NCBI GenBank assembly: GCA_023382875.1
Contig: JAHDXH010000001.1
Coordinates: forward strand, 18,571 to 82,570
Length of the DNA: 64,000 nt
Source of the DNA: Patescibacteria group bacterium
GTDB taxonomy: Bacteria > Patescibacteriota > Microgenomatia > UBA1400 > PJMF01
Direction: 5' to 3'
Shown here piece by piece: positions 1-64,000 of this stretch (within the stretch, counting starts at the first letter, position 1; the number at the start of each line of letters is the position of its first letter). The notes under the pieces were generated by a model. It was not told the DNA's origin. It made no database searches and saw nothing but the letters and a program-made list of their open reading frames with translations. Position numbers and translations under genes: made by a program.

Positions 1-1
1 A

Positions 2-289
2 GGTCAGAGGAAAAAGTACGATATTGAAACTTGGTTCCCTGCTCAGAAGAAATACCGTGAAACTCACTCAGCTAGTTACTTTAACGATTTCCAAGCTCGT
101 CGTTTGAACATTCGCTATCAAGCCAAAGATGGTTCACTGAAATATGTTTATACTTTGAACAATACGATGGCTGCGTCGCCTCGTCTCTTGGCGGCAATAG
201 TTGAAAACTACCAAACCGCTGAGGGCAACATTCGTATCCCAGAGGTTTTGCAACCTTACATGGGTAAAGAGGAAATTTCAGTCAAATAA
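2..289 (+). CDS. serS: seryl-tRNA synthetase, C-terminal fragment. The gene starts upstream of the window. The track ORF 104..289 is only its last Met onward.
   Basis: Translation from position 2 reads GQRKKYDIETWFPAQKKYRETHSASYFNDFQARRLNIRYQ...RLLAAIVENYQ, the conserved class II SerRS C-terminus (motif 3 region). Confidence 0.85.
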   Translation, partial: GQRKKYDIETWFPAQKKYRETHSASYFNDFQARRLNIRYQAKDGSLKYVYTLNNTMAASPRLLAAIVENYQTAEGNIRIPEVLQPYMGKEEISVK

Positions 290-305
290 ATGGTAGACTA
301 AGTTA

Positions 306-1844
306 ATGAAAAACTTTGTCTTGAAGCGCTGGTTGAGTCTAGGTATGGTTCTAGTGGGTGTTTTCTATCTAGTGACTCATGTTTTTAACTTAGTGGCTTT
401 GCCAGTTTTTGCTGACGAATCTATTTATATTCGTTGGGCACAGTTGATTATTGATGAACCAAAGCGTTATGCGATGTTTGCGCTTAACGATGGCAAGACT
501 CCCCTCTTTATTTGGTCGATGCTGCCGTTCCAGTATTTATTTTCTGATCAACTTTTTGCCGGTCGGTTGGTGGCGGTGCTAGTGGGATTGGCACAAGTTT
601 ATGTAATAGGTTGGTTAGTGGCTTTATTGGGAGGACGAAAAAAGACTCAGTATTTGGCCATGCTTTTGACTTGTATTTTGCCATTTTGGTTTTTCCATCA
701 TCGAATGGCTTTGATGGATGGCATGATGACTTTGTGGTTGAGTATCGCTCTTGGCGGCGCAATTAAAGTGGCCAAAGCCAAAGACACTAAAGAAGCATGG
801 TGGTCGGTGGATTTGGTGGGCTTAGGTTTTGGTTTAGCGATGTTAACCAAAATTCCAGCGATCTTGTTTTTACCGGTTTTAGGCTTAGTTGGATTCTTGC
901 CAGAAAAAGCGACTTTTAAAAGTTGGTTTGGCTCATCTTTTAAAATTGGTGTGGGTGTTTTAATCGGTTTGGTAATGTTTTTGGCTTTAAAATTGAGCCC
1001 TGCTTTTGGTCAGCTCTTTAGTCGGGGTGGAGATTTCCTTTTCCCTTTGTCAGAGATTTTGGCTGGGGCTTGGAAGCAAACGATTATTAGTTTTCCTAAC
1101 TATTTCAATTACTTTGTGTACTATCTGAGTTTGCCAGCTGTCATTTTGGTTTTAGCTAGTCTTTTTTCACCTAGGGGAAAAAGGGTTCATCACTGGTTGT
1201 TTTGGTCAGGGCTGATCTTTTTGTTGCCCATTATGGTGATGGGTAAGGTAGTTTACCCTCGCTATCTATTGGCAGCATCATTATTCTTCACCCTGTCTTT
1301 GGCTTTGGCTTTTGAAAATTTTTATGCCTTTTCTTTAAAGCAAAAAAACAATTTTAAAAAATTTTTCATTCAACTGCTGTTGGTTTTGTTACTTGGAAAC
1401 ATAGTTGCAGCCAGTGGGGTGAATATGGCGATGTCTTGGTTTAGTCCAGAAAAAATTACTTTTGTTAATGCTGATAAAGTTCAATATTTGCATGAGTGGT
1501 CGTCCGGCCATGGTATTAAAGAAGCTTATGAGCTAATTACCAATATGGCGAAAACTGAAAAAATTGCTGTGGCAACTGAGGGCTATTTTGGAACTTTGCC
1601 TGATGCTCTACTGATGTACTTCCATGGTCGTGATGTAACTAACTTATATATTGAAGGCATTGGTCAGCCTGTTAGTACGATCTCAGCAAGCTTTATGGAG
1701 AGGGCAAAAGATTTTGACCGTGTTTTGTTAGTTGTTAATTCACACCGTCAAAAATTACCGACAACAGTGAAAAAGAATTTACTGCTTGAAGTTTGTAGGC
1801 CTGACAACGCCCCTTGTTTGCAAGTTTGGGAGTTATTAGATTAA
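306..1844 (+). CDS. GT-C fold glycosyltransferase, family 39/83-like (ArnT or protein O-mannosyltransferase type)
   Basis: 512 aa with about 12 predicted TM helices. N-terminal loop motif FADESIYIRWAQ matches the DE motif of PMT/ArnT-type transferases. Confidence 0.65.
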   Translation: MKNFVLKRWLSLGMVLVGVFYLVTHVFNLVALPVFADESIYIRWAQLIIDEPKRYAMFALNDGKTPLFIWSMLPFQYLFSDQLFAGRLVAVLVGLAQVYVIGWLVALLGGRKKTQYLAMLLTCILPFWFFHHRMALMDGMMTLWLSIALGGAIKVAKAKDTKEAWWSVDLVGLGFGLAMLTKIPAILFLPVLGLVGFLPEKATFKSWFGSSFKIGVGVLIGLVMFLALKLSPAFGQLFSRGGDFLFPLSEILAGAWKQTIISFPNYFNYFVYYLSLPAVILVLASLFSPRGKRVHHWLFWSGLIFLLPIMVMGKVVYPRYLLAASLFFTLSLALAFENFYAFSLKQKNNFKKFFIQLLLVLLLGNIVAASGVNMAMSWFSPEKITFVNADKVQYLHEWSSGHGIKEAYELITNMAKTEKIAVATEGYFGTLPDALLMYFHGRDVTNLYIEGIGQPVSTISASFMERAKDFDRVLLVVNSHRQKLPTTVKKNLLLEVCRPDNAPCLQVWELLD

Positions 1845-1858
1845 TCAATCAATCTAAT

Positions 1859-1887
1859 TTGACAGTTTGTTTTCCTGTGGATATAAT
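1859..1887 (+). promoter_or_regulatory. consensus sigma70 promoter TTGACA-17-TATAAT, followed by a palindrome AATTTCGT-actc-ACGAAATT (1895..1914) just before the kinase start
   Basis: TTGACA at 1859-1864, exact 17-nt spacer, TATAAT at 1882-1887. A perfect 8-bp-arm inverted repeat lies between the -10 and the GTG/ATG start at 1917/1920. Confidence 0.55.
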
Positions 1888-1916
1888 CCCCTTCAATTTC
1901 GTACTCACGAAATTTT

Positions 1917-2678
1917 GTGATGTCGACTTGGAATTCAGTTTTTAATCTAGCTTTGCCCAAATTGTTGGCCAGTTATTTGGCCAAAGGTTTTTCACCTGTA
2001 AAATTTGACTCCCGCCTCCATGGTGGGAGTTTTTTCTCACACTCAATTAAGTCTCCCATTACTACATTACAAGTTTGTTTATCTGAATTAGAGCAAATTA
2101 CAAACTCTAGTCAAAAATTAGGTGGCGATCCAGTTTTACAAAAATATTTGTCTAGTGCTTATCTAGCAACTAAACAAATTAGTTCTTTGGTGGATGGTGC
2201 AACCTCTAGTGATCCTTATCAAAAAGTTCATGCGATTAACGTTGAAGAGTTTTTTAATCAATTGCAAACTTTGTTTGGTCATCATCACAAAAGATCGAAG
2301 ATAGTTTTATCGGTTAATTTAGTTTCCGGTAAAGAAACTATTAAAATGAATAAATATTTTTTCTTTGAATTGATGCAGTGTTTAATTAATAATGCTTTGG
2401 AATCATATAAAAAAAATGACAAACAAAAATTGGTTTTTGTAACTGTTGTTTGCAAAAATAAAAAATTAGAAATTCAAGTCCAAGACTTTGGTGAAGGGGC
2501 AACTTACTTAACTACTAGATTAATGTTGAATAAAGGTTTTACAACAAAAGATAAAGGTCATGGTTTTGGTTTGTGGTTTGTCAAAGATGTCTTAGAAACT
2601 GGTGCCAAAAGTAAGTTGAAAGTTTTATCTGAAAAAGGCTATGGCACTACAATTAGATTCAGTTTGCCGCTGTCTTAA
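1917..2678 (+). CDS. short cytoplasmic sensor histidine kinase (DHp + HATPase_c, no TM or sensor domain)
   Basis: H-box FSHSIKSPITTLQ. G-boxes DKGHGFGLWFVKDVLE and YGTTIRFSLP. 253 aa with no hydrophobic segments. Confidence 0.7.
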   Translation: MMSTWNSVFNLALPKLLASYLAKGFSPVKFDSRLHGGSFFSHSIKSPITTLQVCLSELEQITNSSQKLGGDPVLQKYLSSAYLATKQISSLVDGATSSDPYQKVHAINVEEFFNQLQTLFGHHHKRSKIVLSVNLVSGKETIKMNKYFFFELMQCLINNALESYKKNDKQKLVFVTVVCKNKKLEIQVQDFGEGATYLTTRLMLNKGFTTKDKGHGFGLWFVKDVLETGAKSKLKVLSEKGYGTTIRFSLPLS

Positions 2679-3336
2679 ACTGATAGCCAAACCCTCTGAT
2701 CGTTGTTAACCTTTCTTGATATTTTCCCAAGTGTTGACGAACCCTTTTTATATAAACATCTAGTGCGGTTCGTGTGGGTGTTTCTTCTTTGCAACCCCAT
2801 AGCCAATTTTCCAGTTGTGCTCTTGTTACTACTTGATCATGGTGTGCGACTAAACATTGTAAAACTTGAATCTCTTTTTTTCTTAATTTTTTGGCTTGTT
2901 GATCAATCTCTAACAAGCTTTCATTGGGATAAATTTTGATTGAGTCGATGACTAAGATTTGTCTTTGGTGATGTTTGGTTTTGTTAGTTAGAGATTCGAT
3001 GCGAAGCTTCAGTTCTTGCGAAGAAAATGGTTTGGCTAAGTAATCATCGGCGCCCTTGCTTAAACCCTCTACCCTGCTGATGGTTTCTGACTTTTGTGAA
3101 AGAATCAAAACTTTGGTTTTGAATGAGGTTTCTTTTAAATATTCGGCAATTTCTAAGCCATCACCATCTGGTAAAACTCGATCAATAATAGCGAGATCTG
3201 GCTGATGAGATTTTAAATAATCGTATGCAGAATTAATGCGTCTACAAATTTTAGTCGTCATGCCACAGTTGTCTAAAAGTTGGCCAATGGTTTGCGCCAA
3301 AGTTAAATCGTCTTCTATGATTAGAATTTCTGACAT
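2659..3336 (-). CDS. OmpR/PhoB-family response regulator. The start is likely ATG at 3336 (MSEILIIEDD). The track ORF extends to 3393.
   Basis: Receiver motifs (IIEDD, phospho-acceptor D in LAIIDRVLPDGDG, KPF). C-terminal winged helix TIRGFGYQF. The 3' end overlaps the convergent kinase gene by 20 bp. Confidence 0.8.
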   Translation of the reverse strand: MSEILIIEDDLTLAQTIGQLLDNCGMTTKICRRINSAYDYLKSHQPDLAIIDRVLPDGDGLEIAEYLKETSFKTKVLILSQKSETISRVEGLSKGADDYLAKPFSSQELKLRIESLTNKTKHHQRQILVIDSIKIYPNESLLEIDQQAKKLRKKEIQVLQCLVAHHDQVVTRAQLENWLWGCKEETPTRTALDVYIKRVRQHLGKYQERLTTIRGFGYQFKTAAN

Positions 3337-3449
3337 ATAAAATCGCTTCGATCCTAAGGGACCGTAAATTATTTTCAAGTGCCGGTGTGGCAATAATTGG
3401 CGATTTTAAAAAAACAATCTTAAATTAATCTTTCGTTTATAATGCAAGT

Positions 3450-4130
3450 ATGGCAAAAAATACATTTGAAACTCAAGAACATCATGTTAACGTGACGAAA
3501 AGCAAAGAGTACGTGTCTGAAATATTTGTAGAAGCACTCCGTAATTTTGCTGAGAGATTTGGCGAACCAAAAGTTGTTTATTATCCGAGTTCTAGCACAG
3601 ATGTTACTCCGGCTGTTGCTTTTCCTAATGCTCGAATTATTTTTCTTGACATTGATCAAGATGCGATAAATAAGCTTAAAGAAAGTGGAAAGGAAGCGGT
3701 TGAGGCTTCAGCAATAACATATGTTCCAGATGTAAAGGTAGATTTATTGATTCTATTCAACCCAGCAATTGACGCCAAGCTTCCAGCCAGGCACGTAAAA
3801 CTAGGTGGTTTTGTTTTTTGTAATAATTGGCATGCAAGTGCTAAGCAGTTGGCAGAAAATGATGAATTTGAATTAGTCGGAATAGCCATAAATGAAAAAA
3901 ATTCAAAAATAACTTTTGTCACCGGTGAGGAATCACTAGATATTTGGTCTAGTGGTATTGCAGATGTGAATGTTGATAGTGGGTTTATTTTTCAAAGAAT
4001 TAAAGAAAGTCCTCAGTCTAATGAGGAAGCAATTAAAGAATATGAAGATTTAGTTGCAGAACGGGCTAGACAAACTGATGAGCTAATGAGTCGCTACAAA
4101 GAGGTTTCAATCAGTATTGACGATATTTAA
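3450..4130 (+). CDS. hypothetical protein (226 aa, soluble)
   Basis: Clean ORF with a TATAAT-like -10 at 3436-3442. No motif I can name. Confidence 0.4.
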   Translation: MAKNTFETQEHHVNVTKSKEYVSEIFVEALRNFAERFGEPKVVYYPSSSTDVTPAVAFPNARIIFLDIDQDAINKLKESGKEAVEASAITYVPDVKVDLLILFNPAIDAKLPARHVKLGGFVFCNNWHASAKQLAENDEFELVGIAINEKNSKITFVTGEESLDIWSSGIADVNVDSGFIFQRIKESPQSNEEAIKEYEDLVAERARQTDELMSRYKEVSISIDDI

Positions 4131-4162
4131 ACAAGCTTGTGTGATGATGTTATCATGTAGCT

Positions 4163-5332
4163 ATGAGTGATAGTGATAAAGTAAATAATCCACGATTTTT
4201 GATAGTCCAAGTGATTGATAAGCGCGCCGATGAAGTTGCTGTTGCTAATGATTTGTCAGAGACAGAGCAGTTAATTGACACTTTTGGTGGCATAGTAATT
4301 GATAAATTTATTCAGCGACGCGAACACCCTGATCCAAATTTTTACATTGGCGCTGGAAAAGTTGATGAGCTAAAAGAGGTTTGCAAGGCAGAAAAAATAG
4401 ACGTAGTTGTCATTAATGGCCAAGTCAAAAGTAGTCAGCTGTTTCGTATCGAAAAGGAGTTATGGGCAGTCTCAACTAAGATTATGGTTTGGGATCGAAT
4501 TGACTTAATCCTCAATATTTTTGATCAACATGCTTCAACGACAGAATCTAAGCTGCAGATTAAGCTTGCCCGCGCTACGCACATGGGTCCTAGGATTTAT
4601 GGTTTAGGTAAAACTGAGCTCTCTCGTCAAGGTGGTGGTGTTGGTACGCGCGGCAAAGGTGAAACCAACATTGAGTTTGAGCGTCGCCAAATCAAAATTG
4701 ATCAGCAAAAAATCAAGCAAGAACTCAAAAAATTATTAAAGCAAAAACATTCCCGACTCAAAAAAAGAAATGAATTGGGCATTGGTCCCGTGGCATTGGT
4801 TGGTTATACCAGCGCCGGTAAAACGACTTTATTTAATGCTTTGACCGGCAAGGAAAAAGAAATGAATAAGGGTTTGTTTACAACTTTGGATACCGTGGTA
4901 GGAAAGTTAAAAACTCCTGTTTTTGATCAGCCGATTTTGGTTTCTGACACAATTGGTTTTATTAATAATTTACCTCCAGTGTTGATCGATTCATTTAAGT
5001 CTACTTTGCTTGAATCACTAGAAGCTAAGCTACTTTTGCATGTGGTGGATGCTAACGATCCATTTATTTTGGAAAAAATTGCAGTTGTTGAGGATATTCT
5101 AAGTGGTTTGGGAGCGAGACAGCCGATGATTTTAGTTTTAAATAAAGTTGATTTACTCGATGAGGCAAAGCAAGATTCTTTAAAAGAGCAAGTGAACGAA
5201 TTTTTTGAAAAAAATAATGAAGAAGCTGATAAAAGTAATTTGAGATCAATTCAATTTGTCTCGGCAAAATCTGGATTTAATCTTGATGGACTTAAGGAAG
5301 AAATCGTAGGATTTTTTGAGGAGAAGAGATAA
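4163..5332 (+). CDS. hflX: GTPase HflX
   Basis: HflX N-domain followed by G-domain with G1 GYTSAGKTTLFNALTG, G3 DTIGF and G4 NKVD. 389 aa. Confidence 0.85.
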   Translation: MSDSDKVNNPRFLIVQVIDKRADEVAVANDLSETEQLIDTFGGIVIDKFIQRREHPDPNFYIGAGKVDELKEVCKAEKIDVVVINGQVKSSQLFRIEKELWAVSTKIMVWDRIDLILNIFDQHASTTESKLQIKLARATHMGPRIYGLGKTELSRQGGGVGTRGKGETNIEFERRQIKIDQQKIKQELKKLLKQKHSRLKKRNELGIGPVALVGYTSAGKTTLFNALTGKEKEMNKGLFTTLDTVVGKLKTPVFDQPILVSDTIGFINNLPPVLIDSFKSTLLESLEAKLLLHVVDANDPFILEKIAVVEDILSGLGARQPMILVLNKVDLLDEAKQDSLKEQVNEFFEKNNEEADKSNLRSIQFVSAKSGFNLDGLKEEIVGFFEEKR

Positions 5333-5337
5333 AGTGT

Positions 5338-5410
5338 TGATCCCGTGTCAGGATTCGAACCTAAGATAACTGATTCAGAGTCAGTTGTGATGCCACTTCA
5401 CTACACGGGA
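5338..5410 (-). tRNA. tRNA-Gln (anticodon CUG)
   Basis: Minus-strand read TCCCGTG-TA-GTGA-AGTGGCA-TCAC-A-ACTGA-CTCTGAA-TCAGT-TATC-TTAGGTTCGAATCCTGA-CACGGGA-T. Cloverleaf with 7-bp acceptor (U1-A72, as in bacterial tRNA-Gln), anticodon loop CT-CTG-AA and T-loop GGTTCGAATCC. CCA is not encoded. Confidence 0.7.
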
Positions 5411-5503
5411 GCGTTTCAAAGAAAATCCTTTGCTGACCTCAAGGCGTAATTATATACTCTACTGCTCCAATTTCCAAAATTAGTTTTTGCTATACTAAGC
5501 TAT

Positions 5504-5941
5504 ATGAAAAAATCCCCCTCCACCAGTAAGTCATCAGAAATGTCAGGTAAAAGAAATTTAGTCATGAGAGTTTACCTTTATATTTTCATGGGTATTGGTC
5601 TGGTGATGGTTTCAATTGGCGCTTTTGGTTTGGGTCAAAACATTTATAAATCAGCCCTCTTTCCTCGATACCCACTCGAATCATATAACGAAACCCGTTG
5701 TGACTATTTAGAAAATGGACCCTACCCAACTGACCCAGTCATGATGGGTAAAAATGATGCTGACACCAAAATGTTGATTGAACAAAACAAACAGCAAGCA
5801 GAAAAATGCCGTGCTTCTTTGGAAGAGGAACGAAAAATTAAAAAAGTGACTGATTTTTATAATTCATTAATTTTATTGGGAATTGGTTCAGTGTTGTTTG
5901 TCGGCCATTTGCTGGTCAACGTCAAAACTAATAATCGATGA
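5504..5941 (+). CDS. hypothetical membrane protein (2 TM flanking a soluble loop)
   Basis: 145 aa. Hydrophobic segments near residues 20-45 and 120-140. Stop overlaps the next start (ATGA at 5938). Confidence 0.45.
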   Translation: MKKSPSTSKSSEMSGKRNLVMRVYLYIFMGIGLVMVSIGAFGLGQNIYKSALFPRYPLESYNETRCDYLENGPYPTDPVMMGKNDADTKMLIEQNKQQAEKCRASLEEERKIKKVTDFYNSLILLGIGSVLFVGHLLVNVKTNNR

Positions 5942-6654
5942 AACATTTTGTTAATCAAGACACATATTTAACAGAGTTTAACGTTCATAAGAAGTACGCA
6001 GCGTCGGAATTGATTTTAGATTTAGTTTGGACACATTGTAATATTATTGCCGATGTCGCGATCAATTTATATCAAAAAAATAATTTAGATCCTAATGTTT
6101 ATAACCTTGGAGTAGTTGTGCAAGCGGCCTTGCTTCACGATATTGGAGTGTACGTCTGTGATGGCTATGAATTTTTGACTGATCAACCTTCATTTAATAA
6201 GCCATATGTTCAGCATACTTTAGCTGGCGCTATGATCTTGCAAAAAGAAGGCTTTAGTTCTGACGTAGTTCAATCTGCTAATGTTCATGCTGGCGTTGGT
6301 TTGACGAGTGATGATATTCATAAATTTGGTTTACAACTTCCTGATGGCGACTACGTGCCCACTACCCCTGTGCAAAGATTTATTACTTACTGTGCCAAGT
6401 TCCACTCCAAAGCACCAAAGTTTAAAACTGTTGAAGATATTCGTGAGGGTTTAGGAAAATATGGCAAGGAAAAACAAGAAGCCTTCGATGCCTTGGTAGC
6501 AGAGTATGGTTCACCTGATTTAGACGACATTAAAGAAAAATATAATTCTTGGCACCAAGGTTTTGCTTATGAAGTGGCAAAAGCTACTAATGTTGGCAAT
6601 CTCCATGAAGCTGGACCAGAGCTTAATTCGGCAGGAATCGCAGTGACCAAATAA
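5938..6654 (+). CDS. HD-domain metal-dependent phosphohydrolase
   Basis: HD motif LLHDIGVYV plus downstream His residues (HTLAGAM, NVHAGVG, KFHSKA). Translationally coupled to the upstream ORF. Confidence 0.6.
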   Translation: MKHFVNQDTYLTEFNVHKKYAASELILDLVWTHCNIIADVAINLYQKNNLDPNVYNLGVVVQAALLHDIGVYVCDGYEFLTDQPSFNKPYVQHTLAGAMILQKEGFSSDVVQSANVHAGVGLTSDDIHKFGLQLPDGDYVPTTPVQRFITYCAKFHSKAPKFKTVEDIREGLGKYGKEKQEAFDALVAEYGSPDLDDIKEKYNSWHQGFAYEVAKATNVGNLHEAGPELNSAGIAVTK

Positions 6655-6681
6655 ATTGCTTTCTTCATAATTGGAAAATTA

Positions 6682-8061
6682 TCACTCAAACATTTTTTTG
6701 GTGCGCATTAGCTTGTGTTGCTTTTGTGCAAAACGATGAGCTTCATCGCGTACTTGTCTAAGTAGGTTTAATGAGGGATGTTTGTCATCTAGCTTGAGGA
6801 TTTTCCAATCAATTTGCAATCGACCATTTTTTCCTTTGGTTACATTAATTGGCAAAACCAAGCGATCAGGATTTTTTTCTAAGCCAATTACTGGCAAGCC
6901 CCATTGCCAAACAGATAATACCGATCTGACTTGTCCTCTACCTCCGTCAATCATGACCAAACTCGGCTTACCCCATTCTGGGTGTTTTTGGCGTCTGGTC
7001 AAAGCTTCAGCTAACATTGCGAAGTCATTGGGAGTGTTGAGGCTTTTAATATTGAAAAGGCGATATTCATCGGTATCAGATTGTGCGTCAACAAAAGTCA
7101 CCATGGAAACAGCGGGGTTGGTGCCTTGAATATTACTGACGTCATAGCCTTCAATTCTAGTCATGGGCCAAGTTTTTGGCACACCCATATAATCTTGGAG
7201 AATTTTAGCTAGTCTGACTGCGCCTTCTAAATTTTGACTCAGTTGTAATTGGGGTAAAACTAAATCTGGTGAAAGGCGTTTTTTGGTGACATCGTCAATT
7301 AAATCAATTTGCTCTTTGAAAATTTGGGCTTTTTCAAATTCTTCATTTTGCGCTGCTGCGAGCATTTCTTTTTCCAAATTTATAACCACCTGTTTCTTCT
7401 TGCCGCGCAAAAATAAAATTAAATTTTTCAAATTAACTTGATAGTCTTCCTTAGAAATTTCGCCAACACAAGCTCCTGAGCACAAATCAATATGTCGATA
7501 AAAACAGGCTCGACCGCCATCGGGATTTTGACACCACTTGAAAATTTTTCTGACAATTTTCAAAACTTCTTTGGTTTTGAAAGCTGAAGGAAATGGTCCT
7601 AAAACTGTACCCTTGGGATTTTTTTTGACGACTTCTTTTTTGCGCAAAGTTAAAACGCGGGGAAATTCTTCATCGGTGATATGAATATAAAGTGGAGTTT
7701 TGTCATCTTTGAGTAAGATGTTGAATTTGGGCTGATGAGTGCGGATAAGCTCTGCTTCAACGAGCAACGCTTCTAGTTCACTTTCCAAAACTTGAAACTT
7801 TAAGGTCGCGGCACTAGTTACCAATTGTTTGATACGACTATTATGTCTACCAACTTGGGTATAAGAATGAACGCGGTTACGAAGTTTTTTGGCTTTACCG
7901 ACGTACAGGACGTCGCCGTCTTTGGACAAAAACCAGTAAACTCCCGGCAAGTAGGGCAACTGTGACCAATCCGGCTCCCAAGCCAAGCGCGACGACAGGG
8001 TTTTCGAGTCTGCTGAGCTCGTTGGGGACAACGGTGATGGCGACAGTGGTTGTTTGGTCAT
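6682..8061 (-). CDS. uvrC: excinuclease ABC subunit C, short form lacking the C-terminal (HhH)2 domain
   Basis: GIY-YIG motif YLPGVYWFLSKDGDVLYVGKAKKLRNRVHSY. Cys-rich CFYRHIDLCSGACVG. UvrB-interaction region. RNaseH-like domain start RIEGYDVSNIQG. Only 459 aa. The annotated ATG overlaps the upstream gene by about 166 bp. Confidence 0.75.
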   Translation of the reverse strand: MTKQPLSPSPLSPTSSADSKTLSSRLAWEPDWSQLPYLPGVYWFLSKDGDVLYVGKAKKLRNRVHSYTQVGRHNSRIKQLVTSAATLKFQVLESELEALLVEAELIRTHQPKFNILLKDDKTPLYIHITDEEFPRVLTLRKKEVVKKNPKGTVLGPFPSAFKTKEVLKIVRKIFKWCQNPDGGRACFYRHIDLCSGACVGEISKEDYQVNLKNLILFLRGKKKQVVINLEKEMLAAAQNEEFEKAQIFKEQIDLIDDVTKKRLSPDLVLPQLQLSQNLEGAVRLAKILQDYMGVPKTWPMTRIEGYDVSNIQGTNPAVSMVTFVDAQSDTDEYRLFNIKSLNTPNDFAMLAEALTRRQKHPEWGKPSLVMIDGGRGQVRSVLSVWQWGLPVIGLEKNPDRLVLPINVTKGKNGRLQIDWKILKLDDKHPSLNLLRQVRDEAHRFAQKQHKLMRTKKMFE

Positions 8062-9775
8062 GATAATTTAAATTTATTGTATCTCGTCGAGGCCAGAAAA
8101 AGCCGTCTGCATAAGCATTTATTTTAACTTCTTTTTTCTCAAATGGCATGATGGAATTGATCTCATAATCGTTTGGTACGCTCAACTTAGTTCGGCCATC
8201 TTGTGGCAATAGTGACAAGGTTTGATGATAAAAAGCTTGTCCCGTGCGATTAAAAATAAACAATTTAGTTGTTCCTGGAATAGGGAAACCTAATAAAGTT
8301 TGATTTTCAATTTTGAATTCAAAATCAGGTTTGGCACTGATAAACTGGTTGGCAAATTTAACCTCAATGTCTTTGGATTTGTCTTGGTTAGTAAGTTTAT
8401 ACGAACCTGCCGGATAAGGTTGCTCGCTGGAAAGACCATTGATAGCAAATACCACGTGATTTAAGTCAAATTGATTGAAATAGTCAACGCCACCAGAAGT
8501 TTTTTCCCAAGTTGGATCAACGCTTACCCAGGTATTTTTTTCTGCATCATAATACTCTGGCCAAGCATGAAGAACATCTTCTACAAAGCTTAGTGGTCTT
8601 AAAAGATCGTTCTGGGTATTGGCATAGCCAGTTAGTCGACGAGCCGGGACGTTTTTGGCCCGAGCAAAAGTGATGAAGAGATCAGTAAACTCTTGGCATA
8701 AGGCTCGATCGGGGGTTTTAAGTGCTTGTTCTGCTCCTAATCGTTCCACTTCCCCATTAATATTGTCAAAATCATAATTAAGATGTTTGACCACGTAATC
8801 ATAAGCTTCTTTGAGAGTGTCGAATTCTGGAATCAGTTTATTAATATTGCTGCTGCCGACTTGCCAATAGCTTTGTGAGCTTAGCCAATCTTGGTTGGGA
8901 CGGGTAAAGGGAGTGTTTGAATCTGGCGTTAAAGATACTTTGACTAGTATATGAGCATTCACAATCGTGGCACTGTTGGGTTCAAGTCTGTAGGTGGCAA
9001 TCCAATTGCCGTCAGCATCGGTTTTCATCACGCTTGGCGTAGGTTCTAAAAGTTTGTAGTCAACTTTCTGCCATGGTGTGTCTGGTGGCAAGGCAATTTG
9101 GCTAATCTTGGCGGTGTTGGTGGGATTGTCTAAGGAGTACTTAATATTAAATTCATAAATTTGAGTGTCACCAAAAATAAGTGAGGCGCTATTGCCGTTG
9201 AGGTTGTCGAATCTGGTCAGAATTGATTTGCCATCACTATTTAGTTGAGTCTGGTAGTTGTTGGGGTTGGCTCGAGTGGGTAAGCCAAAAGCTAAAGGCG
9301 AAATAATCTGGACGCTTTGACTATCAAATTCATCGTCACTGGCCTGCTGAGGAATAATAACCTCTAGAACCTGTCCACTGATATTAGCTACATCTGGGTT
9401 TTGGTAGGTAATGGTGAAGTCTCTGGATTTATTTTGACCAACTATTTGATCTGGGAAAGTGATGCCAATGTTGGTTTGATTATTATTTTTAACAACTTCT
9501 TTGGAAATTTCTTCGCCGGTGTTATCACGAATAACGACGTTGTCGATTTTTGATGAACTGAGCTTCAAGCCATATTGCTTGATAAATAAGGTGGGATTGA
9601 GGTTGGTAATTTGAAAGTGGTGAGAAACTTTGACATCGCCATTATTAGCAATGGTGTAGGTAGTATCGAGATCAACGGAAAAGTTTTTTTCTTGTGCCTG
9701 AATTGTGGTAGGAAAAATTATAGCAACTAAGCTTAAAAGTATTAGCCAACTTAATTTTCCAAACAAACGAAGCAT
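7895..9775 (-). CDS. secreted or surface transglutaminase-like cysteine-protease-domain protein with a C-terminal TM anchor
   Basis: Signal peptide MLRLFGKLSWLILLSLVAIIFPTTIQA. Transglutaminase-core signature CQEFTDLFITFARAKNVPARRLTGY...HAWPEYYD (Cys/His/Asp). C-terminus is a hydrophobic helix followed by QRRRRPVRR. Confidence 0.6.
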   Translation of the reverse strand: MLRLFGKLSWLILLSLVAIIFPTTIQAQEKNFSVDLDTTYTIANNGDVKVSHHFQITNLNPTLFIKQYGLKLSSSKIDNVVIRDNTGEEISKEVVKNNNQTNIGITFPDQIVGQNKSRDFTITYQNPDVANISGQVLEVIIPQQASDDEFDSQSVQIISPLAFGLPTRANPNNYQTQLNSDGKSILTRFDNLNGNSASLIFGDTQIYEFNIKYSLDNPTNTAKISQIALPPDTPWQKVDYKLLEPTPSVMKTDADGNWIATYRLEPNSATIVNAHILVKVSLTPDSNTPFTRPNQDWLSSQSYWQVGSSNINKLIPEFDTLKEAYDYVVKHLNYDFDNINGEVERLGAEQALKTPDRALCQEFTDLFITFARAKNVPARRLTGYANTQNDLLRPLSFVEDVLHAWPEYYDAEKNTWVSVDPTWEKTSGGVDYFNQFDLNHVVFAINGLSSEQPYPAGSYKLTNQDKSKDIEVKFANQFISAKPDFEFKIENQTLLGFPIPGTTKLFIFNRTGQAFYHQTLSLLPQDGRTKLSVPNDYEINSIMPFEKKEVKINAYADGFFWPRRDTINLNYHDQTTTVAITVVPNELSRLENPVVALGLGAGLVTVALLAGSLLVFVQRRRRPVRR

Positions 9776-9839
9776 ATCTTCATTTTAACGAAAAACTGCC
9801 CGTGTGTCTTGGAGAGTTCGATCTGGTAGAATGTGACTT

Positions 9840-10775
9840 ATGCAAGAATCCATCAAAAGAATTATTGTGACGGGCGGATCTGGTTTCCTAGGTCGCCATT
9901 TGCTTCGAGCTTTAACTAAAGCTGGATACCAAGTCAAAAACATTGATTTAAGACCTAATCCAGAATTTGAAACTGTAATTGCTGATGTTCGAGATAAAGA
10001 AAAAATGCTCGAAGAAATTAAAGATGCTGATTTAGTTTTTCATCTGGCTAGTTTGATTGAGGCTGGTGAATCTGTCAAAGAGCCGCAAAAATATATTGAC
10101 TACAACCTTGATGGCACTCTTAATATTTTGGAAGCTATGAGAATTAATGGCATTAAGACCATGGCCTTTTCTTCAAGCGCCGCAGTTTATGGCGAGCCAG
10201 TGCGTGTACCTATTCATGAAGATGATCGAACTATGCCCATCAATCCTTATGGCATGACTAAATTAGCTATGGAAGCTTTGCTATCTTCCTACGTCAACTC
10301 ACATGGTATGACAGGCATTGCCCTTCGCTACTTCAATCTCTATGGACCAGAGGAGCATCATGAACCAGAATCTCATGCTTTGCCAAGGTTCATTAAGCAG
10401 ATTTACAACAATGAAGAAGTGACTGTTTGGGGTAGTGGTGAACATCAACGTGACTATATTCATGTTGGTGACATTGTCGACGCCCACCTTAAAGCAATTT
10501 CCCTAGCTGAGTCACAACCAGGCAAATATCACTACTTCAATATTTCCACCGAAAAACCAGCTTCAGTAGCAGAAATTGTTGGTTTTATCGAAGAAGCGAT
10601 GGGTAAAAAAGCTAATATTAAAAATTTCCCACCAAGACCAGGAGATCCTTTGCTTTTATATGCTGATGCTTCCAAGGCAAGAGAGCAATTGGGATGGACT
10701 TCCCAAGTAGAATTGCGAGCTGGTATTAAGGAGATGGTTGAATATTTTGTTAAATATTGGCAGAAAGCAGCTTAG
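9840..10775 (+). CDS. NAD-dependent epimerase/dehydratase (UDP-sugar 4-epimerase-like SDR)
   Basis: Rossmann motif VTGGSGFLG and the extended-SDR catalytic region. 311 aa. Confidence 0.8.
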   Translation: MQESIKRIIVTGGSGFLGRHLLRALTKAGYQVKNIDLRPNPEFETVIADVRDKEKMLEEIKDADLVFHLASLIEAGESVKEPQKYIDYNLDGTLNILEAMRINGIKTMAFSSSAAVYGEPVRVPIHEDDRTMPINPYGMTKLAMEALLSSYVNSHGMTGIALRYFNLYGPEEHHEPESHALPRFIKQIYNNEEVTVWGSGEHQRDYIHVGDIVDAHLKAISLAESQPGKYHYFNISTEKPASVAEIVGFIEEAMGKKANIKNFPPRPGDPLLLYADASKAREQLGWTSQVELRAGIKEMVEYFVKYWQKAA

Positions 10776-10778
10776 TTT

Positions 10779-11360
10779 ATGGCGAGAAGAATAATCTTAG
10801 CTTCTGGTTCTAAGCAACGTAAACTACTTTTTCAAACTCTAGGATTGGAGTTTGAAATTATTCCCGCTGACATTGATGAAAAAGCAGTTCCCTACTCAGA
10901 TTTAAAATCTCGAGCTGCCAATATTGCCAGAGCTAAAGCTGAGTTAGTGGCAAAAAATAATCCTGACGCGATTGTGATCGCCGCAGATACTTATTGTGTG
11001 CAAGATGATAAGGCTTTGGAAAAGCCTCAAGATTTAGAAGAGGCTAAAAAAATGGTTCGTCTTTTGTCAGATAGTACTGCCATTGCCTACTCAGGTTATT
11101 GTTACCTTGATGCTAGTAATGGCATTGACCTCTCAGGTGTTAGTGAGACCACCGCCAAATTCCGACCGCTGTCTGAGGCGTTTATTAACCGTTATGTAGC
11201 CAACAATCCTGTTTTGAGTTGGTCGGCGGCTTTTTCTCCTGCATACCATGAAGGCATGTCTTTGGTTGATCAAATCAGTGGTTCTTTTACTAGTTTTACG
11301 CACGGTTTACCGCTCGAAGTATTGGTGCCACTTTTACAAAGGTCAGGCGTCGAAGTTTAA
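10779..11360 (+). CDS. maf: Maf-like nucleoside triphosphate pyrophosphatase
   Basis: N-terminus RIILASGSKQRKLLFQTLGLEFEIIPADIDE is typical of Maf/YhdE. 193 aa. Confidence 0.85.
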   Translation: MARRIILASGSKQRKLLFQTLGLEFEIIPADIDEKAVPYSDLKSRAANIARAKAELVAKNNPDAIVIAADTYCVQDDKALEKPQDLEEAKKMVRLLSDSTAIAYSGYCYLDASNGIDLSGVSETTAKFRPLSEAFINRYVANNPVLSWSAAFSPAYHEGMSLVDQISGSFTSFTHGLPLEVLVPLLQRSGVEV

Positions 11361-11401
11361 TATTTTCCTCGAGTACTTATCCCCTAGTTATTTATTATAG
11401 G

Positions 11402-11430
11402 TTGACTTTTTGATCTACTAATGCTATAAT
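11402..11430 (+). promoter_or_regulatory. near-consensus sigma70 promoter TTGACT-17-TATAAT, followed by operator-like inverted repeats
   Basis: TTGACT at 11402-11407 and TATAAT at 11425-11430. Downstream palindromes TCTTTTA-tatg-TAAAAGA (about 11438-11456), GTTAAAT-c-ATTTAAC and TGGCCTGGCCA in the 5' UTR of the GC-rich gene. Confidence 0.45.
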
Positions 11431-11638
11431 ATGTGTGTCTTTTATATGTAAAAGATACATTGAAAAAGGCAGTTCCTTAAAATATCCGAAGAATTTATTT
11501 TTTTGTTTTTGTGGTCACACTGAGTGTTTTTCTGTTAAATCATTTAACAGTCGAATATTGAGTGTGGCCTCAAAACCACCGTGGCCTGGCCACGTCTCGC
11601 TAAACCTCAATTTTCAATGAAAGGTCAAGGGTAAGACA

Positions 11639-12535
11639 ATGGCAGCAGCACAGAATGTTTCTTCGGAAAAACGTGAAAGTTTCGATTTCGGCAAGTTCGT
11701 GTCGGATGTGGTCAGCAAGCTCCCCGCCCGTGATAAGGTGGCGGCTCGTCTCAACAAGATTGACCTCGTTCTGACCCCCTTCTACGCAGTGCTGATGGCA
11801 TGGGCAACCTACGCCATTGGTATCAATTTTCTTCGCTTCGGTCCTACCGACGTGGAGAGCCTGAACTATTTCGTCAGCCTGTACGCTGGACTGAGCCTCG
11901 TTGCCTTCGCTATCGTTCTGGTCGCCCTCTTCGAGAGTGTGCGCCGCAATGAAATCGGAGACATGGCGAAAGTCATCGCAGCCATCGCTATCAATTATGT
12001 GGCGATGCGTTACAACGGTACATGGCTTATGATGGTGCTGGCGTATGGCTTCGGCTTCTCGCTGGCGCACTCTGCATCCCGGAACGGTAAGTTAGACTGG
12101 ACACCGTTGGTCGCGTTCAACGCTTCCTTCATCGGTCTGGCGACCCAGATTTTTGGTTTCGCCGCCGCGTCCGTAGTCTGGCCCGTGCTGGTGGGTGTCG
12201 TGTTTCAGGCAGTAGAAGTTTTCCGCAATCAGGATTACCGCGCCGTAAGGCTGGCGGTGCCGGGGATGGTTATTGCTGTTCTCGGTCTGGTCTTGACCAT
12301 GAATCCCGTGCTGTGGATTTTGCTGGGGGCTTTGGTCAGCTTCGTTGTCGCTCCAACCGCGTTCAAGCTCTATGAGAGCAAGCACGCGAAACTGGAAGAT
12401 ACGGTCAAAAGCTGTGCCACTCCCTGCGCCGATTTCGACAATGGCATGAAGAACCTGCGGACAAACGCTGAAGCAGCAATGCTGACGCTCGTTTCGTCCT
12501 GCCTGTTTATCATCGTCATGGTCATGTTCTCGTAA
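11639..12535 (+). CDS. hypothetical 7-TM membrane protein encoded in a GC-rich island (codon usage unlike its neighbours)
   Basis: 298 aa and strongly hydrophobic. GC-rich third codon positions (ctg, gcc, ttc, cgc). No recognisable family. Confidence 0.5.
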   Translation: MAAAQNVSSEKRESFDFGKFVSDVVSKLPARDKVAARLNKIDLVLTPFYAVLMAWATYAIGINFLRFGPTDVESLNYFVSLYAGLSLVAFAIVLVALFESVRRNEIGDMAKVIAAIAINYVAMRYNGTWLMMVLAYGFGFSLAHSASRNGKLDWTPLVAFNASFIGLATQIFGFAAASVVWPVLVGVVFQAVEVFRNQDYRAVRLAVPGMVIAVLGLVLTMNPVLWILLGALVSFVVAPTAFKLYESKHAKLEDTVKSCATPCADFDNGMKNLRTNAEAAMLTLVSSCLFIIVMVMFS

Positions 12536-12559
12536 TGACTTTCACGGTCAACACAACGT

Positions 12560-12590
12560 AGGGCGCCTTCAAAGCGCCCTCGTTCTGTAT
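12560..12590 (+). terminator. intrinsic terminator-like hairpin AGGGCGC-cttcaaa-GCGCCCT followed by a T-rich tract
   Basis: Perfect 7-bp GC-rich stem at 12560-12580, then cgttctgtattt. Confidence 0.5.
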
Positions 12591-12602
12591 TTAGAGACAA
12601 AT

Positions 12603-15600
12603 TTATTGAATTTTTACCTGACTATTGATGAAGTGGAAGTGGTCCAAAACAGTTTTTGTTTCTGGCAACACTCCTTTGACAATGAAATCGTTGCCAAATA
12701 ACTTTGGTAACAAATCATTTTCTTTGGAGAATAAACTCTCTTTGAACATCATTTTTGCTTCAACTGAGCCAATCCACAATGCCTTATAGGGATTATTTTC
12801 TACCACTACATTACTAAGGTTTTCCTTAGTCAAAATGTTTTTGAATTGCTCTGGAACCTGTTGTGGTTTTTGATCCAAAGTTTCAGCATTGATTTGGTAG
12901 AAAAGTTTACCCTTTTTATCAGGTCCAACGGTGGCTGATAAATCAGCTTCTTGGTTGATTAAAGCTAAAGTTGAACTATTCACAAAATGGAAATTATCAA
13001 CCATTGAGTTGGTGGGTTTGAGAATTCCTACGACTTTGACTTTTGGCAAGCCAAAAAAATTATTCAACTCGTCCCCCACTTTGTTAATTAATTTTTCTTC
13101 AATCATCATTTGCGCTTCATTGGCACCGATGATAATTTCGTTGTCATTTAAGTTTCCTTGACCTTGGTTGAATGGCAAGCTGATTAACTCTTCTTTTTCG
13201 ACCGCCAAAAATAGTTTTGGTGCTTTATCTAAGTAAGTTATTTTGCCTTGTGAATAAGCAAAAATTTGATTAGCCGCTTTGGTAATTTTAGGATTAACAA
13301 CAGCACTACTCATTTCACTACTATTCATTTGACTACTAAATTTGGCAAATTCCACAAACATTAAACTGAAAACAACAATCATGATGATTGGTGCGACCAT
13401 AGATATATAGTTTTTGCGGTTTGGCTTGTATAAGCGCAAGAGTAATGAGTTGGCCACTACTGAGACAGAACTTAATGCCATGGCTAATCCAGCTAATTCT
13501 GGTTTAAGCACTAATCCAAAGGCAACAAAGAGTCTGGCGGCAATTGGAATACCCATGACGTTATACAAAAGGGCAAAGAATAAGTTTTGTTTAATTTTGC
13601 CAATCGTTTCTTTTGACAAGTTGATGGCGTGAACAACATCATTAAGATCATTTTTAATAATGACAATGCCACCTGTCTCCATGGCTACGTCGGTGCCTGA
13701 GCCCATAGCGATACCTAGCTCGGCTTGAGCTAATGCTGGCGCGTCGTTAACGCCATCACCTACCATGGCTACTATATGTCCTTGCGATTGAAGTTTTTTT
13801 ACTTCATTGACTTTATCTTTTGGTAAGACTTCTGCTAATACATTGGTGATGCCGACTTGTTTGGCGATCGCTTCTGCTGTTCTTTTGTTATCACCGGTAA
13901 TCATATAAATGGCTAAGCCCATTTTTTGAAGTTTTTCGATGGCTGCTTTTGAGTTTGGTTTGACGGTATCGGCAACAGCGATTAAACCTTCAATTTGTTT
14001 TTTGTTGGCCAAAATCATGACGGTTTTGCCTTGATTTTCCAGTTCATGAATTTGAGCATCAATTTCTTTGGTTGAATGTTTGAGGTATTCAGCAATCAAT
14101 TTTTTATTACCAAAATAATAAGTTTGATTATCGATTTTGGCAGTGACACCATGGCCAACAATTGCTTCAAAATCAGAAACTTTTTTGAGATCTAATTTTA
14201 AGCTTTGAGTTTTTTGATAAATGGCTTCAGCCAATGGATGCTCAGATTGTTTTTCTAAACTCCCAACAATAGTTAAGAGTTGTTTTTCATCTATTTTTTC
14301 TAAACTGATGACATCGGTAACACTGGGTTTACCAACAGTAATGGTGCCAGTTTTATCAAAAATGACAGCCGTAATTTTGCAAGCTTGTTCAAGTGGTTCA
14401 CCACCTTTGACTAGAATGCCATGTTCAGCACCTTTGCCCGTGCCAACCATAATGGCCGTAGGCGTAGCTAATCCCAATGCACATGGACAGGCAATAACGA
14501 TGACAGCTGTAAAAGCCATCAATGCTGTTGATAAGGTTGCACCTAAAACAAAGAACCAAACCACAAAAGTAAGAATGGCGATGATAATAACAGCCGGAAC
14601 AAACCAAGCAGAAATTCGATCGGCCAAATCTTGAATTGGTGCTTTGGAGCCTTGGGCTTCTTCAACTAATTTAATGATTTGTGCCAAGGTAGTTTCACTA
14701 CCAACTCTCGTGGCGGTGAATTCAAAACTACCAGTTTTGTTGATGGTGCCACCAGCAACTTTGTCGCCGGCCTGTTTGGCTACCGGTAAACTTTCGCCGG
14801 TCAACATTGATTCATCGACTGACGATGAGCCTTTGGTAATTTTGCCATCGACAGGAATTTTTTCTCCCGGTCTAACCAAAATTACATCGCCAACTTTAAC
14901 TTCATCGATCGGAATATCTGTAGTTTTATTGCCTCTCACAACTCTAGCTGTTTTTGCTTGAAGTCCCATTAGTTTTTTAATGGCAGTTGAAGTTTTACCT
15001 TTGGCTTTAGCTTCCAAAAGTTTTCCCAAAATCACGAACGTGATTAGGAAAGCAGCGGTTTCAAAATATAGTTCGGGAATTTTTGCGCCTTCAATACCAA
15101 TAACCGATTCAGTGATAAAAGCATAACGAAGGAAATTGAATAAGCTATAAAAATAGGCCACCGAAGTGCCAATAGCAATCAAACTATCCATGTTAAAAGT
15201 TTTCATCCGTAAGGCAGACCACATGCCTTGGTAGAAACTTTTACCAACAATGAATTGAATTGGGGTAGTAAGGATTAAAGAAATAATGCCTACATAGGGC
15301 AAAAGCAGTTTAGCGCCAAAAAAGTTGGGCACAAAATCAAAAATCATGAAGTAAGCCATGGGCAAACTCAAAATCAAACTAAAGATAAATTTTTGCAGTT
15401 GGTTTTTTTCTTCGTGATGGTGATGGTGAGCTGAGTCAGCTTCAATTTGTTGAACGTTGTCACCTAGTTCCTGTGCATGGTAACCAGCTTTTTTGACAGC
15501 CTCAATAATCGTTTCTGAGTTGGTGTCATTTTCTGCCACAACCTGCGCTTTTTCATTAGCATAATTAACATGCGCTTCTTTAACTCCAGGAACTTTTTTA

Positions 15601-15674
15601 ATTGAAAGTTCAACTAGACTGGCACATGAAGCACAGTGCATACCGTGAATTGCATAGCGTTTGGTTGCTGGCAT
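12603..15674 (-). CDS. copA: copper-translocating P1B-type ATPase (CopA-like) with an extra C-terminal TM helix and a roughly 270-aa MacB/FtsX-like extracytoplasmic domain
   Basis: N-terminal [15 protein letters not shown]. His-rich AHHHHHEE. Ion-binding CPC in ACPCALG. Phosphorylation [13 protein letters not shown]. After the last canonical TM (..LLLRLYKP) the ORF continues for about 275 aa with one more TM and a soluble domain carrying two repeats ([20 protein letters not shown] and [20 protein letters not shown]). Confidence 0.85.
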
Positions 15675-15699
15675 AGTTTCCTTTTATATTTTTTGTTTT

Positions 15700-17121
15700 T
15701 TAATTTGTGACTTCGATAATGCCGGTGGCCATACCCATCCAGCAGCTAAAACGAAACTTGCCGGTTTTGGTTGGGGTAAAAGTTTTAACAGAAGTTTGAC
15801 CAGGACTCAGTCTAATTTCCCCGTCAAAGAAGTCTTTGGCAATCACGGCATTAGTACAGCCGGAAGCACCATTGTCGGTAATTCTCCACTCCACCGGTTG
15901 GTTAACTTTGACTTTAATGTAGTCTGGTTCGTAACCACCGGCGGTAGCGGACATTTCGACGATTTGTTTTTCACCTGCCTGTGTTGGACTGGTGAAAGTT
16001 GAATCTTGTTTGCTATTAATGAAATAGGCTGAGAAGTTTGGCCAACCTAAAACATTAAAAGCAGAATTGATATTAAAAAGTGAGAACAAAATGATAAGTA
16101 AACCAGCGACTTGTGAGAAAAATCTAGTGACGTGGGGTCGTTTATTAAACATTAAGCTAGACAAGCCGATGAATAACAAAATTGGTGCAGTACCTAAGGC
16201 AAAAGCTAACATGATCAGGGCGCCGCGGATGGGGTCGCCAGACAGTAGTGCGATTCCTTGAGTGGTGATGGTAAAACCACATGGTAGTAGAACGGTGCCG
16301 GCGCCCATCAAAGCAGGCATTAACCGACCAGAAAAGTTTCTTTGATCAGCAAGGTTGCGAGTCAAAACTTTTGGTAGTTTTGGTTGGAATTTATTGGCCC
16401 ACTCTACTCCCAACATTTGCAAAGATAAGACCACCATCAAAATAGAAACAAAAATTGTGATTAGAGCAGAAAAGGAAATAGAAATTTGGAAAACATTTCC
16501 TAATGATCCCAAAAGAAATCCTACTAAAGTGTAAGAAACTAGTCTGCCTAAATTAAATAAAATTTGTGGTTGAAGTTTTTCTGTCAGACTATTGGAAGTT
16601 TGATAGAGTTCAGCCCATTGTTTTGACATTGATAAAACAATTCCGCCAACTAAAGCTGAGCAGGTGGAAAAACCAGCAATTACACCAAAGGCGATAAATG
16701 CAAACAGTGAAGATTCGGCATTTACACTAAGTGCAATTGCTCCTGAGCTAGAAAATTTCAAAAAAGCACCAAAAATAATTGCCACAATAGTGAGGGCTGG
16801 CAACAACTGCAGCATTCGACTAAAGTTCCAAATGATTTCTCCATCACTTGTGACTTGGAAAAATGGTTCAGCTTTTTGTGTTCTTTCATCTTTAGAATCA
16901 TAAAAAGTGTAACCATCTTTTTTGAATAATTTGTTTAGCTTATTTGGGTTTGGAGCATCTCCGGTAAATTCAATTAAGACTGATTTATCTTTTTGTGAAA
17001 CTTCAACTGATTTAATATTTTCTTTTTCTAGAAGTTTATTTTCAATCAAAAGTTCGCATGATGCGCAGTGCATGCCTTCAACAAAGTACTGTTTTTCTGA
17101 GCAGAGGTTTTTTTCTGACAT
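15700..17121 (-). CDS. HMA-domain membrane permease (DsbD_2/TauE-like multi-TM core) with a C-terminal cupredoxin-like domain. Probable copper binding or transport.
   Basis: N-terminal GMHCASCE metal-binding motif. About 8 TM segments. C-terminal domain KVNQPVEWRITDNGASGCTNAVIAKD...FRFSCWMGM resembles cupredoxin_1-type domains found with heavy-metal transporters. Confidence 0.6.
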   Translation of the reverse strand: MSEKNLCSEKQYFVEGMHCASCELLIENKLLEKENIKSVEVSQKDKSVLIEFTGDAPNPNKLNKLFKKDGYTFYDSKDERTQKAEPFFQVTSDGEIIWNFSRMLQLLPALTIVAIIFGAFLKFSSSGAIALSVNAESSLFAFIAFGVIAGFSTCSALVGGIVLSMSKQWAELYQTSNSLTEKLQPQILFNLGRLVSYTLVGFLLGSLGNVFQISISFSALITIFVSILMVVLSLQMLGVEWANKFQPKLPKVLTRNLADQRNFSGRLMPALMGAGTVLLPCGFTITTQGIALLSGDPIRGALIMLAFALGTAPILLFIGLSSLMFNKRPHVTRFFSQVAGLLIILFSLFNINSAFNVLGWPNFSAYFINSKQDSTFTSPTQAGEKQIVEMSATAGGYEPDYIKVKVNQPVEWRITDNGASGCTNAVIAKDFFDGEIRLSPGQTSVKTFTPTKTGKFRFSCWMGMATGIIEVTN

Positions 17122-17126
17122 GGGAA

Positions 17127-17609
17127 TTAATTGCTGTATTTCTCAGGATTGTCTTTGAATCTGTGCAGGCATCCTTCAGCGCAAAAGTAATAATTAATAT
17201 TTTTATAATTAGTTGAATAACTGGCAATTTTGGGTGAAAGTCTCATGCGGCAAACTGGATCTTGAACGATGGGTAAAAGTTTTTCAAAGTCATCACACAT
17301 GGCTTTGGCGGTTTTTTTGTCAGAAATATCTTTAATCAAAACTTCTCTGATTAAATCAGAGGCTAATAAATAATTGGGATGAGTGATGTGATAGAAAACT
17401 TCTTTGCCTTCTTTTTTGGTACAGACAATTTTGGCTGCACGAAGTATAGAAAGGTGCTGACTCAAATTGGCTTGGGGCAAATTTAACATCTCAATCATTT
17501 GATTGACGTTAACTGTTTGGTCGCGAAGTAAATTAAGAATTTCCAGCCTTTTGGGATTGGCTAGGGCTTTAAGAACGTTGGCGTGAATTTCAAAAATCTG
17601 AGAATACAT
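17127..17609 (-). CDS. ArsR/SmtB-family metal-responsive repressor with a C-terminal TRASH/YHS-type Cys-rich metal-binding domain
   Basis: wHTH LKALANPKRLEILNLLRDQTVNVNQMIEMLNLPQANLSQHLSILRAAKIV. C-terminal PVCRMRL...YFCAEGCLHRFKDNPEKY. Confidence 0.75.
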   Translation of the reverse strand: MYSQIFEIHANVLKALANPKRLEILNLLRDQTVNVNQMIEMLNLPQANLSQHLSILRAAKIVCTKKEGKEVFYHITHPNYLLASDLIREVLIKDISDKKTAKAMCDDFEKLLPIVQDPVCRMRLSPKIASYSTNYKNINYYFCAEGCLHRFKDNPEKYSN

Positions 17610-17635
17610 ATTCGATATATTGAATATATTCTCTT
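17610..17635. promoter_or_regulatory. AT-rich palindromes at the ArsR-like gene start (candidate autoregulatory operator)
   Basis: TATATTgAATATA (13-bp palindrome) overlapping the perfect 10-bp palindrome GAATATATTC, immediately at or upstream of the ATG at 17609. Confidence 0.3.
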
Positions 17636-17721
17636 GTTAATAAAAAAGCAAGGGTGATTTTTTGATCTAGTAATTTGCTGATTCTCCGGTTAAAATAGCG
17701 TTCTTGTTAAGCTAAAGCAAA

Positions 17722-18522
17722 TTGATGACCGAGTTGATCATAACTTTTAGAGAAACTTTAGAAGCCTCATTAATCGTAGGAATCGTTTTAGCATATCTTT
17801 CCCAAACAAATAGACAGTTTTATAACAAAATAGTTTTCTTGGCCGTTGGCGCTGCTTCTTTGCTTAGTGCAATTTTGGCTATTATTTTCAATAATTTTTT
17901 AGGTGGTTTTACTGGCCGCACTGAGGAGATCTTTGAGGGTTTAATCATGATTGCTGCTTCTATTATGGTTTCTACAATTGTGATTTGGATGATGAGGCAA
18001 AGTCATAGTTCAGGGCAGATTAAAAAACAAGTAGATTCTCATCTGGAAAAAAGCCAAGCGTTTGGTTTATTTGGTTTGGTATTTTTATCAGTTTTAAGAG
18101 AAGGTGTAGAGGTGGTTTTGTTCTTGGGAGCCAAAAGTTTGATGAGTACAGAAAATTTTGGCTTTGCCTTATTAGGCATGTTGGTGGCAATTATAATTGG
18201 CTTGCTGATTTTTAAAGTCGGTGTCAAAATTAGCTTGAAACCTTTCTTTATGTTTTCAAGTATTTTTCTTATTTTGTTTGGAGCAGGTTTATTTGCTCAT
18301 GGCATTCACGAATTAGAAGAAGCAAAGCTGGTTAATCCTGTAGTCGAACACGTTTGGGACATTGGTAGATTTTTGAGCGAAAGTAAAGGTTTTGGTTTGT
18401 TCTTGAAAGATATTTTTGGCTATAACGCCAACCCTTCGCTTACGGAAGTTGGCTCTTATATTTTTTATCTTAATGCTCTTTATCTTTATTACCTATTAAT
18501 TAGTAAAAGAACATCACTATGA
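17722..18522 (+). CDS. FTR1/EfeU-family iron (or lead) permease-like membrane protein
   Basis: Two RExxE motifs in TM helices (FRETLEASL near the N-terminus and LREGVEVVLFLGA mid-protein). 266 aa with about 7 TM. Confidence 0.6.
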   Translation: MMTELIITFRETLEASLIVGIVLAYLSQTNRQFYNKIVFLAVGAASLLSAILAIIFNNFLGGFTGRTEEIFEGLIMIAASIMVSTIVIWMMRQSHSSGQIKKQVDSHLEKSQAFGLFGLVFLSVLREGVEVVLFLGAKSLMSTENFGFALLGMLVAIIIGLLIFKVGVKISLKPFFMFSSIFLILFGAGLFAHGIHELEEAKLVNPVVEHVWDIGRFLSESKGFGLFLKDIFGYNANPSLTEVGSYIFYLNALYLYYLLISKRTSL

Positions 18523-19346
18523 ATGATCAAAAAGTTCTTCTTCATGTAGTTTGTGACTATGCCCCAGCTGGCATGGAATTTGGTGAGATTACCACTCGCT
18601 TGGATCACGATTTGGCTAATCCAAGTAACGTGAGAATTCATACAACTTCAGTTCCATCTTTGGATACGATGGCCGTAGGTTTTGTGACCGCGCAATATGC
18701 TTTGGCACCATACAATGGCCGTATGGTTATTTATGGCAACGCTGCTCCTCGCCGTAGTTCTGATAAAGCTACCACCAATAATATTGACCACGGTATTAAA
18801 TACGCTAAATTGAAAAATGGCGTGGAAATTATTAACGTTAACTCAGAATTTGCTTTCGGTTTCATGAAAGATCAGATTGTTGAGTTTTATAACATTGATT
18901 GTCCAAATAGTGGATCTCAGTTCCGCTCTCGTGATTTTTTCCCAGAAAGAGTGGCTAAATTAATCAATGGCGACAGAAGTGTCTTAACTGAAAAACTTAA
19001 TATTGATGATATTCCTGAGGTACCCAATAACTTAGTTGCTTGGACTGACGGTTTTGGTAATATTAAAACCTCCATGAGACTTTCTGATTTGCAAAAACTT
19101 GGTTTTGAATCGGGCGAAAGTGTTCAAGTGATTTTGAACGGTGTTTCTATGGTTGGTGTAGTTGGGGTTGGCGGCTTCAGTGTTGATCGCGGTGTTTTGG
19201 CTGTTAACATCGGCTCTTCTGGTTACGATGATCCATTCATTGAACTCTTCCTTCGTGTTCACCACATTAGTGAACAAGCTGCCGCAGTAAGATTTAATTA
19301 TCCAGAGGGTGGTACGCCATTTGAGCTAAAAAAATTAGCTAGATAA
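18519..19346 (+). CDS. DUF62 family protein (SAM hydroxide adenosyltransferase / halogenase-like fold)
   Basis: Recalled similarity to archaeal DUF62 proteins: HTTSVPSLDTMAVGFVTAQ, GRMVIYGNAAPRR, RDFFPERVAKL, TDGFGNIKTSM and LAVNIGSSG. The ATG overlaps the stop of the FTR1-like gene (ATGA). Confidence 0.5.
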   Translation: MNDQKVLLHVVCDYAPAGMEFGEITTRLDHDLANPSNVRIHTTSVPSLDTMAVGFVTAQYALAPYNGRMVIYGNAAPRRSSDKATTNNIDHGIKYAKLKNGVEIINVNSEFAFGFMKDQIVEFYNIDCPNSGSQFRSRDFFPERVAKLINGDRSVLTEKLNIDDIPEVPNNLVAWTDGFGNIKTSMRLSDLQKLGFESGESVQVILNGVSMVGVVGVGGFSVDRGVLAVNIGSSGYDDPFIELFLRVHHISEQAAAVRFNYPEGGTPFELKKLAR

Positions 19347-19359
19347 TTTTAAGTTGAAA

Positions 19360-20541
19360 TTAATGATGATGCCCGCCGTGATGGTGGGCATCTTTTTTTG
19401 ACTCATCTTCAGGATCAAGTTTAGTTTTAGTGAAAACATAGGCGGCTAAGGCAGTTGCGAGTGGTGCAGCAAAAATCAAACCAATACTGCCAACCAGCAT
19501 TTTGACAATTTCCTCTGCCACCAATTCAAATTCTAAAATATCAATGAAGCCTTTGTTTGAGCCAAAGAAAAGTAAAAGCAGCGGCAATGAGGCTCCGGCA
19601 TAAACTAAAACTAAAGTATTAACCATTGATGAAATATGATCTTGGCCGACCTTCATACCTTTTTGGAAAAGTTTTAAAAAGCCAATGGCAGGATTGGTTC
19701 TTTTGATTTGTTCGACAACGGAAGCTTGACCAATGGTCACGTCATCTAAAATACCTAGTGTGCCAATGATAATTCCGGCCAATAGTAAGCCCTTAATATC
19801 AATCGTGCCATGTCTTTCGATTTGTAGGAATCCTGCTTCCTCGCTGGCAAAGCCGGTCAAATAGGTCTGTTTGATAAAAATGAGAGCTAAGGTGCCAGTA
19901 AAAGCCAAAGAAATTAGGGTGGTAATAACACCGACATGAGTCTTTTTGTTAATACCGTGAGAAACGTAAAAAGTGGCGGGGATAATGACGGCTGCACCGA
20001 TGAGTGTAGAAATAACCGGATTGTAACCATTAATAATCATAGGAATAATCTGGTAAAAAATTACCAAAAATGAAATACAAAGTCCCACTAAAGACATCAT
20101 GCCCCAAATTTTTCCGATGGCTAAAACAGCGATAATAAAAAGAAGTGTTAATCTAATTAGTCCATGTCTCTTGATTTTCCCTTGAATAATAAACTCTGGT
20201 TGTTCACTTCCATCGAAGTAGCTTAAACGAATTTTATCGTTGGTTTTGTAGTTTTCATATTGAGCGGTAATATCCACACCTGCGCTCGAATTTTTAACCA
20301 AGAACACTTGGTCTTTGTATTCTGAGTTGGTTAATTTCACTTCTAATTGCTGATATGGAACCAGTTCGCCATTAAACGATTCTTTGCCTGTTTCTTTGAC
20401 CTTAATGACCACGCCTTCTGCACTCACAGGTTCTGCTAAAGGCTCTGTGGTTTGTGCAAATGCCTGACTTTTGAAGCCAATTAATATGGCTACACAAGTG
20501 AAAAAAATAAATAGGTTTTTTTTGAAACTTTGAAAAGTCAT
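19360..20541 (-). CDS. YibE/F-family membrane protein with signal peptide, extracytoplasmic N-domain and a C-terminal His-rich tail
   Basis: Signal peptide ending AFAQ. Roughly 130-aa soluble domain, then multiple TM helices. C-terminus DAHHHGGHHH. Confidence 0.55.
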   Translation of the reverse strand: MTFQSFKKNLFIFFTCVAILIGFKSQAFAQTTEPLAEPVSAEGVVIKVKETGKESFNGELVPYQQLEVKLTNSEYKDQVFLVKNSSAGVDITAQYENYKTNDKIRLSYFDGSEQPEFIIQGKIKRHGLIRLTLLFIIAVLAIGKIWGMMSLVGLCISFLVIFYQIIPMIINGYNPVISTLIGAAVIIPATFYVSHGINKKTHVGVITTLISLAFTGTLALIFIKQTYLTGFASEEAGFLQIERHGTIDIKGLLLAGIIIGTLGILDDVTIGQASVVEQIKRTNPAIGFLKLFQKGMKVGQDHISSMVNTLVLVYAGASLPLLLLFFGSNKGFIDILEFELVAEEIVKMLVGSIGLIFAAPLATALAAYVFTKTKLDPEDESKKDAHHHGGHHH

Positions 20542-20569
20542 GCTTTATTTATTTTAACATTTGCCAAAC

Positions 20570-21217
20570 TTATAGCCAGTTAAGTAGTTTTTGAACGATT
20601 TTGGTTTGTTTTTGCAAGCGCTTTTTTGTCCAGACGAATTGACTGTTTTTATATGCAGAAGGTCTGGTTTGAAAAAATAAAAATGCCTTGCCTAATTTTT
20701 TAGTCAAAGTGCTGACATAGCGTCTTTTTGCTAAGAGTGGTTTTAATCTTTTGGCGCTTAGAATATCCAAGTCATCAATGTCTCGAAGGATCTTAGCTTC
20801 AATTGTTTTTAAGGGAAAAAATTGAAATTGTGAATGCTTGCGAATGGCGTAGCCAATTTTTTTAAGGGTTGCTGAAGGCAGGTGATGTTTGTTGTGGTGG
20901 TAAAAAATTTTGAGGGAACCAATACCTTCATAAACCTGATAATAAAATAGTTTGATTGGGTTGAGTGATTGGCGTCTCCCCTTCCAAACATCATGCCAAC
21001 AAATGGCCGGCAAAAGAATAGAAAAATCAATTTTTTCTTGGTGCTTTTTTAAAAATATTTCTAAATGTTTGAGGAGCCTGCCGATATGATGGTGGTCATG
21101 AATTGGATCGGGGCTTTGTGCCATTAACTTTTCTCCAGTTTTACAAATGGCAATAATTTTTTTGGACAGTTTGATTTGGGGATGGTTTTGTAAAAACTTT
21201 TCTATATACATCAACAA
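20570..21217 (-). CDS. hypothetical protein, possible HD-type metal-dependent hydrolase
   Basis: His-rich stretches PDPIHDHHHIGR and ICWHDVWK. Weak call. Confidence 0.35.
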   Translation of the reverse strand: MLMYIEKFLQNHPQIKLSKKIIAICKTGEKLMAQSPDPIHDHHHIGRLLKHLEIFLKKHQEKIDFSILLPAICWHDVWKGRRQSLNPIKLFYYQVYEGIGSLKIFYHHNKHHLPSATLKKIGYAIRKHSQFQFFPLKTIEAKILRDIDDLDILSAKRLKPLLAKRRYVSTLTKKLGKAFLFFQTRPSAYKNSQFVWTKKRLQKQTKIVQKLLNWL

Positions 21218-21259
21218 ACCATATCTTAAGTGAAATTATCAAAAATAGCAAAACCTGCA

Positions 21260-21291
21260 AAAAGAGGGTCGTTGATAGACCCTCTTTTTTC
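21260..21291 (-). terminator. bidirectional intrinsic terminator AGAGGGTC-gttgata-GACCCTCT flanked by an A-tract and a T-tract
   Basis: Perfect 8-bp stem at 21263-21285, then TTTTTT. Serves the minus-strand ORF ending at 21302. Confidence 0.6.
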
Positions 21292-21301
21292 GTAATGAAT
21301 G

Positions 21302-21649
21302 CTACTTCAATTTTTCCGGTGGGAAGCGTTGGTCGAGGCTGCCTCTGCCTCTAGTATTGAGGGTAATACCCCCATTTTCCGCATAAGCTGTCATCACTTG
21401 CCACACGCTCTTCGCTTTGCTCAGAGATTCAATCGGATATGACAGTCGCCAAACAGTTATTGTGTGTTCAAAGTTGGCAACGCCACTCGTAATCAAATTC
21501 TGCAAAACCAGAATTTTGAAGTTGAGATATTTCTTCTCTCGTTCTGATTTCCCTGCCTTTCTTGCTTGGTATTCGTCCATCAGCAATTTGAGTTGCTTGA
21601 CGCGATACGCCGGCACTCTGGGCAGGACGATATCTGGATACGCGACCAT
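21302..21649 (-). CDS. orphan hypothetical protein (115 aa) with locally elevated GC
   Basis: ORF with its own terminator. About 45% GC versus about 36% around it. No recognisable motif. Confidence 0.35.
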   Translation of the reverse strand: MVAYPDIVLPRVPAYRVKQLKLLMDEYQARKAGKSEREKKYLNFKILVLQNLITSGVANFEHTITVWRLSYPIESLSKAKSVWQVMTAYAENGGITLNTRGRGSLDQRFPPEKLK

Positions 21650-21736
21650 GTCAAAAATCTCCTTAAATGACTATTCGGTCGAAGCATTCAGTACTGATTA
21701 TAGGCTTTATCTTGAGTAAAGTCAAATGTTATAGGA

Positions 21737-22996
21737 TTAGAGTGGCTGAGACCCGGCAATTTCTTCCATGCCCTTAAGATCCATTCTTATTTTTCTAGGA
21801 GTAACCATCAAAACGATAATAGAAACTACCATCAAAATCATCGCAAACAGCCCCATTGTTCTTCCATAGCCAAGAATATCAGCGGTAAATCCAGCAAGGA
21901 TTGGGCCTATGATGTAGGCAATACTAGATGCTGAACTTCTTAGTCCAACTAAATCGTTTTCATAGCCATCAATCCTAGCAATATAATCTTCGAAAACAGC
22001 TTCAATTTCTGGGTAATCAATGGAAATAAATAGAGCGCCAATCAAAACGAAGATGGTTAGTAATGGACTGCCTTCCCCCAAAATGAAAGCACCTCCGCCC
22101 ATAATGGCAGAGCCAATGACGGCAGAGACAAAGGCAATTCTTTTTTTGCTGACTTTGGGACTAATTTTTTGAATGATGAAAGGTGTTAAAAGCGAAGGTA
22201 ATGTATAAGCAGGGAGCAACAGAGCTCCTAGCCAACTATGCTCGACAATTTCTTCTGAAATCAAAGGGCCAACAGTCCAAAAAGATGTATCTAAAATTAC
22301 GAGCGCTAAGAAAAAAATGTAAACTGGCCAGATTCTCTTTAATAAAAGTTTCCATAAACGAAGCTCTACTTTGAAAGTCCGGCCAGCTAGGATTTCGGTT
22401 GGTCGCTCATGTTTTTTACTGATGAATTGTAGGATCAAAAAGAAAACTCCTGCCACCATCAAACTAGCAATGACTGCTCCAAGCATCAAGCCTCGAGAGT
22501 GACTAAGAAAAATGCCTGCTGCAACTGGACCAACCATAAATGCAAAAGCATGAACTGCACTAACTACACTCCACGCTCTGGCGTGCTGGTGAGTATCGAC
22601 GGTTTGATGAATAAAGTTGAATTGGGAAAAAGCAGAAAACTCATAATAAACTCCCCAAATAGCCATGGCCGCAAAATAAGTTAAAGTCATTGCTGGCAGC
22701 ATCAAAAAAGTGAGCGGGAAAAGTGTGGCTAAAATAATCAGCCATTTTACAAAGAAGCGATAGTCGTAGTGTGGAAAAAACTTAGAAATTAGCAGATCTG
22801 CAACTAAACCAACTGCAGATGAGCTACTCAAAACCAATCCCATTAAAAAAGCATCTTGGAAGTGATTTTCAATTTCCACAGGTGAGAAATAAGACATGAT
22901 GGCGTCACTAAAGGAGAAGAAGAAAACAATCATGCCAAAACAAAGCATATAAATCGATTGTTTTGACCATGAAGAGCGAACAAAAGGATTTGCCAT
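21737..22996 (-). CDS. MFS transporter
   Basis: 419 aa, 12 TM. Loop motifs typical of the major facilitator superfamily. Confidence 0.75.
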   Translation of the reverse strand: MANPFVRSSWSKQSIYMLCFGMIVFFFSFSDAIMSYFSPVEIENHFQDAFLMGLVLSSSSAVGLVADLLISKFFPHYDYRFFVKWLIILATLFPLTFLMLPAMTLTYFAAMAIWGVYYEFSAFSQFNFIHQTVDTHQHARAWSVVSAVHAFAFMVGPVAAGIFLSHSRGLMLGAVIASLMVAGVFFLILQFISKKHERPTEILAGRTFKVELRLWKLLLKRIWPVYIFFLALVILDTSFWTVGPLISEEIVEHSWLGALLLPAYTLPSLLTPFIIQKISPKVSKKRIAFVSAVIGSAIMGGGAFILGEGSPLLTIFVLIGALFISIDYPEIEAVFEDYIARIDGYENDLVGLRSSASSIAYIIGPILAGFTADILGYGRTMGLFAMILMVVSIIVLMVTPRKIRMDLKGMEEIAGSQPL

Positions 22997-23010
22997 AGGA
23001 TAAGAATATC

Positions 23011-23628
23011 CTATGCTAGTTCTTTGACGCGAGCAAGAAGGAGGTCAAGCGCAACGTTGTTATGACCGCCTTCGGGCACAATAATATCTGCATAGCGCTT
23101 ACTAGGTTCGACAAATTCTAAGTGCATTGGTCTGGTGAATTTTTTGTATTGATCAACGGTAAACTCAAAAGTTCTGCCTCTTTCTTTGATGTCTCTTTCA
23201 ATTCTTCTTAAAACTCTAATGTCTGGATCGGTATCAACAAAAACTTTTAAATCTAGCATATCTCTTAGTTCTTTGTTTTCAAAAAGTAAGATTCCTTCAA
23301 TGATGACGACTTTAGCTGGGGTAATATTTTCGGTTGTTTTTAACCTAGTATGGTGAGAGAAGTCATAGGTTGGCTTTTGTACGCTCTGGTTTTTGGCCAA
23401 CTCTTTGAGATGTTTGACTAATAAATCAGTTTCTAAAGAATCAGGATGATCGTAATTGGTCTTCTCTCTTTCACTCATCGGCAAATGGTCTTGATCTCGG
23501 TAGTAATCATCATGAGAGATACATAAAACGGAGTGGTTTTTTAAAACCTTGGTGAGATTGGCTACCACGGTGGTTTTACCAGAACCACTGCCACCTGTTA
23601 CACCAATGAAGAAAGGCTTTGACATCAA
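23011..23628 (-). CDS. udk: uridine kinase
   Basis: P-loop FFIGVTGGSGSGKTT at the N-terminus and uridine/cytidine kinase family layout. 205 aa. Confidence 0.85.
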   Translation of the reverse strand: MMSKPFFIGVTGGSGSGKTTVVANLTKVLKNHSVLCISHDDYYRDQDHLPMSEREKTNYDHPDSLETDLLVKHLKELAKNQSVQKPTYDFSHHTRLKTTENITPAKVVIIEGILLFENKELRDMLDLKVFVDTDPDIRVLRRIERDIKERGRTFEFTVDQYKKFTRPMHLEFVEPSKRYADIIVPEGGHNNVALDLLLARVKELA

Positions 23629-23739
23629 AGCATTTTAGCACGATCAAAACTGGCGGTAAATTTACCTATTTACTGATACTTTTTCTAAGTAAAAATAGCT
23701 CTTTATCATACTTCGTCATACCAAATGACTTGAAATTTT

Positions 23740-24987
23740 ATGTTAAAAAATGTTGAAAAATATCAGGGACATAGTCTGGAAAAAACAACGGCTTATCCAT
23801 TCAAAGAAATTATTAAAAACTCTGAAACTTTGCCAAATGGAGTAATTATTTCTAGGATGCCAGCCGAAGTTAGTGCTCCTCATCGGGTGTTTATGGCTCA
23901 GATGGTAGCGGCTCAACTTGGTCCATCCGTTTTGACATATCCGAATATTCCGATTAAGGCAGTGCATGAGGCTTTGCTTCAAACTGGAGTGGAGGGTCTA
24001 CCCTACTATGTTAATTCTTGTCCAGAAATTGACGATTTATTGCTGGGACGTCATGCAGATCATAGAACAGAGGCAGATCATGTTGGTGACACTTATTATT
24101 TTGATGTGAGTAGGGCAGGTATTTACGGCGCATTCAATCGAAGTTTGGGGTACATTGCTCATGCTGAAAAAAAAGTCAGAAATAGCTTTGATGATGTTAA
24201 CCAAAGTTGGGTGAAACAATATGGGGTAGGAGTTTGTGCTCCACTAATTTCATTTGAAAACTTAGTCAAATATGCGCGTGATAATGAGGCGAGAGCTTAC
24301 GCAATTCCAGTCACTTCAATTGCAGAATCTTTGCAAGTTGTTTCGGCAATGTTCCCTTTGGCAGCTTTAGAAATCATGAAAGTTTTGCAAAATGATTCGT
24401 GGGTTGGCGGCAATGGCTCTTTACGAGCTAAAAAATCATCACGACTTTACGAGTCGTTAGCCAAATTTATTAGAGAGAAAAATAGTGCCTATGCACTTAA
24501 TCAATTAATTTTTGGCCAAGCTGGATTAGACCAATTGATTAACTATTATATGGAAAATGTTGAAGAGAATTTTTACCTTGGGAGTAGCGCTGATGAAATT
24601 ACAAGAAACTTCGTGGAGCGAACACTGATTAGCCGCTCTCCCCATTCCCACCCATCCAATGGTCATCAGGCGGACGTTTCTGAAGTTGTGGTTAGGAGTT
24701 TAGATCGTCGTCTTAGTCCTATTCCTTGGGAAGCAATGGTTATTTTGGGTGACGGACAATCGACCTTTGAGCAATTGGTAAAAACTGCCAATTTACTAAA
24801 GTCAGCCCAGCCAATGATGGAGGTGGTGCTTATTTGCAACAACCAAGGTGATCCACTTAAATTAGACCATGTTGAAGGCATGGTTCCGTCATTGGCTGAA
24901 TATGCAGTGATGGGTTGGAGCAACCACTTTCTTGGTAGAAAATGTGCCCAGTTTGTTAATAAAGCTTCCAGTTACCAAATTACCTAG
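23740..24987 (+). CDS. hypothetical protein (415 aa, soluble, no recognisable domain)
   Basis: Long clean ORF. His/Asp-rich segment LGRHADHRTEADHVGDTYYFD. No family identified. Confidence 0.4.
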   Translation: MLKNVEKYQGHSLEKTTAYPFKEIIKNSETLPNGVIISRMPAEVSAPHRVFMAQMVAAQLGPSVLTYPNIPIKAVHEALLQTGVEGLPYYVNSCPEIDDLLLGRHADHRTEADHVGDTYYFDVSRAGIYGAFNRSLGYIAHAEKKVRNSFDDVNQSWVKQYGVGVCAPLISFENLVKYARDNEARAYAIPVTSIAESLQVVSAMFPLAALEIMKVLQNDSWVGGNGSLRAKKSSRLYESLAKFIREKNSAYALNQLIFGQAGLDQLINYYMENVEENFYLGSSADEITRNFVERTLISRSPHSHPSNGHQADVSEVVVRSLDRRLSPIPWEAMVILGDGQSTFEQLVKTANLLKSAQPMMEVVLICNNQGDPLKLDHVEGMVPSLAEYAVMGWSNHFLGRKCAQFVNKASSYQIT

Positions 24988-26021
24988 AATGAAATTTTGC
25001 CAGCATCAAACCAATAAAGCACAAAGTATCCAATCAGTAAAATAAGCCAGCCGACAATCTGCACTAAGTCTAAAAATCTACTCCAAGACATAGTTAAATT
25101 TTGACGGATAGTTTCATCGATTGAACTTAAGGAGCTGAGCTTATTTTTTACAACCTCTTGCCACTCATCGATATAAAACTCTTCGACAATAGTGCGATAA
25201 ATTTGCGATGAATACCAATCGCCAATTAGCAAAATTGATTGACTAGTATTTTCAAAATCTAAAAGTAATGATAATTGTGTTTTTACGACTTGGGTCAGGT
25301 TGGCTTGGTCATTGTTAATGAATTTGAATCCAGTTTGATTGAGTGTTTGGCGAAGCTTAGCGAGTGATTTGTCTATTTGAGCATCTAGCATACGATAACG
25401 AAGGATTTGATAATTACCGATGGTAAAAAGTTCAATATCTTCTTCGATTGTATGGCCAGAACTTAAAATAAAACTACCTTCCCAATCAATAATTGTTAGT
25501 TCTGATTCTGAATAATGAATTTTAGAAATTAGAGTGTTATCAATTTCTGATTGATCGAGTGGTTTGTGATATGTACGAATAAATTGAGCAATTATTCTGT
25601 CATTTTTTTTGACAAATTCAGCAAAGGGTTTATTGGCTTCAGGTAAGAGAACAATGCTGTATTCCTCTTCTATTACTTCATCATCAAGTTTGTAGCGTTC
25701 ATGCAGTAATTTTTTAATTTCTGTTTGAATCAAATTTTTCTTAGCAACATTTTGCTCTGATAGTTCAGTTGGCAGTTGGTAGCGGCATTCTACGGAAATT
25801 ACTTTGGAGTCAAAAAGTTTGCTAGAAAATTGAATAGCTATTGAGTCAATTTCTTCTCTCCACGCTTCAATTAAATTGACTTCGATATCTAAATCATAAA
25901 AATAAGGAGCATCTTTCGGTTTCGACTCAGGAACAGCCCACCCTTTTTTGTTTTGAGTGGTAGCTGGGAACATTAATAAAAATAGACAATCAAAATTGCT
26001 CATATGGTGATTATACTCCAA
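24984..26021 (-). CDS. hypothetical protein with a C-terminal TM helix, possibly DUF155/RMD1-like
   Basis: 345 aa. Single C-terminal TM (IVGWLILLIGYFVLYWF). Weak resemblance to DUF155. The true start may be an internal Met. Confidence 0.35.
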   Translation of the reverse strand: MEYNHHMSNFDCLFLLMFPATTQNKKGWAVPESKPKDAPYFYDLDIEVNLIEAWREEIDSIAIQFSSKLFDSKVISVECRYQLPTELSEQNVAKKNLIQTEIKKLLHERYKLDDEVIEEEYSIVLLPEANKPFAEFVKKNDRIIAQFIRTYHKPLDQSEIDNTLISKIHYSESELTIIDWEGSFILSSGHTIEEDIELFTIGNYQILRYRMLDAQIDKSLAKLRQTLNQTGFKFINNDQANLTQVVKTQLSLLLDFENTSQSILLIGDWYSSQIYRTIVEEFYIDEWQEVVKNKLSSLSSIDETIRQNLTMSWSRFLDLVQIVGWLILLIGYFVLYWFDAGKISF

Positions 26022-26024
26022 GGA

Positions 26025-26996
26025 TTACTTCAAAATTAATTGAAACAACAATCTAAGCCAAAGATAGTGTGACAAATAAATTTGGTATGAATATTTACCT
26101 AGCCAAATCAGTGGTGAAGGGAATGATTTAATTTTGGCAAAAGACCAAGTGACAAAAACAATGCCAATTGTGGCAAAAACCATGGTTGGATACTGAGTGA
26201 AGCGCAAAACATTAAGGGCATTCATGCCATCTTTTAATTTTTCCAAACTATAAAAACTAAGCCACAACCATGATGTTAATGTGGCGATAAATAGTGAAGA
26301 TTTGAAAAAAAGTTTTTGCTTATCAATCCAGGTGATAATTTTTGGTATATGGAAGCCCAGCACAAAATACCAAATCCAGTTTGGACTCCAAAAATATTGC
26401 TCGACGTCGTTGATGAAATATTTAAGATTGAGTGGAGCTTGATTGTGATAGCTAAAAAACCATAGCCAAGTTGTTTGAAAAATTAAGGCCGAGATTAAAG
26501 TTAATGTGGGAGCTTTTTTCCAGAGGAAAAAAAGCGCAGGAAAAATAATATAGAGTTGAAAAATCATGGGTATAAAATAAAGGTGATAATCAACTCTGCC
26601 CAAAATTAACAGTTCAATAAAACCACTAATGCTGCCAGTCATTTGCCAGCCATAGTAAAACCAAGCAAAGAAAAAATAAAAAACTGACCAAACAAGATAA
26701 GGTGGTAATAATTTGAATAATCTATTTTTGACAAATTCGCTCAAGTTTAGGTTTTTAAAATACTTTTGACTTAAGCCATAACCAGAAAGGGCAACAAAAA
26801 GCGGAACACTTAGACGGGTGAAGCGGTCAATGAAAACTGCTTGCCATTGCCAATCAGAATTATTCCAAAATGGTGACTGCTTGATCAATGAAAAGTAATG
26901 AATGACTACAACGGCAACGATAGCTAAGCCTTTGAGAACTGTGGTGGCCACAGAGTTTAGTAATAATTGTTTGGTCGGGTGATTTTTTGCAGGCAC
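26025..26996 (-). CDS. acyltransferase family 3 (membrane O-acyltransferase, OatA-like)
   Basis: 323 aa, about 10 TM. N-terminal conserved His in VVVIHYF. Aromatic-rich TM pattern typical of acyltransferase_3. Confidence 0.55.
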   Translation of the reverse strand: MPAKNHPTKQLLLNSVATTVLKGLAIVAVVVIHYFSLIKQSPFWNNSDWQWQAVFIDRFTRLSVPLFVALSGYGLSQKYFKNLNLSEFVKNRLFKLLPPYLVWSVFYFFFAWFYYGWQMTGSISGFIELLILGRVDYHLYFIPMIFQLYIIFPALFFLWKKAPTLTLISALIFQTTWLWFFSYHNQAPLNLKYFINDVEQYFWSPNWIWYFVLGFHIPKIITWIDKQKLFFKSSLFIATLTSWLWLSFYSLEKLKDGMNALNVLRFTQYPTMVFATIGIVFVTWSFAKIKSFPSPLIWLGKYSYQIYLSHYLWLRLLFQLILK

Positions 26997-27028
26997 ACTT
27001 TAATTATATTTGAGTTACAGTAAAAAGC

Positions 27029-28786
27029 CTAGGAGTGACGCTTTTCTTTGAGCAGTAGTTCCATCGCGTGTTTTAGCGATCCAGCTTTGGTAACATTTCC
27101 TGCGTTAACAAAAAAGATTTCGTCTGCATTTTCAATAGTATTAAAGCGATGAGCAATAATCACTTTGGTTGTCGTTTGTGGCAATTTGGTTAAGATCTCG
27201 TCTAAAAGTTTTTCCGTAACGGTGTCGACATTAGCTGAAGCTTCATCCAAAATCAGTAATTCTGGTTTTCTTAAAATTGCTCTAATAAAGGCAATTAATT
27301 GTTGTTGGCCGAGGCTTAGTTGACCTTTGGTGGAAACTTTAGTTTCAAGACCTTGGGGAAATCTGTTTAGCAATTTATCTAGACCAAATTCTGCTAGTAC
27401 TTTTTCTAACTCAGTTATAGAAAGCGACTGGCATTTGGGATTGCCGTAAAGAATGTTTTCGGCAATGGTGGCTGAAAACAAAAATGGTTCTTGTAGGATA
27501 AAGCCAATTTTTTGAGTTCTCTCCTTTTCCGGAAAACTTTTAATATCTTGACCATTTAAATAAATTTCACCGCTTGTTGGGTCAAAAAGACGAGACATTA
27601 ATGATGCAATGGTAGTTTTTCCACCCCCCGTAGGTCCTACAAAAGCGTAGGTTTTACCCATTTCTAAATCGAAGGAAATATTGTGTAAAACATTTTTACC
27701 TTCTTGGTAGGCAAAGTTGACTTTGGAAAACTCTAATAACGAGTTAGTTTTCTTGGATTTTTTGTTTTCTACCTCTGTAATCTTAAGTTCGGACTTTAAG
27801 TTTAAAATTTCTGAAATTCTGTCCCAACCAGCCAAGGCAATCTGAAAAGTAGACCAGATGCTAGCAACATGTCTAATCGGGTCATAAAATCTACCAACAT
27901 AACTTACGTAGCTGACTAATAAACCTACGGTTAAGTTGCCATTGATGATTAAAGAAACTCCATAAAATAAAACAATGGCTTGGGCAATATTGGAAGCAAG
28001 ACTATAAATTGGAATTAGAGTATTGTTGGCCACGCCCGCAGCCAATGAACTTTGATAGTTAACTTCATTAACTTCATTAAATCTATTTCTAAAATAATCT
28101 CGACGATTAAAAACAGCGACAAGCTTGAAGTTTTCCAAAGCTTCAGAAATCTCCGCGCTTAAGTTGCCAGTCGCTTTGAGATTGGTGTTATTTTTTTGTT
28201 TAATCCAGCTCGAAAGAGCTTTGGTAATGATTAGTAAAGCAAAGGCTGGGACTAATGATGCGATGCCAAGCTTGAGATTGAGCATGACAAGGAAAATAGC
28301 TGCGCCCACCATCATAAAACTGTTGCTAATGAATTGAACAAGAGCCTGTGAGAAAAATTGATTGAGCTTGTCAGTATCGTTATTGATTCTTGAAATCAAA
28401 TCACCAACTTTATTTTGGTTGAAAAATGCCAATGGTAAAGATTGAAGCTTGTTAAATATTTCACTACGCAAACTAAATAAGAGTTTTTGACCAACGGTGC
28501 CCATCAATTTGGTTTGGAAGTAGGTGGCGATGGCGCTTAGGGCATAAACTAAAAATAAGACAGCTCCCCAGCTTAAGACGCCACTTATTTGTTTGGTGGC
28601 AATAAATTTATCGACAATCAAACCGATGATTAAGGGCCCAACAAGACTGGCTATTGAACTAAAAATCACTGCCACAAATGCCAAAAAAATTTCTCTTTTT
28701 TGATTTCTCAAAAGCGGCCAAAACTTTTTGATGGCTGCGAAGGCCGATTCTGTTTGGTGAGAAGTGTTAGTCAGTCGATAGTTCAT
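27029..28786 (-). CDS. ABC exporter, fused permease-ATPase (MsbA/multidrug type), heterodimer partner 1
   Basis: 6-TM domain plus Walker A GPTGGGKTT, signature LSLGQQQ and Walker B LILDEA. Confidence 0.85.
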   Translation of the reverse strand: MNYRLTNTSHQTESAFAAIKKFWPLLRNQKREIFLAFVAVIFSSIASLVGPLIIGLIVDKFIATKQISGVLSWGAVLFLVYALSAIATYFQTKLMGTVGQKLLFSLRSEIFNKLQSLPLAFFNQNKVGDLISRINNDTDKLNQFFSQALVQFISNSFMMVGAAIFLVMLNLKLGIASLVPAFALLIITKALSSWIKQKNNTNLKATGNLSAEISEALENFKLVAVFNRRDYFRNRFNEVNEVNYQSSLAAGVANNTLIPIYSLASNIAQAIVLFYGVSLIINGNLTVGLLVSYVSYVGRFYDPIRHVASIWSTFQIALAGWDRISEILNLKSELKITEVENKKSKKTNSLLEFSKVNFAYQEGKNVLHNISFDLEMGKTYAFVGPTGGGKTTIASLMSRLFDPTSGEIYLNGQDIKSFPEKERTQKIGFILQEPFLFSATIAENILYGNPKCQSLSITELEKVLAEFGLDKLLNRFPQGLETKVSTKGQLSLGQQQLIAFIRAILRKPELLILDEASANVDTVTEKLLDEILTKLPQTTTKVIIAHRFNTIENADEIFFVNAGNVTKAGSLKHAMELLLKEKRHS

Positions 28787-30515
28787 ATTGATTAGTGCTT
28801 TTTTGTGATTCGTACATTTGGATATATTCTGGAGAACTTTTTAGTAATTGTTCATGGGTGCCTTTGGCAATTACATCTCCCTCCATCAAAACTAAGATTT
28901 GGTCATAATCTATGACAGAAGAAATTTTTTGAGTAATCGAAATCAGGGTGATGTTGGGGTAATTTTTTTTGATATTATTCAAAATATTTTTTTCAGTGTT
29001 TAGGTCGACTCTGGCAGTAAAATCATCCAAGAGTAAAACTTGTGGATTCAGTGCTAAAGCACGCGCCAACATTAGACGTTGTTTTTGACCACCTGACAAG
29101 CTTGTTCCTCTTTCAGAAACAATAGTTTTAAGTCCATCAGGTAAAGTTGAAATAAGATTTTCGAGCTCGGCAGTGGCAATGGCTTTATTGATATTTTCTG
29201 AATTGGCACTGTCGCTGAAGCCAATATTTTCTTCGATGGTTGTGTTAAATAAAACACTTTCTTGGAAAACCAAGCCAACTTTATTGAAGAAAGAGTTTTG
29301 ATCATAATCTTTTATTTTTTTGCCATCAAATAAAATTTGACCACTGGTTGGTTCTGTTAAGCCAACAATCAGTGATAAAAGCTGAGTTTTTCCTGCTGCA
29401 GTTGGTCCGATGATCGCAGTTCTGGTGCCAGCTTTGATTTTGAACGTGGTTTTGTTTAAAATGTTTTTTGTACCAATAACTAAACTTAAATCTTTTGCTT
29501 CAATAGCACCACTTAAATTCTCGGCACTTAATTTCCCGCTCTCAGTTGGGTTGGGATGATCGAAGATTTGTTGAATACGTCCATAGGATGCAGCTGATCT
29601 AGCAATAACATTGCTCATGAAACCCATCATGATGATTGGAAAAATGAGAATTCCAACGTAACTATTGAAAGCAGTGAAACTACCTAAAGTCATTTCGCCT
29701 TTAATAACAAAGTAGCCACCCAAAACAACAATCACTAAAACTGCCATTCCAGAAACAAAAGTAATTACTGGAATTAAACTGGAAAAATAGCTCAATATTT
29801 TAAGTCCAGTGTTAGTGGCTGTTTCGTTGGCTTGTTTGAATTTTTCTTTTTCTCTATCCTCTGAGTTTAGAATTCTAACAGTCGCTGATCCCAAAATACT
29901 TTCATTAATAACTTTGTTAAGCCAGTCAATAACTTCCTGACCTTTAATAAAAAGTACCTGGACTTTGCCAAAAATCACTTTAAAAGTAATGCCGATAATT
30001 GGAATGATCAAAAGTACGACTAAGGCTAATTTCCAGTCCGTAATCAAAAGTAAAATGCTAGAGCCGATAATTAAAAGCAGTGATGACACAATTCCGGCGA
30101 CTGCTTGAGCAATAAAAGTTTTGACTGCATCAATGTCTGAGGTTAGATTGGTCAGCAAAACAGCTGGGGTGAATTTTTCGATGGTGGCATTATTTTGCAA
30201 AGATATTTTTTGGGTTAGCTGTTTTCTAAGATCCAGGGCAACTCTTTCTGAGGCAATAGTTTGCATTAGGTTTTGAGCAAAAGAAAAAATAAAGATGCCA
30301 GTAATAATTAAAAAGGTTGGCAGAATTAAGTGACTAGGAAAAACACCACTGCTGGTGAAACTATCAATGCCAATGGCAATGAGTTTGGGGATGATTAGAC
30401 CTAGACCATTAGCTAAAAAAGCAAAGGCAACTAAAAGTAAACTATGTTTGGGATACTTTTTTAATAGAACAAAAACGTTTGCTGATGGTGTGGCTGGTCC
30501 GGCAGGTTTTGACAT
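28767..30515 (-). CDS. ABC exporter, fused permease-ATPase, heterodimer partner 2
   Basis: Walker A GPTAAGKTQL, signature LSGGQKQR and Walker B LLLDD. Overlaps partner 1 by 20 bp. Confidence 0.85.
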   Translation of the reverse strand: MSKPAGPATPSANVFVLLKKYPKHSLLLVAFAFLANGLGLIIPKLIAIGIDSFTSSGVFPSHLILPTFLIITGIFIFSFAQNLMQTIASERVALDLRKQLTQKISLQNNATIEKFTPAVLLTNLTSDIDAVKTFIAQAVAGIVSSLLLIIGSSILLLITDWKLALVVLLIIPIIGITFKVIFGKVQVLFIKGQEVIDWLNKVINESILGSATVRILNSEDREKEKFKQANETATNTGLKILSYFSSLIPVITFVSGMAVLVIVVLGGYFVIKGEMTLGSFTAFNSYVGILIFPIIMMGFMSNVIARSAASYGRIQQIFDHPNPTESGKLSAENLSGAIEAKDLSLVIGTKNILNKTTFKIKAGTRTAIIGPTAAGKTQLLSLIVGLTEPTSGQILFDGKKIKDYDQNSFFNKVGLVFQESVLFNTTIEENIGFSDSANSENINKAIATAELENLISTLPDGLKTIVSERGTSLSGGQKQRLMLARALALNPQVLLLDDFTARVDLNTEKNILNNIKKNYPNITLISITQKISSVIDYDQILVLMEGDVIAKGTHEQLLKSSPEYIQMYESQKSTNQYELSTD

Positions 30516-30577
30516 GGGAAATGCTAAGTCTTACGTCGGTGATTATACGCAAAATATTTATATTATGATAGATAATG

Positions 30578-31360
30578 TTAAGATTGATCGTTCAATTTTT
30601 CTTGGCTAGCGTGTCTATGCAGTTCTAAAAGTTTCCATTCAACAAAACAATGATAAAGCATGAGGTTGAGGGTTAAAAATAAGCCTCTTTTTCCATCCAG
30701 AAAACCCCTGTGTTTGATATACCTCGCTAAGAATTCTCGTAGAGGTTGATAGAAGAATGAGCGATAAGAAAATCTGTGTCCAGCTCTGTATTTTTCTCTT
30801 GCTCTAATAGATGAATAGCGGTTTTGCCTTTCAATAAAGTCAAAAAAGTTATCATAACCAAAATGAAAAATAGAATATCTAGTTTTAGAAGGAACTTGAA
30901 TTGGCTGATATTTGGTTTGTGGATAGCTGTGAATTTCTTCATGCCATTTGACATCACCTCGACTAAAAAACCTAATTTGTTTGTCTGGCCAAAAGTTTGT
31001 ATGTTTAATCCAGCGTCCGAAAAAATAATTCATTCGAGGAATATTTAAAATACCTCGACGGTGAGAGCGCGCATACCTCTTCAAATTTATTTTTAAAGTT
31101 TTGGGCAATCTTTCATCGGGATCAAGTACAAGTATCCAATCTCCAGCACACTGAGAGATGGCAAAATTTCTCACCAGTTCAACATAGGGAACAAACTTAT
31201 GCTTGATAAATTTGCATTTGAATTGACTAACTACAGACTGAGTATTGTCTGTCGATTCTAAATCGACAACCACAACTTCATCTGCCCAATTAACAACATT
31301 TCTAAGACATTTTTTGAGTTTTTTGGCTTCATTGTGAGAAACAATTACGGCTGAAATCAT
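30578..31360 (-). CDS. family 2 glycosyltransferase
   Basis: N-terminus MISAVIVSHNEAKKL...VVVVDLESTDNT (GT-A fold with DxD region). Confidence 0.75.
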   Translation of the reverse strand: MISAVIVSHNEAKKLKKCLRNVVNWADEVVVVDLESTDNTQSVVSQFKCKFIKHKFVPYVELVRNFAISQCAGDWILVLDPDERLPKTLKINLKRYARSHRRGILNIPRMNYFFGRWIKHTNFWPDKQIRFFSRGDVKWHEEIHSYPQTKYQPIQVPSKTRYSIFHFGYDNFFDFIERQNRYSSIRAREKYRAGHRFSYRSFFYQPLREFLARYIKHRGFLDGKRGLFLTLNLMLYHCFVEWKLLELHRHASQEKLNDQS

Positions 31361-31363
31361 AAA

Positions 31364-32623
31364 TTAATCATCAAAAGAAAGTTTTTCCATAACTGAATTC
31401 AGCGTATTTTCACTAGAGAATTTTTTTTCATTTATTTTTGCTAGTTTAGCTTTTTCTTGAAAATTGTTTCTCAATAATTGATCACATTTTGCAAACATAT
31501 TCAACAAGGCATTTTCATCTTTGAGTTCAATTGAATAATTTTGTGGATTACTATCATAAATCATTTCCAAAATACCGTTGTTTTTTATTTGATAGTAGCG
31601 ATCATAATTTAATGCAATTGCGGGAACATTTTGTGATAAGGCAAATACCAAGCCATGGTAGCGACTGGTAATTAGTAGATCGATTCTGGAAGTAATGCTT
31701 TTGATTAAATTAGCTGGAACTGTATGTTTTGAAATTTTTCGACAGAATAAATTCCAAGTTTTTTGATTATTTTTTGCTGATGAAAGCATTTTGCTCATGA
31801 AAGTCACATCATCCCCTACCCCATTTGTTGTTAGATGATGTGGAATCAAAATGATTCTAATTTGATATTTTTTTCTTATTTTTTGGATTAATGAATTAAT
31901 CAGTTGGTGAGTTTCTTTTGAAGAATTTTTCCATTCATGAATGCTTAGTCCAATCAAAAAATAATTTCTAGGTTTCTTTTTATTCTTGTTCTTTTGTTTT
32001 GTGTAGGCACTATCCAACATTGAAATTAATTTTGATTGAGAGAGGTTTAGATCATTAAAAAACTCTCGACGATTTATTTTTGAGCGAATGCCTATGATGC
32101 TTGCCTGATTGAGCAAAACTTTGGCGATTTGTAGATCAATTTTATTGAAGGGGCCAATGGTTTGACTGGTTAAAATTACTTTTTTATTGAAAACTTTGGC
32201 TATCAGCAATACTAAAAAACAATAATATAACCATTTTCTGAAATTTGAACTTAAGTTCCCCCCGCCCGTAAAGTGGATGACGTCATTGCTGATGACTGTG
32301 GAAAGCCAAGAAAATTCTGAAGCTGAAAGCAAAGATAAATTAAAGACTTTATAAATAAAAACTTTAACCACAAAAAACAAAAAAAATGCCCAACTAGGTC
32401 TTTGTGACCAAAGTAAGTGTGGTGCAAAGTTTATGTAATGATCGTTGTTTTTGAACCAAGTGAGCGCACTAATTTCCCAGTCAGGATGATTGTCTTTGTA
32501 CCAAAGATATGTTTCATAAAACATTGCTTCGTCACCAACATGATAATATCGTTCCTGCTCGTGCCCACCAATATCTGCAAACAAAAGAATTTTTTTCATA
32601 TGAGAGTGCAAAGTAATGGCCAC
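31364..32623 (-). CDS. polysaccharide pyruvyl transferase family protein (CsaB-like)
   Basis: C-terminal motif LLITSRYHGLVFALSQNVPAIAL resembles the PS_pyruv_trans signature. 419 aa. Confidence 0.5.
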   Translation of the reverse strand: MAITLHSHMKKILLFADIGGHEQERYYHVGDEAMFYETYLWYKDNHPDWEISALTWFKNNDHYINFAPHLLWSQRPSWAFFLFFVVKVFIYKVFNLSLLSASEFSWLSTVISNDVIHFTGGGNLSSNFRKWLYYCFLVLLIAKVFNKKVILTSQTIGPFNKIDLQIAKVLLNQASIIGIRSKINRREFFNDLNLSQSKLISMLDSAYTKQKNKNKKKPRNYFLIGLSIHEWKNSSKETHQLINSLIQKIRKKYQIRIILIPHHLTTNGVGDDVTFMSKMLSSAKNNQKTWNLFCRKISKHTVPANLIKSITSRIDLLITSRYHGLVFALSQNVPAIALNYDRYYQIKNNGILEMIYDSNPQNYSIELKDENALLNMFAKCDQLLRNNFQEKAKLAKINEKKFSSENTLNSVMEKLSFDD

Positions 32624-32663
32624 TATACTGAAAATGTTATTAATCTGGTAGAGTCAAGTAGTT

Positions 32664-33179
32664 ATGAAATTTGATGCGGTTATTGTTTTGGCGGGAGGAA
32701 TTCAAAAGAATGGTGCTTTGCCAATGACGGTCAAGCAAAGAATTGACTTGGCTTATCAACTTTTTAGAATGAATGTTGCTGACAAATTTGTTTTTTCTGG
32801 AAAATGGAGCGTGTATTGGGATCATTTTCCACCGTCAAGGACAGAGGCTCAATTGATGAAAAACTACGCCGTAAAACTTGGCTTTAACTCAGAATCTATT
32901 TTTGTCGAAGAACACTCTCAAAATACTTTTGAGAATGCTTTTTATGCGATTAAGTTGTTTACCGAACCAAATAAATGGAAAAAAGTCTTAGTCATTACCT
33001 CCGACTTTCATTTGCAAAGATGTAAGAAGATTTTTAACTATTTGGGTAGTTCGAATGAGCATTTCTACTTTTTGGGGGCAAAAACAGATGCAAACCTTTT
33101 TAAGAAAACAAAATGGACCATCAAAGAAAAATTTTTATCAAACACGCAGTGGCTTTTCCAATACTTTCTTGATCGCTGA
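32664..33179 (+). CDS. DUF218 (YdcF/SanA/ElyC-like) domain protein
   Basis: VIVLAGGIQKNGALP...QRIDLAYQLF matches the DUF218 core. 171 aa. Confidence 0.55.
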   Translation: MKFDAVIVLAGGIQKNGALPMTVKQRIDLAYQLFRMNVADKFVFSGKWSVYWDHFPPSRTEAQLMKNYAVKLGFNSESIFVEEHSQNTFENAFYAIKLFTEPNKWKKVLVITSDFHLQRCKKIFNYLGSSNEHFYFLGAKTDANLFKKTKWTIKEKFLSNTQWLFQYFLDR

Positions 33180-34313
33180 TAAAATTTCTAAATCAACTTT
33201 TTTCATATTTTTTAAGCTTTTGTAAAGGTGTTGCCATTCTTCATAAACATGTCCAACCAATCTGATTTTTTCTAAATCATTGATTTGGATTGGTAAAAAT
33301 GTGGGAGTTTCATCAATGTTTAGTGCGGTTAGGTTTAGTTTGGTTTTCAAACACTTTTGACATTTTGAGCAGTTATAAATTAATTCTTTACTTCTAACAT
33401 TTTCCCAACAAACTCGAACGTTATCTAAAAATAATTGTTTATGGTTGGTTTTAATAATTTGAGCCAGCTTTTTCTCTCTGGATAAATTATGACCGACGAG
33501 TTCAACTAGTTTGTCTTTGGTTGAGTAAAGTTTATCTACGCCAAATCTTAGTCCCCAATCCGCAGCCTCAAAAGACTCGCCACTAATAAAAATAAGGTTT
33601 GTCTTTAAAAGATGATGAACAGCGACTAGAGCTGACACATGAAACCTACCCCAGCCAATTACTGAATCAGAAGTAAGACGTAAGTTTGTTGAAGCAAAAA
33701 TTGGGACAGTTTTTGTTTCCTTTGAAACATTGGTGATTTTTTGATGAACATTGTTTAGAAAGTTTTTTTGGTAAAAAGGAATATCGTAGCCATCGATATA
33801 AATAAGTCGCTTCACTTTTTCTGACGATTTGTGACAAAGCAATGTATAAAAAGAATCAACCCCTAGGGTGAAGAACTGAGCTGCGCCTTCATAATCAGTA
33901 TAGTCTTTGACGGAGTTTTTTTGGACTTTAGTAAATATTTTTAATTTTCTCTTAGAAATTTCATGGTAATACTTTTCGATCTCTCTGGTTTTTTTAAGTA
34001 TTTCTGGATTAACTTTTCCTTTGAAAACTAAGTCTTCGTTGGTAGCAATGGCCATCGGCAAGGCAATCAAATAAAAAGCATCAAAGGCATTCTGCGGTTC
34101 AGAATGTTCGATTGGTATTTCAAACCAAATTCTTTTTCTTGTAGTAAAGCCAAAGCGCCAAGCTTGGTATGGGTTAGTTAAAGCTTTGTAAAACCACTTG
34201 CACCAAAAAATAATTTTTTCTCTTCTACCTCCATATGGGTTATCAAAAATGAAATCTGCTGAAAACTTATAAGAGTGGGAATTTTTAGTGGTAGTGATTT
34301 GTGTGACGAGCAT
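33138..34313 (-). CDS. hypothetical protein in the polysaccharide cluster. Possibly a divergent PP-loop-type enzyme (WbpG-like N-acetyl-sugar amidotransferase)? Weak.
   Basis: 391 aa. FFTLGVDSFYTLL (degenerate SGGxDS-like) and a C-terminal Cys cluster CSKCQKCLKTK. Confidence 0.3.
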   Translation of the reverse strand: MLVTQITTTKNSHSYKFSADFIFDNPYGGRREKIIFWCKWFYKALTNPYQAWRFGFTTRKRIWFEIPIEHSEPQNAFDAFYLIALPMAIATNEDLVFKGKVNPEILKKTREIEKYYHEISKRKLKIFTKVQKNSVKDYTDYEGAAQFFTLGVDSFYTLLCHKSSEKVKRLIYIDGYDIPFYQKNFLNNVHQKITNVSKETKTVPIFASTNLRLTSDSVIGWGRFHVSALVAVHHLLKTNLIFISGESFEAADWGLRFGVDKLYSTKDKLVELVGHNLSREKKLAQIIKTNHKQLFLDNVRVCWENVRSKELIYNCSKCQKCLKTKLNLTALNIDETPTFLPIQINDLEKIRLVGHVYEEWQHLYKSLKNMKKVDLEILSAIKKVLEKPLRV

Positions 34314-34339
34314 GGCTGGATATCTGATATTCTATCAGT

Positions 34340-35095
34340 ATGAATTGGGAGTTATTAATTGAGTTAACTAAGCGAGAAATAAAACAGCGTTATAAGCAAT
34401 CTGTCCTTGGTTATGCGTGGGTTATTTTGAATCCGTTAGCACAAATGCTAGCCATGGCTTTTGTTTTTTCTAGAATTTTGCCGGTTTCAAATCTTAGTGT
34501 TCCTTACCCTATTTTTTTGTATGTCGGTTTATTGCCGTGGACATTGCTAAGTGGCACTTTGGTTGCTAGTGCAAACTCATTAATTGGAAATGGTAAGTTG
34601 CTAACAAAAATCTATCTACCCAGAAAAGTTTTTATTCAAAGTACAATCTTAGCTAAGATGGTCGATTTTTTTCTTGCTGCTTTGCTTTTGGTGATATTCA
34701 TGGTGTTTTTCAAAGTACAAATTAAGCCAACTATTGTTTGGTTTTTTCCCATATTTTTTATCCAATCACTTTTTACTTATGGTGTGTCAATTTTAATTGC
34801 AACGTTCAATCTTTTTTATCGCGACGTTCAGTATTTACTCAATTTTTTAATTATGATTTGGATGTACTTAACCCCAATAATTTATCCTCAGTCATTTTTC
34901 CCTAGCCACTATCACTGGCTTTTTGCGATTAATCCAATGGCAGTTTTTATTACATCCTATCGCAGAGTAATTTTCGAAGGATTGTCGCCCGACCTATGGA
35001 GTTTGTTAACAAGCTTAGTCGTCTCATTGGTCATTTTTGGATTGGCCAATTTGGTATTCAAAAAACTAGAAGGGAGATTTGCCGATGCCCTCTAA
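34340..35095 (+). CDS. ABC-2 type polysaccharide/teichoic-acid export permease (Wzm/TagG-like)
   Basis: 251 aa, 6 TM, ABC-2 family topology. Overlaps the downstream ATPase gene. Confidence 0.75.
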   Translation: MNWELLIELTKREIKQRYKQSVLGYAWVILNPLAQMLAMAFVFSRILPVSNLSVPYPIFLYVGLLPWTLLSGTLVASANSLIGNGKLLTKIYLPRKVFIQSTILAKMVDFFLAALLLVIFMVFFKVQIKPTIVWFFPIFFIQSLFTYGVSILIATFNLFYRDVQYLLNFLIMIWMYLTPIIYPQSFFPSHYHWLFAINPMAVFITSYRRVIFEGLSPDLWSLLTSLVVSLVIFGLANLVFKKLEGRFADAL

Positions 35096-35831
35096 ATTTT
35101 CGATAAAAATCACCAATGTTTCAAAGCTCTTTCATCGTCAAAATCAGTATACGATTAAGGAGCTATTGCCAGCTTTTTTGAGAGGAAAACAAACTAGAAA
35201 AAGTTTTTGGGCTTTAAACAAAATTAATATAAAAATTGCGCAAGGTGAAAGTTTTGGCATTGTTGGTCTCAATGGTTCTGGCAAGTCAACTTTGTTGAAA
35301 ATGATTGCGGGTGTGAGTGAACAAACAGAAGGTAGCATAGAAGTTAACGGCAGAATTGCGCCACTGATTGAACTGGGAGCTGGTTTTCATCCAGAACTTA
35401 CTGGCCGTGAAAATATTTTTTTGAACGGAATTATTTTGGGCTTAAAGAGAAAAGAAATAAAAGAAAGGTTCGACAAGATTGTAGAATTTTCTGAATTGGA
35501 TAAGTTTATCGATCAGCCCGTCAAACATTATTCTTCTGGAATGTATTTACGACTGGCCTACTCTGTGGCTATTCATACTGATCCAGATATTTTATTGATT
35601 GATGAAATTTTAGCTGTAGGTGATGAAGCCTTTCAAAAAAAATGTCTTAATAAAGTTCGTGATTTACAAAAACAGGGCGTGTCAATAGTAATTGTTTCCC
35701 ACGATCAAAAAATTATTAGAGACTTTACAACCAGAGTTTTGTTGTTGGAAAAGGGCGAGCAAATTTTTGTAGGGCCAACTAAACAGGCGTTGGAAAAATA
35801 CTCACGATCTATTGAATCTGGTGTAAAATAA
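35079..35831 (+). CDS. ABC transporter ATP-binding protein (Wzt/TagH-like)
   Basis: Walker A GLNGSGKSTLLK, signature YSSGMYLRL and Walker B LLIDEIL. Confidence 0.85.
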   Translation: MPMPSKFSIKITNVSKLFHRQNQYTIKELLPAFLRGKQTRKSFWALNKINIKIAQGESFGIVGLNGSGKSTLLKMIAGVSEQTEGSIEVNGRIAPLIELGAGFHPELTGRENIFLNGIILGLKRKEIKERFDKIVEFSELDKFIDQPVKHYSSGMYLRLAYSVAIHTDPDILLIDEILAVGDEAFQKKCLNKVRDLQKQGVSIVIVSHDQKIIRDFTTRVLLLEKGEQIFVGPTKQALEKYSRSIESGVK

Positions 35832-35837
35832 ACACAT

Positions 35838-36602
35838 ATGTATGGATTAAAAGTTTTAAGTAAGTTAAATCAAAAAAAATACCGACAAGAGTTTGGTTGT
35901 TTCATTGTAGAAGGAAAAAAGGGAGTTTTTGATGCGGTGGTTTCAGATGCTGTTGTTGTTCAATTGGTTACATCCGAAGCTTTTGTAAGACAGCAAAAAG
36001 AATATTGTCTTCAGTCGGAAATTAAATCTTTTTTTGATCAAAAAAAAGTTCTTTTTGTTTCTGATTCTGAGTTTGCTCATTTAGTAGAAACTGTTACTCC
36101 ACAAGGTGTGGCGGCAGTTGTTGAAATTAAAGAATCTAAAATTGATGATTTTAAAAATGGTAGTTTGCTGGTTTTACTTGAAGACGTCAGAGATCCTGGC
36201 AACGTAGGAACAATGATTAGAACGGCAGATTGGTTTGGTGTTGATGGCGTGATTTTTGTTGGTGGTGCTGATCCATATCAACCAAAGGTTGTTCGTTCTA
36301 GCATGGGCTCAATTTTTCACGTCCCAATTTTTATTTCTCAAAATATTGAGGCAGAAGTTGTTAAATTAAAAGAACTAGGCTTCGAATTAGTCGTTACAAG
36401 ACCAGAAGTTGCTGATGCTCAATTGTCCCCCACATTATCAGAACAAAAATTATGCATTGCCTTTGGCAGCGAAGCTCATGGTACGTCTGCTAAATTGGAT
36501 AATTTGGCCGACCGTGCTTTGAGTATCAAAAAATTTGGTCAAGCTGAGTCACTTAATGTGGCTGTTAGTTTTGGGATTGTTTTAAATGATTTAAGAAAAT
36601 AA
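35838..36602 (+). CDS. SpoU/TrmH-family RNA 2'-O-methyltransferase (RlmB-like)
   Basis: N-terminal substrate-binding domain plus SPOUT motifs LEDVRDPGNVGTMIRTADWFGV and GSEAHG. Confidence 0.8.
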   Translation: MYGLKVLSKLNQKKYRQEFGCFIVEGKKGVFDAVVSDAVVVQLVTSEAFVRQQKEYCLQSEIKSFFDQKKVLFVSDSEFAHLVETVTPQGVAAVVEIKESKIDDFKNGSLLVLLEDVRDPGNVGTMIRTADWFGVDGVIFVGGADPYQPKVVRSSMGSIFHVPIFISQNIEAEVVKLKELGFELVVTRPEVADAQLSPTLSEQKLCIAFGSEAHGTSAKLDNLADRALSIKKFGQAESLNVAVSFGIVLNDLRK

Positions 36603-36624
36603 ATTATCGAAAGACTATGGTGTT

Positions 36625-36843
36625 ATGAGTAATTTTCAAACTGGAACCTACCAACATTACAAAGGTAATAAATATTTGGTGCTAGGTGTCGCAAAGCACA
36701 GTGAAACTTTGGAGGATTTAGTTGTTTATATTTCACTTTATGAAAATGATTTGGCCAGCATGTGGGTTAGGCCACTAAAAATGTTCACCGAAAATGTTGT
36801 GGTTGATGGCAAAAGTGTGCCGAGGTTTAGAAAGTTGGACTAA
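36625..36843 (+). CDS. DUF1653 family small protein
   Basis: YQHYKGNKYLVLGVAKHSETLEDLVVY matches the DUF1653 signature. 72 aa. Confidence 0.55.
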   Translation: MSNFQTGTYQHYKGNKYLVLGVAKHSETLEDLVVYISLYENDLASMWVRPLKMFTENVVVDGKSVPRFRKLD

Positions 36844-36853
36844 TTTTAATAAA

Positions 36854-37477
36854 ATGAGAAGACTTTTATTAGCATCGTATGCAGCTTATACATTAGATTT
36901 GATTAGTGAATGGTTTTCAAAGCCAGTAAGTGAGCTAACTGCTGCAGTTATTACGACCGCAGCCGATCCATACAATGATAAAAGCTTTGTTGACGTCGAT
37001 CGAAATAAATTAGTAAAAATGGGTTTTGAAGTCGTCAACATTGATTTGAAAAATAAAACCTTGTCTGATTTGAAAAGTGAGTTGGAAAATATCGACTTAA
37101 TTTTGATGGCTGGTGGCAATACTTTTTACTTACTAGATCATATAAGGAAAAGTGGTTTTGATGTTTTATTGCCCGATTTATTGGATAAAGGTGTAATTTA
37201 TGTTGGCTCCAGTGCTGGCTCGTTGGTTTGTTGTTCGACTATTGAAAGTGCCAAGAGATTTGATGACACAACTATAGCGCCTGATTTAAAAAATTATATT
37301 GGTTTGGGTTTTTTTGATAAAGCAATTATTCCTCACGCTCAGAAAGAAAAATATTTCGAAAGAATCGAGTTAACTAAAAATGAGATGAAGGAAGTTGGAC
37401 AAGAAGTTGTTATTTTGACCGACGATGAAGCGATTATGATTACTGGTGACGAAGTTAAAAAAGTTGCGAAAATGTAG
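36854..37477 (+). CDS. peptidase E-like, S51 family (type 1 glutamine amidotransferase-like fold). The track ORF begins at 36794, but ATG 36854 (MRRLLL) avoids overlap.
   Basis: LILMAGGNTFYLL and YVGSSAGS (nucleophile Ser) are typical of PepE/cyanophycinase-like S51 peptidases. Confidence 0.7.
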   Translation: MRRLLLASYAAYTLDLISEWFSKPVSELTAAVITTAADPYNDKSFVDVDRNKLVKMGFEVVNIDLKNKTLSDLKSELENIDLILMAGGNTFYLLDHIRKSGFDVLLPDLLDKGVIYVGSSAGSLVCCSTIESAKRFDDTTIAPDLKNYIGLGFFDKAIIPHAQKEKYFERIELTKNEMKEVGQEVVILTDDEAIMITGDEVKKVAKM

Positions 37478-37478
37478 T

Positions 37479-37566
37479 TGGCGGAGGGGGCGGGATTCGA
37501 ACCCGCGGCAGCTTTCACCGCGGCGGTTTAGTAAACCGCTGCACTAGGCCACTATGCGACCCCTCC
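37479..37566 (-). tRNA. class II (long variable arm) tRNA, Ser-type, with anticodon loop TT-ACT-AA (apparent anticodon ACU)
   Basis: Minus-strand read GGAGGGG-TC-GCA-TAGTGGCCTAG-TGC-A-GCGGT-TTACTAA-ACCGC-[16-nt variable arm]-GCGGGTTCGAATCCCGC-CCCCTCC-G-CCA. Perfect acceptor and T stems, CCA encoded. One nucleotide away from a canonical tRNA-Ser(GCU) loop. Confidence 0.7.
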
Positions 37567-37669
37567 TGAAGTAGGCTGAAGATATATTTTATCACGTTTC
37601 CCCCATCTTATTGCTTGATCTTGATCGATCTATTTGCAGGTCTATGTTGCTGTCTGCTACTATTAATAC

Positions 37670-38128
37670 GTGCTAATCAAAGAAATTTACAAAAAGAATC
37701 CCAAAACAGTTTCCTCTTCAGCCACTATAGAAGAAGTGATTGACTCATTAATTAAAAATGACATTAACGGTTTAATCGTGGTTAATGATAATGGTGTAGT
37801 GAAAGGCGTCGTTTCTTTGCAAGATATTGCCGCCGCCACCATTCCCCGTCAGTTCAAAAATAACATTCGGATGGCGGCGGCCATGTACAAAAAAGGCTTC
37901 TTTACTGAAATGTGCCAAGGTCTCATGCATAAGACTGTAGCCACCGTTATGAGAAAAGAGTTTGTGGCTGTTGGATTGGAAGATAATATTATGGCTGTGA
38001 CTGCTGATTTTTTGAAAAACGATCTTTATATCGTTCCGGTTATCGAAGATAAAAAGTTATTAGGAGTTGTGACTCGTACTGAGATTAAACATGCCATCGC
38101 ATACGGCATGAGATCGATGCATAAATAA
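37670..38128 (+). CDS. CBS-domain pair protein (GTG start)
   Basis: Two CBS motifs (VVNDNGVVKGVVSLQDI and IVPVIEDKKLLGVVTRTEI). 152 aa. Confidence 0.75.
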   Translation: MLIKEIYKKNPKTVSSSATIEEVIDSLIKNDINGLIVVNDNGVVKGVVSLQDIAAATIPRQFKNNIRMAAAMYKKGFFTEMCQGLMHKTVATVMRKEFVAVGLEDNIMAVTADFLKNDLYIVPVIEDKKLLGVVTRTEIKHAIAYGMRSMHK

Positions 38129-38132
38129 ATAT

Positions 38133-39461
38133 ATGTTAGGCCACTTAACCATTTTCTCTATTATTTCTCTAGTTGTCTTGATGGTTGTTTACTATTTTTT
38201 GATCAGCGAAAAGCTGCCCAAAGCTTTAGTCGCTGTTTTAGGCGGCGTGACTTTGATTTTAATGCAGGTTTTTAGATCGGGAGAGGCATCGTCGCAAGAG
38301 AATGCTTTTCACTTTATTAGTCATAATTTAGATATTTTGGGTTTTGTGATCGGGATGATGATTCTGGTTGGTATCGTCAGAGAATCTGGTGTTTTTGAAG
38401 CAGTGGCGATTGGACTAGTCAAACTAGTTAAAGGCAAGCCGAGAATGTTGTTGATCGCGCTTGGTTACTTGACCTTATTCATGACAGCTTTTTTCTCCAA
38501 TATTCCCACTATTTTGATTTTGGCCCCAGTGGTTTTGGTCTTAATTAAGCAATTGAATTTGCCACCTCTCCCCTTCTTATTTATTGTGGTGACAATGGCT
38601 AACCTTGGCGGTGCTATGACGCCTATTTCTGATCCTACTACTTACTATCAGGCAAAAACTGTTGGTTTGTCGTTTTCTGAAGTGGTGTCTAATTCTGGTG
38701 TAATCGTCTTAGTTTTAAGTGTAGTTAGTACTTTGTATGTTTTGTTAGCTTTTAATAAAGATCTTAATTCTGCCAAAGTTAATCCTAAAGATGTAGCGCT
38801 TTTTGATCCCAAAAAAGCTATCCAAGATAAATATATTTTGCGTGTAGGTTTGCCGATCGCCTTGGTTAGTATTTTAGTGATGGTCTTTAAAGAAAAAATT
38901 TATACTGCCACAGGTATCTCTTTGGATAATGCTACTGTTACCATTGCTGCTTCATTTTTATCAATTTTAATTTTCCACAAAAAGCCACGCCAAGTTTTCC
39001 GCAACTTAATCGATTGGGAAATAATTTTCTTCTTTATTGGATTATTTGTGGTCGTTGGAGCTTTGGAATTCACCAATCTTATTTCTTTGTTGGCTAAGTC
39101 TTTGGTTGATGTGACAGGTGGAAATCTCAAGATGCTGTTGGGGCTAGTTACCATTGGTTCTGGTTTTATCTCAACCTTTATTGATAACGTGCCATACAAC
39201 ATCACTATGGTTAGCGCTATTCAAGAAATGCAAAGATCTGGTATTTGGGTTTATCCATTGTGGTGGGCACTCAACTTAGGTACTTCAATTGGTGGCGCTG
39301 GTTCACCAATCGCTGCTGCTTGTAACGTGATTGTTTTTGGTCAGGCAGAAAAAGAAAAAATCCACGTTAACTTTTTGAAGTATTTAATGGTCGCCTTGCC
39401 TCTAGTTTTAATTAATGGTTTGGTGACTTTTGGAATTATTTGGTTGAAGTTTTTGCGCTGA
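38133..39461 (+). CDS. anion permease of the ArsB/NhaD (CitMHS-like) superfamily
   Basis: 442 aa and about 12 TM with the internal duplication typical of this permease superfamily. Directly follows the CBS gene. Confidence 0.5.
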   Translation: MLGHLTIFSIISLVVLMVVYYFLISEKLPKALVAVLGGVTLILMQVFRSGEASSQENAFHFISHNLDILGFVIGMMILVGIVRESGVFEAVAIGLVKLVKGKPRMLLIALGYLTLFMTAFFSNIPTILILAPVVLVLIKQLNLPPLPFLFIVVTMANLGGAMTPISDPTTYYQAKTVGLSFSEVVSNSGVIVLVLSVVSTLYVLLAFNKDLNSAKVNPKDVALFDPKKAIQDKYILRVGLPIALVSILVMVFKEKIYTATGISLDNATVTIAASFLSILIFHKKPRQVFRNLIDWEIIFFFIGLFVVVGALEFTNLISLLAKSLVDVTGGNLKMLLGLVTIGSGFISTFIDNVPYNITMVSAIQEMQRSGIWVYPLWWALNLGTSIGGAGSPIAAACNVIVFGQAEKEKIHVNFLKYLMVALPLVLINGLVTFGIIWLKFLR

Positions 39462-39803
39462 GTGTTTGCCGCCCCACTTTTCCAATTCAGCAATTACAGG
39501 CTGCAGAGCATGGCCAATTTCAGTCAAAGAATATTCGACCTTAGGTGGAATTTCCGGATAAACTTTTCTAGTAACCACTAGGTCGTTTTCTAATTCACGT
39601 AGTTGCTTGGTGAGCATTCTTTGGGTAATGCCGTCCAATTCTCTGAATAGTTCGTTATAGCGTTTGGTGCCGCTGGTTAGTTGTTTGATTAAGGGTAGCT
39701 TCCATTTGCCGCCCAAAACCGCCAAAGCTTTGGCCACTTGGCATTCCTCATGGTTTATTTGCTTAGTCAATTTCATAGTATCAACAATGTATGTATACAA
39801 CAC
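39408..39803 (-). CDS. HxlR-type winged-helix transcriptional regulator. The start is possibly the internal Met at 39776.
   Basis: CQVAKALAVLGGKWKLPLIKQL...RYNELFRELDGITQRMLTKQLRELE matches the HxlR/MarR-like HTH. Divergent from the flavin reductase gene. Confidence 0.7.
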   Translation of the reverse strand: MLYTYIVDTMKLTKQINHEECQVAKALAVLGGKWKLPLIKQLTSGTKRYNELFRELDGITQRMLTKQLRELENDLVVTRKVYPEIPPKVEYSLTEIGHALQPVIAELEKWGGKHSAQKLQPNNSKSHQTIN

Positions 39804-39875
39804 ATTAGTATGTACTTGTTAATGTGTTTGTGTGAGGTATTATAAAACCTCTTATAATAAAGTAAAGCTAAGGAG

Positions 39876-40442
39876 TTGCTTATGAAAAAAAAGATCTTAG
39901 TTGTCTTAGGAACAACCAGGCAAAATCGAGCTGGCGAAGGTGTAGCCAACTGGGTAATGAAAAACTTACCAAAAACCAAAAACACTGAATACGAATTAGT
40001 TGACTTGCGCGATTGGCCACTGCCTTTCTTTGATGAAGCGATGCCTCCACTCGCATCTCAAGGAAACTATGAAAACGAATTAGGTAAAAAATGGTTAGAA
40101 AAAGCCAAATCAGCTGACGGATTTTTACTTGTAACTGCCGAATATAACCATAGTGTGCCAGCGGTTTTGAAAAACGCTTTGGACTACTGGTATTCTGGTT
40201 GGATGCAGCACAAACCAGTGGCTTTTGTTAGTTACGGCGCTACCTCTGGTGGAATTAGGGCAGTCGAGCACTTACGCCAAATTGGCTTAGAATTACGCTT
40301 GTTGCCTATTCACAACGAAGTAAACATTCCTTTCATTTGGGAAGCTTTTAATGAAGACGGTACAATTAAAAGAGAAAGTCAGGTTGGCCAGCTTCACTCG
40401 GTCATTGCTGAATTAGACGCTTGGTTCGACTTAGTTAAATAA
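39876..40442 (+). CDS. NADPH-dependent FMN reductase (flavodoxin-like fold)
   Basis: KILVVLGTTRQNRAGEGVANWV at the N-terminus plus the flavodoxin-like fold. 188 aa. Confidence 0.75.
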   Translation: MLMKKKILVVLGTTRQNRAGEGVANWVMKNLPKTKNTEYELVDLRDWPLPFFDEAMPPLASQGNYENELGKKWLEKAKSADGFLLVTAEYNHSVPAVLKNALDYWYSGWMQHKPVAFVSYGATSGGIRAVEHLRQIGLELRLLPIHNEVNIPFIWEAFNEDGTIKRESQVGQLHSVIAELDAWFDLVK

Positions 40443-40461
40443 GGCTAAATAACGTTAAAAA

Positions 40462-41391
40462 GTGCAAAAAATAATATTGCTGGCACTAGTTTTAATAATT
40501 GGTGCCACAATTTTTTTGACCATGCAAAAACAAACACCCCATACCCAGACAGAATCCAAACTTACTTCTCATCTGGAGATGGGGGTGGTTGAGTTGCTAG
40601 TTAATGATTTGAGTAGACAGCGACATTTTTATCAAGATTTGGTTGGGTTGGCTGTTTTAGATGAAGCTAGTGGGAGTGCCGTTTTGGGATATGAAGATCG
40701 GCCGATACTTAAATTAGTTGAGGACAAAAACAAACCCTTTCCTGCTACTCATAGCGCTGGTCTTTATCACTCAGCGACTGTTTTTGAGACGCGCTCAGCT
40801 TTGGCTCAAGCCTTACTAAGGATTTTGACTGATTCTCCACAACTTTATACGGGTAGTGCTGATCATTTGGTGAGTGAAGCCTTTTATTTTAATGATCCTG
40901 AAGGCAATGGTGTGGAATTATATTTTGACAAAGACCCAGCCACTTGGATTTGGAACAACGGCCAGATCGAAATGGATTCTGTCTATATTGATGTCAAAGA
41001 ATATATTTTGACGCATGGTCAAACTTCAGCGACTCAAGCTAAAAAAATGGGTCATGTTCATTTGAAAGTTGGTTCTATCGCTGAAGCTAAAAGATTTTAT
41101 GTGGAGGTGCTTGGTTTTAGAGTGACAGCAGAAATGCCGACAGCGCTTTTTATTTCCGATGGTCAATACCACCATCATTTGGGGATGAATGTTTGGGAAA
41201 GTAATGGTGCTGGCCAAAGACAGTCGACATTGGGTTTGAGTAGTTTTGTCATGATGCTTGATAAAAAAAGTGATTTGGAAAAATTAGAAGCAAGATTAAA
41301 TAAATTTGGCGTAGATTTCAAAAAAAATAGTGATCAAATAATAGTCTTTGATCCGTGGCTAAATCAATTAATTTTTGAGGCAGCTGAGTAA
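40462..41391 (+). CDS. VOC-family (glyoxalase/extradiol dioxygenase fold) two-domain protein with an N-terminal TM
   Basis: Two tandem VOC modules (LEMGVVELLVNDLSRQRHFYQDLVGL and MGHVHLKVGSIAEAKRFYVEVLGFRV). Confidence 0.7.
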   Translation: MQKIILLALVLIIGATIFLTMQKQTPHTQTESKLTSHLEMGVVELLVNDLSRQRHFYQDLVGLAVLDEASGSAVLGYEDRPILKLVEDKNKPFPATHSAGLYHSATVFETRSALAQALLRILTDSPQLYTGSADHLVSEAFYFNDPEGNGVELYFDKDPATWIWNNGQIEMDSVYIDVKEYILTHGQTSATQAKKMGHVHLKVGSIAEAKRFYVEVLGFRVTAEMPTALFISDGQYHHHLGMNVWESNGAGQRQSTLGLSSFVMMLDKKSDLEKLEARLNKFGVDFKKNSDQIIVFDPWLNQLIFEAAE

Positions 41392-41438
41392 GCTTTGGGG
41401 CTGATTTTAATCATAAATTCTTGGTATATTGATAGGGT

Positions 41439-42398
41439 ATGCCCAGTTTTTTTTCATATCAGGTTATCATCTATGTTGCTTGTTTTGTTGTAGTCTGGCT
41501 TGGTGCTGGTTTGGTTGTATCCTCGATTTCCGAATTGGCTAAATCATGGCGCCTGCCTTCATTCATCATTTCCTTTTTCTTATTGGGAATTTTGACCTCA
41601 CTGCCCGAAATTACCATTAGTACTATTTCAATTTTCAATGACGATCCTGCTATCATGGCGGGCAATTTATTGGGTGGTGTGATTGTGATGTTTTTGGGTG
41701 TCATTCCCCTACTTGGAGTGATTGGCAATGGGGTGAGGATGCCGACTAAATTTGACCAAAAACAACTAATTTTGACTTTGATCGTGGTAGTTGCGCCGGC
41801 ATTTCTAACTTCTGACCAAAGGATAAATAAGTGGGAAGCTATTTTTCTTATCATTCTTTATTTGTCGTTATTTATTTTCTTTTCTTTTAAGCAATCATTT
41901 TGGGAAAGAGTTGGCAGTAATTTGGCCAATAAAAAAAGATGGAATGTTCGTATTTTGGTCAAAACGGTAATGGGTGTCTTGGCTTTGATTTTGGCTAGCA
42001 ATCAGATTGTTAACTCTACGATTTATTTCGCCAATGTAGCGGGAATTTCGCCATTTTTCATTAGTTTAATTGTGGTGGCACTGGGAACCAATATTCCAGA
42101 AATTTCTATTATTTTTAGATCAGTTTTAAGTAAGAAAAAGGATATTGCCTTGGCTGACTACTTGGGCTCTGCTAGCGCCAATACTCTACTCCTTGGTATT
42201 TTTACTTTGCTTTACGGAAAAACTATCCAGCTCCCCAATCATTTTTTCCAAAGATTTTCCTTTTTGGCGGTTGGTTTAGTGTCTTTTTACTTTTTCGCTC
42301 GATCTAAAAACACACTTTCACGGGGCGAGAGTTTGGTTTTGTTGATGCTTTATCTTGGGTTTATCGGATTTGAGTTGGTATTTTTAGCTAATACCTAG
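41439..42398 (+). CDS. Ca2+/Na+ (CaCA-family, YrbG-like) cation antiporter
   Basis: Two alpha-repeat regions (GNLLGGVIVMFLGV and LGTNIPEISIIF). 10 TM. Confidence 0.75.
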   Translation: MPSFFSYQVIIYVACFVVVWLGAGLVVSSISELAKSWRLPSFIISFFLLGILTSLPEITISTISIFNDDPAIMAGNLLGGVIVMFLGVIPLLGVIGNGVRMPTKFDQKQLILTLIVVVAPAFLTSDQRINKWEAIFLIILYLSLFIFFSFKQSFWERVGSNLANKKRWNVRILVKTVMGVLALILASNQIVNSTIYFANVAGISPFFISLIVVALGTNIPEISIIFRSVLSKKKDIALADYLGSASANTLLLGIFTLLYGKTIQLPNHFFQRFSFLAVGLVSFYFFARSKNTLSRGESLVLLMLYLGFIGFELVFLANT

Positions 42399-42415
42399 TA
42401 TTTTATTGTTGATAG

Positions 42416-43630
42416 ATGAATAAAAAAATAATTGTCATTTTTCTGATTTTAGCTGTTTTGATTTTTGGTGGTTGGTGGTTTGTCAAAGATTACTTAGCTG
42501 TTGGTAGTAATGACTTTTCTTCGTTCAATATAAACGATGATTCTAATAACGAAGATTTTAAACAGAAAATCTCCCCAAGCACGGTGTCAGGAAATGCTCA
42601 AATAGTTAATTATAAAACCGAGTCAGTGGCGCAAGGTTTGCAAGTACCTTGGAGTTTGGTTTTCACTTCTAAAAATAGGATTTTAGTGACAGAGCGTCCT
42701 GGCAGGATTCGTGTAATTGAAAATGGTAACTTATTGCCTCAGCCCATTAGAACTTTTACAGTTTCCAATCAATCTGAAGAAGGTTTGATGGGAATGACCA
42801 CTGATCCTGATTATGATAAAAATAAATACATTTATTTGTGTATGGCTTATGGTGAGAGTGAGCCAATTTTTGACAAAGTAATGAGAGTGACAGATAAAGG
42901 TAGTGAGCTCAGCGATGACTTGGTTATCATTGATAAAATTCCAGCAGCTGAATTCCATGCTGGTTGCAGATTGCGCTTTGGTCCTGATAGTAAGTTGTAC
43001 GTGAGTACTGGCGATGCTAGGCAAAAAGAAAGGGCTCAAGATTTGGATTTTTTGGGCGGAAAAATTTTAAGATTGAATGCTGATGGAACAATTCCTGCTG
43101 ATAATCCCACTGCTGGTTCGCCTGTTTATAGCTATGGTCATCGCAATCCCCAAGGTTTTGATTGGCATCCTGTGACAGGCATGTTGGTAGCTACTGAACA
43201 TGGCCCATCTGGCAATGACGGCCCAGGTGGTGGCGATGAGTTAAATATTATCAAATCAAACCAAAACTACGGTTGGCCAGAAATATCACATCAGAAAACT
43301 AAAGCGGGCATGATTAGTCCTCTGCTTGAATGGACACCAGCCATTGCTCCGGCTTCAGGAATGTTTTATAAGGGGTTGGTTTTCCCCCAATTTACTAATA
43401 ACTATTTCTTTGGCATGTTGAGGGGCACCGGTATTGTAAGAGTGGTTTTTGATGAACAAAGTCCAGAAAAAGTTTTGAAAACAGAAAAGCTACCTGATGT
43501 TAATGTGGGCAGAGTTAGAGACATAGTTGAAGGGCCTGATGGCTTTATCTACTTTACTACTAGTAACAAAGATGGCCGTGGTAAGGCCAATGATGGCGAT
43601 GACCATATTTTCCGATTGGTTCCTGAGTAA
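42416..43630 (+). CDS. PQQ-dependent soluble sugar (glucose/sorbosone) dehydrogenase-like beta-propeller
   Basis: Signal/TM at the N-terminus. GDH/6PGL-family blocks GLMGMTTDPDY, HAGCRLRFGPD, HRNPQGFDW and HGPSGNDGPGGGDELN. Confidence 0.75.
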   Translation: MNKKIIVIFLILAVLIFGGWWFVKDYLAVGSNDFSSFNINDDSNNEDFKQKISPSTVSGNAQIVNYKTESVAQGLQVPWSLVFTSKNRILVTERPGRIRVIENGNLLPQPIRTFTVSNQSEEGLMGMTTDPDYDKNKYIYLCMAYGESEPIFDKVMRVTDKGSELSDDLVIIDKIPAAEFHAGCRLRFGPDSKLYVSTGDARQKERAQDLDFLGGKILRLNADGTIPADNPTAGSPVYSYGHRNPQGFDWHPVTGMLVATEHGPSGNDGPGGGDELNIIKSNQNYGWPEISHQKTKAGMISPLLEWTPAIAPASGMFYKGLVFPQFTNNYFFGMLRGTGIVRVVFDEQSPEKVLKTEKLPDVNVGRVRDIVEGPDGFIYFTTSNKDGRGKANDGDDHIFRLVPE

Positions 43631-43650
43631 TAATTTCCCTCAAGTAAATC

Positions 43651-43679
43651 TTGACAAAATGGCTTTTTAGGCCTATAAT
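43651..43679 (+). promoter_or_regulatory. perfect consensus sigma70 promoter TTGACA-17-TATAAT
   Basis: TTGACA at 43651-43656, 17-nt spacer, TATAAT at 43674-43679. Sits 37 nt upstream of the small ORF at 43716. Confidence 0.6.
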
Positions 43680-43715
43680 ATATTTAGTGTTAGCTCTTAA
43701 TGATCGGAGAAGACA

Positions 43716-43898
43716 ATGAGCGCACAAGATATTTTGAACGCGATGGATAAGGTTCGCCCAAATCATGGTTTGAAACTGCGGGACATTCAGTATTTCTTGA
43801 ACAACTCCGCTAACGTCAAACTCATGGAAGGGAAAACTGTTGAAGAAGTCGCCCGCTACATTTGTTCAGTTTATCTGGACATAGCTGGCACTTACTAA
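43716..43898 (+). CDS. small hypothetical protein (60 aa) with its own consensus promoter and terminator
   Basis: ORF MSAQDILNAMDKVRPNHGLKLRDIQYFLNNSANVKLMEGKTVEEVARYICSVYLDIAGTY. GC is higher than in the flanks. Confidence 0.45.
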   Translation: MSAQDILNAMDKVRPNHGLKLRDIQYFLNNSANVKLMEGKTVEEVARYICSVYLDIAGTY

Positions 43899-43920
43899 GC
43901 CATTAGCGTCATTGACAATA

Positions 43921-43953
43921 AAAAGCCAGCTGCATCACGCGCTGGCTTTTTTA
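43921..43953. terminator. bidirectional intrinsic terminator (AGCCAGC...GCTGGCT, A-tract upstream, T-tract downstream)
   Basis: 7-bp stem at 43924-43947 followed by TTTTTT. Shared by convergent genes. Confidence 0.6.
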
Positions 43954-44454
43954 CATCTTTCGACTGTCATAGGCCCAATGCAAAAGCGCTTGTCGTTGTT
44001 TTGGACGACAGGCTAAATCTCGAGTTCGACAGGCCTTTTTGAGTTGCGCGATGTGCCTCGAAATAGCTTTCCATCTTTTGATTTGTCTCTTATCATCTTC
44101 ATGTCGTCTGCCTAGGTAATACCGACAATACCATTGAAACCAACCTCGTGGGTCATCTGGATGAATCCAACCATTTCTCTTCCATATTGATAATGGCTGA
44201 CTTGCTTTAATGTGAAAGAAATTTAATTTGGAGTCTGGCTTTTGTGGTGAAAGCTTGGCATGATCAAACCAATCTTTGGGGAATTCGCTTTGGCAATCGG
44301 TTAGATAATGACCACCAAATACGCCTAGTTCTAGCATTTCTTTGGGGGTTAATTCCGGCTTGAATTCTTCGTCAAAATTTTCACCGATCGGCTCTGATAA
44401 TTCATACCAATAATTTTGCTGCATCTTGTCGTTAACAATAACGGTTGTGCTCAT
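43951..44454 (-). CDS. hypothetical protein (168 aa from ATG at 44454; the track ORF extends to 44532)
   Basis: Trp/Arg-rich C-half WFQWYCRYYLGRRHEDDKRQIKRW. No family recognised. Confidence 0.4.
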   Translation of the reverse strand: MSTTVIVNDKMQQNYWYELSEPIGENFDEEFKPELTPKEMLELGVFGGHYLTDCQSEFPKDWFDHAKLSPQKPDSKLNFFHIKASQPLSIWKRNGWIHPDDPRGWFQWYCRYYLGRRHEDDKRQIKRWKAISRHIAQLKKACRTRDLACRPKQRQALLHWAYDSRKM

Positions 44455-44462
44455 AATAAATA

Positions 44463-44858
44463 TTATGATTTTAGCTTGCCAACAACTATCGCAGTTATTG
44501 ATGATACTAAACTGCCAATGGTTGTTCCCCAAATCAAGTCAATTATAGTAATACTGAGTGGCCAGTTTTTTAATGTAGCTAAGTTAGTAAGATCATATGT
44601 TGCATAAGTAACAAGGCCAAAGAAGCCGCCCATTATAGCTGTCGATATTAAAGTTTTTTCTTGTTTTAAGGCAGGATTTATGACAAAAAAAGTTAATCCA
44701 GCAATAAATAATAAGTAAAAAATAATTGCCGCAATCCAATTAACTTCTGTTTTAAGTAAAAAGCCAATTTGCTTGTTGTAAATATCTCTGGCAATTATGC
44801 CTAGCCAAAGCATATCAATAACAAAGAACATAATGGTCGCAATTAAATAAGTTTTCAT
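44463..44858 (-). CDS. small integral membrane protein (DUF2177-like, 4 TM)
   Basis: 131 aa with four hydrophobic helices. Pattern resembles DUF2177. Confidence 0.45.
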   Translation of the reverse strand: MKTYLIATIMFFVIDMLWLGIIARDIYNKQIGFLLKTEVNWIAAIIFYLLFIAGLTFFVINPALKQEKTLISTAIMGGFFGLVTYATYDLTNLATLKNWPLSITIIDLIWGTTIGSLVSSITAIVVGKLKS

Positions 44859-45003
44859 AAATTTAATTCTATTCTTTTTTAATCTTAAAAATAAGTATTC
44901 TTTCTCTTTTCTTACATCATTTTAAGTGTGCGCTTGTTTTAAAAAACTATATTCAAATCATCTCATAGAGTGAGATTTTAAAAATTATTAAGGAACAAAG
45001 ACT

Positions 45004-46113
45004 ATGAAAATTGCTCAAATTGCTCCGATCGTTGAAAGAGTTCCGCCAAAAAAATATGGTGGTACGGAAAGAGTTGTCCACGTTCTGACTGAGGAGTTGG
45101 TAAAACTTGGACATGAGGTAACATTATTTGCGACTGCCGACTCAATAACATCGGCCAAACTAGTAGGAACCGTTGATAAAGGTTTGCGAGAAAAAAACAT
45201 TACCGATAGTTATACAAAAAATGGTTATACACTTTCCCATGTAGGTAAAGCCTATGATCGTTATAAAGAATTCGACATTATTCACGACCATGTCGGGGCT
45301 CTAAGTTTGCCAACAGCGAATATTTGTCCTAAGCCAGTTATTTCTACACTCCATGGTGCATTTTTTGATCATAATAAAAAACTTTATGAGAGTTTAAACA
45401 ATCCATATTTTGTAACAATTTCTGATGCTCAGGGTGAGCCTGTCCCCGATTTACACAAAGTAGCAACTGTTTACAACGGTTTAAACATGAGTCATTACCC
45501 TTTCGAAGATGAGCCAGAGGATTATCTTTTATATGTTGGCAGAATCGCGCCCATTAAAGGTACTCATCTTGCCGTGCAAATTGCCCATGAATTAGGTTTG
45601 CCGCTGATTATTGCTGCTAAGTTGGAAGAAGAAAACAAGGAGTACTTTGACAAAGAAGTTAAGCCATATCTTTCCTCTACTATTAGATGGGTGGGTGAAG
45701 TTGATGAAGAAGAAAGAAACAGATTAATGAGTAAGGCTAAGTGTTTTTTACACCCAGCGACGTGGGAAGAGCCTTTTGGTTTAACACTCATTGAAGCAAT
45801 GGCTTGTGGCTGTCCAGTAGTTGCTTTTAGCAAAGGTTCGATTCCCGAAATTATTGAAGATAAAAAAACCGGTTTTGTGGTCAAAGATCTTAAAGAAATG
45901 GCAACTGCTATTTTATCGATTGAACAAATTGATCGTTGGTATTGCCGTGAATATGCTTTGACTAAGTTTAATGCTCAAAAAATGGCTGAACAATACGAAA
46001 GTCTATATTACTTAATCTTAGGTCAGACAGTTAAGGACTTTGAGCCTGACTATGATTATGTGCAATCAATTAGACCAAGGCTTAGTGCTTATAGAGAATT
46101 AATGTTTACTTAA
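45004..46113 (+). CDS. family 4 glycosyltransferase (GT-B)
   Basis: C-terminal GT4 signature EPFGLTLIEAMACGCPVVAF...GFVV. 369 aa. Confidence 0.8.
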   Translation: MKIAQIAPIVERVPPKKYGGTERVVHVLTEELVKLGHEVTLFATADSITSAKLVGTVDKGLREKNITDSYTKNGYTLSHVGKAYDRYKEFDIIHDHVGALSLPTANICPKPVISTLHGAFFDHNKKLYESLNNPYFVTISDAQGEPVPDLHKVATVYNGLNMSHYPFEDEPEDYLLYVGRIAPIKGTHLAVQIAHELGLPLIIAAKLEEENKEYFDKEVKPYLSSTIRWVGEVDEEERNRLMSKAKCFLHPATWEEPFGLTLIEAMACGCPVVAFSKGSIPEIIEDKKTGFVVKDLKEMATAILSIEQIDRWYCREYALTKFNAQKMAEQYESLYYLILGQTVKDFEPDYDYVQSIRPRLSAYRELMFT

Positions 46114-46192
46114 TTCTTACAAGAATTTGTCGAAAAATTATTGACTCAATTTATAAACTAAGTTGAACATTAAAAAATAAAGAAAGGAAATC

Positions 46193-46447
46193 ATGAATAT
46201 ACTTTTATGGTTAATTCTTGGAGCAGTGTCGGGTTGGATTGCTTCAATGATTATGAAAACTGATCAACAGCAAGGAATATTCCTCGATGTCGTTTTAGGC
46301 ATCGTAGGGGCAGTAATCGGCGGAACTTTAATGAGCTTCTTTGGACAACCAGGAGCAACAGGTTTCAACTTTTACAGTCTCTTTGTCTCAGTTTTAGGCG
46401 CCGTGGCCTTGCTTTCACTGGGAAAATTTTTCTCAAGATCTCACTAA
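46193..46447 (+). CDS. GlsB/YeaQ/YmgE-family stress membrane protein
   Basis: WLILGAVSGWIASMIM...DVVLGIVGAVIGG is the characteristic transglycosylase-associated protein motif. 84 aa. Confidence 0.75.
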   Translation: MNILLWLILGAVSGWIASMIMKTDQQQGIFLDVVLGIVGAVIGGTLMSFFGQPGATGFNFYSLFVSVLGAVALLSLGKFFSRSH

Positions 46448-46470
46448 TTATTAGTTGCTAGTTGAGATGG

Positions 46471-46508
46471 TTGGGCCGGGGTGAATCGCCCCGGCCCAAT
46501 TTGATTTG
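46471..46508 (+). terminator. intrinsic terminator GGGCCGGGG-tgaatc-GCCCCGGCCC followed by a T-rich run
   Basis: 10-bp GC stem at 46471-46499, then AATTTGATTTG. Confidence 0.65.
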
Positions 46509-46542
46509 CTAAAATCAAAACAGACTTTATGATATTAAAGAA

Positions 46543-47109
46543 ATGAAAGATCAATCTTTAAGGGAAATTATTAGCGATGTTTCTCACGACCTCCAGTCAA
46601 AAATAATGTCGATTAAAGCTCAAGTTTATTTGGCTAGACATGGCAAAGGAGACTTGGAAAAAGTGGAAACTGAATTGCAACAATTAAGCCGTTTACTTGA
46701 TGACTTAACTTCATTGCTAGTTATTAATGGCAGCCATAATAATATTCAAAAAAAGGAAATAAAGTTGGAAAATTTTTTTGGTTTTCTTTCACAAAATTTT
46801 TCTTTGACACTAAAAATAGATCCAAATTTAATTCAAAATTATTCCATGTCGACCAATGAAGATTTGTTGAATTGGTTTTTTAAAATGTTTGAAAAATATC
46901 TAGTTTTAAAAAAATACTCGCAAAAAGTTAAGATAGTTGTTTCTCAAAAGAAAAACAAAGTAGAGATTAAATATTATTTTGATAAATCAACAAAACAAGA
47001 AAATAAGCCAAGGCTAATAAATTTTTATTTATTTGCTTTGAAAACTGCAGCGACGGTTTTAAACATTTCTTTTTCTATGGAAGAAGACGTTTATTCTTTG
47101 ATTGTGTAA
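46543..47109 (+). CDS. histidine-kinase-like protein with a DHp (HisKA) domain but degenerate or absent ATP-binding G-boxes
   Basis: H-box VSHDLQSKIMSIKAQ, but no recognisable N, G1 or G2 boxes downstream. 188 aa. 3' end overlaps the convergent regulator by 19 bp. Confidence 0.5.
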   Translation: MKDQSLREIISDVSHDLQSKIMSIKAQVYLARHGKGDLEKVETELQQLSRLLDDLTSLLVINGSHNNIQKKEIKLENFFGFLSQNFSLTLKIDPNLIQNYSMSTNEDLLNWFFKMFEKYLVLKKYSQKVKIVVSQKKNKVEIKYYFDKSTKQENKPRLINFYLFALKTAATVLNISFSMEEDVYSLIV

Positions 47110-47762
47110 CCAAAGCCGCGTACTGATTTGATCAATTTGTCTTTGTGGTCACGGTCAATTTTTTTTCTTAAATAGCCCATATAAACATCTACGACTCTAC
47201 TCTCAACCTCAAACGAGTATGCCCAAATTTTATTAAGAATCATATCTCTAGAAATTACTTTTCTTGAATTTTGCATTAGGTACTGCAAAAGCTCGAATTC
47301 TCTTGGGGTGAGATTGATAGTTTTTCCTGCTCTTTTGACTTCAATTTTTTCACTATCAAGTTCGAGGTCTCCAATTTTCAAAATACTATTGGAAATATTT
47401 TTTTGTCTTAAACGAGCTTTAATTCTGACTAATAATTCTTCTGTTTCAAATGGTTTGGTAACATAATCATCTGCCCCAAGATCAAAGCCTTGAATTTTGG
47501 CATTCAAAGAATTTTTGGCCGTTAACATAATGACTGGCAAACTGGCAAACTGTTTTTTGATTTGAGCGCAAACACTTTCACCATTAATATCGGGAAGTTC
47601 TAAATCTAGTAAAACTAAGTCGGGAGTAATTTCGTTGAGAATCTGCAAACCGCTAGTGCCTTTTGGTGTGCTTTTGACAATATAACCTTGATCAGTCAAT
47701 ATATTTTCTAAAAATGACCGAGTAGAATTATCGTCTTCTATCACCAATACGATTGGATGCAT
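47091..47762 (-). CDS. OmpR/PhoB-family response regulator
   Basis: Receiver (VLVIEDD, D in LVLLDLELPDING, TAK, KPF) plus winged helix (VDVYMGYLRKKID...SVRGFGYTI). Confidence 0.85.
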   Translation of the reverse strand: MHPIVLVIEDDNSTRSFLENILTDQGYIVKSTPKGTSGLQILNEITPDLVLLDLELPDINGESVCAQIKKQFASLPVIMLTAKNSLNAKIQGFDLGADDYVTKPFETEELLVRIKARLRQKNISNSILKIGDLELDSEKIEVKRAGKTINLTPREFELLQYLMQNSRKVISRDMILNKIWAYSFEVESRVVDVYMGYLRKKIDRDHKDKLIKSVRGFGYTIKE

Positions 47763-47821
47763 AGCCAGATTATACCCTATGATTAAAAATCATATGTACT
47801 ATAATCGCACTCAACTTCATT

Positions 47822-50359
47822 ATGAGACCACTGTTTTTACAGCGCATCATAGATCGGCTGGTTACAGCAATACCGGTTACTATTTTAATTTTAGGTCTCT
47901 CTCTCACATTAATTTCCGCTTATTACATTGATAGATCTAGTCAAGAAAAAGAGTTAAAAGATTTCACTAATTCCACAAAAATGGTGGAAAAGAGAATTAA
48001 GGATGCAGCTTCGTTTTATAGTACTTTGCTTTTTTCAACTAGATCGTATCTTTATAGTGATGAGTATGTAACTCAAGAATCATTTGGAAAATTTGCCAAA
48101 AATCTTCATTCTGGAAAAGCTTACTTAGGTATTGATGGTGTTGGTTTTGTTTCGACAGTTCCCTATTCTCAAAAAAGCAATTTTATTAATGAACTTAGGA
48201 CCAATGGTGCTGTAGTTGATTTGGATAACGACATCAATGAAGAAGAGCCGAGTCAAATTGTCGCCTATCTAGAACCTCAGGACTTAAGAAATCAAGCCAT
48301 GATTGGTTTGGATTTTTCTCACCAAGAAACCTTTAGACAAGCTATGAATAAATCTAAAGCAGACGGGGTAGTTGCTAGTAGTGGCCGAGTGTTAATGCAA
48401 CAACCGATGGGAGATCAGTCTGATGCCGGCTTTGTTTCTTTCCTGCCAGTCTATAGTTCATCTAGTTTGCCAAATGTACAGGAAGATAGATTAAAAGAAA
48501 CAAAAGGTTTTGTTTTCATTATTTTCAACGTTAGGGATTTTTTTGGTCAAATATTTTCTGAAAATAGTACTGCGCCAGTTAATTTTAGTATTTTTGAGTC
48601 AACTGGTGAAAATGAACAACGACTTTTGTATACATCAGAAGCTGATGATCAATATAAACCTAGGTTAAAACTTTCAGAAAAAATTGATATTTTAGGCAAG
48701 TCGTGGACAATTAATTACACCAACAAAGCATCGAGTGATATTACTTCGGTTCGTCACTCTGTGCCAATGTTGGTAATCATTGGTTTATTGTTAACAGCAA
48801 TTATCTATGTCATTACTGAATCGCAAATTAAAGCTCGCTTCACTGCAGAAAAAACTCAGCGAGAACTTTTTGAAGCAAAATCATCAGTTCAAGCTAGCGA
48901 AGAAAAATTAAGACTTTTGATTCAAGAATCAAAAGAATATGCCATTGTGATGCTAAGCAAAACCGGCCGAATTATTAGTTGGAATTCTGGAGCTGAGCAG
49001 CTATTTGGATTCACAGAGGTTGAAGTATTGAACAAAGACTATGCCGCACTTTTTTCTGATAAAGAAAGAAAAAAAAGAATACCAAAAAAAGAATTATCAG
49101 CAGCTTTACAAAAAAATATACATAAATTTGAAAGACACTTTGCTACCAAAAATGGAACTGTTTTTTGGTTAAGCGGGGTTCTTAATACTGTTTATGATAA
49201 TGACCATTTGTTAAAAGGTTACGCACTAATTGCTAGAGATGTCTCAGATAGAAAAAAGTGGGAGGAAGCAGTGGTTAAAAACCAACAACAAACACAGGCC
49301 ATTTTAGACTCATTGAGGTCTGGAGTGGTAGTGATTAACCGCTTGGGACAAGTGATCGCCTTCAATCAAGTTTGGGAAAAAATGAGAGAACATAACTTGG
49401 CAAATGTGAAAAAGAAATTAGCCTTGGGTGAAAATTTGCTGGAAGCATTGCAAAAATCAGAAAGTGTTAATAACGAAGATTCACAGTTAGCCTTGAAAGG
49501 TATTCAGAAAGTTATTAATAAAACAGCCAAGCACTTTTGGCATGAGTATCAAATTTTTGATGCTAACAATGATGAGAGATGGTACCACTTGCAAGTTACG
49601 CCTTTAAAACAAGAAGAAGACCGGGTGGTGATTGCCTATACCAACATTACCGAAAGAAAAAAGCTAGAAAAACAAAAAGATGACTTTTTAAGAATTGCCA
49701 GCCACGAGCTCAAGACCCCAATTACTTCTACTAAGGCCTACGCTCAAGTTTTGATTAAAATGCTGAATGATAAGAAAAGCGAGAATAACACAGTTAGGTT
49801 ATTAACCAAAATGGATCAGCAGCTGAATAAAGTGACAAAGTTAATTAATGATTTGCTTGATGTTTCTAAAATTGAAGCCGGTCTGTTAAAGCTTAACAAC
49901 CAATATTTTGAATTTGATATTCTCGTTAATGAAATTGTTGAGGCTGTTCAGCTGACGAATGGTGACCACCAGATTGTGGTTAAAGGTAAAACCAAAAAAA
50001 GACTTTATTCTGATCCAGAAAGGTTGGGTCAAGTTTTAACCAACTTGTTGATTAATGCAATTAAGTTTTCTACCAAAAAAAGACGAATTTATTTGATCTG
50101 TGAAGTTAAGAGTGGAGATATTTTAGTTGAAGTCAAAGATTCTGGAGTTGGTATTAGTGAAGACGATCAGAAAAACCTATTCCAAAGATTTTTCAGAGTC
50201 CAAGCTCCTGAATTTCAAGGTCAATCGGGCTTAGGTTTGGGACTTTATATTTCTGCGGAAATTATTAAGCGGCTTGGAGGTGAAATTGGTGTAAAAAGTG
50301 AATTAGGTAAGGGTTCTACTTTCTACTTTTCATTGCCAATCGAAAATGAAAAAAAATAA
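47822..50359 (+). CDS. membrane sensor histidine kinase with a periplasmic sensor domain, two PAS domains, HisKA and HATPase_c
   Basis: TM at residues about 13-35 and about 314-334 flanking a roughly 270-aa extracytoplasmic domain. Two PAS domains. H-box RIASHELKTPITS. N-box NLLINAIKFS. G-boxes DSGVGIS and GLGLGL. Confidence 0.85.
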   Translation: MRPLFLQRIIDRLVTAIPVTILILGLSLTLISAYYIDRSSQEKELKDFTNSTKMVEKRIKDAASFYSTLLFSTRSYLYSDEYVTQESFGKFAKNLHSGKAYLGIDGVGFVSTVPYSQKSNFINELRTNGAVVDLDNDINEEEPSQIVAYLEPQDLRNQAMIGLDFSHQETFRQAMNKSKADGVVASSGRVLMQQPMGDQSDAGFVSFLPVYSSSSLPNVQEDRLKETKGFVFIIFNVRDFFGQIFSENSTAPVNFSIFESTGENEQRLLYTSEADDQYKPRLKLSEKIDILGKSWTINYTNKASSDITSVRHSVPMLVIIGLLLTAIIYVITESQIKARFTAEKTQRELFEAKSSVQASEEKLRLLIQESKEYAIVMLSKTGRIISWNSGAEQLFGFTEVEVLNKDYAALFSDKERKKRIPKKELSAALQKNIHKFERHFATKNGTVFWLSGVLNTVYDNDHLLKGYALIARDVSDRKKWEEAVVKNQQQTQAILDSLRSGVVVINRLGQVIAFNQVWEKMREHNLANVKKKLALGENLLEALQKSESVNNEDSQLALKGIQKVINKTAKHFWHEYQIFDANNDERWYHLQVTPLKQEEDRVVIAYTNITERKKLEKQKDDFLRIASHELKTPITSTKAYAQVLIKMLNDKKSENNTVRLLTKMDQQLNKVTKLINDLLDVSKIEAGLLKLNNQYFEFDILVNEIVEAVQLTNGDHQIVVKGKTKKRLYSDPERLGQVLTNLLINAIKFSTKKRRIYLICEVKSGDILVEVKDSGVGISEDDQKNLFQRFFRVQAPEFQGQSGLGLGLYISAEIIKRLGGEIGVKSELGKGSTFYFSLPIENEKK

Positions 50360-50720
50360 TCAGTATAAAATTCTAGTAATTGATGATGATAGCGCCATTG
50401 TTGACGCTACCAAAATGATTTTGGAATTGGAAGGGTATTTAGTTCAGGGGCAAACTGATGGTCATTCGGTCAAAAAAATTATTCAATATAAACCAGATTT
50501 AATCTTTTTAGATTTGTGGTTGTCCAATATAGATGGTCGAGAATTTTGTCAGAAGTTAAAAGCTAACCCTAAGACAAAAAATATTCCTGTTTTATTTTTC
50601 AGTGCTAGTAGAAGTATTGAATTGAATGCCCAACAAGCTCAAGCAGATGCCTATCTTTCCAAACCTTTCGAGATGGATTTATTGTTGGAAAAAGTTAGAG
50701 AGTTATTGAAAATAGACTAA
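50346..50720 (+). CDS. single-domain response regulator (CheY-like receiver)
   Basis: ILVIDDD, phospho-acceptor D in LIFLDLWLSNIDG, SAS and KPF. Overlaps the kinase stop by 14 nt. Confidence 0.8.
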   Translation: MKKNNQYKILVIDDDSAIVDATKMILELEGYLVQGQTDGHSVKKIIQYKPDLIFLDLWLSNIDGREFCQKLKANPKTKNIPVLFFSASRSIELNAQQAQADAYLSKPFEMDLLLEKVRELLKID

Positions 50721-51151
50721 AGTTCTAGTTCTTCGATTTTAGTAGAACCAATCTTTTTCATAGGATCAACTAATTCTTCACTGGTGATTTTAGTAACGTC
50801 TGTTTTAGTTTCGTAAGCAATCATTAACCCCTGAATAATTTCTACCACTTCCCTAGCCTCTCGCGAAGGTAAATAGGGTATGACAATTTTAGGTGAATAC
50901 GGAATATTGTTGACAATTTCTATGGAACTAAGGAAGTAGGCATTTTCTAATTTGACACTAGAAATATTATTGATCAGCATCGATTCTGCATGGTGTCCTA
51001 AAAAGAAGTACCTAATAAAAATAATTTTAGTTTTTTCAACACTTAGGACAGAAGGAAATATTTGAAAAGGAAAAACTGTTTTGACGGAGCAAATAATGTT
51101 GTCACTGTCTGCTGCTAGTGATTCAAGTTTATCATTTTCCATACGAAACAA
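50717..51151 (-). CDS. hypothetical protein (144 aa)
   Basis: No recognisable motif. Convergent to the receiver gene. Confidence 0.35.
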   Translation of the reverse strand: MFRMENDKLESLAADSDNIICSVKTVFPFQIFPSVLSVEKTKIIFIRYFFLGHHAESMLINNISSVKLENAYFLSSIEIVNNIPYSPKIVIPYLPSREAREVVEIIQGLMIAYETKTDVTKITSEELVDPMKKIGSTKIEELEL

Positions 51152-51314
51152 TTATTCATTTTTAGTGTGTGAAATTAGAGTTGTTTTTTGTGTGAATTTG
51201 GTAATAAAAACAGCTCTTACAAAATTCTAACTTTTAACTTGTTAAGTTTTTATATTGGTTTTATATATTGATATTAGTTTGAGTCAAAAGTATTAAATAA
51301 AATAGAAAGGGATT

Positions 51315-51818
51315 ATGAAAGCAGTTTTACTTGGACTATTTGCAGACAGCAAAAATGCAGGCTTAGCGGTAGCAGAACTAAAAGAAAAAGGTTATACCAA
51401 GGAAATTTCAGTCTTAGCTCGCAACAGCAAAACAGACACCGATGTCTATGAAGTTAAACAAGATGTCACTGAGGGTGCTGCAGTAGGTGCCACGGTTGGT
51501 GTTGCCACTGGTTTACTTGCAGGACTTTTTAGTGGCATTTCTATGATTGCTGTTCCTGGTCTTGGTTTGCTCGTTGGTGGTCCACTGGCGGCACTTTTAG
51601 GGCTTGCTGGTGGTGTAGTTGGATCAGTGGGCGGCGGTTTACTGGGAGCTTTGATTGATTTTGGAGTCAACGAAGCAACAGCGGAAGTTTATGACAAGGC
51701 TATTCAGCGAAATGAAGTTTTGATCGGAGTTACTACCGAAGAAAGTACAGTGGCTTCAGTCACTGACATTATGAATAAGCATTCTGCAAATAATATTTCT
51801 ATAGTACATAAAGGCTAA
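51315..51818 (+). CDS. general-stress-protein-like protein: YflT-type N-domain fused to a glycine-zipper membrane segment
   Basis: N-terminus VLLGLFADSKNAGLAVAELKEKGY resembles the YflT (GSP17M) domain. Gly-zipper GAAVGATVGVATGLLAGLFSGISMIAVPGLGLLVGG. Confidence 0.5.
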   Translation: MKAVLLGLFADSKNAGLAVAELKEKGYTKEISVLARNSKTDTDVYEVKQDVTEGAAVGATVGVATGLLAGLFSGISMIAVPGLGLLVGGPLAALLGLAGGVVGSVGGGLLGALIDFGVNEATAEVYDKAIQRNEVLIGVTTEESTVASVTDIMNKHSANNISIVHKG

Positions 51819-51839
51819 ATATTGTAGAATCAATCTAAT

Positions 51840-52157
51840 ATGCAATTAAATATTCTCTCCTCTGTTATTAATATATTTTTAATGATCGTTGAAGTGTTGC
51901 TCTCTTTGAGATTTTTACTGAAGTTTTTTGGTGCTAATGTTTCTGCTCCTTTTACTCAGTGGATTTATAACAACACTGAGCCACTCTTGGCACCATTTGC
52001 TAACATCTTCCCTGCTCCAAGAATTGATGGAACTTTTACAATCGAATTTACTTCGCTATTTGCCATCATTATTTATATGATCATTGGCCATATGTTGATT
52101 GAAGCGCTCGAATTTATTTCGTACAACGCAACTCGCAGTTCCTCAAAGAGGAACTAG
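51840..52157 (+). CDS. YggT-family membrane protein
   Basis: LRFLLKFFGANVSAPFTQWIYNNTEPLLAPF matches the YggT/Ycf19 signature. 105 aa. Confidence 0.6.
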   Translation: MQLNILSSVINIFLMIVEVLLSLRFLLKFFGANVSAPFTQWIYNNTEPLLAPFANIFPAPRIDGTFTIEFTSLFAIIIYMIIGHMLIEALEFISYNATRSSSKRN

Positions 52158-52180
52158 TTTAATAAAAATATAAAGGAATT

Positions 52181-52525
52181 ATGAAACAACTTTTCCATCT
52201 CATTTTAAGTATGCTGGCTTTGTTGATCACTTCATATTTAGTGCCAGGTTTTGAAGTAGAAAGTTTTTGGGCAACGCTAGCAACGGTAGTCGTGCTTAGT
52301 ATTGTTAATATTTTGGTCAAGCCGATTATGATGTTAATTACTTTGCCGCTTAATATTTTGACTTTAGGTCTATTCACCTTTGTTATCAATGGTTTGATGT
52401 TAAAAATTGCTTCATCAGTTGTACCTGGCTTTGTTGTGATAGGTTGGATGCCAGCGATTATTGGTGGTATCGTATTGGGCTTGGTGTCCGCGGTACTTTT
52501 TGGAATGGCTGGCGAAGATCGCTAA
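52181..52525 (+). CDS. DUF360 / phage-holin-4-like small membrane protein
   Basis: 114 aa with 3-4 TM. Pattern VPGFEVESFW...VNGLMLKIAS..VPGFVVIGW is typical of Phage_holin_4_2/YvlD-like proteins. Confidence 0.55.
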   Translation: MKQLFHLILSMLALLITSYLVPGFEVESFWATLATVVVLSIVNILVKPIMMLITLPLNILTLGLFTFVINGLMLKIASSVVPGFVVIGWMPAIIGGIVLGLVSAVLFGMAGEDR

Positions 52526-52546
52526 AAATAAGTTCAAAGAAATAAG

Positions 52547-52975
52547 TTAAAGGAAGCGCGCGAGCGCTTCTTTTAGTTCTGCTAATTCTGATTGAGTTGG
52601 TTGATATGATCTTTCTTCTTTAGCTACTGCCCAAATGGCGGTATGTGCCAATTTATCTGTTTTATTTCTGGGAATAAGGTGCCAATGGGCGTGTGCATCA
52701 GTATTACCAAGCATTTCGTAATTTAATTTGTCAGGTGTGAATGCCTGATAGACAGCGTGAGCCACTTGAGCCATTTCCTCAAGGTATTTTTCCCTAAAAC
52801 CACTCTCCAATTCATGAAGCTCGTGGACGTGCATTTTGCACAAAAATAAAGTATAGCCACGATAGCTTTGATGATCAGCTAAAACTACATAGCCAGTTTC
52901 TAACTCTTTGACGAAATAAGGATTTTGTTCTTTTTTGATTAACTCAATTCGTTCACAAACAAGACAATTATTCAT
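52547..52975 (-). CDS. HIT-family hydrolase. The preferred start is ATG 52975 (MNNCLVCERIE). The track ORF uses TTG at 53011.
   Basis: N-terminal CxxC zinc motif and histidine triad DAHAHWHLIPR. Confidence 0.7.
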   Translation of the reverse strand: MNNCLVCERIELIKKEQNPYFVKELETGYVVLADHQSYRGYTLFLCKMHVHELHELESGFREKYLEEMAQVAHAVYQAFTPDKLNYEMLGNTDAHAHWHLIPRNKTDKLAHTAIWAVAKEERSYQPTQSELAELKEALARFL

Positions 52976-53019
52976 TTGATGTAATTTTAGACTACGATAA
53001 ACTCGTATCAACTAGTAGA

Positions 53020-53517
53020 ATGAGCACAATGAAAAGTAATAAAAACATGGATTATATTTGTCCTATCTGTCTGGGTAATAGTGGTGTCGAAAGCACCGAT
53101 ACTTTACTGAAGCAAAATGATCTAGTTTTTCGAGATGACTTAGTGAGTGTTTGGATTAATTCTTTTTGGGTTGGAAAAAACAAGGGTCATTTGATAGTTG
53201 TTCCCAATCAACACTTTGTTACACTTTGGGATTTGCCCACGGAAGTTGGTCATAGAATTTTTGAAGTTTCGAAATTGATGGCGGTGGCTTTAAAAGAAGT
53301 TTATAAGTGTGATGGGGTTACTCTTCGTCAAAACAACGAGTCAGCTGGTGATCAACACGCTTTCCATTATCATCAACATATTTTTCCTCGTTATATTAAT
53401 GACGATTTCAATCAAAAATTGGTTGAAAAAAGTACTCTTTCTGATCCACAAGAAAGAATTGTTTACGTAAAAAAGCTGCGTAGGTATTTAGAAGAAAGCG
53501 TTGATATTAAGATCTGA
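53020..53517 (+). CDS. HIT-family hydrolase (second, divergent copy). An alternative start is the internal Met at 53047 (MDYICPICLG).
   Basis: CPICLGN zinc motif and histidine triad HAFHYHQHIFPR. Confidence 0.7.
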   Translation: MSTMKSNKNMDYICPICLGNSGVESTDTLLKQNDLVFRDDLVSVWINSFWVGKNKGHLIVVPNQHFVTLWDLPTEVGHRIFEVSKLMAVALKEVYKCDGVTLRQNNESAGDQHAFHYHQHIFPRYINDDFNQKLVEKSTLSDPQERIVYVKKLRRYLEESVDIKI

Positions 53518-53533
53518 TTGATATGGTTTGTGC

Positions 53534-53562
53534 TTGACATCTTACATGCTCAAAAATATAAT
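53534..53562 (+). promoter_or_regulatory. perfect consensus sigma70 promoter TTGACA-17-TATAAT driving the T-box-like leader
   Basis: TTGACA at 53534-53539, 17-nt spacer, TATAAT at 53557-53562. Confidence 0.65.
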
Positions 53563-53569
53563 CCCATGA

Positions 53570-53816
53570 CTGAGAGTCAATGAAATTCGGTTGAGTGGAA
53601 GTCGCGCTCCACGAGTCTTCTTTGTAAATATAGAGAAGAACGAAGCTTGGCAAAATCCAAGCCGGAAAACCCGTCATAGTTAAGTTGTTTGCACTAGAAA
53701 TGCAAACAAAATTAAGGCACTTAAGATGTTAATTGAGTGCGAAGAAGGATGGTACCGCGTTGTAAAAACGCTCCTTCAACTATTGATAATAAACAATGGT
53801 TGGAAGAGCGTTTTTT
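53570..53816 (+). promoter_or_regulatory. candidate T-box riboswitch leader (antiterminator and terminator) upstream of an uncharacterised three-gene operon
   Basis: AGGATGGTACCGCG at 53746-53759 (T-box consensus AGGGUGGNACCGCG). Antiterminator GAAGGA-[UGGUACC]-GCG-loop-CGC-UCCUUC. Competing 15-bp terminator AAACGCTCCTTCAAC / GTTGGAAGAGCGTTT plus TTTTTT (53766-53816). AGAGA box near 53632. CCGTCA at 53670-53675. Confidence 0.55.
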
Positions 53817-53860
53817 AGTATCAAGAATTAATTTAAAAATTTGTAAAGATTATTCGTATT

Positions 53861-55051
53861 ATGTTAAGCACCAGAAAAGATGACGAGCATTTAGTAGACA
53901 CAGAACAATTGTGGTCTGAGCGATTTGATTTTAGCGACACAGCTCAATTTCCTTTGATTGCTCTGGAAATATTGGCGGCAATTCCAACTGACGGAACTGA
54001 AGAAGAGAGATTGGTTGGCCAGTTCGCAGATACACTGAGAGCTATGGTTGCTGATCCAGAAAAACAAACATTGTTATTTGCCAAGCTGTTAGAAATAAAT
54101 CCAAATTACCAGCCAAAATTGTATAGTCAAGATGCCAAGGCTAATGTTTTAGCTAATGTTGTGGCCGCTATTTATGCTCCATTAATCCATGCTTTTACAG
54201 GTAGTGTTTTGAAAAATATTCAGGCAGGAATTTTATCTCCAGTGGTGATTGCGCCACCACGTGATGGAATCCCTTTTGCCAATTCAATTAAGGCACAAGC
54301 TGATTTAAAAGGTGTCGCAATCAAAGTCATTGATTTACAAGTTACCAGAAAAGTAGCTGGTATCAGTAATCAACAAGGCCAAAATGGTCATGTGTCCAAC
54401 CCCGATCCATTGTTAGAGGAATATATTGCACAAGAATTAGGTCCATATTTTGAACAAGGTTTTACCGAAATTGAACCAGGAATTTATTCAACTACTAGTA
54501 TGGTGACAGCAGGTTTGGCATCTAAAATGGGTAATGAAAAATATACAGCGCTTAAACTTTATGGACTCGGACCAAACCTTAGCTTTGTTCACGCAATTTT
54601 AAGTGGTGGACAAGAATGGGTCGCAGAAAGAGCCGAGTCTCAAGGCTTAGTCGATCCAGGAAAAATTGCCAACTTGATGACACTTTTGGATTCTACTGAG
54701 GAATTCGGAATGCAACATATGCATGCCTCAGTTTCTAGTTTAAAAAGAAATGAGCAGGGTTTGGTTAAGCCAGATATTAGAGAATCAGAACCAGAAAACT
54801 TAGCAATCGCTATCGCTTCAAATTTAGCTATTACAGATACTGCGGAAATGTATTCAAATAATGAGTTGGCGTTACAAACTGCAACAAGTATTATTGATCA
54901 ATTTGACGAAATTGTGGCTTTGGCAAATCAAGGATTTCCTCTTTGTTTGACTAGCTTGATCCCACCGGGGAAAATTGATAATAAAATTACATTATTTGAA
55001 AAAATAAGAAGTAGCAAGTTACTCAACTTGCCATCAGGTTTAAACTTATAA
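53861..55051 (+). CDS. hypothetical protein (396 aa, soluble), first gene of the T-box-controlled operon
   Basis: Clean ORF starting 45 nt after the leader terminator. No family recognised. Confidence 0.4.
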   Translation: MLSTRKDDEHLVDTEQLWSERFDFSDTAQFPLIALEILAAIPTDGTEEERLVGQFADTLRAMVADPEKQTLLFAKLLEINPNYQPKLYSQDAKANVLANVVAAIYAPLIHAFTGSVLKNIQAGILSPVVIAPPRDGIPFANSIKAQADLKGVAIKVIDLQVTRKVAGISNQQGQNGHVSNPDPLLEEYIAQELGPYFEQGFTEIEPGIYSTTSMVTAGLASKMGNEKYTALKLYGLGPNLSFVHAILSGGQEWVAERAESQGLVDPGKIANLMTLLDSTEEFGMQHMHASVSSLKRNEQGLVKPDIRESEPENLAIAIASNLAITDTAEMYSNNELALQTATSIIDQFDEIVALANQGFPLCLTSLIPPGKIDNKITLFEKIRSSKLLNLPSGLNL

Positions 55052-55067
55052 TTAATTATCTGCCCAT

Positions 55068-55865
55068 ATGAAAAATAATTTTTTATCACTGTTCAAAAGC
55101 CAGAAGCCAATTATTGGTATGGTTCATCTTTTGGCCATGCCAAACTCAAACGGCTATGTTGGATTTGAGGCAACACTCCAGCATGCTCTTAATGAGTTGG
55201 ACAGTTTGGAAAAAGGTGGAATTGACGGCGTTCTGATTGAGAATGACAATGATTCGCCGTATACCTTATTAGCTGATCCAGCTACCGTTGCGGTAATGAC
55301 CGCAATAACTGCCAAAATTGTTGAAAAATCTAGTGTACCTGTTGGTGTAGAAGTATTATTGAATGATCCAAAGGCATCTTTGTCGATTGCAGTTGCTGGA
55401 GGTGCTCAATTTATTAGAACTGATTACTTTGTGGACAGAATGTCTAGGCCAGAATACGGTGGTGAAATATCTATAAACCCACAAGAGATTTTAGATTTTC
55501 GTTCAAAATTAAAGGCAGAAGATATTTTTATTTTAGCTGACGTTCAAGTTAAGCATGCACAATTGCTAGAAGTTGGAAAAACAATTTCTAGTTCAGTCAA
55601 GCAAGCTGAGCAGGCTGGCGCAGATGGGGTTATAGTTTCTGGCAATTTCACTGGAGAACAGCCTGTCGTTGATGATTTAAAAGAGGCTATGGAGGCGGTC
55701 GAGAATATTCCGGTTTTAATTGGCAGTGGTTTTTCATTGCAAAACTCAACTCAGCTTTTGCCTCATACAAATGGCGTAATAGTTGGATCTTCAATTAAAG
55801 AAAATGGAAAAGTTAGTTTGCAAAAAACTAGTGAATTGATGAGTGAAGTGAGAAGCTTTTTATAA
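55068..55865 (+). CDS. BtpA/SgcQ-family TIM-barrel protein
   Basis: N-terminal block KPIIGMVHLLAMPNSNGYVG...GGIDGVLIEND is characteristic of the BtpA family (PF03437-like). 265 aa. Confidence 0.65.
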   Translation: MKNNFLSLFKSQKPIIGMVHLLAMPNSNGYVGFEATLQHALNELDSLEKGGIDGVLIENDNDSPYTLLADPATVAVMTAITAKIVEKSSVPVGVEVLLNDPKASLSIAVAGGAQFIRTDYFVDRMSRPEYGGEISINPQEILDFRSKLKAEDIFILADVQVKHAQLLEVGKTISSSVKQAEQAGADGVIVSGNFTGEQPVVDDLKEAMEAVENIPVLIGSGFSLQNSTQLLPHTNGVIVGSSIKENGKVSLQKTSELMSEVRSFL

Positions 55866-56705
55866 ATGTTGCAGTTTTTGAATAGCCGATCCGATTCGCC
55901 AAAATTTATTTATGTTGGTGATTGTGGGGTTGATTTAATCGATAAAAAAATACGACCCGGTGGTTGTGCCCTAAATGTTAGTTACCACTTACATTCATTA
56001 AAACAAAATATTGATGTTTTAACTTGGATTGGCAATGATGATCGCTCTGGAATAGTGGTGAAAAAATTGAGCGAGATTGGTGCAAGCAAAAACAGAGTTC
56101 ACCAAACCTCAGGAAAAACTCCTGCACAATTTGTTAGTATTCAGCCCAGTGGTGAAAAAAAGTTTGAGAGCTATGAAGCTGGAGTTTTGTCGAGCGCAAA
56201 ACTAACTACAGCTGATAAAGATTTTATAAATCAGCACCATATTTTAATTACTCTTTGTTATTCGCAAATTGCAGATTTATTTGATCAAGTGACTCATGTC
56301 AAATTTGATGGACTTAAGGTTGTGGATTTTATGAGTTTGGCAGATTTTAATTTTGATCTTAACTTTGTCAAAAAATATTTAAATTGGTTTGATATTGTTT
56401 TATTTGGTTTAGATGAAAATCAGACTGAGCTCATTGATCAAATAAAAACCATGGCTCTACAGCATAAAAAATTATGTATTGTGACTTTGGGCAGTGCTGG
56501 TAGTAAGGTGTTTTGGGGTGAGAGTGAATATTTCCAGCCAACAAGGGCAACCAAAGTTGTTGACACAACTGGCTGTGGTGACGCATACCTAGCAGGCTTC
56601 CTGAGCGAATTCGTTCAAAGTCAGAATGTTGAACAAGCAATGAGCTCTGGTTCAAACTTGGCTGCTCAGGCAAGCACCTATTTAGGCGCTATACCTGAGC
56701 AATAA
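55866..56705 (+). CDS. PfkB-family (ribokinase-like) carbohydrate/nucleoside kinase
   Basis: C-terminal signature VVDTTGCGDAYLAGFL (anion hole / catalytic Asp). 279 aa. Start is contiguous with the BtpA stop. Confidence 0.75.
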   Translation: MLQFLNSRSDSPKFIYVGDCGVDLIDKKIRPGGCALNVSYHLHSLKQNIDVLTWIGNDDRSGIVVKKLSEIGASKNRVHQTSGKTPAQFVSIQPSGEKKFESYEAGVLSSAKLTTADKDFINQHHILITLCYSQIADLFDQVTHVKFDGLKVVDFMSLADFNFDLNFVKKYLNWFDIVLFGLDENQTELIDQIKTMALQHKKLCIVTLGSAGSKVFWGESEYFQPTRATKVVDTTGCGDAYLAGFLSEFVQSQNVEQAMSSGSNLAAQASTYLGAIPEQ

Positions 56706-56718
56706 ATTAGTCGTAAAT

Positions 56719-57708
56719 TTAGACGAATACTTCAGCCATCATACAGCGTGCGCTTCCGCCACCTGTTCTTTCGATTTGGTCAATTTCAACAACTACGAGT
56801 TTACCGTATTGTTCCATAATTGCTCTTTGTTCCGGTGTGAAGCCATTATATGCAGTTTTGGACATCACAATTTTTTGACCCTCAGCTGAATTAACTTGCA
56901 AAATATTGCCACACATTTGACTCATTTGCTCAAGAGTAATGGCGATGACTTCTTTGCCGTTTTCGATTAGTTTTGTTTCAACTGCTTGTTTGTCTTTATC
57001 TTCTGGGATAGCTTCAAAACAAACGACTGCGAATTGTTCTCCAACGCTCATGACGACATTGGTGTGATAAATTTCATTACCTTGGGCGTCATTGGCGCGG
57101 AAAAAGACTGGCTCATAGCCGGTGGCTTCTCCGAAGTGGTTTACCCCGTCAACAGTAGTTCTTTGTGATAATGAAGCAAAAGCCAGTGCGTTTTGTCTGT
57201 CCAAAACTAAACTACCAGTTCCTTCTACAAATGAACCCTCTTTTTCTAGTTCGGTAAGGTCAACTACTGGCTTTTGAAGTACTATTCCAGCTTCTGCCAG
57301 AACCTCCATTGCTCTATTCAGCTGTCTTTCTTCGCGACGGTTTTTTGCCTTCATTGGGTAAAGGACAATTTTTGAATCGTGGAAAGAAATCCAGTTGTTT
57401 GGAAAGACTGCATCTGGAGTAGCAGCATAATCTCCAGCTTCATTGGTTCGATTGTCTAGGACAACAACTTTAATACCTTCATCTCTTAATTGGTTAACCA
57501 TCTCTACAAATTCTGTAAGCGCTCTATCTCTAATAATAGCTTCGCTAGCATTGGGTTCTCGGTGTTGGAAAAGGTTGTCAGGAGTGCCGGATTGATCATC
57601 GTAGGCAGTTTGTTCATTGAAGCCAAACATTGATGGGGTGATCATCATAATGATGTCAGTTATTTGTTTTTGTTCACGACCTTCAAGTTCTTGTGGTGTA
57701 CTTGACAT
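56719..57708 (-). CDS. amidinotransferase-superfamily hydrolase (CtlX/DDAH/arginine-deiminase-like)
   Basis: C-terminal catalytic-Cys motif ERTGGGSARCMMAEV. Conserved HTN in the mid region. 329 aa. Confidence 0.6.
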   Translation of the reverse strand: MSSTPQELEGREQKQITDIIMMITPSMFGFNEQTAYDDQSGTPDNLFQHREPNASEAIIRDRALTEFVEMVNQLRDEGIKVVVLDNRTNEAGDYAATPDAVFPNNWISFHDSKIVLYPMKAKNRREERQLNRAMEVLAEAGIVLQKPVVDLTELEKEGSFVEGTGSLVLDRQNALAFASLSQRTTVDGVNHFGEATGYEPVFFRANDAQGNEIYHTNVVMSVGEQFAVVCFEAIPEDKDKQAVETKLIENGKEVIAITLEQMSQMCGNILQVNSAEGQKIVMSKTAYNGFTPEQRAIMEQYGKLVVVEIDQIERTGGGSARCMMAEVFV

Positions 57709-57827
57709 ACTGTCTCCTTTGGGCGGCTAACTAAAAATTAGATAATTGTACAATGGGAATTAGTATCGTGAAAGTCTTACTTATCCGTTACACCATCGTG
57801 ATACAATTGGGTGTAATTTAAGTAACA

Positions 57828-58847
57828 GTGGATAGGACATTTGGTATGATATCACAACAAAATTCCCATGAATTGCTTATTAAGCTTATAGATATTCCAT
57901 CAATTAGTAGCGATGAAAATGCGGTTTGTACTTTTGTTTTTGACTTACTAAAGACAATGTCTTTTGATACTGTTCAAAGAATTCCCGTCGATGAACATGG
58001 CTTTAACATCTTTGCAACGAAAGGTGTACCTAAAGTTCTTTTGCAGGCTCATTTGGATGTGGTGCCTCCACATATTCCCTCTCGCGTTGATGAAACAAAA
58101 ATTTATGGTCGTGGTAGCTGTGACACTAAGGCCTCGGCGGCTTGCATGATTGTGGCAGCCCAACAAGCTTTAGCCGATGGCCTGACAAATTTTGGTGTGG
58201 TTTTCACAGTCAGAGAAGAAACAAGTATGGTTGGAATTAAAAAGCTAGTTTCGGCATTGCCTCAAATTCCTTTTACTATTGTTGGTGAACCTTCAAAGTT
58301 GCAACCCGTGACTAGTCACTTTGGGATGTTAACTTTGAATTTGGAAACTAAGGGAAAAGCTGCTCATACTAGCCAAGCTGGCGAAGGCGTTAACGCTATA
58401 GACGCACTTATCAAAGCTGCCGCTGATCTTCAAAAAATTACCATTCATCCAGACTCGATGCTTTCAGTTGTCAAAATTGAAGGGGGCGTGGCTTCAAACA
58501 TTGTGCCACCGCTTGCCAAAGCTCGCTACAGTTTTAGGATTTCACCAGATGACAAAAATGATTACTTGGAAATGTTCACCAAAGTTTTAAAAAATCATCC
58601 CTTAGCAACAGTCACCAAGGGTTTCGAAGCTGGCGCTGTGAAATCTAAATTACCTAGTGAGTTATCATTTTTAGGTAAAGGTCAGACAGTTAAATATTTC
58701 ACTGAGCTATCATTTTTACAATCTGGTGTTATTTTAGGACCTGGCGACATCATTCACGCTCACACCGACATCGAGCAAGTACAAAAAAAAGAATTAGACG
58801 AAGCGGTTCTTTTGTACGGCAAGATTTTGGTTGCTATGGCTAATTAA
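57828..58847 (+). CDS. M20-family metallohydrolase (ArgE/DapE-like deacylase)
   Basis: LQAHLDVVPP and GRGSCDTKAS motifs (metal-binding His/Asp, GxGxxDxK) of acetylornithine deacetylase / succinyl-DAP desuccinylase. Confidence 0.75.
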   Translation: MDRTFGMISQQNSHELLIKLIDIPSISSDENAVCTFVFDLLKTMSFDTVQRIPVDEHGFNIFATKGVPKVLLQAHLDVVPPHIPSRVDETKIYGRGSCDTKASAACMIVAAQQALADGLTNFGVVFTVREETSMVGIKKLVSALPQIPFTIVGEPSKLQPVTSHFGMLTLNLETKGKAAHTSQAGEGVNAIDALIKAAADLQKITIHPDSMLSVVKIEGGVASNIVPPLAKARYSFRISPDDKNDYLEMFTKVLKNHPLATVTKGFEAGAVKSKLPSELSFLGKGQTVKYFTELSFLQSGVILGPGDIIHAHTDIEQVQKKELDEAVLLYGKILVAMAN

Positions 58848-59422
58848 ACGTCGGTGATATCAATAACCACGACATCGGCATTGCCATCTTGCAAAACAAT
58901 TTCTAAATTGCTTGGCCATTGTTCTGGATGCAGAAGTTTGCCTCCATTTGCTAACATGACTTGTTGCGACTTTAGATTATTGTGTTCGGCTACGCCAATA
59001 ATTTGAGCATTAGGTTTGGCAATTTTGCCTTTTTTGACTGTGTCTAACATAACTCTTGTCCCCCAGCCTTGACCCATATAATTTGAGGCAACTAGCCAGC
59101 TACCTAGCTCAAACAGTGGTGCGCCTTGGGCGGTTGTTCCTGGCCACTGCATGAGTTTGGCAAAAGCTACGATTTCAAAATCCTTGTCTTCATTCACAAA
59201 AATAGTGCCCATGCCTTTGGCGACAAAATCCATAATTTGATGAGGTGAAAATTGCAGCATCGAGTCAGGATACTGGCCTAATAAATCGGTTACTTGGCAA
59301 CACAGCTCGTATAAAAGTTTTGCTTCAAAATCTGGTAGCTCTTCAACTTCTTTATTTTGAAGATGAGATAGTGGGTTGAATTCAACAATACTGGAAGGCA
59401 TATTACTCCTTTTTAGTGGCAT
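58844..59422 (-). CDS. hypothetical protein, possibly GNAT-like acyltransferase fold
   Basis: GQGWGTRVM resembles GNAT motif A. Weak. 192 aa. Confidence 0.35.
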   Translation of the reverse strand: MPLKRSNMPSSIVEFNPLSHLQNKEVEELPDFEAKLLYELCCQVTDLLGQYPDSMLQFSPHQIMDFVAKGMGTIFVNEDKDFEIVAFAKLMQWPGTTAQGAPLFELGSWLVASNYMGQGWGTRVMLDTVKKGKIAKPNAQIIGVAEHNNLKSQQVMLANGGKLLHPEQWPSNLEIVLQDGNADVVVIDITDV

Positions 59423-60596
59423 GAACTACGGCGGCAATTTTTCCTTGAAGTCCATATAGCTTGATAAATCCATCAGCCTCAACCGCAGACCAACTACTGC
59501 TTTGGGCGTAGCTAGCGATGTCAGGTTTGATCAGGGTGAAAGGAGAAGAAATTGCGACTGGCAAAACTTGGTTGGGTTGAACTTTGAGTTTCACTTCCCC
59601 ACTCACAACACTCTGTTCAGCATCAAAGAATGACTTCAGGTTAGCAACAACTGGTTCAAAAAACTTGCCAGTATAAAATAGGTCGGTTAAATGTTGTCCA
59701 AGCTCTGCGCCAATAGTTTGTTGTGGTTTGGTCAGAACTAATTGTTCCAAAGCTTTGTGAGCTGTTATTAATGCTAAAACACCTGGAGCTTCAAAGACGA
59801 TATGACCTTTGATACCAATCACACAGTCGCCAGTGTAATAACCTCGGCCATATCCATACTGACCTATCAGCTTGTTAAGTTTTTGCAGGATTGTTTCGCC
59901 CGACATCTTAACACCGTCAAGTGCGCAGGGAACGCCTTTGTCAAATTTAATAGTAATGTAGATGGGTTTGGTGGCAGTTGGTTTGGTCCAAATGAACATT
60001 GATTCGTCTGGTTCTTTGAGTTCATCGATTTCGCTGCCTGAGTAAGTAATGCCTAAGACATTTTGGTTAACAGAATATTTCTTGTGAAGGTTTGGGACTT
60101 CAAAACCTTTTTCTTTCAAAAATTCCATTTCTTTTTGTCTGTTACCGCCCATTTCTTTGATTGGTGAGTGAATGGTGATGTTGGGATCGAGAGTCATTAA
60201 AGCAACGTCAAACCTGACCTGATCGTTTCCCATTGCACTTGATCCATGAGCGACGTGGTTGACTTTTAGTTTATGAGCAACTTTTAAAACTTCCTCAGCA
60301 ATGATGTATCTATCGGTACACATGTTGGGATATGAACCTTGATATAGACCATTGGTTTTAATGATATATTCGACAACTGAATTAAACATTGAATTCATGC
60401 CATCAACTTGAATGTGTTTGATCGCACCAAATTTTTTTGATTTTTCAGCTATAGCTTTAAGTTCTTCTTTTGTGTAACCACCGGTTTCCACAGTCACGGT
60501 GATGACTTCGAAGCCTTGTTCTTGTAAATATGGAATTGAGAATGATGTATCAAGGCCGCCTGAAAATGCCAAGATAATTTGTTTTCCTTTTTTCAT
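59403..60596 (-). CDS. argG: argininosuccinate synthase
   Basis: PP-loop AFSGGLDTS at the N-terminus and the full-length ArgG architecture (397 aa). Confidence 0.9.
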   Translation of the reverse strand: MKKGKQIILAFSGGLDTSFSIPYLQEQGFEVITVTVETGGYTKEELKAIAEKSKKFGAIKHIQVDGMNSMFNSVVEYIIKTNGLYQGSYPNMCTDRYIIAEEVLKVAHKLKVNHVAHGSSAMGNDQVRFDVALMTLDPNITIHSPIKEMGGNRQKEMEFLKEKGFEVPNLHKKYSVNQNVLGITYSGSEIDELKEPDESMFIWTKPTATKPIYITIKFDKGVPCALDGVKMSGETILQKLNKLIGQYGYGRGYYTGDCVIGIKGHIVFEAPGVLALITAHKALEQLVLTKPQQTIGAELGQHLTDLFYTGKFFEPVVANLKSFFDAEQSVVSGEVKLKVQPNQVLPVAISSPFTLIKPDIASYAQSSSWSAVEADGFIKLYGLQGKIAAVVHATKKE

Positions 60597-60905
60597 ATGT
60601 CCTTTCTGTGTGACATTAATTGTTTTTTAAATACAAAAAAACAACTTGATTAAAAATTACAGAAAGGGACGTTGAAAACGTGGTACCACCCTTTTTCCTC
60701 ACTTAAGTTGCCCTAAGTGAGCTCAGTCTATTTGCTCCGTTGCTCTAAACGAGTGACACAAATATGTGGCTATAACGGGCCCTGCCGTCTTAGATTTTGC
60801 TAAGCTCCTCAGCTTGAGAGTAGATCTCAAGCACTAAGAATCGCGACTTCTTAATTAGGATTTGTGGTTATTAAGATACAACATCAATCATTGCTGATGA
60901 CGTTA
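60597..60905 (-). promoter_or_regulatory. candidate T-box leader RNA of argG (minus strand) with antiterminator-like element and possible SD-sequestering helix
   Basis: Minus-strand AAAAAGGGTGGTACCACG (plus 60679-60696), which is the T-box core GGGUGGUACC. CCCGTTATA (F-box-like CCGUUA). Antiterminator-like AAAGGG-[UGGUACC]-ACGUU-uuc-AACGU-CCCUUU. GUCCCUUUCUG can pair with CAGAAAGGAC, which covers the argG SD GAAAGGA. Promoter TTGCAA-17-TATTAT at 60912-60940. Confidence 0.5.
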
Positions 60906-60911
60906 AGCGAT

Positions 60912-60940
60912 ATAATACACAATAGTTTTTTTATTTGCAA
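60912..60940 (-). promoter_or_regulatory. sigma70-like promoter (minus strand) TTGCAA-17-TATTAT for the argG leader
   Basis: Minus-strand -35 TTGCAA (plus 60935-60940), 17-nt spacer, -10 TATTAT (plus 60912-60917). Confidence 0.45.
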
Positions 60941-60958
60941 GATCGGAGAATGCAAGTT

Positions 60959-61879
60959 CTACTTTCTGACGAGTGGCAAAGTTAAACAATGCGGACCACC
61001 GCCTTGCGTAAGGATATCAGATAGTTCGACTTCAATAACTTCGATTCCACCCTCTCTCATTCTTTGATTAGTTTGTTTGTTTTCTGCTGCTGAAATAACT
61101 TTTCTGTCAGCAATTGCCAAAACATTAGTGCAACAAGTAGTATATTCATCTTTACTGGCTTCGATCAATTGGTACCCTTTGGTTTGCAAAAGTCTAATGA
61201 CATCATCAGGAATCCATTCCGGAATACAAACAATAGATTTGTTTCCCAAAATACCCATGACAGTATCGATATGAAATGCTTTATCTTCAAAAACTGGATA
61301 AACAGGAACAAACTGTGTGCCTGGGAAATGATCGCGCAACACTTCTAAACTTATCTCATTTGTTCGTGGTCCGATGCCCACTAAAGCCAGTTCTGAATTG
61401 AGCAAAGCAAAGTCTCCACCTTCAATTGTATAAGGTCTCGAATCTTCAATAATATTTTTGGCAGCTATATTCTGATAAATACCATCAACTTCACCTTTTC
61501 GATAATCATATTTCATGACTGATGGCAAAACTTTTCCTCCAATAATTACCCCCACATCTCTGGTAAACAAAGGGGTATGACCCACTCTACCAGGCTCAAC
61601 ATCAGAGTAAACTAACTCTATGCCTTGGCTTTCTAGTGTATCCATTAGTCCGCGAAATTGCCTGGTGGCAATCGGTTTTGACTCCAGAGCGACTGGGTTT
61701 CCTTGAGCATGGAAAGCTTGAACCGGGTTAACAATCAAATCATTAAACGAAGTAATCTCTTGAGGTGGTCTAACAACCATGACTTTGACTAAGGGTGAAA
61801 ATTCATTGTTTAGATGAGGGGTTATTTTTGGGCGATCATCTAGCTCATAATCAGGGTTAAGTTCAGGATTTCTTCGCAT
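60959..61879 (-). CDS. amidinotransferase-superfamily hydrolase (DDAH / arginine-deiminase-type, 306 aa)
   Basis: C-terminal catalytic motif LTQGGGPHCLTLPL. Mid-region conserved His/Asp. Confidence 0.55.
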   Translation of the reverse strand: MRRNPELNPDYELDDRPKITPHLNNEFSPLVKVMVVRPPQEITSFNDLIVNPVQAFHAQGNPVALESKPIATRQFRGLMDTLESQGIELVYSDVEPGRVGHTPLFTRDVGVIIGGKVLPSVMKYDYRKGEVDGIYQNIAAKNIIEDSRPYTIEGGDFALLNSELALVGIGPRTNEISLEVLRDHFPGTQFVPVYPVFEDKAFHIDTVMGILGNKSIVCIPEWIPDDVIRLLQTKGYQLIEASKDEYTTCCTNVLAIADRKVISAAENKQTNQRMREGGIEVIEVELSDILTQGGGPHCLTLPLVRK

Positions 61880-61932
61880 ATTGTTAGCGAGTATAATGAG
61901 TGCGCAATCACATGTAAATACTCAATGGAATT

Positions 61933-62358
61933 ATGAAAACTCATCAACAACCCGTCGGTGTCTGTGTAATTCTTCTCAATTCACAAGGTCAAATTTTATT
62001 GGGTAGGCGCAAAAATGGCTATAAATCAGGTGAGTATGGTTTGCCCGGTGGACATGTTGATGTCGATGAATTGACTGAACAGGCAGCAATAAGGGAAGTT
62101 CTGGAAGAAACTGGAATTAAAGGACTTAATTTTACTTTTTTAGGGTTGGTGCGCGAAAACCAAGGCGAATATGATTTCATTCACTTTGTTTATGTGGCCA
62201 AGTTGACTGACCAAGAGCCAAAATTAACTGAGCCTAATAAGTGTGAAGGTTGGGAGTGGTTCGATCAAAACAGTAAGTTTGATAATGTTTTGCGAGGTCA
62301 TTACGCAGCGATTAAATTATTTTTGGATAAAAAGACTTTAGCTGATTTGCCAAAATAA
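61933..62358 (+). CDS. NUDIX hydrolase
   Basis: Nudix box GLPGGHVDVDELTEQAAIREVLEETG. Confidence 0.8.
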   Translation: MKTHQQPVGVCVILLNSQGQILLGRRKNGYKSGEYGLPGGHVDVDELTEQAAIREVLEETGIKGLNFTFLGLVRENQGEYDFIHFVYVAKLTDQEPKLTEPNKCEGWEWFDQNSKFDNVLRGHYAAIKLFLDKKTLADLPK

Positions 62359-62360
62359 AT

Positions 62361-62849
62361 TTACAAATAGAGTTCCATTAAATATTCGTCGTAAAATTTG
62401 TCATCAACTTTGAGGGCCATTTTTTGTTCGCCAATTATTACGAAGCCGATTGATTTATAAAGTTCGATGGCTGGCTTTTGTGTTGTGATAACACCAAGTT
62501 GAACTTTCTCAATTTCTTTTTTAGTTTTGGCAAAATCGATGGCAGTTTTAATTAATTCTCTGCCTAAACCTTGGTGACGAAATTTTGGACTAATGTAAAA
62601 ACTGACAATATTGGCAATATGCTTTTGTTTGGTTAGTTTTTCTTGGTAGCAGCCGATCATGCCAACTAAATTATCTTTTTCATCAATGGCAAAAAACATA
62701 TTTTCGATTTTGTTTTTCCACTCGGCTTGAGTTTCATTGTTGGTTTCTTCTGCGGTAGCGAGAAAAGATTGTGGCGAATTTTCAACTGCTTCTAAGCGAA
62801 GTCTTTTGTAATCTTGCCAACGGGATGGTGGAAGTTTGGCGATGGTCAT
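62361..62849 (-). CDS. GNAT-family N-acetyltransferase
   Basis: Motif A FRHQGLGRELI and GNAT fold layout. 162 aa. Confidence 0.8.
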   Translation of the reverse strand: MTIAKLPPSRWQDYKRLRLEAVENSPQSFLATAEETNNETQAEWKNKIENMFFAIDEKDNLVGMIGCYQEKLTKQKHIANIVSFYISPKFRHQGLGRELIKTAIDFAKTKKEIEKVQLGVITTQKPAIELYKSIGFVIIGEQKMALKVDDKFYDEYLMELYL

Positions 62850-62945
62850 GTTCTAATTATACTCGTATGAATATGGACAGGGATACAGTTTTAAAATTAG
62901 TTAAATCAGCACTCCAAGAAAGTTGAGCCGAAGTTGAATTTGTTT

Positions 62946-63977
62946 TTAATACTTGTCGATTACATTCAATAACTTTGTTTGTCCCGTACTCTCAGTTTTG
63001 ATAGGAATCTCAGTAAATTCCATACTTCCATCTTCAAAAATGTCTACTGCAACTAATAATCCCTTTTGGAAACGTTCATCAAAGTATTGATCAAAGACAA
63101 AATTGCCCAAGGAGTAGTAAATGGTTTTGCCAAGATACTCTTCTTTTTGTTGAACAATATGAGGATGGCTACCGATGATCAAATCAGTGCCTGCCTCTAT
63201 GAGCTGGTGAGCTTCACTGACGATGATTTGATTGGCTGTTGGTTTGTATTCTGGTCCCCAATGAGGCATGACGATGACTAAATCGGCAGCGGTAGTGGCA
63301 AACTGAATATCTTTGATAGCGGTTTCTAAACCATTGGTTACAAATTGATTGTAGCCAACAAAAGCCAAGCTTGGTTTTAGTTCGCTTTTGATAAAAACGC
63401 GCTCCTCTGGTTGTTTTTCAAAACCAGTATTGCCAAAAAAATCTATTTTTGCTTCTGATAAGTATTTTTTAGTTTGGGTTACGCCCTCTAGACCCAAATC
63501 TTCACTGTGGTTATTGGCCAAAGAAACAATTTGAAAGTTATTGCGCTTAAGCATTGGCGCAACGCTTGGGTCGAAGGTGAAAGTAAAGTGATTGGGGTCG
63601 TCGACTGCTGTATTAACACTGCGAGTTGGGTAGGTAGTAATTGTTCCTTCTAGATTGGCCACAACCAAATCATATTGATAGAACGTTGGTGTTAATTCGG
63701 CAAGGATAAAATCAACTCCATTTTTTTCCATACTTGTGCGGATTGATCTATCTAACATTACATCACCGCCAAAAAGTATTCGGTACTTGGGCTTTATTGG
63801 TTTGGGGTTAGGTTGGAGTTTGAGAAAGTTGAGTTGAGTGACCGTAGGTGGTTTGTCAGAATTTTTTTCACCGTCAAATAATTTAGTTTTATTAATTATG
63901 GCAAATAAAGAAAAAACTATTAAAAGTATTGCAAACGTTGTTTTAAAATATTTATGTATAGAAAGATTTTTTGGCAA
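62946..63977 (-). CDS. CapA/PgsA-like metallophosphoesterase (poly-gamma-glutamate capsule synthesis family) with an N-terminal TM
   Basis: ILFGGDVMLDRSIR, ANNHSEDLG and GSHPH blocks of the PGA_cap/metallophosphatase family. Confidence 0.7.
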   Translation of the reverse strand: MPKNLSIHKYFKTTFAILLIVFSLFAIINKTKLFDGEKNSDKPPTVTQLNFLKLQPNPKPIKPKYRILFGGDVMLDRSIRTSMEKNGVDFILAELTPTFYQYDLVVANLEGTITTYPTRSVNTAVDDPNHFTFTFDPSVAPMLKRNNFQIVSLANNHSEDLGLEGVTQTKKYLSEAKIDFFGNTGFEKQPEERVFIKSELKPSLAFVGYNQFVTNGLETAIKDIQFATTAADLVIVMPHWGPEYKPTANQIIVSEAHQLIEAGTDLIIGSHPHIVQQKEEYLGKTIYYSLGNFVFDQYFDERFQKGLLVAVDIFEDGSMEFTEIPIKTESTGQTKLLNVIDKY

Positions 63978-64000
63978 TTTATTTTGGCAGCATTAAAGAA

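Follow-up and report, generated by a model that had tools for sequence, protein, structure and literature searches.

A T-box riboswitch with a very short Stem I, probably specific for tRNA-Arg, ahead of an orphan operon in a Patescibacteria bacterium

The locus

The window, the whole stretch of 64,000 nucleotides analysed here, carries a consensus promoter, a structured leader and an operon encoding an orphan protein (X), a BtpA/SgcQ-family protein and a PfkB-family sugar kinase (Table 1). The source of the DNA is an uncultured member of the Patescibacteria (CPR), bacteria known for their minimal metabolism, and the leader, judged from the sequence, is a genuine tRNA-sensing T-box riboswitch. 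A second T-box of the same class precedes argG.

Table 1. Features of the leader, the operon and the second T-box, with their positions in the window
Feature	Position	Strand	Evidence
Sigma-70-type promoter: TTGACA (53534), 17-nt spacer, TATAAT (53557-53562)	53534..53562	+	12/12 matches in scan
Short 'Stem I' domain: basal helix, specifier hairpin and inserted hairpin	53586..53644	+	Complementary changes across leaders
Proposed specifier hairpin GUGGA-[A GUCGCG C]-UCCAC	53595..53612	+	Loop invariant in 13 leaders; 5/5 stem pairs covary
Stem II GCUUGG-[CAAAAU]-CCAAGC	53645..53662	+	5/5 pairs covary; (C)AAAAU loop conserved
Stem IIA CGG (53663-65)/CCG (53671-73); F-box CCGUCA (53671-76); IIB pseudoknot AAC (53668-70) with GUU (53679-81)	53663..53681	+	Rfam alignment
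Linker hairpin UUGUUUGCA...UGCAAACAA	53686..53710	+	MFE and centroid folds
Stem III GCACUUAA...UUGAGUGC	53717..53740	+	Aligned to RF00230 Stem III; in MFE fold
Antiterminator with T-box core AGGAUGGUACCGCG (53746-59)	53744..53777	+	Fold; RF00230 alignment
Intrinsic terminator, ~21 bp, U6	53766..53816	+	Folds; shares 53769-53777 with the antiterminator
X, 396 aa, orphan CPR-specific family	53861..55051	+	PRPP-dependent ribofuranosyltransferase-like predicted fold
BtpA/SgcQ-family TIM-barrel protein	55068..55865	+	PF03437, 213.9 bits vs 30; TIGR00259, 210 bits vs 153.4
PfkB-family sugar kinase	55866..56705	+	PF00294, 83.4 bits; NF007321, 120.6 bits vs 247
Second T-box, same class, upstream of argG	60599..60865	-	RF00230, 47.7 bits, window E = 2.3e-7

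The promoter lies exactly where the first-pass annotation had placed a perfect consensus, and no other perfect site occurs within a 5-kb scan. The orthologous locus L006 has an identical promoter. Transcription presumably starts near 53569. Two tiny upstream reading frames, earlier thought to be incidental, occupy the very start of the transcript, either before the basal helix of the leader or running into it; no sign of function was found, and they were set aside as functional elements.

A T-box leader with mutually exclusive folds

The whole leader is far more stable than its shuffled counterparts (z = -6.2). A comparison with the Rfam T-box model RF00230, proposed in the first-pass annotation, gave 38.1 bits, with E = 4.4e-7 in a local search and 6.7e-5 across the window. 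The score does not reach the curated gathering threshold of 93 bits; the E-value is nonetheless significant, and the F-box, Stem III and antiterminator are well aligned. The low score is explained by the non-canonical Stem I. The leader upstream of the X orthologue in L028 scores 101 bits, above the same cutoff.

The T-box core was re-counted: AGGATGGTACCGCG at 53746-53759 does match AGGGUGGNACCGCG at 13 of 14 positions. The antiterminator proposed around it consists of GAAGGA (53744-49), the bulge UGGUACC (53750-56), GCG, a 9-nt loop, CGC and UCCUUC (53772-77), and it is the MFE fold, at -12.2 kcal/mol, when the 3' strand of the terminator is removed. A G-to-A change in the core is offset by C-to-U on the partner strand, giving GGA/UCC in the window and GGG/CCC in other leaders. 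The bulge sequence UGGUA is invariant among the T-box leaders found, and its UGGU (53750-53) would pair with the ACCA at the 3' end of a tRNA.

The terminator was originally described as a 15-bp helix followed by U6. The terminator itself is borne out, but the 15-bp stretch contains one C.A mismatch and one G.U pair, and the helix really spans ~21 bp (53766-53813). Its U6 run ends at 53816, ~45 nt upstream of the start codon of X, and the 3' part of the leader that includes it folds at -27.8 kcal/mol. As had been claimed, antiterminator and terminator are mutually exclusive, since both use 53769-53777. This alternation, whose conservation in orthologous loci had been named as a check, was recovered in 11 of 12 X leaders of differing sequence, namely that of the window and 10 of the 11 others. 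The exception is L016, in which the MFE structure of the truncated leader is a different fold, yet the same antiterminator pairing can be drawn. Across the 11 other X leaders, the terminator-containing 3' parts fold at -22 to -43 kcal/mol, with U5-6 at the end.

Related leaders and the short Stem I

A T-box core lies upstream of X in 17 of 25 first-round loci, and two more leaders (L016 and L023) were spotted by eye. Thirteen related CPR leaders have one architecture, comprising a short GUCGCG-loop hairpin, a short Stem II, the IIA/B pseudoknot with the F-box, Stem III and the antiterminator/terminator pair. Other leaders, too, have a hairpin where the linker hairpin lies, and most of these hairpins show the pattern GUGUC...AGAGC. 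With architecture and pairing kept in orthologous loci, the original proposal of a tRNA-sensing T-box ahead of the 396-aa/BtpA/PfkB operon is upheld.

The long Stem I, with its K-turn, internal specifier loop with S-turn, AG bulge and distal loop, is absent from the leader, and the 74 central Stem I positions of RF00230 are reduced to 6 nt in the alignment. Three orthologous leaders (L002, L028 and L025) retain it. The basal helix that closes the short domain (UUCG 53586-89/CGAA 53641-44) recurs across leaders in complementary versions that were read from the sequences: UUCGC/GCGAA, UCCGC/GCGGA, AUCGU/ACGAU, UCC/GGA and AGC/GCU. Between the specifier hairpin and the closing strand lies a lineage-specific inserted hairpin (53616-53639), missing in 8 of 13 leaders. 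It bears the AGAGA (53632-53636) that had been listed among the T-box elements. This motif is missing in the 88%-identical orthologue L006 and in most family members, and its lack of conservation rules it out as the AG box of Stem I.

Stem II is a hairpin of 5-6 bp with a (C)AAAAU loop, in which the GAA/AGUA S-turn motif was not found. The segment that follows, CGG-AAAAC-CCG-UCA, aligns to the IIA/B element and F-box (CCGUUA) of RF00230, with CGG/CCG invariant across the counted leaders, so the CCGUCA earlier called F-box-like does fall on the F-box of the model. For the IIB pseudoknot, loop and linker are complementary in seven sequence versions. A shuffle test on best-helix length did not discriminate (53 bp observed vs 45 expected); the case for this pairing is made by complementary changes at a roughly fixed register.

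Both hairpins that had been seen to recur in the argG leader, with the loops GUCGCG and CAAAAU, were found there again, the first as AAGAA-[GUCGCGA]-UUCUU; the core of this leader is GGGUGGUACCACG. No U-tract terminator was found within it. A helix that can sequester the argG Shine-Dalgarno sequence is present in the MFE fold, but its z is only -1.8; on the predicted structure, the argG leader looks translational.

In the decoding module, 100% of the cells are paired, compared with 12-49% in slid controls, and 10 of 13 pairs show changes on both sides (8 leaders). The covariation score was not equalled by any of 500 shuffles (13 pairs, 8 leaders). Pair counting was limited to the eight insert-free leaders (alignment A4), because the optional inserted hairpin caused MAFFT alignments of all 14 decoding modules (A2 and A3) to misplace the 3' strand of the specifier hairpin; other helices were listed by script. 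A covariance model built from A4 (R1) finds the insert-bearing leaders but labels the insert as hairpin I, and its alignment (A5) was excluded from the counts. Scanning the window with R1 yielded no further member.

Specifier codon and link to arginine

The first-pass annotation had looked for the specifier in GGAAAACCCGUCA (53662-53675). By Rfam alignment, this segment is Stem IIA (CGG/CCG), IIB and the F-box. The sequence of its loop is free to vary from one leader to the next, and the segment was discarded as a specifier. The specifier is most likely CGC (Arg) at 53603-53605, in the terminal loop of the GUCGCG hairpin, because the orthologous leaders with a canonical Stem I place Arg codons at the Rfam specifier position (CGC in L002, CGC in L028 and CGA in L025). 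Two other triplets, UCG (Ser) and GCG (Ala), can be read in the same loop.

The arginine-linked genes that occur with these leaders, argG, argS and tRNA-Arg, agree with the proposed CGC codon, whose position in the loop we infer. In L001 and L015/L027, the T-box and X are separated by tRNA-Arg genes. The earlier prediction, made from the UGGU bulge, of a tRNA with discriminator A73 fits well: all 8 of 8 tRNA-Arg genes from related loci (L001, L015 and L018) carry A73. No tRNA-Arg gene of the source genome lies within the window. In L001 and L015 the neighbouring tRNA that reads CGN has the anticodon UCG, and pairing it with CGC would leave a U.C mismatch at the wobble position. The suggestion that the leader points to an amino-acid-linked pathway was reasonable, and the Arg codons and linked genes now allow the amino acid to be named as arginine.

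The regulated genes

X had been described as having no recognisable family. Its fold is predicted to be that of PRPP-dependent ribofuranosyltransferases, with a PRTase-like catalytic core and helical bundles, and its closest relatives by predicted structure are polysaccharide ribofuranosyltransferases. By sequence, X had no match in the PDB, with single-sequence or profile searches, nor in Pfam or NCBIfam, and a profile search of 1.84 billion representatives returned its own family and no remote relatives. Within this family, P133-R134-D135 are invariant and follow a beta-strand at 128-130; E203/E205, G207 and T211 are invariant and T212 and S213 near-invariant, in and just after a beta-strand at 201-205.

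To our knowledge, the biochemical function of the BtpA family has long been uncharacterised. The best match of the kinase is fructoselysine-6-kinase, but NF007321 stays below its equivalog cutoff, and on sequence the assignment is one of general PfkB membership only. Searches by sequence found no close solved structure for either protein.

No locus has another coding gene between the leader and X. BtpA lies directly downstream of X in almost every locus with enough sequence; in L026 it is encoded close by but on the other strand. Outside CPR, BtpA-PfkB pairs are found too, with no arginine genes in the vicinity. A separate HAD phosphatase gene (Hydrolase_3) belongs to the operons of L008, L010 and L015/L027, and none is present in the operon of the window. 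The earlier statement that the operon includes no aminoacyl-tRNA synthetase is correct for the source genome but does not hold elsewhere: in at least five other lineages (L001, L002, L010, L015/L027 and L028) the operon runs on into argS, which is its last gene. The operon of L008 is divergent from ctlX-ADI-argS.

Proposed mechanism and alternative readings

We consider it highly probable that 53569-53816 is a tRNA-Arg-specific T-box that acts by transcription antitermination and controls the X/BtpA/PfkB module of a CPR arginine/tRNA-Arg regulon. The observations behind this reading are the sequence elements with their conservation and covariation, the Arg codons of the canonical orthologues, the A73 match, the gene linkage and the fold match; tRNA binding via the terminal loop, the direction of regulation, the use of PRPP and the pathway chemistry are what we infer from them.

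Transcription would begin at the consensus promoter, and the anticodon of tRNA-Arg would pair with CGC. An uncharged tRNA would then pair through its A73-C-C-A end with UGGU in the T-box bulge and fix the antiterminator, which would allow RNA polymerase to enter the operon. With charged tRNA, the much stronger terminator would form instead. A phosphoribosyl or sugar-phosphate conjugate, required when arginine charging is low, is probably the product or the substrate of the X-BtpA-PfkB module. A more speculative proposal for its chemistry, by analogy with TrpD/TrpF or HisG/HisA, is that an amine is first N-phosphoribosylated and the product then undergoes an Amadori-type rearrangement in the TIM barrel. 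If so, the widespread BtpA family would gain its first biochemical role.

A different reading, which we regard as unlikely though well short of negligible, is that the T-box really regulates argS, and that X, BtpA and the kinase are passengers without an arginine role, engaged for example in envelope ribofuranosylation, that merely came to lie between riboswitch and argS in an ancestral operon, the leader having been kept in the source genome after argS moved. The terminal position of argS in at least five lineages, the polysaccharide ribofuranosyltransferases nearest to X in structure and the occurrence of BtpA-PfkB pairs outside CPR away from arginine genes would all be accommodated by such a history. 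However, it is X that always stands first behind the leader, and the leader remains intact, with covarying stems, in the window, L006 and L008, where no argS lies downstream. Further, L018 has four tRNA-Arg genes ahead of X and no T-box, and L008 and L026 link X to ADI and CtlX-like genes.

That the leader is a degenerate or non-functional remnant, whose terminator is constitutive or overcome by a factor other than tRNA such as a protein, is very improbable. The low Rfam score could be read in this way, as could the missing tRNA-elbow platform, described as important for transcriptional T-boxes (PMC7583486), and L026 has lost the T-box discriminator while its 5' module persists. Nevertheless, every helix is upheld by compensatory changes across lineages with only 40-60% protein identity and the bulge UGGUA is invariant, a pattern not expected of a decaying element. 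Finally, sensing of another tRNA, through GCG (Ala) or UCG (Ser), which share the invariant loop with CGC, or through a specifier elsewhere such as GGAAAACCCGUCA, seems very improbable given the CGC, CGC and CGA of the canonical orthologues, the regulated or linked argG, argS and tRNA-Arg genes, and the alignment of GGAAAACCCGUCA, with its freely variable loop, to Stem IIA/B and the F-box.

Comparison with known systems

The nearest counterparts of X are the CriT domain of Haemophilus influenzae Bcs3 (8a0c/8a0m) and an enzyme of Thermobacillus composti (7shg), whose PRTase-like alpha/beta core plus helical bundles is matched by the predicted fold of X. X may also have their R-D loop and acidic residue at equivalent strands: P133-R134-D135 and E203/E205 resemble S678-R679-D680 and E818 of CriT, and G207, T211, T212 and S213 recall a loop for the PRPP 5-phosphate (PMC10299916). 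The pairing of CriT with CrpP is mirrored by the HAD phosphatase gene in several orthologous X operons (L008, L010 and L015/L027). In contrast to these enzymes, X has no detectable sequence similarity to them, is a stand-alone, cytoplasmic-looking protein of 396 aa encoded outside capsule/O-antigen clusters, and has BtpA and a sugar kinase as operon partners under predicted tRNA-Arg control. The riboswitch ties the orphan X family and the BtpA family to the arginine/tRNA-Arg economy and offers a starting point for assigning their function.

With canonical transcriptional T-boxes (RF00230; Bacillus tyrS and glyQS), the leader shares the 14-nt core, the 7-nt UGGN bulge, the exclusive antiterminator and terminator, Stem III, the IIA/B pseudoknot, the F-box and a promoter-proximal place before amino-acid-related genes. 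It differs in its host, in a Stem I cut down to a basal helix and a 5-bp hairpin, in having neither an internal specifier loop with S-turn nor an AG bulge nor a distal loop for the tRNA elbow, and in a Stem II of 5-6 bp with a (C)AAAAU loop instead of an S-turn stem. According to a review, transcriptional T-boxes generally need a long Stem I (PMC7583486); fast co-transcriptional sensing by the short form is putative, proposed here from sequence features. It is possible, though doubtful, that these leaders form a distinct CPR class of T-boxes, in which the codon sits in an anticodon-loop-like loop of 6 to 8 nt, mostly 7 nt (G-U-CGC-G-A), which acts co-transcriptionally without an elbow arm or a Stem II S-turn, and whose core regulon is an orphan PRPP-dependent ribosyltransferase with BtpA, a sugar kinase and sometimes a phosphatase in a previously unrecognised arginine/tRNA-Arg pathway. 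Such a class, if real, would run against the idea that a transcriptional T-box captures its tRNA fast enough only by contacting the elbow. Standard annotation misses such leaders, both copies in the window scoring far below the Rfam T-box threshold, and the extent of T-box regulation in Patescibacteria is for this reason probably underestimated; no mention of T-boxes in this group was found in the literature searched.

The closest known relatives of the short form are the ultrashort (US) Stem I T-boxes of Actinobacteria, in which a short helix replaces Stem I and the specifier lies in the terminal loop (Sherwood, Grundy and Henkin 2015, as described in bioRxiv 10.1101/2023.02.28.530422 and PMC7583486). 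That class is described as translational, and all of its members as regulating ileS and sensing tRNA-Ile (bioRxiv 10.1101/2023.02.28.530422). The leader resembles it in its terminal-loop specifier, here proposed for the A-GUCGCG-C loop of a 5-bp hairpin, in having no elbow-binding domain, and in retaining Stem II and IIA/B alongside. It differs in phylum, in a Stem II without the S-turn motif, in its proposed Arg codon, and in its targets, X-BtpA-PfkB and argG, with argS in relatives, in place of tRNA-Ile and ileS; further, the X leader has an intrinsic terminator (~21 bp, U6) in place of a translational sequestrator. Based on these features, the leader is most likely an ultrashort-Stem-I, Arg-specific T-box that acts by transcription termination. 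A terminal-loop specifier had earlier been described only for the translational ileS leaders of Actinobacteria (bioRxiv 10.1101/2023.02.28.530422), and its proposed occurrence in another phylum, for arginine and coupled to an intrinsic terminator, makes the postulated kinetic need for tRNA-elbow contact directly testable.

The leader upstream of the X operon

The 396-aa protein X, a BtpA/SgcQ-family TIM-barrel protein and a PfkB-family kinase are encoded in one operon, and the analysis supports the reading of the leader in front of it as a T-box riboswitch controlling that operon. The promoter, T-box core, bulged antiterminator and overlapping U6 terminator described in the first-pass annotation are all present where it had placed them. 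Their mutual exclusivity is likewise borne out: one segment is common to both folds, and once the terminator 3' strand is taken away the minimum free energy (MFE) structure coincides with the bulged antiterminator, at -12.2 kcal/mol, whereas the full 3' part including the terminator folds at -27.8 kcal/mol. The full-leader fold, in which the terminator dominates, has z = -6.2 versus shuffles, and the terminator ends about 45 nt upstream of the X start codon. Two details needed revision, as the "15-bp" terminator contains one C.A mismatch and is really a helix of about 21 bp, while the "AGAGA box" belongs to an inserted hairpin missing in most relatives. Two divergent HIT-domain genes lie directly upstream of the promoter, a pair kept in the close relatives L005-L007 and not in more distant loci.

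Features of the window and of related loci from other genomes (L handles)
Locus	Feature	Position (strand)	Details
Window	Promoter	53534-53562	TTGACA-17-TATAAT, 12/12; sole perfect site in 5-kb scan
Window	T-box core	53746-53759	AGGATGGTACCGCG
Window	Antiterminator	53744-53777	GAAGGA, bulge UGGUACC, GCG, 9-nt loop, CGC, UCCUUC
Window	Terminator	U6 end at 53816	53769-53777 reused in 5' strand
Window	Inserted hairpin	53616-53639	contains AGAGA
Window	HIT-domain genes	52547-53517	154 and 165 aa
Window	argG leader	60599-60865 (-)	short-Stem-I class; loop GUCGCGA; core GGGUGGUACCACG; RF00230 47.7 bits
Window	Arginine/citrulline gene island	56719-62358	adjoins X operon
Window	tRNA-Ser, anticodon ACU	37479-37566 (-)	ARAGORN; A at position 34; unusual, the bacterial AGY reader normally being GCU
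L001	tRNA-Arg(UCU), tRNA-Arg(UCG), then X	5708-5940	directly 3' of T-box terminator
L015 (= L027)	tRNA-Arg(UCU), tRNA-Arg(UCG), then X	1367-1609 (L027: 5800-5955)	directly 3' of T-box terminator
L018	tRNA-Arg genes tct, cct, tcg, gcg	4269-4632	before X; T-box absent
L028	Degenerate tRNA-like remnant	about 5890	position equivalent to tRNA-Arg genes of L001, L015
L002 (Saccharibacteria)	Full transcriptional T-box	5542-5800
L002	Second T-box element	5860-5945	3' of full T-box; discriminator only (GGGUGGUACCGCG...)
L010	Extra GC-rich hairpin + U5-6	about 5880-5905	within leader, upstream of Stem III
L015	Extra GC-rich hairpin + U5-6	about 1330-1350	within leader, upstream of Stem III
L026	5' decoding module	96-322	model R1, 33 bits; loop UCGCAA; terminators only, T-box core absent
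L029	T-box discriminator (41 bits)	5680-5867	tRNA T-loop-like GGUUCGAAUCC in place of specifier hairpin
L027	BtpA fused to APH-fold kinase	8092-9912
L030	BtpA-PfkB pair without X	5001-6625
L031	BtpA-PfkB pair without X	5001-6631

At its gathering threshold (93 bits) the Rfam T-box model RF00230 reported nothing for the window leader. A permissive run of this model, the search proposed in the first-pass annotation, gave 38.1 bits, below that threshold; the E-value is 4.4e-7 in the local search and 6.7e-5 when computed over the window. The alignment is good over the 3' half (F-box, Stem III, core and antiterminator), and 74 central Stem I positions shrink to 6 nt. Far higher Rfam scores are reached by three leaders of orthologous loci in which the canonical long Stem I is retained: L028 (101 bits, over the cutoff), L025 (82.7) and L002 (69.2).

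Conservation of the leader

A hypothetical protein of a "Patescibacteria group bacterium" matches X at 100% identity, and the 52 homologues of X are from Shapirobacteria, Roizmanbacteria, Saccharibacteria, WS6 or unnamed metagenome contigs. Among 29 gathered loci encoding X homologues, 17 of the first 25 have a T-box core no more than a few hundred bases 5' of X, most loci without a core in that count having little upstream sequence; two further leaders (L016, L023) were picked up by reading upstream sequences. The architecture of the window leader is common to 13 distinct leaders, the argG leader of the window included. It comprises a short basal helix and a hairpin of 4-7 bp, the loop of which is GUCGCG in every leader with 0-2 bases added; some leaders also have an extra hairpin. 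Next come a Stem II hairpin of 4-6 bp, capped by the loop (C)AAAAU, and Stem IIA, where CGG...CCG leads into U-N-A (F-box). A linker hairpin and Stem III precede the bulged antiterminator, and the terminator ends in U5-6.

The helices of this architecture are backed by covariation. In the eight leaders without an inserted hairpin, to which pair counting was restricted, standard pairs occupy 100 of 100 countable cells over 13 pairs; ten pairs change on both sides, and the three invariant ones are the CGG/CCG of Stem IIA. None of 500 shuffles reached the observed covariation score, and pairing falls to 12-49% when the partner strand is shifted 1-3 columns. The IIA loop and linker are complementary in seven versions (GAGU/ACUC, GUAC/GUAC, GUGA/UCAC, AAGC/GCUU, AAAC/GUUU, AGGC/GUCU and GUUG/CAAC); a length-based shuffle test of the IIB pseudoknot across leaders did not discriminate. 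All 12 X leaders have a strong terminator, differing in sequence, that overlaps the antiterminator-forming strand, with 3'-part fold energies of -22 to -43 kcal/mol, and in 11 of them (the exception being L016) the MFE structure of the truncated RNA is the bulged antiterminator. Both the architecture and the antiterminator/terminator pairing are therefore kept in orthologous loci, and the refutation test set in the first-pass annotation comes out in favour of its reading.

Several relatives carry additional elements. The GC-rich hairpins of L010 and L015, found at equivalent positions in L016, L021 and L023, resemble a further terminator, or a pause site, before the T-box decision point. In L002, the 3' strand UCCCUUCU of the second element can pair with the X Shine-Dalgarno AGGAGGGA, and the leader may be a tandem transcriptional-plus-translational arrangement.

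Specifier and amino acid

The segment proposed earlier as specifier (53662-53675) turned out to be Stem IIA/B and the F-box. At the Rfam specifier position, the canonical leaders L028, L025 and L002 have an arginine codon (GAA-CGC-G, GAA-CGA-G and GAA-A-CGC-C, respectively), and in short-Stem-I leaders the whole long arm is replaced by a hairpin whose invariant loop holds CGC then G. Because of these two observations, the specifier is, judged from sequence, most probably C53603-G-C53605 in the terminal loop (Arg CGC). At loci where tRNA-Arg(UCG) is the only such tRNA close by, its pairing with CGC would include a U.C wobble mismatch; in TBDB, C-ending specifiers are preferred in general, arginine included (PMC7778990).

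The gene context agrees with arginine. A second short-Stem-I leader in the window precedes argG, the X operon continues into argS in L001, L002, L010, L015/L027 and L028, and in L008 it stands back-to-back with ctlX-ADI-argS. Two tRNA-Arg genes separate the T-box terminator from X in L001 and L015/L027, and four lie 5' of X in L018. All eight of these genes have discriminator A73, as had been predicted from the UGGU bulge. Since tRNA-Arg genes directly follow the terminator in two lineages, they may themselves be under transcription control of a tRNA-Arg T-box. The earlier statement that no synthetase is regulated holds for the window, where neither argH nor argS was seen within 64 kb, but not for related genomes, where argS closes the same operon.

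The adjoining island encodes a CtlX citrulline-utilisation hydrolase, which scores over the NCBIfam cutoff, together with an M20 deacylase of ArgE/DapE-like type, a 192-aa weakly GNAT-like protein whose gene overlaps the end of argG, ArgG, a 306-aa ADI/DDAH-fold protein and a NUDIX hydrolase. The argG leader looks translational because it lacks a U-tract terminator and GUCCCUUUCUGU (60670-60659) can pair with ACAGAAAGGAC (60609-60599), covering the argG Shine-Dalgarno; the modelled sequestering fold has weak statistics (z only -1.8).

The X operon

X matched nothing in Pfam, NCBIfam or PDB sequences, and no more than 25 of 1.84 billion cluster representatives belong to its tiny family. The description of X as having no recognisable family is superseded by a structural match: its confident AlphaFold model (36 homologues, pLDDT 89, pTM 0.87) resembles the CriT domain of Haemophilus influenzae Bcs3, which makes X an orphan PRPP-transferase-like family. 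CriT is a PRTase-like glycosyltransferase that moves ribofuranose-5-phosphate from PRPP, after which the HAD phosphatase CrpP takes off the phosphate; in CriT the key residues are R679/D680, which follow one strand, and E818, which follows a second one (PMC10299916). X has an invariant P133-R134-D135 after strand 128-130, and invariant E203, E205, G207 and T211 with near-invariant T212 and S213 after strand 201-205, the latter looking like a PRPP 5-phosphate loop. The pattern is analogous to that of CriT, a correspondence we infer rather than read from a superposition.

X and BtpA genes are adjacent at almost all loci, BtpA lying nearby on the opposite strand in L026. The operon kinase is PfkB or APH-fold, and several X operons contain a HAD (Hydrolase_3) gene. 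BtpA appears to work as one functional unit with a small-molecule kinase, because the BtpA-PfkB pair is kept without X outside CPR (Oligoflexales, Vicinamibacterales) and BtpA is fused to the APH-fold kinase in L027. Speculatively, X would phosphoribosylate an acceptor, the phosphate-binding TIM barrel would isomerise or otherwise process the product by analogy with TrpD/TrpF and HisG/HisA, and intermediates of ketoamine or ribosyl type would fall to FrlD-like or APH-like kinases and the phosphatase. For annotation of CPR metabolism, an orphan PRPP-transferase-like family and BtpA would be tied to arginine.

Comparison with known T-boxes

In the literature collection searched, no paper linking T-boxes with Patescibacteria, CPR or Saccharibacteria was found. 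While the discriminator half of the window leader is standard, its decoding half departs from the norm. The internal specifier loop and its S-turn are missing, as are the AG bulge and the distal loop, which bind the tRNA elbow, and Stem II has no S-turn motif. Of the forms described, the "ultrashort" class of Actinobacteria comes nearest. According to a review, the elbow contact is expendable in translational T-boxes, whereas transcriptional ones generally require a long Stem I, a contrast that it puts down to how little time co-transcriptional sensing allows (PMC7583486). Unlike the ultrashort class, the window leader has an intrinsic terminator along with its Stem I of ultrashort type, comes from another phylum and is, by its predicted specifier, arginine-specific. 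Its interest as a riboswitch lies in coupling transcription termination to a short Stem I, with a putatively new amino acid and a phylum that is new as well.

Follow-up and report, generated by a model that had tools for sequence, protein, structure and literature searches.

Known T-box classes and the argG locus

T-boxes are textbook tRNA-sensing riboswitches, and arginine-specific examples have been described in Clostridium difficile. Translational T-boxes of Class III, located at ileS, are said to have been reported by Sherwood in 2015. Most descriptions of T-boxes come from Firmicutes and Actinobacteria, Chloroflexi and Deinococcus-Thermus being mentioned as well, and those for arginine prefer NNC specifiers (TBDB preprint). 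The Class III members, represented by the ileS leaders of Nocardia farcinica and Mycobacterium tuberculosis, have an ultrashort Stem I and act on translation (PMC10482949, PMC7583486, PMC11297988). A long Stem I with the distal tRNA-elbow platform (IDTM) is held to be essential for transcriptional T-boxes, and a short Stem I goes together with translational control (PMC7583486). A full-text literature search found no papers linking T-boxes to Patescibacteria/CPR.

The window analysed here, a 64,000-nt stretch of DNA from a Patescibacteria bacterium, encodes on its minus strand argininosuccinate synthase (argG, 397 aa, 59403–60596; TIGR00032 at 298.8 bits, cut-off 268). A 192-aa ORF with weak GNAT resemblance (58844–59422, minus strand) lies downstream of argG and overlaps it. 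The original prediction had placed a T-box-like leader upstream of argG. All the motifs that it quoted were found on the minus strand at their assigned positions: AAAAAGGGUGGUACCACG at 60679–60696, CCCGUUAUA at 60771–60779, GUCCCUUUCUG at 60660–60670, CAGAAAGGAC at 60599–60608, and the hairpins UAAGAA-GUCGCGA-UUCUUA at 60835–60853 and GCUUAG-CAAAAU-CUAAG at 60789–60805. The leader was found to be a real but divergent arginine T-box riboswitch of this bacterium. The reading we prefer, with a probability of roughly 0.6, is that of an arginine-specific, short-Stem-I T-box of Patescibacteria (CPR) which acts by sequestration of the ribosome-binding site (RBS).

The leader is ∼310 nt long, and when 316 nt were folded as a whole a z of –3.98 against shuffled sequences was obtained. 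A promoter-like site is present on the minus strand at 60912–60940, with TTGCAA (60935–60940) and TATTAT (60912–60917) separated by a 17-nt spacer. The promoter named in the original prediction is thus present, but it matches at 9 of 12 positions and shuffled sequence is equally rich; because the number of such sites in the region was the same as in shuffled sequence, it is not significant alone. The sibling leaders described below carry TTGACA/TATAAT-like boxes at the equivalent relative position. A 5′ hairpin (AACGUCAUCAGCAAUGAUUGAUGUU, 60880–60904, minus strand) was seen only in the argG leader and its strain variants, and in none of 11 other leaders.

Compared with Class I T-boxes (RF00230, e.g. 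Bacillus subtilis tyrS), the argG leader is alike in Stem III, in AGGGUGGUACCACG within a 7-nt bulge, in the antiterminator helices, in the F-box with Stem IIA, and in having an amino-acid biosynthesis gene as its target. The sensing logic would also be the same, with uncharged tRNA recognized by a codon-like specifier and by UGGN/NCCA pairing. However, the long Stem I, the internal Specifier Loop and the distal double-T-loop (IDTM) are absent, Stem II is a 5-bp hairpin in which no AGUA/GAA S-turn signature was found, and an extra stem stands between Stem IIA/B and Stem III. Unlike the transcriptional T-boxes of Classes I and II, the leader has no terminator.

The features shared with Class III are a short Stem I without the IDTM, a proposed apical-loop specifier followed by a purine, and a putative Stem IIA/B with the F-box; in the argG copy, one strand of the predicted helix that sequesters the Shine-Dalgarno sequence (SD) is also part of the antisequestrator, and the energy gap between the folds is small. 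In contrast, the host is a patescibacterium and the system is Arg (CGC)/argG, whereas Class III is Ile/ileS in Actinobacteria. The apical loop has 6–8 nt in the argG family and 5–6 nt in Class III, and the argG-leader Stem II lacks the S-turn and the purine string required by Class III to bind the tRNA. Moreover, control of translation prevails in Class III, whereas 11 of the 12 leaders of this family use terminators, and the predicted argG sequestrator is long-range, with a loop of ∼50 nt.

A canonical arginine T-box was found before argG-argH of a Gracilibacteria contig (L031, 3195–3459; 77.8 bits against RF00230), with CGC directly after the Specifier-Loop GAA. It resembles the argG leader in the argG-argH regulon, CGC, UGGU, the CPR host and the linker stem past the F-box. 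It differs in its long Stem I (AGAGA, GGUGNNA), internal Specifier Loop, Stem II AGUA and terminator.

Identification of the T-box and its relatives

The 3′ domain of the leader was identified as a T-box by computation. RF00230 matched at 60662–60865 on the minus strand with 47.7 bits (E = 1.8e-9 over the 501-nt region, 2.3e-7 over the window), and the F-box, Stem III and T-box sequence were aligned with high posterior probability. The gathering score of RF00230 is 93 bits; the match was therefore visible in E-value mode only, and the default Rfam scan at the gathering threshold reported no T-box for this leader. The score is about half of the gathering score because most of Stem I is absent and its distal half is lost; in the cmscan alignment, 43 nt of the leader replace 84 model positions in this part. 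The short-Stem-I siblings scored 25.8–54.8 bits.

Eleven more distinct leaders with this architecture were found on Patescibacteria/CPR contigs, located upstream of argG, argH(-argG) or tRNA-Arg. Their hosts are CPR bacteria, the named relatives of ArgG and UvrC being from Shapiro-, Woese-, Roizman- and Pacebacteria. The T-box core was present in 12/12 distinct leaders, and UGGUACC was invariant in the 11 full-length leaders that could be aligned. The leader was absent from 5 of 10 distinct CPR argG loci, and the argH-argG-argS locus of WWE3 (L029) had no T-box. An ArgG scan of the genome collection returned a single locus, which was gammaproteobacterial and 32% identical (L001).

A structural alignment of the 11 full-length leaders was curated by hand towards the proposed structure, and its statistics were computed by script. 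The 42 pairs in eight helices were 96.4% paired, compared with 68.3% in column shuffles, and none of 500 shuffles reached the observed value. Compensatory changes were found at 31 of the 42 pairs (20.7 in shuffles). Because the alignment was fitted by hand, the percentage of pairing is biased towards the structure, which is mitigated by the shuffles, by a slid-partner control, in which just 31–45% of cells were paired, and by an independent RNAalifold run on the raw MAFFT alignment, in which 14 of 22 pairs showed compensatory changes. These results demonstrated the architecture of the leader family and its covariation. The T-box-type leader proposed for argG is thus borne out by the RF00230 match, though this lies below the gathering score, and by covarying relatives that conserve the core.

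Stem I, proposed specifier and tRNA ligand

In the curated alignment, P1, the helix on which the Stem I domain stands, is formed on the minus strand by UCC (60858–60860) and GGA (60806–60808). It was 100% paired in this alignment, with compensatory changes at two of five pairs (UA/AU/GC and CG/UA/GC). Next comes the short Stem I, or specifier hairpin, AUUAAGAA-[GUCGCGA]-UUCUUAGU (60833–60855, minus strand), which has 8 bp and a 7-nt loop; it was 100% paired against 55% in shuffles, and all six stem pairs examined showed compensatory changes. Both marks of the distal tRNA-elbow platform, the AGAGA bulge and the GGUGNNA distal-loop motif, were missing from the Stem I stretch.

The apical loop GUCGCGA (60841–60847) contains the triplet CGC (60843–60845, minus strand), an arginine codon followed by a purine, and in the 11 full-length leaders no other triplet was shared by every loop. 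GUCGCG, which was no part of the search pattern, was nevertheless present in the loop of 6/6 distinct metagenome matches. The loop has 6–8 nt in most family members, with an apparent 4-nt CGCA loop in L012. From these observations, from the arginine genes downstream and from the CGC in the Specifier Loop of the Gracilibacteria leader, we infer that this CGC of the first hairpin is the specifier. The original prediction had recognized this hairpin as shared with the leader at 53.6 kb, which holds, but the role of its loop as carrier of the proposed specifier had gone unnoticed.

The proposed ligand is tRNA-Arg. Genes for tRNA-Arg(GCG) are present on sibling contigs, and all five tRNA-Arg genes of these contigs have A73, which complements the UGGU bulge, as had been anticipated. 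A search for tRNA-Arg genes within the window found none, so the anticodon and A73 of the putative ligand are those of genes in other organisms.

A variable second hairpin, GCUUGAGA-UCUAC-UCUCAAGC (60812–60832, minus strand), separates the specifier hairpin from the P1 3′ strand, and the two hairpins form a three-way junction. The second hairpin occurs with unrelated sequences in 8 of 11 leaders and is absent from L012, L019 and L021. Possible signs of a K-turn were also observed: GA or AA flanks the specifier hairpin in ∼9 of 11 leaders, and GA stands on both sides in six. Most siblings have a clean UGA...GA K-turn signature at the base of Stem I but the argG leader does not; its 5′ flank reads UAAUU, and a UGA comes only past the second hairpin.

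Stem II to the antiterminator

The minimal Stem II is CUUAG-[CAAAAU]-CUAAG (60789–60804, minus strand), with five pairs that were 100% paired and four of which showed compensatory changes. Its loop, GCAAAAUC, is conserved, being invariant in 10 of 11 leaders. The Stem IIA hairpin ACGG-CAGGGC-CCGU with the F-box CCGUUA (60773–60788, minus strand) was aligned to the F-box region of RF00230. The loop GGC of Stem IIA could pair with GCC in the linker at 60766–60768 as a candidate pseudoknot, and a loop-to-linker pairing of 3–6 bp is possible in every leader. A Stem IIA/B pseudoknot is not claimed, because the register is not constant and the leaders' own pairings (mean 3.9 bp) could not be separated from foreign ones (mean 3.4 bp) in a cross-pairing control.

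The extra linker stem, AUUUG-[UGUC..hairpin..AACGGAG]-CAAAU (60730–60763, minus strand), is located between Stem IIA/B and Stem III and is an insertion relative to the Rfam T-box model. Its five outer pairs were 96% paired with compensatory changes at 5/5, and its internal loop UGUC / AAC-R-GAG is conserved. Stem III, CUCACUUAGG-GCAA-CUUAAGUGAG (60698–60721, minus strand), had six outer pairs that were 98% paired, all six with compensatory changes.

The antiterminator, or antisequestrator, AAAGGG-[UGGUACC]-ACGUU-UUC-AACGU-CCCUUU (60663–60694, minus strand) was aligned with a posterior probability near 1. The fold given in the original prediction was correct and covaries in the relatives: pairing was 100% in the inner helix and 89% in the outer one, and compensatory changes occurred in each. 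The T-box sequence AGGGUGGUACCACG (60679–60692, minus strand) has the 7-nt bulge, whose UGGU would pair with the tRNA 3′ ACCA, and agrees with the class definition AGGGUGGNACCGCG in a 7-nt bulge.

Expression platform

No terminator-like site was found by a scan of 60400–61100, and the best hairpin with a U-run in the leader had –0.6 kcal/mol, which agrees with the earlier statement that no strong terminator follows the T-box. A non-canonical terminator at the U7 run (∼60630) was rejected, its best stem having 4 bp and the same –0.6 kcal/mol. Intrinsic terminators of –16.5 to –37.5 kcal/mol with U5 or more, built on the antiterminator 3′ strand, were found in 11/11 relatives, and among the 12 leaders there was no second terminator-less one. 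Comparison with the closest relative, L007, in a noisy alignment suggests that the GC-rich terminator 3′ strand (AAGGGGCG) was lost. The A/U-only hairpin AAGUUGUUUUUU-UGUAUUU-AAAAAACAAUU (60618–60647, minus strand) contains a U7 run which looks like a remnant of the ancestral terminator U-tract.

This hairpin is enclosed by a predicted sequestrator. Its 5′ strand, UUUUCAACGUCCCUUUCUGU (60659–60678, minus strand), overlaps the antiterminator 3′ half, and its 3′ strand, ACAGAAAGGACAUAUGAAAA (60590–60609, minus strand), holds the SD GAAAGGA (60600–60606) and the argG start codon (60594–60596). As had been proposed originally, the predicted folds allow base pairing between the CCCUUUCUG strand and the argG SD, in competition with the CCCUUU strand of the antiterminator. 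Because 60659–60678 is used by both, the two folds are mutually exclusive. The sequestrator strands are ∼50 nt apart, unlike those of compact sequestrators.

The leader folded without constraints had –22.5 kcal/mol with the SD paired at P ∼1, and –17.8 kcal/mol when the antiterminator was enforced. The SD-sequestering fold is therefore preferred by 4.6–4.7 kcal/mol over the ON fold. This OFF/ON gap was the smallest of the family (7.4–19.6 kcal/mol in siblings), and a small gap has likewise been reported for a translational T-box (PMC11297988). The antiterminator 3′ strand paired with its own argG RBS (SD and AUG) at –16.7 kcal/mol, compared with –1.3 to –7.1 kcal/mol in nine siblings.

Among the RBSs of the window, the argG duplex ranked 2/60 (z = –3.3); the RBS of an unrelated gene (51315–51818) paired more strongly with the same strand, at –21.0 kcal/mol. 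The rate of chance pairing was about 2–3%, as judged from one gene among the 59 others and from two cross pairs out of 90 that reached –16.5 kcal/mol or stronger. Because the 3′ strand of a T-box inherently resembles an anti-SD, SD complementarity alone gives only p ∼0.02–0.03. With no second terminator-less relative among the leaders, and with just two substitutions in the strain variants L025 and L026, both outside the platform, the sequestrator helix has no covariation support. The translational platform put forward in the original prediction fits the sole terminator-less leader of 12 and the sole strong pairing with its own RBS, but such pairing arises by chance at 2–3%. Taken together, the missing terminator, the strong own-RBS pairing and the smallest OFF/ON gap make it likely, though not proven, that the switch acts on translation by SD sequestration.

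Proposed mechanism and competing explanations

In the mechanism that we favour, the anticodon of uncharged tRNA-Arg (GCG, or ICG) would pair with the CGC triplet at the tip of the short Stem I. Its 3′ ACCA would pair with the UGGU bulge, by which the helices AAAGGG/CCCUUU and ACGUU/AACGU would be stabilized. In the 11 related leaders the same helix would compete with the strong intrinsic terminator. In the argG leader, where the terminator appears to be gone, the 3′ strand UUUUCAACGUCCCUUUCUGU would pair instead with ACAGAAAGGACAUAUGAAAA, which covers the SD and start codon. With tRNA-Arg charged and arginine plentiful, the RBS would be sequestered and no ArgG made; when uncharged tRNA-Arg accumulates, the antisequestrator would form and translation would start. 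Disruption of the pairing GUCCCUUUCUGU/ACAGAAAGGAC would be expected to give constitutive expression, and compensation to restore control.

The sensor and the platform of this mechanism have to be weighed separately. That some other structured leader resembles a T-box by chance could be suspected from a score below the Rfam gathering score and from a Stem I unlike that of the model, but the E value of 2.3e-7 at window scale, the invariant UGGUACC core (11 full-length leaders) with covarying flanks, the exclusive association with Arg genes and the near-canonical relative at 77.8 bits render it extremely improbable. Hardly more credible is the specifier that the original prediction had sought in ACGGCAGGGCCCG, where AGG and CGG, both Arg codons, do occur. 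This candidate was rejected, since RF00230 aligns the segment to Stem IIA/F-box. The segment forms the Stem IIA hairpin and the F-box, with CGG...CCGU invariant among relatives and a loop that varies freely (AAAAC, AUGGAAA, UUCGAGU etc.) without a shared Arg codon, and T-box specifiers sit in Stem I (PMC10482949).

As to the platform, the T-box may have been left without one, the loss of the terminator having made argG constitutive and the SD pairing being fortuitous. The comparison with L007, in which the GC-rich terminator 3′ strand is apparently gone while the U-run is kept, is compatible with such decay, as are the chance rate of ∼2–3% for pairing of similar strength and the lack of a T-box at half of the related argG loci, which implies that the regulation is dispensable in this lineage. 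However, all conserved parts of the sensor are preserved, from the specifier loop through GCAAAAUC, the F-box and the linker-stem loop to the 14-nt T-box sequence, and the strain variants differ by just two neutral-looking substitutions. Moreover, by far the strongest own-RBS pairing and the smallest OFF/ON gap coincide in the one leader that lacks a terminator, and neither is predicted by decay. The predicted fold of this leader would repress translation even without tRNA control, so that the gene would not simply be constitutively on. We therefore consider a lost platform rather unlikely. Control at the transcript level without an intrinsic terminator, e.g. by Rho-dependent termination or RNase cleavage, seems improbable to us. 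Occlusion of an RBS commonly leaves the mRNA open to Rho or RNases, which counts for it. It also accords with the transcriptional mode of 11/11 relatives and with a T-box processed by RNase III that is on record in S. aureus (PMC7913692). But the leader has no terminator signal, its sequence gives no hint of a Rho site or processing site, and such control would be a consequence of SD sequestration and no true alternative to it.

Implications and the paralogous leader

A wider picture may be drawn, which we put forward tentatively and would not yet back at even odds. Patescibacteria (Microgenomates-type CPR) would carry an unannotated T-box class with an apical-loop specifier, no elbow platform or S-turn, a conserved linker stem and normally terminators, serving an arginine regulon that includes tRNA-Arg genes. 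The argG leader would be a recent conversion from transcriptional to translational control, in which the terminator 3′ strand was lost and the SD was recruited by the same switching strand. Were this true, the use of terminators by platform-less T-boxes would counter the view that the elbow platform is needed for fast tRNA capture. That 11 of 12 short-Stem-I leaders have strong terminators is contrary to the view taken in a review (PMC7583486). The S-turn of Stem II on which Class III depends is likewise missing from the decoding module.

With 26–55 bits against a gathering score of 93, the argG leader and 10 short-Stem-I siblings are missed by standard annotation, and consequently CPR genomes appear poorer in RNA regulation than they are. 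The genes associated with the family (argG, CtlX, DDAH/ADI-like, ArgE-like) suggest that arginine/citrulline salvage is a point of regulation in organisms whose genomes are very small.

The likeness to the leader at 53.6 kb noted in the original prediction is real, the argG leader being its paralogue. In this second arginine T-box leader (W2, 53581–53820, plus strand), a short Stem I of the same type, GUGGA-AGUCGCGC-UCCAC, is combined with a classical terminator (U6, –21.6 kcal/mol). The genes under it encode a 396-aa protein of no known family, BtpA and a PfkB kinase. The 431-aa protein of L021 is unrelated to the 396-aa protein, and neither gave a Pfam or PDB match, the only hit being a non-significant one to the ATP-grasp ligase PGM1 (E 0.21). 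One genome thus combines one sensor with two platforms, a terminator at 53.6 kb and a terminator-less leader with SD pairing at argG, which offers a natural pair for studying platform change.

The argG leader as a T-box

The ORF at 59403-60596 (-) was identified as argininosuccinate synthase (argG). By sequence check, all elements quoted in the original prediction were found in place on the minus strand upstream of it, namely two hairpins (60835-60853 and 60789-60805), AAAAAGGGUGGUACCACG (60679-60696), CCCGUUAUA (60771-60779), GUCCCUUUCUG (60660-60670) and CAGAAAGGAC (60599-60608). The proposed promoter TTGCAA-17-TATTAT (60912-60940) was recovered by a consensus scan, but matches of this kind were equally frequent in shuffled sequence. 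At the extreme 5' end of the leader, a hairpin AACGUCAUCAGCAAUGAUUGAUGUU (60880-60904 (-)) was observed that occurred in none of the sibling leaders; it may be a 5' stabiliser.

At the curated Rfam threshold, no T-box was reported in the window. In E-value mode, RF00230 matched 60662-60865 (-) with 47.7 bits (E of 1.8e-9 for the region and 2.3e-7 for the whole window), so that the expected model match was obtained, though below the gathering score of 93. The low score was attributed to Stem I, in which 84 model positions were represented by only 43 nt. High posterior probability was found for the F-box, Stem III and the T-box/antiterminator. The paralogous leader W2 (53581-53820 (+)) gave a similar match of 38.1 bits, and these two were the only T-box-like elements in the whole window. 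The argG leader is an Arg-specific T-box leader, and its discriminator domain is that of a standard T-box.

Related leaders and their genes

Loci encoding ArgG relatives, together with a gene-independent DNA pattern (Stem II loop, F-box and T-box core) run on JGI metagenomes, yielded 11 further distinct leaders. Their RF00230 scores, like those of all the short-Stem-I leaders, lay between 25.8 and 54.8 bits, and therefore none would be annotated. Among distinct CPR argG loci the leader was present at five of ten and absent at the other five. Since the ArgG of the L023 contig had relatives in Pacebacteria, Gracilibacteria and WWE3, these leader-bearing contigs were also regarded as CPR.

Where downstream functions could be identified, all were arginine-related. 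Three leaders (L002, L012, L027) preceded argG, a small ORF, argH and an M20 enzyme, and three others (L018, L023, L024) preceded argH-argG. In L007, which encodes the closest distinct ArgG relative (69% identity), a leader cut by the contig end was followed by argG. The L021 leader was followed by a 431-aa protein (3337-4632 (-)) and then an M20 enzyme; this protein had no Pfam match, and its likeness to the ATP-grasp peptide ligase PGM1 was non-significant (E of 0.21). Downstream of W2 lay a 396-aa protein without known family (53861-55051 (+), unmatched in Pfam and PDB and with no obvious SD), a BtpA-family protein (55068-55865) and a PfkB kinase (55866-56705 (+)) resembling fructoselysine 6-kinase. 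The W2 operon occupies the place of argH in L007, and W2 itself has a classical terminator.

Two leaders preceded tRNA genes. That of L020 (2766-3175 (+)) was followed by tRNA-Arg(UCU), tRNA-Leu(UAG), tRNA-Arg(GCG) and argH-argG, and that of L019 (5001-5333 (-)) by tRNA-Arg(UCU), tRNA-Arg(UCG) and an M20 enzyme, with a probable ArgS further on. In both, the tRNA genes start within ∼10-15 nt of the T-box terminator. A leader that senses tRNA would then regulate tRNA-Arg genes, among them the one for its own presumed ligand, which would amount to a positive feedback loop.

Shared architecture and covariation

From 5' to 3', the family begins with a base helix P1. Next comes a 5-8 bp hairpin, mostly with K-turn-like flanks UGA...GA (or CAA...AA) and a loop mostly of 6-8 nt that includes GUCGCG (CGCA in L012). 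A variable second hairpin follows in 8 of 11 leaders. After this, Stem II has 5 bp and a conserved CAAAAU loop, and Stem IIA carries the F-box CCGUNA. An extra stem, an insertion relative to the Rfam model, has the conserved internal loop UGUC / AAC-R-GAG and is followed by Stem III and by the antiterminator containing UGGUACC. This extra stem, at 60730-60763 (-) in the argG leader between Stem IIA/B and Stem III, occurs in every sibling leader at the corresponding position, and its outer helix covaries. A stem is also located there in the canonical leader of L031, a Gracilibacteria contig.

RNAalifold on a plain MAFFT alignment gave 22 pairs, with compensatory changes at 14. An alignment of 11 leaders was then curated by hand, its segments being verified to rejoin into the exact sequences, and 42 pairs in eight helices were compared with 500 column shuffles and with partners slid by 1-3 columns. 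Paired cells amounted to 96.4% versus 68.3% in shuffles (none of 500 reached the observed value) and 31-45% with slid partners. Compensatory changes were found in 31 pairs versus 20.7, with a covariation score of 0.84 versus 0.24. The Stem IIA helix was invariant and therefore uninformative, and a IIA/B pseudoknot, possible in every leader sequence, was indistinguishable from chance.

Proposed specifier and tRNA ligand

The segment ACGGCAGGGCCCG, originally taken as a specifier offering AGG or CGG, turned out to be Stem IIA plus F-box in both the RF00230 and the curated alignments, and its loop varied freely across relatives. Instead, a CGC triplet, located in the first hairpin's apical loop, is proposed as the putative specifier. 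It was the sole triplet common to all 11 loops, followed by a purine, and GUCGCG was present in six of six distinct metagenome matches although it had been left out of the search pattern. Sibling contigs encode tRNA-Arg(GCG), whose anticodon is the exact Watson-Crick complement of CGC. The predicted fit of UGGU to A73 of tRNA-Arg was borne out by all five tRNA-Arg genes on sibling contigs. T-box specifiers are reported to prefer NNC, above all in six-codon families (TBDB preprint).

On the 1.3-Mb contig L031, a near-canonical long-Stem-I T-box (3195-3459 (+)) was found upstream of argG-argH, with CGC immediately 3' of the conserved GAA of its Specifier Loop. Its score of 77.8 bits was below 93, so canonical-looking CPR T-boxes also miss the Rfam threshold.

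Comparison with known T-boxes

Class III T-boxes have a short Stem I without elbow platform and a specifier in the apical loop, need a Stem II S-turn and mostly regulate translation (PMC10482949). Because CGC sits in the apical loop of a short Stem I that likewise has no elbow platform, the CPR family is placed next to Class III, which its decoding domain resembles. It differs in that this domain lacks the S-turn, in its additional linker stem, and in the terminators of 11 of its 12 leaders. The last point also contrasts with the view that the elbow platform is essential for transcriptional T-boxes (PMC7583486). TBDB sought short-Stem-I T-boxes solely in Actinobacteria and among truncated Rfam matches. 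In the literature searched, which was of limited coverage, no paper connected T-boxes to Patescibacteria, CPR, Microgenomates or Saccharibacteria, and the family may nevertheless be known already. Taken as a whole, the family combines a short Stem I, a minimal Stem II and terminators with CPR hosts and putative control over tRNA-Arg genes, and it is of more interest than the single argG copy.

Expression platform of the argG leader

A systematic search for hairpins ending in a U-run detected terminators in all 11 relatives (-16.5 to -37.5 kcal/mol), which use the antiterminator 3' strand. In agreement with the original prediction, the argG leader had no strong terminator: the best candidate reached -0.6 kcal/mol, and a consensus scan gave none in 60400-61100. 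Comparison to L007, by an alignment that is noisy, suggests that the argG leader may have shed the GC-rich 3' strand of the terminator but kept a U7 run.

The competing SD-pairing fold was recovered as well. In the minimum-energy fold of the free RNA, UUUUCA-AC-GUCC-C-UUUCUGU pairs with ACAGAAA-GGAC-AUA-UGAAAA (-22.5 kcal/mol), by which the SD is paired (P about 1) and the start codon partly so; with the antiterminator enforced, -17.8 kcal/mol was obtained. Against the RBS regions of 60 window genes, argG's own ranked second for pairing with the switching strand (-16.7 kcal/mol; mean -5.3, z -3.3). The RBS of an unrelated gene at 51315-51818 (UAGAAAGGGAUUAUGAAA, 51293-51322 (+)) pairs with this strand at -21.0 kcal/mol, so that pairing between SD regions and the 3' strands of T-boxes is to be expected by default. 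In nine siblings, the strand paired with its own RBS at -1.3 to -7.1 kcal/mol, and 2 of 90 cross combinations reached -16.5 kcal/mol or stronger. Taken by itself, the SD complementarity of the argG leader thus has a chance level of ∼2-3%. The sequestrator helix had no covariation support, the strain variants L025 and L026 being identical in the platform part. A sensor that has lost its expression platform, the main alternative, would fit the missing terminator and a pairing that arose by chance, and is considered unlikely.

The gap between the OFF (terminator or SD-sequestering) and ON (antiterminator) folds was 4.6 kcal/mol in the argG leader versus 7.4-19.6 in siblings, a difference in the same direction as the smaller gap reported for a translational than for a transcriptional T-box (PMC11297988). 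Strong SD complementarity and a small gap were thus confined to the one leader that has no terminator, and this coincidence favours translational control. Translational control via SD sequestration, as originally read, is therefore retained as the probable mode of regulation, with a probability of roughly 0.6.

Gene neighbourhood and host

Around argG lie genes for a DDAH/ADI-like protein (60959-61879), a weak-GNAT ORF overlapping the argG stop (58844-59422), an ArgE-like M20 enzyme (deacylase, 57828-58847) and the citrulline hydrolase CtlX (56719-57708); argH was not found within the window. This citrulline/arginine-related cluster spans 56719-61879, and the same set adjoins argG in L007, L015 and L025. 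Because the set recurs in relatives, it suggests a role in the salvage of citrulline and not in the de novo synthesis of arginine.

No close ArgG relative turned up in a scan covering one genome per GTDB species. The nearest named relatives of ArgG belonged to Shapiro-, Woese- and Roizmanbacteria and 'Patescibacteria group', and those of the housekeeping protein UvrC (6682-8061) to Woesebacteria, Pacebacteria and Paceibacterota. The window was accordingly assigned to a CPR/Patescibacteria bacterium of Microgenomates-like type. Unusually for AGY serine codons, a tRNA-Ser gene at 37479-37566 (-) was also observed to have the anticodon ACU, with A at position 34.
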